This document shows positions 1 to 64,000 of a stretch of 64,000 bases of DNA, one piece after another (the first letter of the stretch is position 1; each line of letters begins with the position of its first letter). Both the position numbers and the translations under genes were made by a program. Where the stretch lies: assembly GCA_965113315.1 (NCBI GenBank), contig OZ220370.1, one strand, 5' to 3'. Below the pieces are notes generated by a model, which was not told the DNA's origin, did not search any database, and saw only the letters and a list, made by a program, of their open reading frames with translations. The DNA is from Podarcis vaucheri. Taxonomy: Eukaryota.

Positions 1-1376
1 AGTCCAAAAGATATTTCAGAGCGCCACTCTCCCCCTGACCCAAATCCAGATCCCAAAGGCCAGAGCATCCCTGCATAGGAGGATCTATCCAACTTTCCTT
101 CTCCAATCCAAGCAGGGATCCATCCCTCCAAATCTGACTTTCTCTAGATTCGATCATAAAGGGCAACAGCTTATGTTCATCAAATTGACTCTGTGAGGCC
201 GGGTTCTGTCCACTTGAGTTACTTGAGGTTCAACAACAACTTTCTCCTTCGTCTTCTCCACAGCTTGCCATGTCAAAACAGATTCCTGGGTCAATTCCTG
301 GGTAATTTCTGTATAGGTATTCCCTTTTTGTCCCAACTCAGTCATTTTTTGTCCCAAATTGTCAATTTTAATAATCATCACATCCATCTTCTCATGAAGC
401 TGTTCCAGTAAGGCACTTGTCTTGCAAAATGCAATCACTAAGGCTTCTCCTGTCAACATTCTTGTCCAAGGTCAGACTCTGATTCTCACGCTCTTTAATC
501 TCTGCAGCTGGAAAATTCCCCAGCTCCACTCCTGCAGCAGTTTCAAAAGCTCCCTCTAGGGGAAACAATTTCTATTTGTATCCATCCTTTTAAACGCAGA
601 TCCAGCGACAGAGTTGGTTTCGATTTTCAGTTACTTTTTTTTACTCCTTTTTAAGTGCAAAAGGAAACAATGGAAACAATATATTTTTCTTATTTAACTA
701 TCTGTCAACATACGTTTTATTCACAGTCAATGAACTTTCCCAAAACGTCAATCTTACTGGCAGCCCGTTCCCAGGTTTGAAACGGTGGTGATTTATCTTC
801 CTTCACTCTCTCTCCTGCAGGCTTAAACAATCTAAAATTCCCCCCCCCTCTTCTCCTGCTTCCAAGGGGGGTTTAGTAATTTTAACAGATGGAGATTTAA
901 TCCTTTACAAAAGACTTTCCAGGCTTTAGCTTGCAACGTCTTTGCTTCAATCTATTTACAAAAGAGGAAGGCGGACTTCCTGTTTGAAACCTTCCCGTTT
1001 GGATGCCAAATTAAGAAGTTTAGAGATCCAATTTTCCGTTCTACTCATGGGTAGTTGTTTATAATCCAATTGTCCACAGGAAAAAGTCAGCGCTCTCCGG
1101 CAACAGCAATGCGGCTTCACTCCGTGAAAGAAGCAGTCGATTTAAAGCACCGCGCCACTCACCCCACGTCGCTCCGGATCCCCGAAACCGGGTTTCCCTG
1201 TGAGTAGGGGAGGCGCAAAAGGTGCCAGCCGAATCCCACGTCCACAGGCTTCTCCCGCCTGTGGTTTTTAGTGGGTCTCCGCCTCGCTGTGGCGGTCCAG
1301 ACCCTGATTTCCACGGAGCGGATTCCTCCAGATCAGAGGAAATCCGCCATTGCCGGAGGCGCTAACCTGGAAGTCA
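1..1376 (-). mobile_element. Probable L1-like LINE 5' region (CpG-rich 5'UTR and degenerate coiled-coil ORF1 fragment) in a TAF2 intron
   Basis: Minus strand starts GACTTCCAGGTTAGCGCC with a CpG-rich leader. ORF 154..459 is coiled-coil-like (EQLHEKMDVMIIKIDNLGQKMTEL). Family assignment by recollection only. Confidence 0.45.
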
Positions 1377-2301
1377 CCCAACTAAATACAAATTGATCAG
1401 GGCACGAAAAACAGAATGCTGGCTCTCCCTTAACCATGGTTCGGTAGATAATCAAGGGCAGTCAGTGGGATCACACACTCTATGGAGAAAAATTCCACCT
1501 TCCTGCAGTGACATGAAAAACAATGCATTCCTACACATGCCTATGCAAAAGTAAGTCTCAGTGAGTCCATTGTGGCTTACCCTCAAGGTTAAATATGCAT
1601 GGGATTGAAGCTTAATGGATAGCTCATACCAATGTCAGCTCTGGTTAAAGGCTAAATCAGGCTCCCTCTTAACTAGGTTTTGTTAACCATGTTCTTGTTT
1701 ACAAACCCTGGTTAAGCAAGTCAGAGGTAGCTGTAACATAAAAGATATTCCAAGTTTGTTTTGATGCCATGTGGATGACATTATACAAGATTTAACACCT
1801 GTACATGTATTTATCTTGGATGACAACACTTTGGTCATTAAAAAAAAAATCAATAAAGTGTGTTTTAAAAAAGGAGAGAGGGGGAAGAGGTTGCTAACCC
1901 ATGATTCTCTAGATGTTGCAGGACTACTCCCACAGTCACACTGGCTAGGGCTGGTGGGAACTGTAGTCCAAAAACCTGGAGTGCCAAATCTTAGTCACCC
2001 CTGTTGAAAGCCATTAATTGAAGATGGTGCTGATGTCAGTACAGACATTAATTAGGTAGGGGGAAGGGGGGGGGAGTCTGCTCTAGAAAGAGAGCCCGCA
2101 ATTATGGTTGGCATAAAACTTATGTGGCCACGAGGAAATTCATGGTCTGTGGACACCATCCATTTGTGTATAACGGTAATAAACTTCATAGTCTGCTTTT
2201 AGGGTCACATCAGTGGAAGGCACTGAAATTCAAGTATTTAATTAATTATTTTTAAAAAAGTAATTATAAATAGGAAATTTTAAAAGTGTCCAAACACTTA
2301 C

Positions 2302-2437
2302 TTGTAACATGAACTCCATGCTTATTCTGTTTTCTATGAGTCTCATGACTAGGTGGGCTTTGCACTGGAACATAGTGTAGTACTCCCATGATAATGTGTG
2401 AGGATGCTTTATAGAAAAATGCAGGTGTGATGCAGGG
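2302..2437 (-). CDS. TAF2: TAF2 coding exon 11
   Basis: PASHLHFSIKHPHTLSWEYYTMFQCKAHLVMRLIENRISMEFMLQ; CAG acceptor, GTAAG donor; phases consistent. Confidence 0.95.
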
Positions 2438-2905
2438 CTGGAAAACAAAAATCAAGATCATTGCAGGAATATTTAATTTTGCATTTTAAGGGAAAGTCCC
2501 AAATACAGCAGAAAGTTCAAAAGTAAAAATTCAAAGAGTCAGACAGGATTTTCCTAATCCAGCAATTGAAAACTATTAATTAAAACTCTGATTATATTAA
2601 GAACAGGGGCTCAAGAAGTACACTTACAAATTGTACTCAGTGTTTTTTTAAAAATATTCTCAGGTAAACTTTGGGTAAAACTAAAACTATCTGGGTAAAT
2701 TGCAAACATCGGCAGTTTGCTTCTGCCTGTAACAATCTATGAACAGTTCAGACAGGAGCACAGAAGGGAGGAAAGAGGAGAAATAATGACTATCCTATAT
2801 TCTCTTTCATGGAGTACTTTAAAAAAAGATATGAGTAGACTCTTTTGGCTAAGGAAGACAGCAGTAATTACAATGGGGTGGTATTCAATTACGTTTACTC
2901 AGAAG

Positions 2906-3258
2906 AAAGGTAAAGGTAAAAGGGACCCCTGACCATTAGGTCCAGTCGTGGCCAACTCTGGGGTTGCGGCGCTCATCTCGCTTTATTGGCCGAGGGAGCC
3001 AACGTACAGCTTCCGGGTCATGTGGCCAGCATGACTAAGCCGCTTCTGGCGAACCAGAGCAGCGCACGGAAACACCGTTTACCTTCCCGCTGGAGCAGTA
3101 CCTATTTATCTACTTGCAGTATGACATGCTTTCGAACTGCTAGGTTGGCAGGAGCAGGGACCAAGCAACAGGAGCTCACCCTGTCGCGGGGATTCGAATC
3201 ACCGACCTTCTGATCAGAAAGTCCTAGGCTCTGTGGTTTAACCCACCCGCATCCCTCC
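2906..3258 (-). mobile_element. Sauria SINE
   Basis: (AAAGGT)n tail on the plus strand followed by GGGACCCCTGACCATTAGGTCCAG body; near-identical to five other copies in the window. Confidence 0.85.
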
Positions 3259-4096
3259 TTACTCAGCGTAGAAACAATTAAATTAATGGACCTATCTTAG
3301 AGACATTCATTAATATCAATGGGTCTACTCTGAATAGCATGTGTTACTCCTCTCCTTTGAGTCACCCAAAGCAGTCATCTCGCTGCTGGACCTTAGCCAT
3401 CACTGGGCACCTCCAAACTGCCTTGCCAGCAGTGCTTCAAGCAGCAAACCAGTGGTAAGGAGCCAGTGAAAAGGAACTTACTGGAGAAGAGGTATTTAAG
3501 CAGCCTTTTGCTTTCAATTATAGCCTCTTTAATAAAAACTATTCTCGGACACTTGAATTAGGCAACTCAAGTTGAACAACTGTTCCCTTTCATCTCATAT
3601 TGCTTATAAATCCATGTTGCCATCCCTATATTACCAATTTAAGACTTTGAATGTAGTATTTCAGCACCATTTAATGAGCAATAAAGTCACCTCCCTCCAT
3701 ATGGCTACACAGAATGAGGTTCGTCAGCCATATGCTCTAATTTATTTATTTTTAAACTGCAGTTTGTTCAAAGCTGATGTGCATCAGTCATTAGAAGGAC
3801 TCTAGTGCTTGTAAAAATAGCAGAATGTGTGTTTTAAAGTGATTTTCACACCTGTAGCAAAATAGTTTCCCTTTCCTTGGAAAGGTTTTTAATCTACTTA
3901 GCATATATTTTGTTAATATACTTCCATTCTGTAATTCAAACAAGGCAAATGTTTACCAAGGATGTCCTTTATGGGACCATTAGGTAGCTGAGGTAATGAA
4001 GCCTTTGGCCAAATGTCTCATTACTCACCTGAAGAGAGAGAGAGTGTGTGTGTGTTTGTGTGTGTATTATTGGCCCTATAAATCTACTAAACATAC

Positions 4097-4182
4097 TTGT
4101 CCTTTTCTTTTCCTCCACCAAAGATTGGATGAAGTAAGACTCCACCGGTCTTCAGTTCATACACCACTATTTTGTCCAGTTC
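4097..4182 (-). CDS. TAF2: TAF2 coding exon 10
   Basis: ELDKIVVYELKTGGVLLHPIFGGGKEKD; CAG/GTATG boundaries. Confidence 0.95.
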
Positions 4183-4950
4183 CTGAAATGCAAATAATAA
4201 TAACAATAATATTGCAACGGTGTATTTGGCTACAAAGAGAAGACAAGCTGTACACGGTCTTGTTGAAGCATATTAAAATTATGAGCATATTCAATTTGGT
4301 TTCCATCATTTCCCCTCCTTACAAATGTACCCATCAGGGGAATACTGTGCATTCAGATCACAAACCCTTCCCTTTTAAACTCAACTTCCACTACTTCACA
4401 TCAAAGATAAGCAGGGACAAACATTATCTGCAAAGAGCAGAACTGCAAACCACTGTGGTTTTTCAAGTGCATTTCAGATAATCCTTGGGCAGCTTGGGCA
4501 CTACTATTAGTTGCCCCTGCAATGTGTGATTGCCAGAGAGAGCTGAATGCATCATAAGACAAACACACACACACACACAAACATACACACACACTTTTCT
4601 ACACAACCCTTGAAAAGAGAGGCATTTTGCCTTTCTTTCCCTCTGCTGCTTGGTACCTTACTCTCAGTGAACAGGGTGAACAGTTACTGAAAAAAATGGA
4701 TGTGTTTTTTTTTTTTGGGGGGGGGAGATTTGTAAAAAACACAGTGCAATATTCTGATGACAACATATGAGGCTGTTTAAAAGGGGAAATGAAGACAGGG
4801 TGCAGGGTTAGAAAATTAAATCAAGATCACTTGAAAGCTTTTTATGGCAAAATCCATCACACTTGTTGATAGATATAATAAAGACACGCAAGGAAAAGAG
4901 GCAGATGGTCTGGACTAATTCATAAACCATGCACTTGGCAGAAGGGTGTA

Positions 4951-5275
4951 AAGGTAAAGGTAAGGGGACCCCTGACCATTAGGTCCAGTAGTGGCCAACT
5001 CTGGGGTTGCCGGCGTACAGCTTCCGGGTCATGTGGCCAGCATGACTAAGCCGCTTCTGGCGAACCAGAGCAGCGCACGGAAAAGCCGTTTACGTTCCCA
5101 CCGGAGCGGTACCTATTTATCTACTGGCACTTTGATGTGCTTTCGAACTGCTAGGTGGGCAGGAGCAGGGACCGAGCAACAGGAGCTCACCCCGTCGCGG
5201 GGATTCGAACTGCCGACCTTCTGATTGGCAAGTCCTAGGCTCTGTGGTTTAACCCACGGTGCCACCTGCATCCCC
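4951..5275 (-). mobile_element. Sauria SINE with 14-bp TSD
   Basis: TSD GGCAGAAGGGTGTA at 4937-4950 and 5276-5289. Confidence 0.9.
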
Positions 5276-5659
5276 GGCAGAAGGGTGTAGAACCCCCTAA
5301 AACAGAGGGCTAATTCTCACTAAAGTAGAAAACCAGTATCTGGGCTCTTCTTTCCTCAGACAGCAAGTCAGGGCTCACATGACTGGATGCTCATCTGCAG
5401 GGGTGGGGAAAGAACTGCTGGGTCCTACCTGAATGGCTGTTCTGTGTCACTACACCAGAGCATCACTGAGGGGGGTTTAGTGCCACCCTGTGGCCTGCAA
5501 GGGTGGGCAATTACCTTTAACCCGAGGCTGGCATGGTGGATTGCTAACACACTTCCAGAGAGAGAGAGAGAAACCTGTTCTGTTAATGCTTATGTAGCCA
5601 ACCCAATATAACATAATGCTTCCTCAAACAGAGGAACAAATTGAGGTTGAATCCTGTTT

Positions 5660-6430
5660 TTGGGGGACAGGAGGCGGGCAGGTGTGGAGAACTCCCTGGT
5701 CCTGAATGGGGTAACTGTGCCCCTGAAGGACCAGGTGCGCAGCCTGGGAGTCATTTTGGACTCACAGCAGTCAATGGAGGCACAGGTCAATTCTGTGTCC
5801 AGGGCGGCTGTCTACCAGCTCCACCTGGTACCCAGGCTGAGACCCTACCTGCCCGCAGACTGTCTTGCCAGAGTGGTACATGCTCTAGTTATCTGCTGCT
5901 TGGACTACTGCAATACGCTCTACGTGGGGCTACCTTCGAAGGTGACCCAGAAATGACAACTAATCCAGAATGCGGCAGCTAGACTGGTGAGTAGGAGCGG
6001 CCATAAGAACACACAACACTGGTCTTGAAAGACCTACATTGGCTCCCAGTATGTTTCCGAGCACAATTCAAAGTGTTGGTGCTGACCTTGAAAGCCTTAA
6101 ACAGTCTCGGTCCAGTATACCTGAAGGAGCGTCTCCACCCCCATCATTCTGCCTGGACACTGAGGTCCAGCGCTGAGGGCCTTCTGGTGGTTCCCTCAGG
6201 GAACCTGGCAGAGGGCCTTCTCAGTAGTGGCGCCCACCCTGTGGAACGCCCCCCCCCCATCAGATGTCAAAGAAATAAACAACTATCTGACGTTTAGAAG
6301 ACATCTGAAGGTAGCCCTGTTTAATGACGGATGTTTTAATGTATTTCTAATCTTATGTTGGAAGCCGCCTAGAGTGGCCAGGGAAACCCAGCCAGATGGG
6401 GAGGCTATAATTAATAAATTATTATTAATA
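5660..6430 (+). mobile_element. L2 LINE 3' fragment
   Basis: RT C-terminal peptides VRSLGVILDSQ...LDYCN and LHWLPV...FKVLVLT; 3' tail with (TTA)n. Confidence 0.85.
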
Positions 6431-6657
6431 ATAATGATGATGTCACCCAAAGCAGCTTCACTGGTCAGTTACCCAGGGAACACTGTTTTGCCAAATATTT
6501 CTAGAACTGCACACATAGGTATTGTGTAATCTCCCACTTAATTGTGACAGCTTCATCCTAAAATGCATGAATGGAAAGGATAGCTCCATTCGTGCATCCC
6601 CTTGTGTATCTGTGTAAAAGGATAAAGATGCTTTCAAAATCCATCGGGGTTCATTAC

Positions 6658-6757
6658 CTCCTTGATCCAGTGCCGATACTCATTTACACCAAAGGTTTTC
6701 TTCATCCAGAGGCCATAAATATAGCCAGAGATTCCTTTCAACACCCACTCATCTGAC
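6658..6757 (-). CDS. TAF2: TAF2 coding exon 9
   Basis: SDEWVLKGISGYIYGLWMKKTFGVNEYRHWIKE; CAG/GTAAT. Confidence 0.95.
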
Positions 6758-7186
6758 CTGTAAGCGAAGAAGCAATGCAAGAAAAAGCCCTCTTGATTTA
6801 CAGAATCTCCGTGCTGAATGCACTCCTAGTGAAAATACTTTAAAAGCTAACAACTCTAACCATCTAAATAAATAAAGGACTAATGAACCCAGAACAGATG
6901 TATATATCCTGGCAGTGAAAGAAAGCCTTAAGTGTAATTAAAATCTAGGCAACTACATCTTTTGGTATTTTTATTTAAAATATTCTCTAGTATACAGAAA
7001 CTTAAAAATCTATGTAAGTAAATAGACATTAAGAGCTTGTAGGTTATCTTGCACATTTAAGAAACCCCAAATGTGCTATGATTGCTGTAATAGCTATAGA
7101 ATTTATCTGCATTTATGCTTTATAATGATTCTCATACTCAGAGCCAAAATTTGATGTGGGAGTTATCTATTTTAAGATGTACTCAC

Positions 7187-7300
7187 CAAGACATTCTAGA
7201 TATGAAACAGCCAAAAAACTGCTGGGCCAGAGCTTGAGCCAAACATCTCCTGGTCAGCGGGGTCTCATCTATTATCATTGCACTGTGCAAAAGGTTTGTG
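7187..7300 (-). CDS. TAF2: TAF2 coding exon 8
   Basis: TNLLHSAMIIDETPLTRRCLAQALAQQFFGCFISRMSW; TAG/GTGAG. Confidence 0.95.
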
Positions 7301-7635
7301 CTAAATGAAAAACACAAACAAGCATATGCACAACGGTGGCAAAGAAAATCTTCAGGAGAAACAAAACCCTCCACCCCAGTTTAATCAAGTAAACATGAAC
7401 AAATAATAGCAGAATTTTAACAAGAGAAGTATAAAACAGCTTTCTTAAGTCTTATACGGGTCAGCTTCACATGCAACATGAAGCCAAACAATCACTAAGT
7501 GTGAACCAACAGGTGTGTGTACTCAGAGTAAAAATCACAGTTGCATCCCTCCTTTGCCAAATGCACTTTGGACTGTGGTCGCAAAATTAAAATTGGGAAC
7601 ATTTTAAAACACCCTATGTTTCTAAAACTGGCTGT

Positions 7636-7860
7636 TAGTGGCACCCACCCTGTGGAACGCCCTCCCATCAGATGTCAAAGAGAAAACTTTTAGAAAACAT
7701 CTGAAGGCAGCCCTGTTCAGGGAAGCTTTTAATGTTTACTAGGCTATTGTATTTTAATATTCAGCTGGAAGCTGCCCAGAGTGGCTGGGGAAACCCAGCC
7801 AGATGGGCGGGTTATAAATAATAAATTGTTGTTGTTGTTACTATTATTATTGTTATTACT
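7636..7860 (+). mobile_element. L2 LINE 3' end
   Basis: Similar to 6227-6430; (TTG/TTA)n tail. Confidence 0.75.
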
Positions 7861-8213
7861 ATGCATTGGATTGAAGTCAATCTGGCAACTCTTATCTCAT
7901 CAGTCGATTCTATGGCAACCTTTGGCATCATTTTATAAGCTGGAAACTGAACTGAAACGTGGAGCTAGCTCAAAGGCATCCCTTGCAAATACGCAACTGA
8001 GTTTCAGCCTAAAGCCCAGGTCCCAGTATAATGCTATCCTTGGCCTTATGAACTTAAATGATGGCACTGAGTTTCCTTTAAAAATACAAAACAGCAAAAA
8101 ACCTCTAGTGATTTGGACTGAAGTATCTCTCTACCAGCATGAGATACGATGAAGTGTGATGGATATCTGTGCATTTCTCAAATCACTTCTTTTTAGATGG
8201 GTTAGTTCTAAGT

Positions 8214-8588
8214 AAAGGTAAAGGGTAAGGTGAAGGTAAAGGGACCCCTGACCATTAGGTCCAGTCACGGACGACTCTGGGGTTGCAGCACTCATCTCGC
8301 TTTATTGGCCGAGGGAGCTGTCGTTTGTCTGCATACAGCTTCCAAGTCATGTAGCCAGCATGAATAAGCTGCTTCTGGCGAACCAGAGCAGCGCACGGAA
8401 ATGCCATTTACCTTCCCACCGGAGCGGTACCTATTTACTTGCACTTTGACGTGCTTTTGAACTGCTATGTGGGCAGGAGCAGGGACCAAGCAATGGGAGC
8501 TCACCCCGTCGCAGGGATTCAAACTGCCAACCTTCTGATTAGCAAGCCCTGGGCTCTGTGGTTTAACCCACAGCGCCACCCGCGTCCC
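8214..8588 (-). mobile_element. Sauria SINE
   Basis: Same family; near-perfect TSD GTTAGTT(C/A)TAAGTA; ends about 20 nt from the TAF2 exon 7 donor. Confidence 0.88.
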
Positions 8589-8608
8589 AGTTAGTTATAA
8601 GTACTTAC

Positions 8609-8793
8609 CTAAAAATGCTCATGGAAGCGTAAGCAGCTACTTCAACGTAGGCCTCGTCAACGAAAACCGTCTTGAAACAGGAGTAAGGATAGCGGCACGT
8701 AAGTATCTCTTCATAGAATTCAAATACTTCATGGAGGTAAGATGTGGTGTGTTTGAGCAGTGGGAGAAGCTGGGGTAAACAGAAATGAGTCAC
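8609..8793 (-). CDS. TAF2: TAF2 coding exon 7
   Basis: [61 protein letters not shown]; TAG/GTAAG. Confidence 0.95.
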
Positions 8794-9440
8794 CTACAAC
8801 AAGAACAAGGGAGAAAACTTTTAAAAAAAACAAAACCAAAGTCAAGTTAGCAAATAGCTAAAAGTGAACATTAGAAAACGCTGCCAATGGAAAATATAAA
8901 GATTAGCAAGTTTGACCCTGAGGTCACCATCACTGCATGCATATAGCTTAGAGATGCAGAAGATGAGGTGGTGAACTGGCTATGCAGCTTTGCTAGTCCT
9001 CCACAGCTTTCCAGAGATCCAGGAAAACAGTTAACGTGAGGCACGGCCAGAGGCTATGTACAACAGCCTATCTGCTGTATGAAGTGTCATAAAGTAGCAA
9101 GCTTTCAAGTGGGTGTTTATGGTACTTCCAGCCATTGGAATCGACTGCAAGTTACAACAAGAATTGGTACTTCCCAAAGATAAGGCAACAGACTTACGAC
9201 AACACACAAAACTTTTATAAAGCAATAGTCAGGGGGAAAAGTGATATAAATAGAGCGATAAATTTAGATTCCGACTTTAGGATTCTGGCTGTTGAGAACT
9301 TATTTTAGATATTGTTCTATCCCTGGGCATTCAGGATAGGGAACATGATTTCTTAAGAACTAAGAAATATAACAGGACAAATAAAAAAAGCACTGAAAAA
9401 TCCTATATGACCAATATAGCAAGAGGAAAACCCTAATCAT

Positions 9441-9790
9441 AGGGATGTGGGTGGCGCTGTGGGTTAAACCACAGAGCCTAGGACTTGCTGATCAGAAGGT
9501 CGGCGGTTCAAATCTCCACGACGGGGTGAGCTCCCGTTGCTCGGTCCCTGCTCCTGCCAACCTAGCAGTTCGAAAGCATGCCAGTGCAAGTAGATAAATA
9601 GGTACCACTCCGGTGGGAAGGTAAACAGCGTTTCCGTGCGCTGTTCTGGTTCGCCAGAAGCGGCTTAGTCATGCTGGCCACGTGACCCGGAAGCTGAATG
9701 CCAGCTCCCTCGGCCAATAAAGCGAGATGAGCGCCGCAACCCCAGAGTCAGCCACGACTGAACCTAATGGTCAGGGGTCCCTTTACCTTT
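9441..9790 (+). mobile_element. Sauria SINE
   Basis: Same family in the opposite orientation, ending CCCTTTACCTTT. Confidence 0.88.
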
Positions 9791-9873
9791 AAAACCCTTT
9801 AGAACCTCAGACCAGGACAAATCACGTGGAATAGGAGAAGCGCCACACAGAGGCTGCCTATGAAAAGAATTAC

Positions 9874-10105
9874 CTCATGCATGTAGGGATCAACAAGAAT
9901 TTCAAATGGTCCGATGGCCAAGGAGATGTTCGATGCTGCAGTTGGAATTGTCAGCATATAATGGAAGGTCTTTTTTCTCATATCATGAGTATACACCGTT
10001 TCCACCAGGTCTCCATTTGAGACAGCCACCATTGTGGCATCCACAGTATATTCCAGTTTCCATGTGCATAGTTCGGAGTATGAATCAACACAAGGAAACC
10101 AAAAC
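9874..10105 (-). CDS. TAF2: TAF2 coding exon 6
   Basis: [33 protein letters not shown]...[13 protein letters not shown]; CAG/GTAAT. Confidence 0.95.
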
Positions 10106-10255
10106 CTGGAGAGAAAGTGAAGTCATTAAAAACCATAATCATCTTCCCAATCCAAGACAAATGTTGCTGTACTTGATGTGTAGGCATCTGGGGCCTTAGC
10201 TTTACCAAAACAGTACAATCCTGCAAGCAGCTGACCCTTCCCAAATCTTTGATAA

Positions 10256-11112
10256 TGGGGATGGCTAACACCCCAGAGGACAGGATCACACTTCAAAACG
10301 ACCTTGACAGATTAGAGAACTGGGCCAAAACAAACAAGATGAATTTTAACAGGGAGAAATGTAAAGTATTGCACTTGGGCGAAAAAAATGAGAGGCACAA
10401 ATACAAGATGGGTGACATCTGGCTTGAGAGCAGTACATGTGAAAAGGATCTAGGAGTCTTGGTTGACCACAAACTTGACATGAGCCAACAGTGTGACGCG
10501 GCAGCTAAAAAAGCCAATGCAATTCTGGGCTGCATCAATAGGAGTATAGCATCTAGATCAAGGGAAGTAATAGTGCCACTGTATTCTGCTCTGGTCAGAC
10601 CTCACTTGGAGTACTGTGTCCAGTTCTGGGCACCACAGTTCAAGAAGGACACTGACAAACTGGAATGTGTCCAGAGGAGGGCAACCAAAATGGTCAAAGG
10701 CCTGGAAACAATGCCTTATGAGGAACGGCTAAGGGAGCTGGGCATGTTTAGCCTGGAGAAGAGGAGGTTAAGGGGTGATATGATAGCCATGTTCAAATAT
10801 ATAAAAGGATGTCACATAGAGGAGGGAGAAAGGTTGTTTTCTGCTGCTCCAGAGAAGTGGACACGGAGCAATGGATCCAAACTACAAGAAAGAAGATTCC
10901 ACCTAAACATTAGGAAGAACTTCCTGACAGTAAGAGCTGTTCGACAGTGGAATTTGCTGCCAAGGAGTGTGGTGGAGTCTCCTTCTTTGGAGGTCTTTAA
11001 GCAGAGGCTTGACAACCATATGTCAGGAGTGCTCTGATGGTGTTTCCTGCTTGGCAGGGGGTTGAACTCGATGGCCCTTGTGGTCTCTTCCAACTCTATG
11101 ATTCTATGATTC
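10256..11112 (+). mobile_element. Young 5'-truncated CR1 LINE
   Basis: Uninterrupted RT C-terminal frame (LQNDLDRLENWA...KCKVLHLG...RPHLEYCVQFWAP) and (ATTCTATG)n tail. Confidence 0.93.
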
Positions 11113-12108
11113 TCCATTCTGTCAATGCATAAACATAAAGAACTACAAAAAGCTAGCCAGCTTAGGACTCCCATGAGGCTGCTACTCCACGTTAATAAGT
11201 TCAGTTCTACAATACTGAAAGACTGACTAGTCTGGGGAGGCTTCGAAAGTTCTACTTCAGAAAAGTACACTGCAAGGCACACTTGAAATATGTTTGCACC
11301 TTTGCAAGAGAGCTCCCAGGGTCCAACAGTGATGTCTTCAGTCCTTTGTTTTTTGTTCTTCTTGTTGTTGATACAGGAATGTACAGATTAATTCCTCCAC
11401 CCACCCAAAAAATAACAGGGGTGGGGATGGGGAATGTATTCCAGTTCTCTTGAAGTGGTATAACATATAAAAAATGGAAAGTTAAGCAGGTAAAATGCTA
11501 AGATTTTTCCTTTTCTATTCGGACAGACTGCCAGTCAAAGCTTAGGGGCTTTCTCATTCGTTTTAACAATGATAAATCAGACTCTGATAGCTCTGGAAAT
11601 TAAATATACATTATTCAAAAGAGAAGAAGGGGAGGGTAATGAAGCACCACAGGTCAACTGACCCTATATTTACTGAGCAGCACGTAAAATATCTATTTTA
11701 CTGAATGACCATCAATTGAAAAGCTGCCAATTGGCAATGAGTGCACACATGGGTTATTTGTTTTCTTCCATGTAAGGAAAACACCATGTCTGAATGGTCT
11801 TAAAATATTCTGAAATGACCGTAAAGCAAAATAGGACCTCATTTCCAACTCTCACAACACTCTTCAATTTCAAGGCCCGTGGGAAATGGGAGCATAAGAC
11901 TGTGCAACTCTCTTTTTTAAAAATAATTTTTATTCATTTTCCAAACAATTTTATACAGTCAACAAATATTTTAACACTCATTCTTCATTTTTTGACTTCA
12001 ATTTTTGACTTCTCTGTCAATCTTTTGTAAAATTTCTATTTTGTTAATGCATTTCAAAACATAATATTGCCTTTTAGAACTCCTTTTCCTCTTACTCTCT
12101 TTTTTGCA

Positions 12109-12250
12109 GTTACAGATAGGTAGCCGTGTTGGTCTGCCATAGTCAAAATAAAAAATTCCTTCCAGTAGCACCTTAAAGACCAACTAAGTTAGTTCTTGGT
12201 ATGAGCTTTCGTGTGCATGCACACTTCTTCAGATACCCAGATAGCAGATA
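12109..12250 (-). mobile_element. Penelope-like element terminal fragment
   Basis: Flanked by a 13-bp direct repeat TCTCTTTTTTGCA (12096-12108, 12251-12263); contains a hammerhead ribozyme, a hallmark of PLE pseudo-LTRs. Confidence 0.75.
12198..12237 (-). ncRNA. Minimal type I hammerhead ribozyme
   Basis: GGUAU-CUGAAGA-A-GUGUG-CAUG-CACAC-GAAA-GC-UC-AUACC: CUGANGA and GAAA core, 5-bp stems I and II, palindromic AGCU stem III. Confidence 0.85.
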
Positions 12251-12685
12251 TCTCTTTTTTGCACTATTTCTTACTATCTCACAGAGTCTCTTCAAAACCA
12301 ACAAGCGTTGTCTGTACATCACATATGTTTTTCAGATATTCTGTAAATCTCCCCCAGTCCTCGATAAATTTTTGGTCTTTCTGATATCGAATCTTCCCAG
12401 TCAATTTATCCAATTCTGCATATTCAGTCAATTTCCTTCTCCATTCTTCCACTGCTGGAATTTATTCCTGCTTCCATCTTTGGGCCAGAAGTATCCTTGC
12501 AGCAGTCACTGCGTATTGAAACAGTTTACAGTCTCTCTTATTAATTTCAATTCCTACCATTCCTAATAGGAAGGCCTCTGGTTTTTTAACAAACGTATAT
12601 TTCAACATCTTTTTCAATTCATTGTATATCATTTCCCAGAAGCCTTTCACCCTTTTACACTCCCACAAGACTCTGCAACTCTCAC

Positions 12686-12827
12686 CTTGTAGAATTTTGA
12701 TACCCGCAAGAGAAGACATGGGCTCCTCTTTCTGCTAAGCTTCCTTCCACGTTGGGTACCACAAAATGAAGGCCTCCTTTTGGCTGGTCCAGAGAAAAGT
12801 TGATATGTACCTTCAAGACTTTTAATT
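12686..12827 (-). CDS. TAF2: TAF2 coding exon 5
   Basis: LKVLKVHINFSLDQPKGGLHFVVPNVEGSLAERGAHVFSCGYQNST; CAG/GTGAG. Confidence 0.95.
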
Positions 12828-13305
12828 CTGCAGCAGTAAAAGAACAACCACGTAATAAAATATGTATTAATCTGGTATTTCTGGGAGAAACTTGGCAAAC
12901 CCACCATTAACTATTCATTAACTTGCAAAACCACTTTGTACTCAGAACTTCAATGAACTAAGCAAGAGAAAAAGATGAAAGAATGAAGGTGAGATCTTTG
13001 ATGATGACCCAGGACTCTCAAAGCGAAACAGAACTTTCTATTATAAAACACATTTTACTGAGAATACGCGCAGGAGATTATTTTCTGTACACAGAAGTTA
13101 GTCTGTGAGGCTTGAAGTAACTCTTAAGAACTTGCCATAATTCACATAATTAAACAGCTTGCCTGATCTACGCCTCAAAATCAAAAGCGCTGCACCAGCA
13201 TTGCAGGGCCATTGAAGCCCTGCCAAAGCGCAGCACGCCTGGAAAACTATTCTAGATTGCTAGCAAGTCTGTAGCACTTTCATTTTAAGGGTTTCTGGTC
13301 TTTAC

Positions 13306-13424
13306 CATCGACATGCTTCCAAAGCTCTGACGGCACCTTGATGCACAGCTCTCCATTTCCAGCATCTGGGTCCACAGCACTGACTGCAGCAGCATACGCA
13401 TTGGAAAAGTAGTTGAGATTTCTC
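13306..13424 (-). CDS. TAF2: TAF2 coding exon 4
   Basis: RNLNYFSNAYAAAVSAVDPDAGNGELCIKVPSELWKHVD; CAG/GTAAA. Confidence 0.95.
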
Positions 13425-14045
13425 CTGCAACACAAAGGACTCAGAGTTCAAATTCAAAAAAAGGATTCGGGGTCAAGGGACTTCACATGCTGCAAAAAAG
13501 CAGATAAAAAATGCCCACAACAGAAGTGCTTAAAATTGTCACCTCTAACAGTAACCACTTAGAAATGCCAACTCAACACTCATGGGCAGATTGTACACCC
13601 TCTTTGAAATGTCACAATAAAAGCTTTAAACTTAACTGAGAAAGTCATTTGATAAGCTTGAGACAATTGCAGTGAAAATCTTGTCCATTGCTCCACTTAT
13701 CTTGACTTCATGTGGCAAGGACACACAGAGCTTGGCCTGCCCTACACAATGGAACTGGAGACTTAAGCACGTATGGAGAGAGGGAATCTCCAAAATATAT
13801 CAGTCCCAGGCCACAAAAGACGTCGAAAGGGTAGGATCCAGCACCATCAATTGGACCAGGAAACTAAATCAGCAGCCAGCACGATTGCCAGAAAGTAGGC
13901 TGAATATTATTCTGCCTCCTCACATTTGACAAAATAATGGTCTGAATAACTATAGCAGGGGTCGGCAAACTACGGCCCCTGGGGTCCTAAATCCGGCCCA
14001 TCCGGCCATTTAAGAACCTGCCATGAAGCCGAGACTCCCGACGAT

Positions 14046-14195
14046 ATCTACTTGCACTTTGACATGTTTTCAAACTGCTAGTTTGGCAGGAGCAGGGACC
14101 GAGCAACGGGAGCTCACCCCGCCATGGGGATTCGAACCGCCAACCTTCTGATCGGCGAGCCCCAGGCTATGTGGTTCAGACCACAGCGCCACCCG
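14046..14195 (-). mobile_element. Partial Sauria SINE next to a hAT-like end (about 13956-14045)
   Basis: Matches the 5' half of the other Sauria copies. Confidence 0.7.
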
Positions 14196-15494
14196 CTGTC
14201 TACTATAGACTGCCTTATATTACTGAAACCATTCTTATTGTGGTGCTGTTCTTTTCCTAAACGGATGATAATATACAACGTGCGCGCTGTATGTTCAGTT
14301 TTAACTTTTTGCATATTACATTTCAGGCCGCAAACGCTTGGAAACTCAGAGTTAAAAAAGCAACCTTCCAAAACCAAGCCACAACGATCCCATTCATTAC
14401 CGCCAACTCATCTACATCCTGTTGCACTCTAATGGTGGTGATTTCACAGTCAATTGAGCTCCTTGGCTGGGTGGCTTTGCACCATACCCTTAACAGTCTT
14501 TTAAAGGCTGATTTAATGAAGAACAGAGAATACCTTTCTTAGTTGGAGTCCTACAGCAAGTTCTTCACAGAACTAGTTCTACAAATATGTAGCATTGCTT
14601 TCTTTCGTCAATGAGCTCAAGTTCATCTCCTAAGAGATACTTTTCAAAACTAGCAATATCATGCCTGAAATGAGTCAATAAAATTCAGCGACTAAAAGGA
14701 GGGAATAAAATTGCCCTTTCTTTCCCTGTTTGACTTAAAGATTTATTAGACGTCTCAATATAGCTTACTTTTTTACAATATGCCCAACATTATAACTATC
14801 CACAAGGTTCAAACACAAAAAAGAAGACACAATACTTTCTTTCCCACACCAACTCATCTTCCACAGAAAAAGGAGGGTTTTGTACAATGAAAGGGTTTGA
14901 GCCAAATTAAAACCTCACAAAAATCAGACATGACCTCATTTCAAAGCTTTCCTTCCACCTCATTCCCTACCCACCACATACTGAGTAAACTTCATTTTGA
15001 ATTTTTGAAATCTAACATGGAAAACTCAAGAGGCTAAACTGATTATTCATGAATAGCCCAGAGATTATTCATGCATAGCCCAGAGGATGTAAACACCTCA
15101 GTCCTGAAGGACAAACTTCAAGCCTGAAAGAATTTTTGACCATTTATTAAGAAAACAAGTTAGCTCAGTTTTTAGCCTTTGATAATACTATGGCTGGTGC
15201 ACAAGTGGTGACTTGCATGTATAAAGAAGCAATTCCCGCTCAAACATCACAGGCAGAACTTTCACTACCATCTCACGCCTTCATAAAACATGGTACGCTT
15301 CCATGGAGTCAATTCATACACTCAGAAAGGAGTCATTGAGTGAGATGATCAACAACAATCAATGTTCATGGTGTGCAAATTAGCCCTAGCTTTTCAATTT
15401 TGCTTTTTTAGTTGTTGAAATCTATCTGAATCTGAAGGCTTGGAGCATGTTACTACCAGCTAAGTAGCAAGAGGAACAACAAGAGGATACCCAC

Positions 15495-16203
15495 TACAAT
15501 TTTCGAACAGCTTAGTTCCCGAACAACTCAGTACCCATACACTGCAAACTCGGAAGTGTTCCGGTTTGACTCAGAAGCCGAACATGCTCCTGAGCTTCCG
15601 TTTTTACTGTTGTGCAGCTCATTTGAGTCCCCCGCATAGTAATTAAGGTTTTTTCATCTTGTTTTACCCTTGCGCAGCAAATTTAAGTCCCCCGCATTGT
15701 AATAAAGGTTTTTTTTCATCCCATTTGTATCCTTGAGCAGCTAATTTAAGTCCTCCCCCCCCATCATAATTAAAGCCTTCCGTTTCTGATTGCAGAGTTC
15801 TGAGGCGATATTTGGTCTTTTGTTCTTGCTATTTTTTGCGTTTTTTGTGTGTGGCTTTTTCATTTTTGTGACTGTGGCCTGTTAATTGATTGATTGTGTG
15901 ACTGCAAAAAGGGATAAAAGCCCCCCATCCAAACAATAACTATCATCAGTGCAGGTAAGAATTTTTTTAAATTTTTTTTTGTCATCTACAATACAGTCTT
16001 ATTTATAGTACAGAACATTGATTACTGCTTTCATTTTATGGATCAATGATCTTGTTAGATAGTAAAATTCATGTTCAATTGCTGTTTTAGGGGTTGTTTT
16101 TAAAAGTCTGGAACAGATTAATCCATTTTGCATTACTTTCTATGGGAAAGTGCGCCTTGGTTTGGGAACACTTTGTTTTTGGAACAGACTTCCGGTACCA
16201 CTA
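15495..16203. mobile_element. Degenerate Tc1/mariner (Tigger-like) non-autonomous element with an internal ~58-bp tandem repeat
   Basis: Right end ...TTCCGGTACCACTATA resembles the TIR of the MITE family below; three degenerate repeat units at 15610-15780. Left boundary uncertain. Confidence 0.45.
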
Positions 16204-17441
16204 TATTTCAAGTCAGAACTACCACATGCTAACTTATCACTTTACACTTTACACTTGATATTTTACTGCCACTTTGGGGAGGTCCTTTTGAAGCTCCTTG
16301 CAATCCTTTTTGTTTTATTTTGTTTTAACCATCTTTAACAAATCGTATGCTAGGCCAGTAAATGCAGTCTATCTGTACACTTAATTCTTTCCAGAATCAG
16401 ACGCAAGCCCAGCAAAAATAAACCATCCGTAAAGCGATTCTTAATTTCTGCCTTGCCCTAATGGCATTTTCATATTTTAAATCTTTTAGTGATTATCACA
16501 CATAATAAGCACCAGAAATAATAAACAACACAAGTCTCAACTTCAATATGAATTTCAGGGATATTCAAATCAACTTACTTTAAAGTAAATATGATACAGG
16601 AATATTCTGCCTCTAATTATCACCAAGGGACAGCTTTCCAAAATGTCTGTATCTAGAGGGAACTTGTGGTTAGATACTAAATACCAGTGGGTTCACAGAC
16701 AGAAATGGGCCATATTTTATGTAATGAGAGGTAGACTCCTTGGAACAGAGGCTAGAATTTCACAGAAACCATTATTTAGTTTGTTCTCTTTTTCACATGT
16801 GCATTGGTCCTGTTCAAATATGTGACTCACTGTAGAGGAATCTATTTAGAGGACCATTATGGTGGAGGGGGTGTCTTATGGGTATGCTTACTTTCCATAC
16901 AAATGGTAGCAGCTGAGAAGTGGAGATCTGGATTGACATCCTTTCACTATATATTCATTTGTATTTAACACTAAAGCTCCGTGGCACTTACTGATACTGA
17001 AGGTCCAAGTCTCAACTTAAAACCAGTGCAAGCCTGTTAGAAGCTTCTTGAATACTGCTGAAAATGGAGTTTGTTAGGCACATGTAGTCTTTTATTAAAA
17101 ATAAAAATGTATCAAAAATAAAGATGTACTTTGACCAGGGGTACTGTTTGCTAAGAGAGACCCTTGCCTTGTTGTGACAAAACAAAAAACCTTTCTCTGG
17201 GTTGTACATCTGTAATAGAATTATTTGGCAAGATGCATAGTTAATCTAGACTATTCCAGCAAACTATTATTTCAGCTAGTTAAACTAGTTGGGGCCTCTT
17301 TCACCACACCCTTAATATATAAAGATGCTACATAGAAGAAATCTGTTTTAGGCATCTTACTCAAAAATACACGTATTTGTGAATTGTGGGTCTAAGAGTT
17401 GGTTGTTTCCTGTTGGCTCAGTTATGCAACGTTACTATGTA

Positions 17442-17667
17442 CAGTGGTACCTCGGGTTAAGTACTTAATTTGTTCCGGAGGTCCATTCTTAACCTGAAAC
17501 TGTTCTTAACCTGAAGCACCACTTCAGCTAATAGGGCCTCCCGCTGCCGCCGTACCACCGGAGCACGATTTCTGTTCTCATCCTGAAGCAAAGTTCTTAA
17601 CCTGAAGCACTATTTCTGGGTTAGCGGAGTCTGTAACCTGAAGCGTATGTAACCCGAGGTACCACTG
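17442..17667 (+). mobile_element. Tc1/mariner-type MITE
   Basis: TIR CAGTGGTACCTCGGGTTA / TAACCCGAGGTACCACTG, TA TSD. Confidence 0.9.
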
Positions 17668-17694
17668 TATCCAGAATGGCAATTCTTGCTATTG

Positions 17695-17836
17695 CAAACC
17701 AGGATAGTTGGTAGACCATGAGACTCTTAATCTCGGTTGTGGGTTCATGCCCCATGTTGGGCCAAAGATTCCTGGATTGTAGGGGGTTGAACTAAATGAT
17801 CCTGGTGGTCCATTCCAACTCCACAGTTCTATGATT
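17695..17836 (+). mobile_element. tRNA-derived SINE with CR1-like tail
   Basis: tRNA-like head (AGTTGGTAGA...GACTCTTAATCTC...GTGGGTTC) then CR1 3' end ...TTCCAACT...TTCTATGATT. Confidence 0.65.
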
Positions 17837-18804
17837 TGGTGGGAAAGCACTGTCTTCCTCCACAAAGACATGTCTTAAATAAATCCAGCAAAGCTTTATT
17901 TGTACCACCCAGAGTCTCTGCTTGCACGTGCATCCTTTTTATACAAGAGGGTATGGTGTTGTTGGGAGTCAGGCAGGCAGCAGGATCCTAAAGTGTAAGA
18001 ATGTGCCATCATTTCCCAACAATGTCCACTAAAAGAAATACTTAGCATCATTGTAACATTTTCCCTAAATAGTCAAAGCACTTCACATACTTTATCTCAA
18101 TAATCTTTCCAGCAATCCTGAAAGACAGGCCAATGCTATCGTTCTCATCAGTGCTATTTTTCTGGAAAATGAGGTGCTGGAACTCACTATGAACACCTCC
18201 TTCATTCTCTCAGAATGGCAATGGCGCACAGTTGAGAGGTGCCAGAACTGAGTTCCAGTGAGTTTCTCCTGAAAGCCCTAGTTCTCATATTTCAGAGTGA
18301 GGCTGAAAATCTGAAACATGCTTCATTGTAACCATTCCATTGAAATCCCATGTCATATCATTTTGGGTCAGTATGGTTAGGATCAGGCCATGAGACAGTA
18401 GGATCTGGCCGCTAGGTTTAATTCAAACGTCCTCCAAACCAATGGCCCCTTTGACAGCTGGGTAAGGCTGCCCAATTGTGACATTATCAAGATGTCAAGT
18501 GCAGCATTTTCTTTTGCCTGCGAATTGTCTGAAAGTAAGCAATTCAGGCCACTGTGAGAATAGGATGCTAGACTAGATGGATTTTTGGCTTGATCCCGGA
18601 CTCTTCGTATGTTTTATATTATCTCAAAAACTTCAGATTTGTGAAATACTTCCCATCATTACTTCACTTTTGACACCTATTAAATGTGTTGATCAATCTT
18701 GTGCTTCAAGAACACTCATGACTCAAAGCCCACTTCATACCCTATCCAAAAAAGATACTGATCACTATTCCAGAGACGGTAGCAACTATGCACTATTTAC
18801 TTAC

Positions 18805-18965
18805 TGTTTTGACTCATGGTGACAAACCTCCAGCGTGGGGTCATTATAAATAAAAGCTGCTTCCAGATCGTTGACTCTCACTCTGTATATCCTACATTGT
18901 TTACTGTTCAGCTTGATCCTATTCAGATTTGCAACTGTGGGAAATATTGTCAGCTCCACGTAACC
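18805..18965 (-). CDS. TAF2: TAF2 coding exon 3
   Basis: GYVELTIFPTVANLNRIKLNSKQCRIYRVRVNDLEAAFIYNDPTLEVCHHESK; CAG/GTAAG. Confidence 0.95.
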
Positions 18966-21719
18966 CTGCACAGATTTAAAAGAACAACATCAGGGACACA
19001 CATATATTTTCTTCTTAACCTGCAGAAGTTTACACTCCAAAGCAATTTAGCTTTATAAATACTATTATAGCTTCAAAATGAGTTTCCTTTTGCATCAACT
19101 GAAAGGTTTAAAAAGTGCACCAGCTCTCACCGGGTTGCTTCTCATACTGCTTGTTAAGGACACACTCGGTGTCAGAAGTAAGAAAGTAACAAGAGGAGTG
19201 CAACGTTCCCTTCAATCAATGAAGAAAGTCCTAGGTACAGCTAGGCTGACCAGATGCAAATGAGGACAGTGCTCTTACATCTTTAGCAGCTGTGCAGAAG
19301 GAGGAATTTCACCAGGTGCAGCTTGTCACTGTTGCAACTATTAAAGCAGAGGTGGGAAGCCTGTAGTCTTCCAGATGTCCTTGGACTCTAGCCCCCATCA
19401 GTCCCAGCTAGCATAGCCAATGCTCAGGGAAGATGGGAGCTACAATGCAACATCTGAAATCACCAGCACCCTATCCCTATATTAAAGGTACAGGAGCCCT
19501 GTTTGTGTGTTTGTTTTTTGGCCACCCTACATCCAGCATGAGGTGCCATGATTCTCCTTCACAGGAGAACTCTACTTCACAGAAACTAGGGGGCACATTC
19601 CTACACTTTTCAAGACTTGAAAATGCTGCTTGTCCTGAGACACAACCAGTCCTTTTGGTCTCTGGTTCTCCCCTTCCTATTTGTTCACACTTTTATCACC
19701 AAGCTCACAGCAGCATTTAGGAGAGCGTCCCGCTTTTCCTCACAACTACCCTGCGAGTTAGGTGCCTGGCCCAACGTCATGGAGCGAGTTTCATAACTGA
19801 GCACTAAAATTTTGTCCGTGTTCCCGGAGAAGCTACTCAGACACTAAACCCAACCACAGCTCCTTCACAGTAAATGTGAAGGTATAGCAACAAACAACTG
19901 GAGGCAGGATCACAATCCCATCAAAGCAAGTATGCCTTCTTCGCTTTGTCCTAAAAAACAAAACCCCACCCTAACATAACTATTCAGTTCTCCCCCGTGA
20001 AACCAAGAAACAAGAGACACAACTTGGTTGGTGGCACTCATTCATCTGCAGCCCGGGGGTAAGCACATAAAAACAGAGCATGTGGAATATATTACGGGTT
20101 CCTGGGAACACAAAAGCTCATGAAAAATGAAAGAATTTAGCACTGAAATCCATCAATCTCCATCAACACAAGGATGTTGCGCTAGAACCTCCAAACAAGA
20201 ATTCAGTCATTCATGTTTTATTTGTTTGATAACTCCTTTCAGGAGACAGGAATTTTCTTCCCTCTATTTGTAAACATCGGGATTGACTACTGCAATGTGC
20301 TCTTTGGGACTGCTCATAAACGGCTTTCAGCACACAGCAACCTACCCTGTCAAGTGTGGAACAGTACTTATACGTTGATATCGTTCCACATTTTTTATGT
20401 AAGTATCAATAAAAACAGACCTATATAAAAAGGTGTGGAACAGTATCATCATATAAAACCTGAGTAAAACTGCATCCTTTGCCTTTTAGCTTTTCAGTGT
20501 GATGGCACTGACTTTTAACGCTATTTATAAACTACCGTATCTACAATTTGTAGATGAAGTGGGATCATCTCCCTGCCCCCCCCCCATTAAAGAATTATGC
20601 AATGGCTTTGATGTTTCATATCTCAGGAAACACTTTTCCTATTAAGAGCCAATCTGGCTATTAAGATCAAACACAAAAATCCTGTCATAAACCAGCCATC
20701 TCAATATCAATTATACCAGAAAGTGGAACAAGGTTTTCTCCATAATGGTTTTGGAGTTGTGGAATTCCCTTTCAACAGAAACATACCTGAGCCTCCCTGT
20801 GGCAGCTTTTGGAAAAGACCACAATATTTTCTCTTTTAAGTGGGTATTGCATGTTAAGTGAATTTTATTATTTTCTTTTTATGATGTGTTTTGAAGATTT
20901 TATTTTCAGAAATAAATTTTGCTGTTTATTAACCTGAGCCCATCTTAAACAAATAAATAACCAATGGGTAAATGCAAAATTTATCTGGCTTTAATATTTT
21001 AAATATTTGAACGGTTTATGCCTAACCTATCCCTGAGGTCTTGGCGGTGAAGCTGATCCTTCACACTTCTTAGGTGTGGCTTTTTTGGCTCCATAAACAA
21101 TTCCCTGCTGTTGTGATTGCAATCATTTTAACAGGTTCCAGTTCAGGGTAAACTCTCACTAATGTCAATTGAGGTAGCATGAAACTTTTGAGCACTTCTG
21201 CAAGCAAGCTGTAAAATTGTCAGTCAGTGGCAGTTGCAGGCCAGCTTAATGGTAAAGAACAAAAGGATAGGATAGGCAGCTAAAGAAAAGGATAAAACTC
21301 CTCTAGAATAACCTCTCTGGCCATTGGTATTTTGTAAATATTACAGCAGAAATGTGAGGTTGTTTGTTGTCACAAAATGGGATGCATGGCATACATAGCA
21401 TGAAGAAAACACAGTTAACCAACTATAAAAGTGAATCCCTTAATAGCCAGAAGAGTAGAGGCTTATGACGTAGACTTTCACTACGTTAATTAAATAGGAA
21501 CATGGGAAGCTGGCTTATACCAGGTCACGCTATTTGTCCATCTAGTTCAGGACTGCCTGGTCCAACTAGCAGTGGCTTTCTGGGGTCTTGGGCAGAAAAT
21601 ATTTCCCATCACCTGGTACCTGGTTCTTTTTGTTGGAGATTCCAGGGACTGAGCCTAGGACCTCCTATACACAAAACATGTACTCTTCCTTTGAGCTCTA
21701 TAGTCCCTTCCCCTCAATA

Positions 21720-21945
21720 CAGTGGTACCTTGGGTTAAGAACTTAATTCGTTTTGGAGGTCCATTCTTAACCTGAAACTGTTCTTAACCTGAGGTACCAC
21801 TTTAGCTAATGGGGCCTCCCGCTGCCGCTGTGCCCCCACCGCACGATTTCTGCTCTTATCCTGAAGCAAAGTTCTTAACCTGAGGTACTATTTCTGGGTT
21901 TGCGGAGTCTGTGACCTGAAGCGTCTGTAACCCGAGGTACCACTG
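21720..21945 (+). mobile_element. Tc1/mariner-type MITE
   Basis: Same TIRs and TA TSD; begins at +10 of TAF2 intron 2. Confidence 0.9.
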
Positions 21946-21954
21946 TATACTTAC

Positions 21955-22009
21955 AACAACAGATTTTCTCTGGAAATTTATGTTGTTGATACAGACCACC
22001 TGGTGGGTT
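21955..22009 (-). CDS. TAF2: TAF2 coding exon 2
   Basis: THQVVCINNINFQRKSVV; GTAAG donor. The acceptor is non-canonical (AC) if the conserved YKLTHQ junction is kept. Confidence 0.9.
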
Positions 22010-23172
22010 GTGCTGGGGAAAGGAAGAAAAAATTCAAAATAAAGATCTTGATGTGTATAAGCTTGCAGAGAACTAGAAAATAAGTTATCAGACCATCTGT
22101 CTGCCTGCACTCATGTGTCACATAACAGATTTTAGACACAGGCCATCCTGGGCACTTCATCATAAAGAATTATTGCACCCTCCATAAGTGGCCAAGTATC
22201 AAGCTGGTATCAAGTAAACAACGCCTATATTGTATGTGTGAGTATGCACCACATTTAACACTGCAACAAACAGAGAAGATTCATTCTATATATACTGAGA
22301 AAATATTATCTGCATTAATAGAAAACAATTTATAACATCAGTTGTGGGATCAGAAATATCAGTAAATTTTCTAATATTCCATTATATACTCAAGCAGCTA
22401 GACATGTACAACTGAAGCTTCTCTCCTGGGTGGGATTCTAGTTAAAACACATCTACCCCAGCAATTCCAACCTAAAGAGGCCAACTACAATCATGCAATA
22501 GTTTTAGCACCCTTTTTCCTCTATAGTTCTCAGCTTGTTTGGCACTTCACATCACAATTAGCCATCACCAGAAACAAATGTAGGTAATTTCCAGTATTTT
22601 CTGTATCAAAAGTACAGTATTCTGAAGTCAATGTAATAGCATAACATGAGAAGTTAAGCTGAGATAAAAAAATATATTCTTAAAGAGCCTCAAACCAATA
22701 GAAATAATTGACAGAGGCTGAGGCAACCCAGGCCGATGGAAGACGTATTTCATTGTTGTTGTTGTTGTTGTTGTTACATAAAAATATTTCAGTTCAACTT
22801 GCTTGTGGATCATGCATGGTACTTTCATGTTCCAAGCAAATTTTGATGCCTAAGGAACTAAGGTCACAAGTCTAATTCTATGTACCTGAAAGTAGGCCTC
22901 ACTGAATTCAACAAGACTTACCGTACTTTCAAGTTGAAATAGTTAGGAGTGCACTGTACATATTTACATGTATCAGGGGAAAACCAAAAATGCAGTTTCC
23001 CACATTTTAATGGAACTGATTTATATTACCAAACTAGTTGTTAAAATGTAACTTCAATTTCTCTCCAGGTTTTTTAAACAATCTGCAGCTTTCTGGACTC
23101 CAAAGGCCTATTGCTTCAGTTTACAAACATCAACCTGTGGTCATAAGAAAAGAAACAGTAGCGGATACTTAT

Positions 23173-23228
23173 AATTTATAAGGTCTTGGGCTCTCAAACC
23201 CCTTGTCTCCTTTCTTCCTGTTCATCAT
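23173..23228 (-). CDS. TAF2: TAF2 coding exon 1
   Basis: ATG ATG AAC AGG AAG... = MMNRKKGDKGFESPRPYK(L), followed by an ATAAGT (AT) donor. Candidate AG acceptors lie just upstream (about 23240-23248), suggesting a non-coding first exon. Confidence 0.9.
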
Positions 23229-24399
23229 AAATAGTACTACTGAACCTTGATGAAAATCAAATACACATCACAAGCCTCATTAGCAGTCTTTTCAAAGGTA
23301 ACTTTAATTCTTCCTTTCTTGGCTGATTTCTTCCCATTAAAGATCTTTCACCAGAAAATTTTAGAATAGTCCAAAGAAATGTCCAAAGAGGCAACATTGC
23401 CCATAAAGCATTTTCGGAGTGTGAATACTTCAGATTTCGGGAGACCTAACCTACTAATACTGACCTCTTAAATTAGGGAGAATTATATATGTATTAAACT
23501 TAGTATCTGTTGTGCAACTTACTGACATTTAGTAAGGTAAGGGGATGCTTCCTAGAAAGAGAACTTCTCCTACCCCAGGTTAAAAGATGACAACTTCTGA
23601 ATCCTCTAAAGACCTACCAAAGCAAACTAGATACATCTCTCTTTTTTGTGTAGGCATTTAGCTATTTACAACTTTTTTTTAAAAGAGAGATCTCTTGTCT
23701 TGTAGTCTATTTACTAAAGAAGCGACAGCAGTTGTCAGTGATTCCTGGCTAACTTGATAGACGCACTTTTAGAACAAAAACTGGTTACTGACTAGGTTTC
23801 TATCTGGGAGAAGGAATCCCGGGGTAATGCAGTATGCAACCTTCCCAATTTGCGGGGGCAGCATCTGGACCTAGGAGCAGCCGAGGCTGCTGCCGAGCTG
23901 CCCCCAAACTATCCTATGGGTATGTAGTTACCCTTCCTTGAGCCAGGGCTGGGTACAGCCTTTCTCTACAAAGGAGATGCCAACAAGGGGACTCCTGATC
24001 TGCGAGGTCGCATCTGGTTTAAGCAGGTGCGTTGGCAGCTGTCGGGGCTTCTGGTCAGGTCTAGGGGTATCTAGCCAGCATGGAGCCGGCTCCCTTTTGG
24101 AGCGTGTCTAGGAAGAGGGCGCTTTTCCTGTGGGTCTCCCAGGAGGATTCCCGTTTCACGGCGGGGATGTGTTGCTAGAAATGAGGTGGGCATGAGGGCT
24201 ACTGAAGCTCCGACTAGGAATTTGGGGCGAGGGGGGAGAGCTTGTTCTGAGGCGAGGAGCTGCCGCAACTTCAACTCTCGAGGGGCGATTCTTCACGGGC
24301 GCGGCTGCCTAGTTGAGGGGACCGTCGCTAGTCCTCATGAAAAGCGAGTTGCTTTAGGGAGGCGGTAGGTGTCCTGTGAGGAAGAACGACGTCCGAGGG

Positions 24400-24900
24400 A
24401 GGCAGCGGCTGCAGCTCGGGGGCCTCCTCTTAGAGGGGTCCCGCCGGGGCCTGAGAGCGAAGTCTGGGCGGACAGCGGCTCCTAGGAGGCGAGGCGTCTC
24501 TCTCTCCACGGCCGGCTGCTCCCCTTAGGCCCGCTTCCAAGTACACAATCAGCGGCTCCGTTTTGGCGAGGCGGCCGCCATTTTGCTCGCAACCTTTGAC
24601 CTCACGTCAAAGTGGGCGGGAAGGTCGTCGACGCGTCAGGTTTGTTAAACCCCACCTCTCCCCTCGCGCTCCCGTTTCGCATTCGTCAGCGCGCCAATCA
24701 AGAGGCCGCACCTCACGCGTACGCACATAGGCGAGAATGCGCATGCGGAGCGAAACGAAGCCGCCTATTGGTGGAGCCCGTTACCACGACGACCTGGATT
24801 TGCTTTGGGGAAGCGGCTAGCGCCCGTTGGGAAGCTTGAAGGTGGTTTGCCGGAAGAGCTTCGCGCTCGCGCGCAGGCGCAGTGATTCCTCCCTAAGGGA
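24400..24900 (-). promoter_or_regulatory. TAF2: TAF2 CpG-island promoter
   Basis: CpG-rich. YY1 motif CAAAATGGCGGC (24574-24585, minus), NRF1-like TGCGCATGCG (24738-24747) and GCGCAGGCGCA (24871-24881), CCAAT boxes near 24694 and 24766. Confidence 0.8.
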
Positions 24901-27032
24901 GTGGGGAGGAGCCAGTTGGGAAATAATTCTCATTTTCAGAGCTTTTTTTAGTGACCCTCCGTTAAGTTAGAAGGGGAATGTCTAGGTTTTGTAACTTTCC
25001 GGCATTGGGCTTCTTTCTTTTACAGAAAACACCTCAGGCTGCCTTTGGGAACAAAATTAATATTTTTGTTTGCATTTAGAAACAAAATAGAATATAGCAG
25101 CACTCCTAGTGCTTCCCAGAGAGGCATTCTATGATCTGATTTGCAGATGTGCTTCTGAGCAGATTGTGCCTTTTTCCTTTTCATAGAGGAAATCTTCCCA
25201 TTGACCGTTCATAAGGATAAACCTTCCATGTAAACGCCAAGAGTCCTGCTAGATCAGACTGTCTGGCGGGACAATGGAGTGCGCCTCTGGGGATGAAGTC
25301 AAACCACTGCACTACCAGTACCAAAGTGACCTTCCCGGGGTGCAAGCCTAGGCAGTGTGTCTGGAGGTCCTAGGCTGCCCAAATGATAAGACCCCCCTCT
25401 CGGCATCACTGATGTGGTCCAAAGGAAAGCAGAGCAAGATATTTGACATCTGCACCATCTAAGGGGCTCCACTCTGGATTTGTGTAGGGTTTACTCCTGA
25501 GCCTTTTCTGTTGGAAGTGCCGGGGGGGGGGGGGAGCGCAGCCCTGGACGTTCATAGCCCTTCAGTCCCGGTGCGCAGCAGCGACACATATCTGAAAATA
25601 CGCGCACACTCAAACAGCAGAGTAAAGCTGGAAGCTGAGGCGATGAGGTGTGACATCTAAGTTATATTTATTAAGCAATATATTCAGGACAAAGCAATCG
25701 TGGCGTCCTCTCACATCTTCTCCAAGAGAGAGTAAATAGTACAAATGTACAATCCAACAGAAGAGATAGGACTGGCTTCCGTTCCCACACTTTCCAATAA
25801 TGGAATGTAAACACAGACATGTAACAATCACACATCCAGCAACAGGAGAATGAAAATGCTGACATCCTCCCCCTGGTAACCATTGCTGCATTAACACAGC
25901 CATACACAATCTAACCCAGTGGTTTAGGATCAGCGTCTTCCTTCTAGATGGCCTACCTTCCCTGGTTGATAAGCCTCATCTGCCCCTTACTTCCCTCTGC
26001 TGCACATGCAGAAACCACCTGCTTAAACATTTGATCCCACTATTGGTCTCTTCCGCTCAACCTGCCGAAGTCTGCCTTCTTCGCATACAGGGTCAAACTA
26101 AATGCCCATCAAATTCAGCATCCTGTTTCCCACAGAGGCTGATCATTCCCATAAGGGAATGAAGGAAATAGCCCTCTCCCATCATTGCTCCCTGAAACAG
26201 TAACAAGTTGCACCTGAACCTGTAATTGTCATACAGCTATCATTGTAACACATGTACTGAGGCATGGATAAAGTTACCCATGTAAACCTGTCAACACCCT
26301 GTCATGTTCAAATGCGCTTAGCATGCAAGTCAACATTACCTGTAGCATGCTGCCACAGTGCAAAGTGTGTTTAAAATGTGACAGGGCATGAGTGACGTGC
26401 TGCTACACAGGAGCATTTTAGCTGTAACTCACATCCAACGTGTTTTATCCACAGCAAGGAGTCTACAAATAGGGCAAGACCTGTTTAGATATCATTGGCC
26501 AAGTCCAAAGAGATAGCATGGTGACCTGTCTCCCATCCCACCCCAGCCCTGTATCACAAGCAGGTTTTAAAATTTGATTTTAATATGCCTTCTGTGACTT
26601 GAGATGGGTTGCAATGCATGGGCAAGAAATATATAAACACCCCACATGTACGCATATCTCAATTTCTTTCTTTCAGTAGGTTTTGTTACTGGCCCCTCTA
26701 CATGTTACAATATGATACTACTATATGCTTTAATATACGTAAGTCCAAGAGATTTTTACCTCTGAGATTCCAACACAGCTTTATGAATAAGGTTTTAATA
26801 ATAACTAGAGACAGTTGCAACGTTTAAAGAAAGTATTTGTACACTGCATTTTTAGCTTTTCAAAACACTTCAGTTTTATCTATAAAATAATTCCAATTCA
26901 TTTCAACATTGTTACATGATTAACAGAAAATTCCTAGGATTTTAACCATTGCTGAAAAAATCCCAACAACCCCATTCCAAATTTGAGCCACCAATCTGTA
27001 GGTTCTCTTCAGTCAGTAATCAGTATTACTTC

Positions 27033-27141
27033 TTATGAAACGGGTCTTCTAGAATTATAAACTTTAAGTCCATTCTGCACTGAAGAACGAGCATATTTTG
27101 TCAGCAATGTACCAATCGTTTGCTTCTCTGAACATAAGTCC
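27033..27141 (-). CDS. DSCC1: DSCC1 coding exon 9 (last, includes TAA)
   Basis: DLCSEKQTIGTLLTKYARSSVQNGLKVYNSRRPVS*; CAG acceptor. Confidence 0.95.
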
Positions 27142-27521
27142 CTGAAAAAGAGAATACAAGCACTATTAATGCAACTTCAAAGACCACACAGAAGGACCAT
27201 TTGCTTCAGTTACTTTTAAAACACTCCAAATCAAATTATGGATTTATCCCTAGTATTACAGTGCATCATATCAAATGCCACACACTCTGGATTGAAGAAC
27301 AGCAGTGGAAACAAAGAACAAAGTAACAGGGAAAGGTGCAGAAGGAAATGAGAAAGTTCGGTTGTGAACAGCTTTGAAAGCAATGAGACTTAAGTTTATG
27401 CTGCAAAAAGTGAAGTCATTCCATTAAAGGATAGGAAGATGTTCATGGTGAATTGTGCCCTGTGAAACAAAAAATGAGGTATGTTTGTGATTCTGTAACA
27501 TTCAGTATTTTTATTACTTAC

Positions 27522-27670
27522 TGTATATATGGAGCTATATCAGCTTCTGTCCATTTCTCCCTACTAGCGAATAAACTGTTAAATCTTTCCTGGTTATCTT
27601 CTGGTAAGTCTTCAACATTTAGCAAGGAAATGGTTTCTGGTCTGGAGGATTTGTCCACAAGAGCCAAACC
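27522..27670 (-). CDS. DSCC1: DSCC1 coding exon 8
   Basis: GLALVDKSSRPETISLLNVEDLPEDNQERFNSLFASREKWTEADIAPYI; AAG/GTAAG. Confidence 0.95.
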
Positions 27671-27936
27671 CTTGAAAAGAAGAAGATATAGAAAACAGAA
27701 TCATTGCATTTTGTCCTGCTCTTACTTTGAAGAGCTCAGGGTTGGTGGACCCAGCCCTCACCTTCCCTCATCCTCACAAAAACCATAAAAGGTGGGTTTT
27801 GAACTCTGGCCTGATCCACTCAAACACAGTGAGTCTCCTCCTGCAGAGCAGTTCCATTTTCTCCTGCCTTGAGAGCACCAGTTCTACACCTGACACACGC
27901 CGTTTCCATGGATGTGAATTGCTGGCTTTATTTTAC

Positions 27937-28091
27937 CTTTAACTGGTCCTGTCTAGTCGTCATTCCTTCAGGGACGCTCTGCTGCCATACTTCTTGGAAT
28001 TCTGCAAGACTGAATTTGACTGCGTTTTGTAAGAGCATCTGTGCTGTTGCTCTGCATATCTTCTCTTCATTCATTTCAAAGTAAGTCTCGC
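27937..28091 (-). CDS. DSCC1: DSCC1 coding exon 7
   Basis: ETYFEMNEEKICRATAQMLLQNAVKFSLAEFQEVWQQSVPEGMTTRQDQLK; TAG/GTAAA. Confidence 0.95.
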
Positions 28092-28761
28092 CTAGGAATG
28101 AGTATTAAGAACACAAGAAATTATGGGTGGTAGTCAACTAATTTTTACTCACAGCAGACCCACTTAAATAAATGAACATGATTAAATTAGGTTCATTAAT
28201 TTCAGTGGGTCCACTCTCAGTAAAACATAATTAAATACCATCCTTTATCTGAGTTCTTAAATAAAAACCCAGTCACTTTAAAATTATGCAGTTTGGGCAA
28301 ATTTGGATATATCGTAAGTGTGCCCTAACAATGTATATTCACCAGGGAGTATGCTGTCAGTTTTAGAATAAAATGACTCTACAAGTTAGGGACCCAACCA
28401 CTGCCACTCTCCTTCTCCCTCATCCTATGCCCTTTTCTCCTTCACTGAGGCTTGGCTGCAAGCAAAGCATGTGGCACAAACCTGGATTTAAACTGGATGA
28501 TACAATGACCTACGTAGTGTGCATGAGAAGGTTTAAACTTCTAGGCAATAATTTTAGATTTGCATAACAGCAACTGTGTTTCACAGCATAGGTATAAACA
28601 AACAGGTTGTCTCTATTACAGCTAATTTGGCACCAATGCTTCCGCTACTCACATTTGACCAGATACACTGTCTTTACTTTTGTCAACCCCTGTCTACAAC
28701 TATTTAATCAGGTGCTTTAACATTATTACTTAAAAAAAATGCACTCATGGAACTAACTTAC

Positions 28762-28814
28762 CTTCATCAATGTATCTCTTTCCATAACTCACAAGAATGT
28801 GTTCTATCATTTCC
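28762..28814 (-). CDS. DSCC1: DSCC1 coding exon 6
   Basis: EMIEHILVSYGKRYIDE; CAG/GTAAG; phases fit neighbouring exons. Confidence 0.92.
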
Positions 28815-29111
28815 CTGAAACAAATGTTTTGTCTACTTTTAGTATATGAACAAAAATTATATTACCATATGTTACAGAATTTGGCCATCTCAATTGATCC
28901 TCATATTTCTTCAGGTTTGAAGAAAAAAAACACACCTGTACTTAAATTTGTAAATAGCAACTGGGTTTTCCCCATTCTCCTACTGTTTGCCAGAAACTGT
29001 GCCTGTATTCCATTCGTTATGATGCCAATGGGAACTCTTTTTGTCTGTTTGGGGATCATAGCTGCATAATTGGGGATAGGGTTAAGCATCCCCATGTGTT
29101 GATGTTCCACT

Positions 29112-29331
29112 TATAGCTGTCAACCTTCCCTTTTTTTGCAGGAAATTCCCTTATTCCAGTGCCGTTTCCCGCTGCTATCCCGGATTGTTAGATATTCCGT
29201 AGACTGTCCCCGGGACAGGTGAGGCTGCTGATCCTTTATTTTTGAGGATCCCTGGGACAGCTGAGGCTGCTGATCCCTTATTTTTGAGGCTGCTGATCCC
29301 TTATTTTCAAATCTGAAAGTTGACAGCAATG
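29112..29331. mobile_element. hAT MITE
   Basis: TIR (C/T)ATAGCTGTCAAC; 8-bp TSD GTTCCACT (29104-29111, 29332-29339). Confidence 0.9.
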
Positions 29332-29536
29332 GTTCCACTGAACATCCCCTCCAGCACCTGTTGATATTTTATGTATCTGAAGTGGTCCAGAGGATGGAGC
29401 TGTTATAACCAACAGAACAAGAGCATCTTCGGAACGAAAACTGGGGGTGAGGGTGGACCCTTCTATTCTGGACTAAAATGCTGGACTAAAATTCTGGACC
29501 TTACATTTTTAAGCAAGGGCTAACAAAAGAACTTAC

Positions 29537-29675
29537 TTGGGCTCTAAAGGTCCAAGTTCTTGAAGACATATGCTTAAAGGGACCTTGCTGAATGGCCAGG
29601 ACTCTGTATATATCAATTGCGTCACATGATTCAACAATTTCATCTCATAATCAAAGTCTAGAATCCGCCAACAAC
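29537..29675 (-). CDS. DSCC1: DSCC1 coding exon 5
   Basis: CWRILDFDYEMKLLNHVTQLIYTESWPFSKVPLSICLQELGPLEP; CAG/GTAAG. Confidence 0.95.
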
Positions 29676-30384
29676 CTGCCAAGCAGAGAAGCAAGGTCAT
29701 AATCAAAAACCAGCAGAAATGGTAAAACTTATTCTATGGAAAGTAGACTATGATCTTCCACATCTTTTTAAACAAGAGGCACTTGTCACATGCTAGCCAA
29801 GTACCCATTGTTATGATACCGGGGACAATTCATACACAGCAGATTTGTTTCGCATAGTTGTCCAAAAAAAGGTTCTCTTCTATGCACACGCACACACACA
29901 CACGTGCTCCTCTACATGCACACCCAAATGGTGTTCAAGATTACAGCCTGTTACTTTGTCTCATAGAACTCAATGGGAGCCCCTGAAAATGGAACCCAAT
30001 CTTATCTGCACAGCCTCTGTCCTGAAAAATGGAGTGCCACACAAACAGAGCACAAAAATTGGCTTTTAATAAAAACTGAGGAAAGTAGGCTAGAGTAGGA
30101 ATAAGAAGATGCTGTGCTACTTTTCTGGAAAAGAGAGCTTCCTACAGTCACCATAGCCACCGTGGTCAGTCAAAATAAGATACGCCCATAAGTATCCATC
30201 AAAATCCTTGCAAGTAATTTTAATCCACTCCTTTTCATGTTACAATACAGTAGAATCAAGTAAATCAACCTTTAAAGCTCAGAAACCTTTAGATAAGAAG
30301 GAATTCTAAGAGACAGGGAGAAAACAATGCAAATAGACCCCCCCCCCACATTAAAAATATGAGCTCCAGATTGTCTCCAAATAC

Positions 30385-30475
30385 CTTCAATTTGGCATGC
30401 TTTTAGAACCTTCAGTTGATCCATTATTTCTTCCTCACTTGCTTGGACTTGATCTAGTAACTCTTCTGTTGTGTA
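30385..30475 (-). CDS. DSCC1: DSCC1 coding exon 4
   Basis: YTTEELLDQVQASEEEIMDQLKVLKACQIE; CAG/GTATT. Confidence 0.95.
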
Positions 30476-31487
30476 CTGTAAAAGACACACAAAAGTATTA
30501 AGCCAATATTTATTCTCATACTAGACTTTATGACTATCTGTCTGTAAGGGTTATAGCCAATGAATTTATACTGTTAGCATGCAATGGGACTTCTTCTCCT
30601 CTCCTGTGACCACCCCCTTCTCTTTTGTTAGGTTGGGGAAACCCCAGAACATATTGAGAGGGATGTGGGGAAGGTGAAAGTACTTGCACTAATGGGACAA
30701 CTACATTTCCTTGGATACAACCCTGAATCTCCATTGACATTGATAATGCTACATCCCACAGTGGGAACGGGGTGTAGGAAAGAGAGATAATGTATATTAC
30801 TCTCAAACTGGACAAGCATACACTGCACCAATCCCAAGTGCTTGCAGCATACAAGTCCTATCTCAGCACATGCCTCACTTATCATAATGACAGATACTTA
30901 AGTAACAATGTCAAAAAGAGGAAACGGAAAAAAACCCATCAACTTATTTTTAAGATTTGTGAAGTAATTCAAACTCTTCAAAATATAATTTTTCTGACCA
31001 CCTTAATTGTTTTGAATTATGTGTTAAATAGAAGTAGATTCCCATCTTCTTGAACACGATATCCACTAATCTATTGGTTATAGAGAAGCCAAAAGGAATG
31101 AACCTTCTGGTACTCTTGGAGCTAGCTTTATGTTTTGAAACATAAGCCTTTGATAACTAGCATTGGGTAACAGAGAAGGTGAAACAGAAGATTCAAAGTT
31201 CATCTCTGCTGTGAGCTTGTTAGGTGACCTTAGCCAAGTCTCTCTCTCTCCCTTCCTATTCAGCTCACTTCCACCAACAGGGAGAGAATAATACACACTT
31301 TTACCTTACAGGATTGGTGTAAGGTAGGGCAGTGTTTAATATCACTTGATATTCACCAGTTACACTCATTACCTTGCAATCAATTAATAGCTTCATTTCT
31401 ATTCTTTTACAAGAGCAAACTAAACTATGCATTTTTTAAAAGCTGATGCCCAAGAAGCTTTTCCACCAACTCCTCTCTCGTGTTTAC

Positions 31488-31622
31488 CTTTGATTTAGTC
31501 GAACTTCTCTCATTTTCACTGTCTGGTCCTTCATAAGGATTTTCCATCAGAAGTTTCTTGAGTTTCTTTAACTTAGGTCGGCATCTTCTTAGTTCCCAGT
31601 AATTATTGGAGAAGCCTGCAAT
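31488..31622 (-). CDS. DSCC1: DSCC1 coding exon 3
   Basis: IAGFSNNYWELRRCRPKLKKLKKLLMENPYEGPDSENERSSTKSK; TAG/GTAAA. Confidence 0.95.
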
Positions 31623-32594
31623 CTATAGCAATAGCCTTAATTGGAATTTGCCATGACTAATATTTAAATCTGTCAGTCGCAGACAGAGGTCCCCTGATCA
31701 GCATCAGACCTTGTAATGAAAATATCAGGATGCCCCTCTGTTTGGCATATTAGATGCTCCTTCGGAGGGCACCTTTCCAGTTTCCAACGGAAGGTAGCCA
31801 TTGAGGTGGTGAGAAGAAGAATGAATGCAAAAAGGAGAAACGTGTCCCCAAAAGCAACAACTAAGAAAATTTATAAGCTCAATGTGTTGCAGAACACAAG
31901 TTCCATCTGTGGGAGCAATCTTAAAACTTCAAAATGTCGTAGAACAGCTAAAGCTGCTTGCACAAACATTGCTGCCTAGCGGGTACTGTAGGGAAGACCC
32001 TTTTTGCAGAACCCATTTCTCCTTTTTGCATTATTTATGGTTCCGTGCCTCCTTCCTGTTCTTTTTGCATTTGGGAGGTGGCCAATGAAAGACAAATAGG
32101 ACTTGCCCTATGAATGTGCAGCGCCACAAAAACTCCTGTATCTGCTTCATGGTCTTGCAACTTTCAAATAGGAAAAGAATTCATGCTAGTGTTCTGTCAC
32201 ATACACTTTTTCTTTAAGAAAAGTAAGACTCTTATAAATCATGCAGCTAGAAATTGGGGGGGGGATAATGCTATGTATGGCACCTGGGTCATCCAACCAC
32301 CAATACCAGCCCTGTGTTCTAATTCCTGTTCAGCCATTAACTTTTTTATGTTATCTTGGATCAATCCTCCTTATTCCGCTAACCCAAATCATAGAATTGC
32401 ACTAAGCATAAGACAGGACCACCCCTTATAAACCACTTTGAATGCCAGGGAAGGAAGGAGGGATATAAATGTGATAGGTTTTTTAAAAAGAGTATATAAA
32501 TGGGAGTGGGTTAGAACCTGCATTTCAAAGATAGTTAGCCACTTGCAGTTGGATTCAGAAAAGTCTCTCTCTCTCTCACTCACACACAAAATAC

Positions 32595-32763
32595 CTGAGT
32601 GTAAAGTATATTAGAAGCTGTCTTGTTTATACCAAGCTGCTCTGGAGTTTCACAGCCAGGTATGAAAAGCAATGTATTAGAGGTATCCGCTATTTTCATG
32701 TCATAGGTTTTATCTTTACTGCATAACACAGCATGTTCATCACGGTCTCCACGGATCACCAGG
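32595..32763 (-). CDS. DSCC1: DSCC1 coding exon 2
   Basis: LVIRGDRDEHAVLCSKDKTYDMKIADTSNTLLFIPGC...ILYTQ; CAG/GTATT. Confidence 0.95.
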
Positions 32764-32879
32764 CTGCAAAACAAGACAATTAAATACAGAGTCACTGCAG
32801 CAATGGTTTGTTTGGGTTTTTAAAGCAGCATTTACTTCTGAATAGCAGGCAAACTTTTGAAATAATGAATGGATGCTAG

Positions 32880-35249
32880 CATAGGCGCCGACTCCATGGG
32901 GCTTGAGGGGGCCCAAGCCCCCTCAAAAATTTTATTGGGGGGGCAGAGCCCCCCCCAATAATCTCGGGCGCCCCTCCAGCAGAGCGCCGCCGCCGCGCTG
33001 GCTCTGCCTGTCGACGCTTGGCGCGTCCGCGGCTTTTATAGGGCGCCCGGCGCGCACCAGCTCGATAACGGGCACCGGCGCGGCAGGGGGCGCCAGGCCG
33101 GGGGCGGGGGGCGGCCGGCCTGTCTCCTTGGCGACCCCATTGAGCAGCGCCGGCTCCCCCGGGAGGGCCATCCCCCCGCGCCACCGATCGCCAACACCGC
33201 CGACGCTGTGGCTGCCGGAGCCCGAGCCAAAGCCCGAGCCAGAGCCCGTCAGTCAGTCAGTCAGTCAGTCAGGAGAGAGAGAAATGGGGAGGGAGACGAG
33301 GGAGGAAAATTGCACGCAGGGTGAAGAAAGGAGAAGGGCGAACGAGACAGCTTCCAACCCAAAAAAGGGCTGGATGACTCGGAGGATGAAGGATCGGGAA
33401 AGAAAGCGACGCCTTCCCCGCCCGCGACGTCGCCCACTTGTCATTGGCAGCGCAGCGGGCGCCCAGAGGGGCTGGGCACCGGCGCAGGGCCGCTCCGCAG
33501 CCGCGGAGGACAGCTGCGCGGCTAGCAAGGTGCGCCGCATAGAGCGCGGCCCTTGTGTGGCCCGGTGGCCAGGCAAGCTCGGGCGGGGACCCCCATGCGA
33601 ATCTAAGACGGGAGAAGAGGGCAGAGCAAAGGGGGTCCCTTCCCCAACCTCTGGCTCTGAGACTTCCCTGCGCCCCAGAAAAGCGAAAGGATTTTCTCTC
33701 TCTTTTTTTTTTAATAAATATTTTATTAAGTTTTCAAATACAAAGTTAGAAACATACACTGAAGAAAAAAGTAAAAGAACAAGAAAAAGAAAAAGAAGAA
33801 AAGTAAACCAACCATTCAACACATTTTTTATACAGCTAACTGGACTTCCTCGCATCTCCCTTACCCTGCATTCTTTATAATACAGATATCAGCAAATTAT
33901 TACCTTGTTTCGTACCTTATTTTGTACTTTTCAAATACTATACCTCTAAATTTAACATACTTTTCATCAGTTACTTATATCTTAAATTAAACATAGTATT
34001 ACCTTAGATTTTGACCTTTTCTTACTTAAAATATAATTTCCTGTTTCCCAAATCTAATTGCTGAAGCTATAGTTTCCGAATCGTGTAAATTTTTAACATT
34101 CATACAACTTATATTGTTTTTGTAAATAGTCCTTAATTTTTTTCCAGTCCTCTTCCATTGTTTCTTCTCCCAAATCTCGGATTCTGCCAGTCATTTCAGC
34201 CAGTTCCATGTAGTCCATCAATTGCGTCTGCCACTCTTCCAGTGTGGGCAAATCTTGTGTCTTCCAATATTTTGCGATAAGTATTCTTGCTGCTGTAGTT
34301 GCATACATAAAGAAAGTTCTATCCTTCTTTAACCCTTTCTGGCCAATAATGCCCAAGAGGAAGGCCTCTGGTTTCTTGGGAAAGGTATACTTAAATACAT
34401 TTTTTAACTCATTATAGATCATTTCCCAGAAGGCCTTCACTTTTGGACAAGTCCACCGGAGGTGAAAGAATGTCCCTTCAGCCTCCTTACATTTCCAACA
34501 TTTATTATCAGACAGGTGATATATTTTTGCAAGCTTGACTGGGGTCATGTACCACCTATAAATCATTTTCATAATATTTTCCTTCAAGGCATTACATGCC
34601 GTGAATTTCATTCTGGTGGTCCATAACCTTTCCCAGTCCTCAAACATGATGTTATACCCAATATCCTGAGCCCATTTTATCATGGCTGATTTGACTGTCT
34701 CATCCTGAGTGATTTTCTCTTCAACCTGCCCTCCATCCTCTTGCGGAAAACTCTTTGCCTGCCCTGCCCGTATCTCGTTTTTGCTTTTTAATTCCACACA
34801 CGCACCCTTCGGACTTCGTGGCAATCGGGCGCGCGGGTGCGTTTCCTAAGAGAGTGAGGACCCCCGCCTCCTCCCCACCTGCTCCCTCGCCAGCCAGCCA
34901 GCCAGCCAGCCAGCCGCGCGCCCTAGCCGGAGAGCCCCGGCCGTCCCCGTCGCGCAATCGGCTGGATCTCCCTTCAGCAGGCCGGGCTCACAACTCGGCC
35001 CAGGGACCCCCCAGCAGCGGATCTCCGGCCCAGCTGAAGAATCCGGCAACAAGCCCCCTCCTCCCCAATCGCTCCGCCGAAATACGCTCCAAAACCCCCC
35101 AGATAGGCCGCTGGCCGCCAAGTCTCGTGGCGCCCTGAGCGAGGGTCTCTCCCCAACACCGCCACCTCGAACTGCGTTCCCCCGGCTACCCGAGCGAACC
35201 AGCGGCAGGTATGGGCCCCCCCAATATTTTTTATAAGTCGACGCCCCTG
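32880..35249. mobile_element. Non-autonomous hAT element with GC-rich cargo, in DSCC1 intron 1
   Basis: TIRs CATAGGCGCCGACT / revcomp CAGGGGCGTCGACT (11/14 match); perfect 8-bp TSD GATGCTAG (32872-32879, 35250-35257). Confidence 0.88.
33700..34710 (-). mobile_element. 5'-truncated L1-like LINE nested in the hAT element
   Basis: Open ORF2 C-terminus with zinc knuckle KCWKC...H...C; poly(A) at about 33703-33712; 10-bp TSD GATTTTCTCT (33690-33699, 34711-34720). Confidence 0.9.
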
Positions 35250-36188
35250 GATGCTAGGTTTCAATTGTTACTAATGTTACTATATATCAGGATGTTATGT
35301 ATAAAAACAGCGAATCTGACTTGCTCAATGTTGAAAACAAACAAGCAAAAAAACCCAGCCAAACTCTAACTTCATTCTCCCCATTTGATTCACAACATTT
35401 GGGCCCTAGTTCAACACATGCTTCACTGTGTTGTTATTATTTTTAACAACCCAGAAGTGCAGACAATAAGGCAGCCCACAAGTCTTTGCTATTTCAGTAC
35501 ACTTTGTTGTGCATACAGACTGTACAAATATGTCCTGCAAGTCTAAGGCTGCACCACTCTGCAACCCACTAAGGTGTAACCAGAAGTATAAATGCTTACA
35601 ATCCTGCATACTGGATGCATCCAACGGAAATCACTAACCATCAGGACTTATTGAAGAGCAATCTGATAAAACATGAATGCATTCCAACCCACAATTTCTA
35701 AATGTTGATCATCCTGCTTTGACATAAAGGCAGGTACGGTAGTTCTCTGTTTTCATCTGTAGTCCAGCCTTGAATCCCACCAGGGGGAAAAGACTGGGTA
35801 AAATTAATGCATAATGATAATAATAAAATAAGTTTAAAATGTTTTTTTTTTAAAAAAAAACTGGCTGTCAGTTAAAGTGGGGCACACTTTCAAAGCGATC
35901 TTTTCAAGCGGTAAATGTTTATTGCTCCAAAATCTGAAAAGCCAGTCATCCTGATTTTGGGGGGGGGGGGGGTCTCCTGGTAAAGAAGGGGCGTCTCTGG
36001 ACTTGTATAAAAACCGAGATGAGCTCTCCCACGTGGGAGCTCCCTAGGGAAATGCTATTAACCCTCCAAGCCGCCTGGGGTCGCTGTAGACTAGAGCCAA
36101 GCCCAACCACAGAGCCGAGTGCTAGAAAGTACCGTTTTACCCGCTCTCTCTCTCTCTCCCCCCCCCCCGGCAGCGTGCGCATGCGTAC

Positions 36189-36361
36189 CTCCGCCCCGCT
36201 TCCAACTCAGCGCAAAGCTCCGGCTCCAGCTGCAAGAGGCGGCACTCCCCGGCGTCCGCCGCCTCGGCGCTGAAGCTGAGGCACTGCGCCGCGGGGAGCA
36301 GCTCCGCCGGGTCCAACTTGGCGACGTGCAGGGTGGCGTCTACTTCCTCGCGGCTCCTCAT
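36189..36361 (-). CDS. DSCC1: DSCC1 coding exon 1
   Basis: MRSREEVDATLHVAKLDPAELLPAAQCLSF...ELEAGR; GTACG donor. The nine exons sum to 1173 nt (390 aa plus stop) with no frameshift. Confidence 0.95.
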
Positions 36362-36379
36362 CCTCGGGGCGGGGGGGGG

Positions 36380-36610
36380 AGCGGCCCGTAACGGAAATAA
36401 CGGCCTCCTCCGACGTCTCCTAGCAACGGCGCGCGGGGGAAAAGAGGCCCGCTCCAGAAGCGCGCCAAAAACCGCTCGGAGTAGGCGGGGCCTGGCACTC
36501 GACGTGTCTGATTGGTAGGTGGGAGGGGGCTTAAAGCTGCAAGGCTGTGATTGGGCGCGAATGTAAAATTTGCTGGCGCTCTTGCGGGTGTACTGAGCGC
36601 GCGGCTTTTA
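36380..36610 (-). promoter_or_regulatory. DSCC1: DSCC1 promoter (E2F/CCAAT/RFX-type cell-cycle promoter)
   Basis: E2F consensus GCGCGCCAAA (36460-36469), RFX X-box-like GTCTCCTAGCAAC (36415-36427), two minus-strand CCAAT boxes (GATTGG near 36510 and 36549), GC boxes. Confidence 0.75.
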
Positions 36611-36818
36611 CTTAAGGGTTGATTCTGTGGTTCTTGTGCATGTTCGGTGAAATAGAAGGTAGGAGGGAGGGAACTTTTTTTTATTTATTTTAATCCCTGT
36701 AAAATTTTAAGCTTCTGTGTTCTCTGTTTAAAAAAATTACTCCTAATCCAGGATTATTTCACTAGTGTTTAGTTGAGATTCCTGCATTGCAGGAGGTTGG
36801 ACTAGGTAACCCCTATGG

Positions 36819-38227
36819 CAGTGTTTCCCAACCACTAGTGTGCCGCGAGATGTTGCCTGGTGTGCCGCGGGAAAAATTAAAAAATTTGAAAGATTTTTTT
36901 TTAAGTCAAATTTTCGATTGGGGCGCCGTCACTAGATGACCCCTGGGGTTCCCTCCCTCCCTCCCTCCCGCTCTGCGCCTCCCTCCTCCTCCTCCTCCGG
37001 GGAGGCCCTTCCTGGCTCTCGGCCAAGGCTTGGCGGCTGCCACTCACTCACTCGCTCGCCCACCCGTCCCTCCATCCCTGCACCCGGCCTCTCCCCCTCC
37101 GTCCCCGGCGCGGGGGCTGCCGGGATCCGTAGTCCCCTCGCCCTTGGGCTCCACGCCCGCGCGGGGTGCGCAAACTACGTTTCCCAGCATGGCCTGGCGG
37201 GCCGGGCGTTTTGTTTGAAGCGCTCTTCTCCCGGCCATGGAATGAGCGCAGTGGCCGGGCGGGCAGGGGCTCTTCCGCGCAGACCCCGCGCAGTCTGCCT
37301 GCGCCCCCGCGGAGATCGGGCGGCAGGATGGAGCCCGGGGATCCCCGCGGAGGCGGAGCGGCGGAGGCAGAGGCTGCCCCCCAGGTAGGGCTGCGTCGGG
37401 GGGTTTTTATTTTTACAATGCTGCATCCGCGCCGGAGGGGACGCATCGGACCGCGGGGAGACCCCTTGGCGGGCGTGCAAGGCAATGCATGCGTGCAGGC
37501 GTTGCATGGAGTGCAGTGCAATGCAATGGCAACGCGGCGCCCTGTATGCATGCATGCAACTTCCACCGGCGCTCCGGACTTGGCAGGTGAGGGGGGTCCC
37601 CAGTGGGCGGCAGAGAAAGCCGGGAGGGCGAAGGGGAGCCGGGGGGAGCAGCGCTGCTCCCCGAGCCGAGCCCGGGGGGAAACTTCGGCGTCGTTGCGCC
37701 GGGTGTTGGAAGCGGAGGCTGGCGGGGGCCCCTCACCTGCAAAACCTGGTCGCCTCTCATATATTTTGTGCATTGCATTCATCGCCCGCTTTCTCCTCCA
37801 AGGAGCTCCCGGGGGCGAGTGTGGTTCTCCCCATGTTATCCTCGCAACAACAGCCCTGCGAGGTGGGTCAGGCGAGTGGCCCAAGGGAGCACCCAGGGAT
37901 TGTCCTGGCCAGGTGGGGTGATTTGAACCCTGCTCTCTGCCCGGTCTTCGTCCTCATTTAGCCCCCACATGTGCATGACTGTGCATGACTGAGGTTTTCC
38001 CCCCTCGTCTTGGCTATGGTGTGAGTCTGTGCTGTTAATTAATGGGGTTCTGCCTTCGGAGAAGATGAGCCAGCCCTCAAGGAGGTGATTATGTAATTTG
38101 CTAGCAATTCATGTCCCTCCCGGCATGACGCTGCGCGCTGACGTCACGGGGCTGTAATGGTGGTGTGCCTCAAGATTTTTTTCATGAAACAAGTGTGCCT
38201 TTGCCCAAAAAAGGTTGGGAAACACTG
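36819..38227. mobile_element. Non-autonomous hAT (Charlie-like ends) with CpG-island cargo, inserted in a CR1-type 3' tail
   Basis: Perfect 15-bp TIR CAGTGTTTCCCAACC; perfect 8-bp TSD CCCTATGG (36811-36818, 38228-38235). The flanks rejoin as a CR1-type tail. Confidence 0.92.
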
Positions 38228-41200
38228 CCCTATGGTATCCTCCAACTGTACAATTCTGATTCTGTGTTGGATTATTTGCGATTAGCTTTCCTATTTCTAC
38301 AGTATTCAAAACGCAATGCTCTTCGCAGTTTACAGTATCTTTAACTATTTGCACCACACAAGCAGAAATAAAAAAAAGAGCATGGAAGGGTTTTTGCTTT
38401 TTTAAAAAAAGAAAAGGAAAAAGGTTTTTCCATCTAGACTTGTGCATATTTATGCAAATGTTAATCCAGTGAATTCAGTGGAGTTTACATATAAACCAGA
38501 TTGCCAGCTGACCATGAACAGGGCTTGGCGACTTAGCAGCTGCCAATGCAGTATCTTTAGAATTGGAATGGCATGATCCTGTCTGGCTGCAGCCAATAAT
38601 CGTGTTGCAGCTTCCAGACCATTTTTCAGGGAAGACCCATGTAGAGCACATTGCAGTATATATTACCAGACTGCCTCTCCTTTTGAGTTTGGGAGCAGAT
38701 TAAAGGCTGTATAAAGAACTATGTTTTGCTCTTCATGCGGCTTCCCCCTGTAGTGAACCACAGAGGTGCAGATTGGATCGTCTTGCTGGGCAGTGCAGAA
38801 CAGTATTCCCAGGCTCTGGACCAGCCTCACCAAACTCAAGCTAGCCCCTGGATCCTCCTAAATGGAAGGACGGTCCATAGCTTTGTGTTTCGGCAGGAAC
38901 TTTGGAGCACCTTTGGTCTTTTCAGCCTTGTTTCTGGCACAACTCCTGGCTCCTCTCTTGACAGGTGCTCACAGCTCTTGCGCCGAAGTTTGTGGGTGCC
39001 CACAACAAAGGGCTTCAACTTTGCCCATTGACTTTGTGGGGCCTCAGCCCCACAAATATATTATAGTGGGTTCCAAAGCATCCATGGCCTCCAGTGCTCA
39101 CAGCTTAGCCTTGTGGGGTGGTCACACAGATGTGAAAGGAACAAGGGAAGCCTTGGGATGGGCAGAAGTGTCTTGCTGTTCCTTTGTTGCTGCCCACTTG
39201 CAGATTGCTGTGCCCTTCCTAGCCACACTGTTGAGGAAAATAGCAACTGCCTGACCGTTTGTGACCAACTAGGCAACCCTTTGTCCATCATTGAAGATCT
39301 TCTATTTCTCAAGGGGAGACCATTATAGTGCAGGGATAACCTTTGGCCTTCCAGTTGCTGTTGAACCCTCACTTTTTACTTCTCCCAGCCAGTATTACTA
39401 ATGGGAAGGAATAGAGTGGCCTGAGAACATCTGTAAGACCACACATTCCCCACCCCTATTGAAAGGCACTCAGTCTCATTCTATGTCCAAATAAAGCCAC
39501 ATGGGGGCAGACTGTCACAGCACATACAAAGTGAAACCTGTTGCATTGACAAACATGATACACAACTAGAAATATACTCCAGAAAGCTCAGCAGATACTG
39601 ACTGTTCATTTCCTGCTTGCTTTCACTGCTGGAGAAAGTTTGTGGCATGTACCTCCTCCTTACTGACTCTAGCAGCTGGATTCACTGGGAATGGGATCAC
39701 ACACTGGCTTGTGGTCTTCAGCATGTGATTGTCTCACTGTCTTAATTCATCTTTTTGCAGAACTGTAACTGTGAACATTGACTTACCTATTGCAGAAGGA
39801 TGTGTGGGAAGGATAAGTGATGGCAAATACTTGTGCTGTCTGTGCATGTTTCAAGTGCTACTATGGCTTGAGTTTGCAGGATCACATTTGGTACACAGCT
39901 CCTTGCATGTACTTGTAGCATACTGTGATGCAGGTGGTGTAGAATACTTTGAAGGGTAAGTATGACTTAACATGTAGCATGTTTGTGGACTGCTGTAAAA
40001 TGTACACATAGATATTTGGTTTGGATTTGGTTAGCAGCCACCAAAATGAAAGAACCAACGTTAATAATAATTTTCAGACTTTTAAAAGGCTTGGTGATGC
40101 TATAAAAAACAGAGGATTTTTGCCTCCTCTTTTGGTTTCTCGTGAGCCTCTGATCATATCAGTCAAGGCTGTTTGTGGCAAAAATGGAAGATGACTAGCA
40201 CAGATAACTGTCATAAACTGAGGCAATTATAATGGGGCCGATTGACTTCTAGAGAAAGGAGGTGCTGAAAATTGCCCACAAACATATTGTGGGTTTGTCA
40301 ATTGCCTAGTGTAGCTTGGCCTAAAAAGCTAGTTGCATTTGTTCTTTTAACCACAGGATGTCCCTTGTTTAGGTGTGACAAGTTTGTGAATTGTGTGTGA
40401 CGTTAAACATGTTTTGGAAATAGAGCGGAGTGGACACAACCAGTGTGGTGGTCCTTGGTATTAGTAAGTATTGATGTGTATAGAATTAAAATTCTAAATT
40501 TTTAGAGCAGCACAGAACGGTTAGATAAGATATCCTCTTAAATAGCAATATAAACCACAAGCTATCCTCTTCAGTAGCAATACAAACTACAACAACTAAC
40601 GTATGGGGACCATAATATCTACGGAGCAGATCCAAAATGCAGTAGAGACAACCAGCCCCACCCATCCAATATACAAGTGTGTATTTGTAGATAGCAACTG
40701 AAGTGAGAAGGGTGCTGCTATCTCCCCAACTTAAGCTCACATTAGAAGGTAACTAAATATAAGGCTTATTTGCACATAATTGCATACTGAGGGTATGATG
40801 GAAGGTTCACAGCATTAGCACTCCCAACAGATCCTGCAACCCTCATTAGATTTCTAGTGGGACCACGAAAGCCATAGACTGGTATTTTGCACAGAGTAAG
40901 TCACACTTTTGTCTCATGCAGGCCTAGTTCAAGACTGCCAATCTCTTGTTGTCAGGGCCTGGCTGGGCGAAAATTCTATTTCTCTTTTTCTAAACGTACG
41001 TCATAAAATGGCCTAGTTTGCACATAATGCTAAGCCATGGTTTGTTAGATTACTTCTCTGAAGCCATTATTTGTTGTTGGTTTATAATCCTTGGTTTGTT
41101 TTAGCTCTTGTGGCTTGGAGTTAAGTGCTGTCCAAGCATCTTTTCTTGATTTGTTTAGCCATTCCTCAGATCCTTACTGAGCTACAAAGGAACAAGGCAA

Positions 41201-42129
41201 GAGCAGCTGGAAAACAAAACAAAAAATGGAGATAAAGCTGTGGTTTATTTGATCATCTGAGGGACAACGTGTGGTTAACTCATGGTCTTTTAAAGAAACC
41301 ATGGCTGGACATTAAGTGTGAATCAGGCCAGTGAAGTGACACTGTAACAACCAAATTGGGTAGTTGCAAAGTTGTGATTATCTCCCTCGCCCCCAAATTG
41401 CTTTTCCTAGGAGATAATCTCACACACATAAGGTTTGTTGTTTTGTAATAGGCAGAATAAAATAAAAGCTAAACATAATTGAAACTGGGGGAAAATGAAG
41501 TTCTAGTTGCACCTGATCAAAACGAAAACTAAACATTACATTTGATAGACTTCAAGTAAAAACAAAACTAGAGAACTGACATGATTTCATTAGATAAATG
41601 GAAGCAAAGCAAATAAACACATGGCAGAGAGTCTTATTTCTTTTGCTGAGCTGTCGTGCAATTACTTGCAACTGGTAAGTTTTTGAAGCGTTTGCACCAG
41701 CTTAATACATTTTGCTGCCTGTTGAGAAGGGTGATTTCTCCTACCCCAATCCAAAAACTGATTGAGTGGCAGTTGAATCTTGCTTCCATGCTATTGATGG
41801 ACCACAGTCTTCCACGGCATTTGGAGGTAGTCAGCTTGCTTAGGTAATGTAAGGTAGTCCACAGGACCAGGGCAGGGAAGAGACCACTTGCCTCCACATT
41901 ACCCTTCATCTGCTCCCTGGGACAGTCACTCTACTTTGACTGACGACAGAGTTACTCAGGGATGTTACATTGGACCAGGAAATAAGGCAGAAATAAGCAA
42001 TGGGTTCTGGCTGCAGTGAAGCCACGGAAGGAAGGAAGGGAGTAAACTGTGAACATTTTGAGCAGCAACAAAAAGAAAAGGACATATGACAATACTCAGG
42101 GGGAAAATCAAATTATTTCTCATTAGTAC

Positions 42130-42790
42130 AGGAAGTTTGAAACCGGTTTGTGGATTCCCAAAATACAACCCTTCTGGAACTCAGTTTGTCAAGAAATAGC
42201 TAAATTGTTAACCGTGTGGTCACTTCCCCACCTCAGTTTGTCTGAAGCGGGAGATGTACCCGCACACTGCAGAGAGATGGTGTCTCACTCAACGTTCGCT
42301 GCCAGTGGAATTATTACCAAACACTGGAAAGATTTAAATGGGGCTACCCTCTTAACCTGGTACAACAAACCGTGGGAGATAGCCTTATTGGGGAAAACTC
42401 ACTTGCACTTTAAGAGTAGCAAGAGGGCAAAACAAATTATTTGTAATATGTTATGATGTTATTAATTATGTAAAGGATGACTTGCACAATTTTAACCTGT
42501 GACCAGCATTCAGATCCATGGTTGCTCTAAGATGACAATCTTCTCTCCCCCTTCCCAATATGCTCTCTATATACATCAGTGCATAAATCCAAGACAAATC
42601 TTTCTGTTTTCTGTTTATAGTTAAGAAATGTGTAAATAAACTCCTAATCGGTACCCTTCCTACCCCTGCATCCTGAATTTTTCTTTCGTCTATTGCATAT
42701 TTCTGTATTAATTATTTTTTGAACTAAGTGCCTTCCACATTGTATGGTTATTCTGAATCTTTGTATTCCTTAAAATCAATAAAATTACTT
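42130..42790 (+). mobile_element. Old L1-like 3' fragment
   Basis: Degenerate WIPKIQPFWNSVCQEI...IITKHWKD...TWYNKPWEIALL resembles an L1 ORF2 C-terminus; AATAAA near 42778. Confidence 0.6.
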
Positions 42791-43466
42791 TTTAGAGACC
42801 CAACATCTGGGAATAGTCTACCTTAATTGGTGTTACTCCAGCCATGCTAGCTGTAAGGCACCACTGAATTCATTAAATGTCAGAACAGCCATGATGGGTT
42901 TAAAATGGATGACCGCAGTTTAAAAGTCCAGCTGCGTGCAAGGTGCTTGGGAGTTTGAACCTTGAACCGAAGAGAATTGACAGCCAATGTGTGACTTTGG
43001 CACCTGAGTTGACGCTACTTGATAAGAAAAGCATGTCTGGTAAGATGCCAAGGAGACCATTATCAGACAGCACTGCTGATGGCAAAACCATAACAAACTT
43101 GGATTGTTTTGGGGAGAAATGTAGATATCTAATGTGTCTGCAACAGGGGCAGGGAACCTCACACCCAAGGCCAAATGTAGCCCTCCTAGAAAGTTTCTGG
43201 ACTGATCGTTGTGAATCAATAAACCATTTCGTTACAATTGTCTCTTTTCCACTAGGGCAGGAGCATGTGTAAATTCAAACCCAGGTTAACTATTGGCACA
43301 TGAGCTTTGTGCGAGAATGTGAAATACACAGGTTGTCTGCGAGAGCTCCCCAAATGCTTTTGTTATCCTTGTTGTACTTTCTGTATTTCATTTCCCTCTG
43401 GTCACGCTGTTTACAATTCTGCCCCCCCCCCCCAGTGTACGCTTGTAACTCAGGATAACATTTTAT

Positions 43467-43506
43467 GCATCTGATGAAAGGCAATTTACTCCATGAAAGC
43501 TTGTGC
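43467..43506 (+). ncRNA. Degenerate hammerhead ribozyme remnant (Penelope-like)
   Basis: GCAU-CUGAUGA-...-GAAA-GCUU-GUGC; core and stem I retained, stem II decayed. Confidence 0.5.
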
Positions 43507-44029
43507 CATAATAATAAATGTGCTAGGGTTCATAGAATCGTAGAGTCAGAAGGGACCCTGAGGGTCATCTAGACCAACCCGCTGAAATGCAGGAATCTCA
43601 GCTAAAACATCCATGGCAGGTGGCCAGCCAACCTCTGCTTAAAACCTCCAAGGAAGGAGAGTCATCACTTCCCAAGGTAGACCATTCCACTGGCAAATGG
43701 CTCTTACTGTCAGAAAGGTGGTATTCAGTTATTTCCCCCCCCCCCTTAAATAAGACACATCGAAATTAATGCACCTAAATCAGTCCTAAACATTTCACTA
43801 GGTCTACTGTGAGTAGGACTACTGTGGGACACAACCCCTAGTATTTAAGATGCTGCAAGGTCTTTGTTGTTTGGTTCTATTCGGTGTGGTTATTTTCTCA
43901 CAATGGTGTGCAGTGTGGCACAAGCGTACCAGGATGAGTGGAAATGCATGCTGTCACTCAGAAGTCTACCTCAGCAAATGGACCTGTGTAATGCAGAGAG
44001 AATTAAAAGAAGCAGAGATAAAGGCAAGA

Positions 44030-44383
44030 CTATGGCACTGTGGGTTAAACCACAGAGCCTAGGACTTGCCGATCAGAAGGTCGGCGGTTCGAATCCCCGC
44101 GATGGGGTGAGCTCCCATTGCTTGGTCCCTGCGCCTGCCAACCTAACAGTTCGAAAGCACGTGAAAGTGCAAGTAGATAAATAGGTACCGCTCCAGTGGG
44201 AAGGTAAATGGCTTTTCTGTGCACTGCTCTGGTTCGCCAGAAGCGGCTTAGTCATGCTGGCCACGTGACCCGGAAGCTGTCTGCAGACAAAAGCCGGCTC
44301 CCTTGGCCAATAAAGCGAGATGAACGCTGCAACCCCAGAGTCTGCCACGACTGGACCTAATGGTCAGGGGTCCCCTTACCTTT
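44030..44383 (+). mobile_element. Sauria SINE
   Basis: Same family, ends CCCCTTACCTTT. Confidence 0.85.
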
Positions 44384-45759
44384 TATGCAGTGAAGCAGAC
44401 CATGTAATCACAGGACACCTCTGGTACACATCTGGAATTAGAGGGCAGGAGTGTTCAAAGCAGAGGTCAGTTCAAAAGTTTGTAAACTGTATATCAGGCA
44501 TGTCCAAGGGACTGATCTACTCCCAGTATTAAAAAAAAAAACTGGTAGTGATTTACCCATTGTCATTGGAGGGAGGAGGAGCATGCGTGGGGTGGATGAG
44601 TGGAAGGGGAGGGTTGCCAAGAAGAGTTTGGATTTGATATCCCGCATTATCACTACCCTAAGGAGTCTCAAAGCAGCTAACAATCTCCTTTCCCTTCCTC
44701 CCCCACTACAAACACTCTGTGAGGTGAGTGGGGCTGAGGGACTTCACAGAAGTGTGACTGGCCCAAGGTCACCCAGCAGCTGCATGTGGAGGAGCGGGGA
44801 AGCGAACCCGGTTCACCTAATTACGAGTCCACCGCTCTTAACCACTACACCACACTGACTCTGCCAAGGGTTGCTGAGCTTTTTGGGGGGAGGATTGAAC
44901 AGAGTTGTTGAACTATTTTTGGGATGATCCTGCAATCTACCAGGGATCTACCGGTAGATCGTGATCTACTGGTTGGACATGCCTGCGGTATATATTACTG
45001 ATGTACACACTCCAATCTCTAAGCAGTGCAAAATTCCAGATGTTTGCCCAGCCCTCTGTTTCCTTGGAATGAGGGGTATATATATTTCATGATATATGGT
45101 TTATCTGCATATATAAACAACCCGAGCTTATGAAGGAGGCGCTCACAGCATGAAGGTCTTGCTTTACCAAATAGGCAAAGTAGGCATTGGCCTATGGGGC
45201 CCCACAACAACTGACCAAAGTAATATTGATTTGATCTTGAAAGAAAATTATAAAAATGTATTAGGAGATAATTTGTGAGCCCCCCCCCCCCCCAGATTTT
45301 GACTGCCCTCTTCAGGGTTTACTCTGGCAGTGTTCCTCTTCCCAGACCCTCCAAGTGTCCCTATTTTCCAAGGACAGTCCCAGAATTACAGAAGCCATCC
45401 CAGTTTCTGATTTGATCCTGGAATGTCCTGCTTTTCCATCAGATGTCCCTATTTTCATTGGAGAAATTTTGGAGGGTATGTGACCCCTAGCCAAAGAGAT
45501 AAATGACTATACATCTGAAGGCAGCCCTTCAGGGGGTCTTTTTTAATGTTTAATGTTTTTATATATGTTAAAAGCTGCTCAGAGTGGCTGGGGCAACCCA
45601 GTCAGATGGGCAGGGTACAAATAATAAAATTATTGTGGAATAACACCTCCCTATTTTCATCAGAGAAATGTCCTCCCCCTTTTGCTCCACAATAGCCCTG
45701 CGATGTAGAGGCAGATAAGTGTATGGCCCACGGTCACCCAGGGAGAGCTGAACGTGGAC

Positions 45760-45937
45760 CATAGCTGTCAACTTTCAGATTTGAAAATAAGGGATCAGCA
45801 GCCTCGAAAATAAGGGATCAGCAGCCTCACCTGTCCCAGGGACAGTCTACGGGATATCTAACAATCCGGGATAGCAGCGGGAAACGGCGCTGGAATAAGG
45901 GAATTTCTCGGGGAAAAAGGGAAGGTTGACAGCTATG
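45760..45937. mobile_element. hAT MITE (same family as 29112-29331, opposite orientation)
   Basis: TIR CATAGCTGTCAAC; degenerate TSD ACGTGGAC / GCCTGGAC. Confidence 0.85.
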
Positions 45938-45949
45938 GCCTGGACCTTG

Positions 45950-46629
45950 CCAGCTCATGATCTCCCATTCTGCACCACCGCACTTGGCTGGCTGGCTGGC
46001 GGAGCCCCGATTGCCTTTCTGTTACTTATTCTTAGGAAGAAGAAACGCAGCGCAGCTTCTTAATCGACCGCGATCCCCCTTTGACCCATTTTTCTTTCCT
46101 CCTCCTCCCCCCCCCCCAGCTGTTGTGGAAGGAAGAAGAACAGGAAGAACTCAGTTAAGTCGAGGGGGGGAAGGGGAGGGGGGGACCCAAGCAGCTGGAG
46201 TTGCTTCCCCTGTTCGGCAGAAAGGCAGGCGCGCAGAAAGAAGCGCCGCCTCTCCATTTCGCTAGCCCGCTCTGCAATCTTGTGAAAGGTCGCTGGTGGT
46301 AAATGAAGAGGGGAGCCCTCCCTCCCTCTCTCCACCTCCCCTTTTAAGCCTTCCCAGCCCCAGCCCCCCCCCCCCCCGCCGCCGCCGCCCTTGCCCTGAA
46401 CTGGATCATCCTGCGCCACAGCTGACATTGAGCGCACGCTTTGCGCAAGCAGCGCCTGTCCCCAGCCAGTGCCGGACGGAGGGGGTCGCTGGTGCCTCGG
46501 CTGGATCGCCTCTGCTGCAACCACGTGTCTCCCTCGCCAGCTGCCTGTCACACACCACAACAAGAAAGCCAGCGGGGGGATCTTTTTTGATCGCCTGCGG
46601 AAGGAACGCACGACTTTCCCCCAGCCCAG
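45950..46629 (+). promoter_or_regulatory. DEPTOR: DEPTOR CpG-island promoter and probable non-coding first exon
   Basis: CpG/GC-rich region ending in a strong donor CCCAG|GTGAGT at 46629/46630. The next coding exon has its own CAG acceptor at 47492. Confidence 0.6.
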
Positions 46630-47504
46630 GTGAGTGGAAAGCCCGGGGTGGGTGGTTATAGTTTCTGTTTGAGCTTGGAGAGCCTCCGGTGGCTTTTCCT
46701 CCCGTGACTGATGATGCAAGAATGCAATTCTCCGGAGACAGAGAATCTGCTGTTATATTTCTCCCTGCGGCAGGATTAGAGGGGAAGGGAGAAAGGCTGC
46801 GTTCCCTTCGACCCGTCCGCAGCTAACATGCCCAAACTGACGCATGCAAAATTATTGCAACGTGAAATGAAGGGGGGAGAAGGGGGCTGGTGGGAGGAAT
46901 CTGCCCAAGAGCGCTTGAATGCAAGGCTTGCAGGACGGATCGGAGCGAGGCAGCTCCTCGGTTCCTGCAAAGAAGAGAGGAGCGCGCGAGGAGAAAAGGG
47001 AAACTTGTGAAAGCCAGGAATAAAACGCGTTTGCGCGTTGCCAGTTGCGAAAGAGCTCAAGGGCGGGAGGTGAAACAGAGATGCAGCGAGCCAAAGGGCG
47101 ACAGAAGTTTTAACTGAAGCGGGGCAGAAATGGTCTCTGGAGAGCGCAAAGCTTAGAGTGGAAGATGCCACTGTGAGGGACGGAGGGGAGGGGTTAGGCA
47201 CAGAATTGGGCTGCTGGAGGGGGGCTCAGGGTAATGTTGAGGTTTCTCAGAGTTGAAAGGGACCCCGAGGGACATTTAGCCCAACCCCCTGCAATGCAGG
47301 TATATCAAGGTGGCCCATGTGGGGATCAAAGCCACGGCCTTGACGTTATCAGCACCACGTCCTAACCAACTGAGCAAACTGGTGTTTGGGAGGTTAGGTT
47401 GCAAAGCTTCAGCTTTGAGCACTGGAGAGGCTGAGGAAGGAATCCAAATCTGCTCCCTGTTAACCTTCTGGTTCTTGTGCGCACCTGGCCAGGTTAGTGG
47501 CGAG

Positions 47505-47593
47505 ATGGAAGAAAGCAGCCTGGGCACCATGCAGCAGAGAGCGACCGAGCTGGAGCACATGGCGGAGGTCCTGCTTACAGGGGAGCAGCTACG
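47505..47593 (+). CDS. DEPTOR: DEPTOR coding exon 1 (exon starts about 47493)
   Basis: MEESSLGTMQQRATELEHMAEVLLTGEQL(R) resembles DEPTOR ELERMAEVLVTGEQLR; donor CG|GTAGG. Confidence 0.93.
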
Positions 47594-47855
47594 GTAGGAG
47601 ACCTGGACTTTTCCCTTTGCAAAAATGTCGTGAAAGTGAACTGGGGAGTGGGAGATCTTTTTGCTGATGGGGACAGGCGGGAGGAACCACTACTTGGGGG
47701 GCCTAACCACTACTTGGGGGGCTGCAGCGGGTTTCAGGGAGAGTTGCATGTGCCACTGCCCTGTACTCCCTAACCTCAGATGCACTGGGCAGGGCTGGCC
47801 CAAGACATTTCGGCCCCCAAGGTGCCCTTCCCATCAGGGAAGACAGGGTGGATGA

Positions 47856-48093
47856 CAGTGGTTACATACGCTTCAGGTTACATACGCTTCAGATTACATA
47901 CGCTTCAGGTTACAGACTCCACTAACCCAGAAATAGTACCTCGGGTTAAGAACTTTGCTTCAGAAATCGTGCTCTAGCGGTGCGGCGGCAGCAGGAGGCC
48001 CCATTAGCTAAAATGGTGCTTCAGGTTAAGAACACTTTCAGGTTAAGAACGGACCTCTGGAACGAATTAAGTACTTAACCCGAGGTACCACTG
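47856..48093 (-). mobile_element. Tc1/mariner-type MITE (one TIR partly deleted)
   Basis: Reverse complement of the 17442 family. Confidence 0.85.
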
Positions 48094-48261
48094 TACATCA
48101 GGAACAGGGGGTGAGGAAAGATTGACATCAGGATATGCTGGCCCTGGGGACCCTGCCACCTGAGGCGGTCACCTCCCTTGGCCTCATGGGTGGGCCGGCC
48201 CTGAGGCGGCATTGAAATTGGAAAACAGAAGAAGAAGAAGATAAATAGGGCTTGGGAAATA

Positions 48262-48503
48262 CAGTGGTACCTCGGGTTAAGTACTTAATTCGTTCCGGAG
48301 GTCCATTCTTAACCTGAAACTGTTCTTAACCTGAAGCACCACTTTAGCTAACGGGGCCTCCTGCTGCTGCCGCGCTGCCGGAGCACGATTTCTGTTCTCA
48401 TCCTGAAGCAATGTTCTTAACCCAAGGTACTATTTCAGGGTTAGCGGAGTCTGTAACCTGAAGCGTCTGTAACCTGAAGCGTATGTAACCCGAGGTACCA
48501 CTG
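48262..48503 (+). mobile_element. Tc1/mariner-type MITE
   Basis: TIR CAGTGGTACCTCGGGTTA at both ends. Confidence 0.88.
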
Positions 48504-49746
48504 TCCTGTCCTGTCGCTTATGTCTTTTTATAAGGTTTACAGAGAAAATGAACACTCTCATGCATCCAATTTCATATGTGCATTCTTCAACGGCATGAAT
48601 CACCATAGGCAAAACTTTTCAGGGTAGAGAAATGTCTTGCCGCGTCCTGCAGTATCTGTAATGTACTGTAATTTTGTGCAATTTTCAGTTCAGTTCAGTG
48701 AATTATTGCTGCATGGGTTATTTGACAGCAGGTCAGCCAACGAATTTAAAAAGGCAAAGGGAGGAGGAGGAGGAGGAAGAGTAAGAAAGGAAAGATAGTG
48801 ACTGCATTCCTTGTATGCCCTGAGTGTTTAGCATGGGCAGCTGCTTATATCAGACCAAACCTGTTAATCACGCTGAGCTCCCTTCAGGCTGCATAAAGTC
48901 CAGGTCATAAGATAAGACAGGAAAGCGAGTAATCAGAATGCAGGTCTTAGCATCTCTTGGGCATTAAACTCATTATGGAAACTCTATTCATCTTTCATGC
49001 GGTCCCAAATTAATTAATTCCCCCAAAGAATGAATGGGAAAGTGCCAATACCACAGCAGTACATTTAATTTTGGAAGATTGCTCCCTTAAACCCAATCCT
49101 GAACACGTTTCCTGAAAAGTTGATCTCAGTAGGATTTACTTCCAAGGAAGAAGGATCACATCTTAAGCAGAATGACGATGTTTTTACCCACCCATTTCCT
49201 TCCCTATTTTTAAGAACTAGCGTGTAACGGTGGTGGTGGTGGATTCTGCAGGTGCAGAAGTCATCATAATACAACTTTCTAACATGTGGTTCGAGGGGAA
49301 ATGATTGTGTGTTTCTATGAATTAGGGGGAAAGCACATATCCAGACTCCCCTTATCTGTATAATAATGTGTGGTTTGGGGCCTTTCCATATATATTTTTT
49401 AAAAAAACTTCACTTCTCTTTAAGCAATTAAATACTGATCCTTTCTCTCTTAGCAATGTAAATCTCCTTAGGAAAGCCTTCCTGGATCAGACCAAAGCCC
49501 GTCTAGTCCAGCATCCTAATCTCTCAGTGGCCAATCAGATGCCTACAGAAAGTTTGCAAGCAGGACAGGAGTGCAGCAACACTCTTCCCACTTGAACTCC
49601 CCAGAAACTGGGTGTTCAAAGAAGAGGCATACTGGAACTCGTTCTTGGCCACCATGGTCAGAAGCTATTATCCTCCACAAATTTGCCAAATTCATCTTAA
49701 AGCCATCTTGGTTGGTGGCCGGCCATCGCTACCTCTTGCGGCAGTG

Positions 49747-64000: not shown

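Follow-up and report, generated by a model that had tools for sequence, protein, structure and literature searches.

The window analyzed here is a 64,000-nt stretch of the Podarcis vaucheri genome (GCA_965113315.1, contig OZ220370.1). Its minus strand carries TAF2, of which coding exons 1 to 11 were placed (Table 1). Coding exon 1 is identical at 18 of 18 residues to the mammalian-type TAF2 protein P0022 and ends in TAT AAA TT, and exon 2 opens with the A that completes the Leu codon. Between them, the first coding intron runs from ATAAGTATCC (23172) to TTCCTTTCCCCAGCAC (22010), with AT and AC at its termini, and the other nine TAF2 introns within the window are GT-AG. When the AT-AC junction was used, exons 1 to 11 encoded 462 amino acids with 448 ungapped identities to bovine NP_001178070.1; the end of exon 11 chosen by the script is possibly 4 nt off, without effect on the AT-AC finding. 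For exon 6, the best full-length named match was from a gecko (98%), and a monitor lizard reached 96%, which likely points to a squamate source.

Table 1. Features of the TAF2 locus in the window, and metagenome loci with GT-AG or GC-AG forms of the orthologous intron
Feature	Position	Strand	Remarks
TAF2 coding exons 1-11	23225 to about 2299	-	gene continues past the left end of the window
TAF2 coding exon 1, coding part	23173..23225	-	53 nt; MNRKK...PYK and TT of the Leu codon
AT-AC intron, probably U2-type	22010..23172	-	1,163 nt; phase 2, in the Leu codon
5' splice site, A+1 T A A G T A T C C	23163..23172	-	motif match
GT at +5, possible cryptic donor, unproductive	23167..23168	-	in-frame TAA, codon 19
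Polypyrimidine tract, ending in the upstream CAG	22013..22034	-	82% C/T at -25 to -4
3' splice site AC	22010..22011	-	competing AG 3 nt upstream, 22014-22013
TAF2 coding exon 2	21955..22009	-	55 nt
TAF2 coding exons 3-11	2299..18965	-	flanking introns in the window all GT-AG
Orthologous intron shifted by 2 nt	L014:9712-10022; L020; L027:234-305; L028; L050:386-470; L032; L072; L031; L062		L072 donor tentative
Orthologous intron, unshifted GT-AG	L004:5337-5400; L006:1621-1696; L017:2834-2908; L024:1541-1619		
Orthologous intron, unshifted, probable GC-AG	L059		

A further in-frame ATG lies at 23228. Within 23240-24900 (minus strand), a GC-rich, promoter-like stretch is situated about 1.3 kb ahead of the TAF2 start codon, AG sites near 23246 and 23240 hint at a 5' UTR intron, and an upstream ORF of 10 codons starts at 24581.

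To define the junction, we scanned 30,000 donor/acceptor pairs across all of coding exon 1, the first 100 nt and the last 150 nt of the intron, and most of exon 2; 2,676 of these pairs were open and in frame. Identity to bovine TAF2 reached 36 of 36 residues (score 193) only with AT-AC at 23172/22010 or with TA-CA, a 1-nt shift of these boundaries that gives an identical mRNA and was rejected because TA-CA is unrecognised as a splice pair. AT-AC was therefore the only pair of recognised termini in the scan to reach 36/36, in agreement with the claim of a sequence-only reading of this DNA that AT-AC is needed to keep the PYKL-THQ junction. No GT-AG pair among the 30,000 restored the conserved TAF2 N-terminus; the best of the eight open GT-AG/GC-AG pairs scored 137 versus 193 with an altered length, and all eight were rejected as the junction. 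Two further statements of the sequence-only reading, that the GT at +5 brings in an in-frame TAA and that the AG 3 nt upstream of the AC changes the protein, were both borne out by translation. The +5 GT donor (23168) gave PYKL-stop, and intron retention likewise leads to a stop at codon 19. The upstream AG (22013) gave PYKFTTHQ, with an extra residue that is absent from every protein keeping exon 1, and an AT-AG shift (23175/22013) kept the length, but lowered the identity to 34/36 and had a poor donor. Given the base composition of the intron, ATRAGT...AC would fall by chance on a protein-fixed junction with a probability of about 5e-5. The presence of AT-AC ends at the first coding intron of TAF2 is thus confirmed as correct and real.

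Among 195 database proteins, 99 show the start of exon 2; in the other 96 this region is lacking or the protein is an unrelated cluster member. The junction was intact with no extra residue in 85 of the 99 (82 by pattern and three, with AY[KR]LA, by eye), many of them predictions, so that their support for the junction is indirect. Exon 1 followed by one extra residue was found in none of the 99 homologous proteins, many of which are gene models rather than cDNA. Thirteen carry foreign upstream sequence followed by Thr-x-His-Gln, and one is otherwise truncated. These 13 proteins resemble gene models in which the AT-AC intron was avoided and its final AC read as Thr. Two of the 13 are fused to the gene upstream of TAF2 (27033-36355, minus strand). 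The exons of this upstream gene correspond to the N-terminal portion of PF09724-bearing fusion models in databases, and we take the gene to be DSCC1. In P0011, P0013, P0014, P0046, P0053, and P0132, the upstream PF09724 gene is fused to TAF2 and TAF2 exon 1 is skipped, with the join made at the AG 3 nt before the AC in P0011 and P0013. Such PF09724-TAF2 fusions are likely annotation artefacts caused by the AT-AC intron; gene finders that refuse AT-AC break TAF2 at its first coding intron.

Splice signals were evaluated by a simple match count against consensus sequences, rather than with Sheth's weight matrix, using the nine other TAF2 introns in the window as an internal control. Between +2 and +8, G+5 included, the AT-AC donor agreed with the U1/U6 consensus throughout (7 of 7), a score reached by just one of the nine GT-AG introns; its exonic positions -3 to -1 matched the U1-complement consensus at 0 of 3. 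Against U12 donor sequences, the matches were 4/9 for the donor and 4/8 for RTATCCTT. The earlier description of this donor as the U2 consensus apart from A+1, and not a U12 donor, is therefore upheld. The C/T fraction at -25 to -4 (0.82) was tied for the highest among the 10 TAF2 introns in the window, and neither TCCTTRAC nor CCTTRAY occurs anywhere in the 1,163-nt intron, in agreement with the pyrimidine tract and missing U12 branch site noted before. The nearest U2-like YTRAY lies at -82, and branch points are degenerate in vertebrates. According to passages of PMC8283771, G+5, U+6, and A+7 (with U+8) make a perfect U6 site that offsets weak exonic pairing, and the G-G pair of the intron termini can be replaced only by A-C.

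The closest match to the U12 branch motif in the intron tail is TTCCTTTCC (22018-22026, minus strand), which agrees at 7 of 9 positions but has no branch A and lies inside the pyrimidine tract, only about 9 nt from the intron end. TTCCTTTCC is one base off TTCCTTTAC, the branch site listed for the U12 intron of human TAF2, and is not conserved among the invertebrate introns. U12 ancestry could have left it as a relic, but it is probably due to chance.

The TAF2 AT-AC intron is already known and published for human and Drosophila. A passage of Sheth et al. (2006) names the U2-type 'AT-AC II' intron class in human and Drosophila TAF2 (PMC1557818), and intron 1 of human TAF2 served de Wolf et al. 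(2021) as a major AT-AC control for RT-PCR, listed by them as AT_AC, U2 at chr8:119831732-119832481 (PMC8280824). In the same source, retention of human intron 1 was 0.128 in control cells and 0.154 and 0.137 at 24 and 48 h of CENATAC depletion (padj 0.97), and 0.187 in healthy versus 0.174 in patient cells. Retention of the U12 GT-AG intron of human TAF2 rose from 0.049 to 0.128 on CENATAC depletion (padj 6e-8) and from 0.014 to 0.245 in ZRSR2 mutants, and CENATAC loss hit 92% of A-type minor introns (PMC8280824). The insensitivity of human intron 1 to CENATAC loss excludes the A-type minor pathway only indirectly.

The window intron resembles the AT-AC II introns of human and D. melanogaster TAF2 in being the first coding intron of the same gene, with AT-AC ends and assignment to the major class, and its protein junction, PYKL-THQ, is identical to that of mammals. 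We infer positional orthology to human intron 1 from the 'intron 1' label, from the protein junction common to both, and from an exon-1 primer whose end falls on the start codon of MNRKK. The two differ in length (750 nt in human, 1,163 nt in the window), and mammalian TAF2 has a 10-residue extension that is absent from the window protein, which starts at MNRKK. If the window has an extra 5' UTR intron, as it may, its AT-AC intron is perhaps not intron 1 by count, and it may be intron 2 of the P. vaucheri transcript. The U2-type AT-AC introns of SCN4A and SCN5A share the AT-AC ends, the major-type donor, and G at +5, and their host genes also carry U12 introns, as does human TAF2, whose U12 GT-AG intron lies further downstream (PMC1557818, PMC2831892); the major spliceosome was shown experimentally for SCN4A and SCN5A, whereas the corresponding evidence for TAF2 is the insensitivity to CENATAC loss. 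To U12-type (minor) AT-AC introns, the likeness is confined to the terminal dinucleotides: the window intron has neither the RTATCCTT donor nor TCCTTRAC, and has a polypyrimidine tract. The window thereby extends the published TAF2 oddity to one more vertebrate.

A metagenome search with 24 aligned TAF2 proteins of invertebrates gave 75 loci, of which 39 cover the junction and 35 do not show it; a motif match in L022 was dropped as spurious. The orthologous intron is in phase 2, in a Leu codon, 4 nt before His. Ten of the 39 junction-covering loci, all invertebrate and on distant branches, had AT...AC with both ends visible, and one more showed the AC end only. GT-AG was found at the same position in four loci, with one probable GC-AG and one AG end only there; GT-AG or GC-AG ends shifted 2 nt downstream in seven (donor tentative in L072); a shifted AG only in two; and an ambiguous ACAG, donor not found, in two. 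The other 11 had no intron at the junction and represent intronless genes or transcripts. Donors could not be placed in L011, L031, L039, L040, L062, and L065. The comparison with orthologues proposed earlier thus recovered AT-AC at the identical position and phase in 10 invertebrate loci, and this sharing across species points to orthology of the window's first coding intron with the TAF2 AT-AC intron.

Scoring of the 11 AT-AC introns (the 10 invertebrate loci and the window) gave ATRAGT at +1 to +6 in all 11 and AT at +7/+8 in 10. None of the 11 has a U12 donor, the match to RTATCCTT being 3-4 of 8, and an AG lies 3 nt upstream of the AC in four. TRAGTAT at +2 to +8 was present in 10 of 11 AT-AC introns versus none of seven GT-AG orthologues, four in place and three shifted (one per shifted arthropod-like group); Fisher's test gave p = 2.5e-4, a value that overstates the contrast, the lineages being non-independent.

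The AT-AC boundaries, the major-type signals, and the deep conservation of this intron, with AT-AC ends and the extended donor AT(A/G)AGTAT recurring at the TAF2 junction in distant animals, are direct observations. We therefore regard the first coding intron of TAF2 as a U2-type AT-AC intron, likely the orthologue of the human/Drosophila 'AT-AC II' intron and likely excised by the major spliceosome, with a probability of roughly 0.93; this agrees with the sequence-only reading and is supported by sequence signals, conservation, and publications. For P. vaucheri, we infer use of the major spliceosome as follows. U1 and then U6 would hold the donor through the full match at +2 to +8, which would compensate for A at +1 and the absent exonic pairing, and the strong pyrimidine tract would recruit U2AF. 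During step 2, pairing of A+1 with C-1 would replace the usual G-G pair of the termini and lead to selection of the AC over the AG 3 nt upstream.

It is highly improbable that this is instead a degenerate U12-type AT-AC intron removed by the minor spliceosome, or a twintron-like arrangement with GTATCC at +5 as the minor donor. The AT-AC termini, the six positions at which +5 GTATCC matches a U12 donor, and the 7/9 match of TTCCTTTCC to the branch motif near the 3' end would fit such an origin, but RTATCCTT is matched at only 3-4 of 8 positions in every AT-AC intron scored, TTCCTTTCC lacks the branch A and sits only about 9 nt from the end, the product of the +5 GT contains an in-frame stop, and CENATAC loss, although it hit 92% of A-type minor introns, left the human intron unaffected (PMC8280824). 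The U12-likeness that had been attributed to +5 GTATCC was not supported by comparison: GTAT at +5 to +8 is present in nine of the 10 orthologous AT-AC introns while +9/+10 vary, and GTATCC recurs in only one of the 10 (L063), making 2 of 11 with the window. Since GTAT at +5 belongs to a perfect U6 site (PMC8283771), it is explained without a minor-type cryptic donor. An assembly error, with a true intron that is GT-AG, or AT-AG through the upstream AG (YKFTTHQ), is next to negligible. An AG does lie 3 nt from the intron end, and GT-AG versions of this intron occur in some invertebrates; however, the assembly would have to be wrong independently at A+1 and at C-1 to arrive at exactly the published human state, and no protein among the 99 keeps exon 1 with an extra residue. 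Such an error is very unlikely because 10 unrelated invertebrate metagenome loci carry the same AT...AC ends at the junction.

A further proposal is compatible with the major-type explanation and adds to it: AT-AC may be kept as a regulatory bottleneck, in which slow splicing, with retention or use of the +5 GT leading to nonsense-mediated decay, would tune the level of TAF2. Consistent with this, retention of human intron 1 (0.13-0.19) exceeds that of the TAF2 U12 intron in control cells (0.05; PMC8280824), the retained intron yields the stop at codon 19, and AT-AC has been maintained over very long times. Against it, AT-AC is dispensable, because in several lineages the intron has become GT-AG or is missing from the junction, and a 'trapped' intron, as described in passages of PMC2831892, accounts for persistence without selection. 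We consider this addition unlikely.

The distribution of intron forms was examined on a protein tree built with FastTree from 66 partial sequences, with a provisional root and group names taken from best matches only; L040 was omitted, as its junction sequence is the same as that of L039. AT-AC was found in a deep-branching pair, in the vertebrate clade (with the window beside Bos), in two arthropod-like clades, and in insects. In-place G-type forms occurred at three points of the tree: in a mite-like clade, at L059/L065, and at L024, which is nested among AT-AC loci. Shifted forms occurred at four: beside wasps, beside insects, as the sister of an AT-AC trio, and within an annelid-like clade. 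The junction is Leu-Ala in every shifted case; L014 retains ACAG at the intron end, and L030 shows the unshifted AC|AG state. In the unshifted GT-AG forms and in L059, the extended donor is lost. It is possible that the shifted GT/GC-AG forms reflect recurrent sliding of the intron out of the AT-AC state.

Lin et al. (2010) propose that U2-type AT-AC introns arose from U12 AT-AC introns and are trapped, since escape would require a simultaneous change at both ends (PMC2831892). For TAF2, we think it moderately probable that the AT-AC intron is ancient, belongs to the major spliceosome, predates the split of the main animal lineages, and is not trapped, with several independent escapes to GT-AG by two routes. 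On the first route, both terminal bases would be exchanged in place; on the second, the intron would slide by 2 nt where exon 2 begins with AG (AC|AG to ACAG|). After either escape, the extended U1/U6 donor would decay. If this is true, a single intron position provides a natural experiment on the persistence, conversion, and sliding of U2-type AT-AC introns, and the in-place switches, 2-nt slides, and later donor relaxation make the ideas of trapping and compensation testable at one site.

A full-text search, with most subscription papers outside its reach, found no literature on a switch or slide of the TAF2 intron. TAF2 gave no match in the searched passages of the twintron paper, Lin et al. 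(2010), and Iwata and Gotoh (2011), in three supplementary files of Parada et al. (2014), whose main text was searched for AT-AC only, or in the searched passages of Olthof et al. (2024), from which AT-AC sliding is also absent. Repeated escape to GT-AG, partly by the 2-nt slide and with donor relaxation, may be the sole new part of the present observations.

Elsewhere around the gene, an interspersed-repeat-like element at about 21690-21945 (minus strand), possibly resembling a squamate SINE, begins no more than about 10 nt from the donor of intron 2, and a similar stretch lies near 17460-17660. The window also contains an assembly gap of 158 N at 60622-60779, far from the AT-AC intron.
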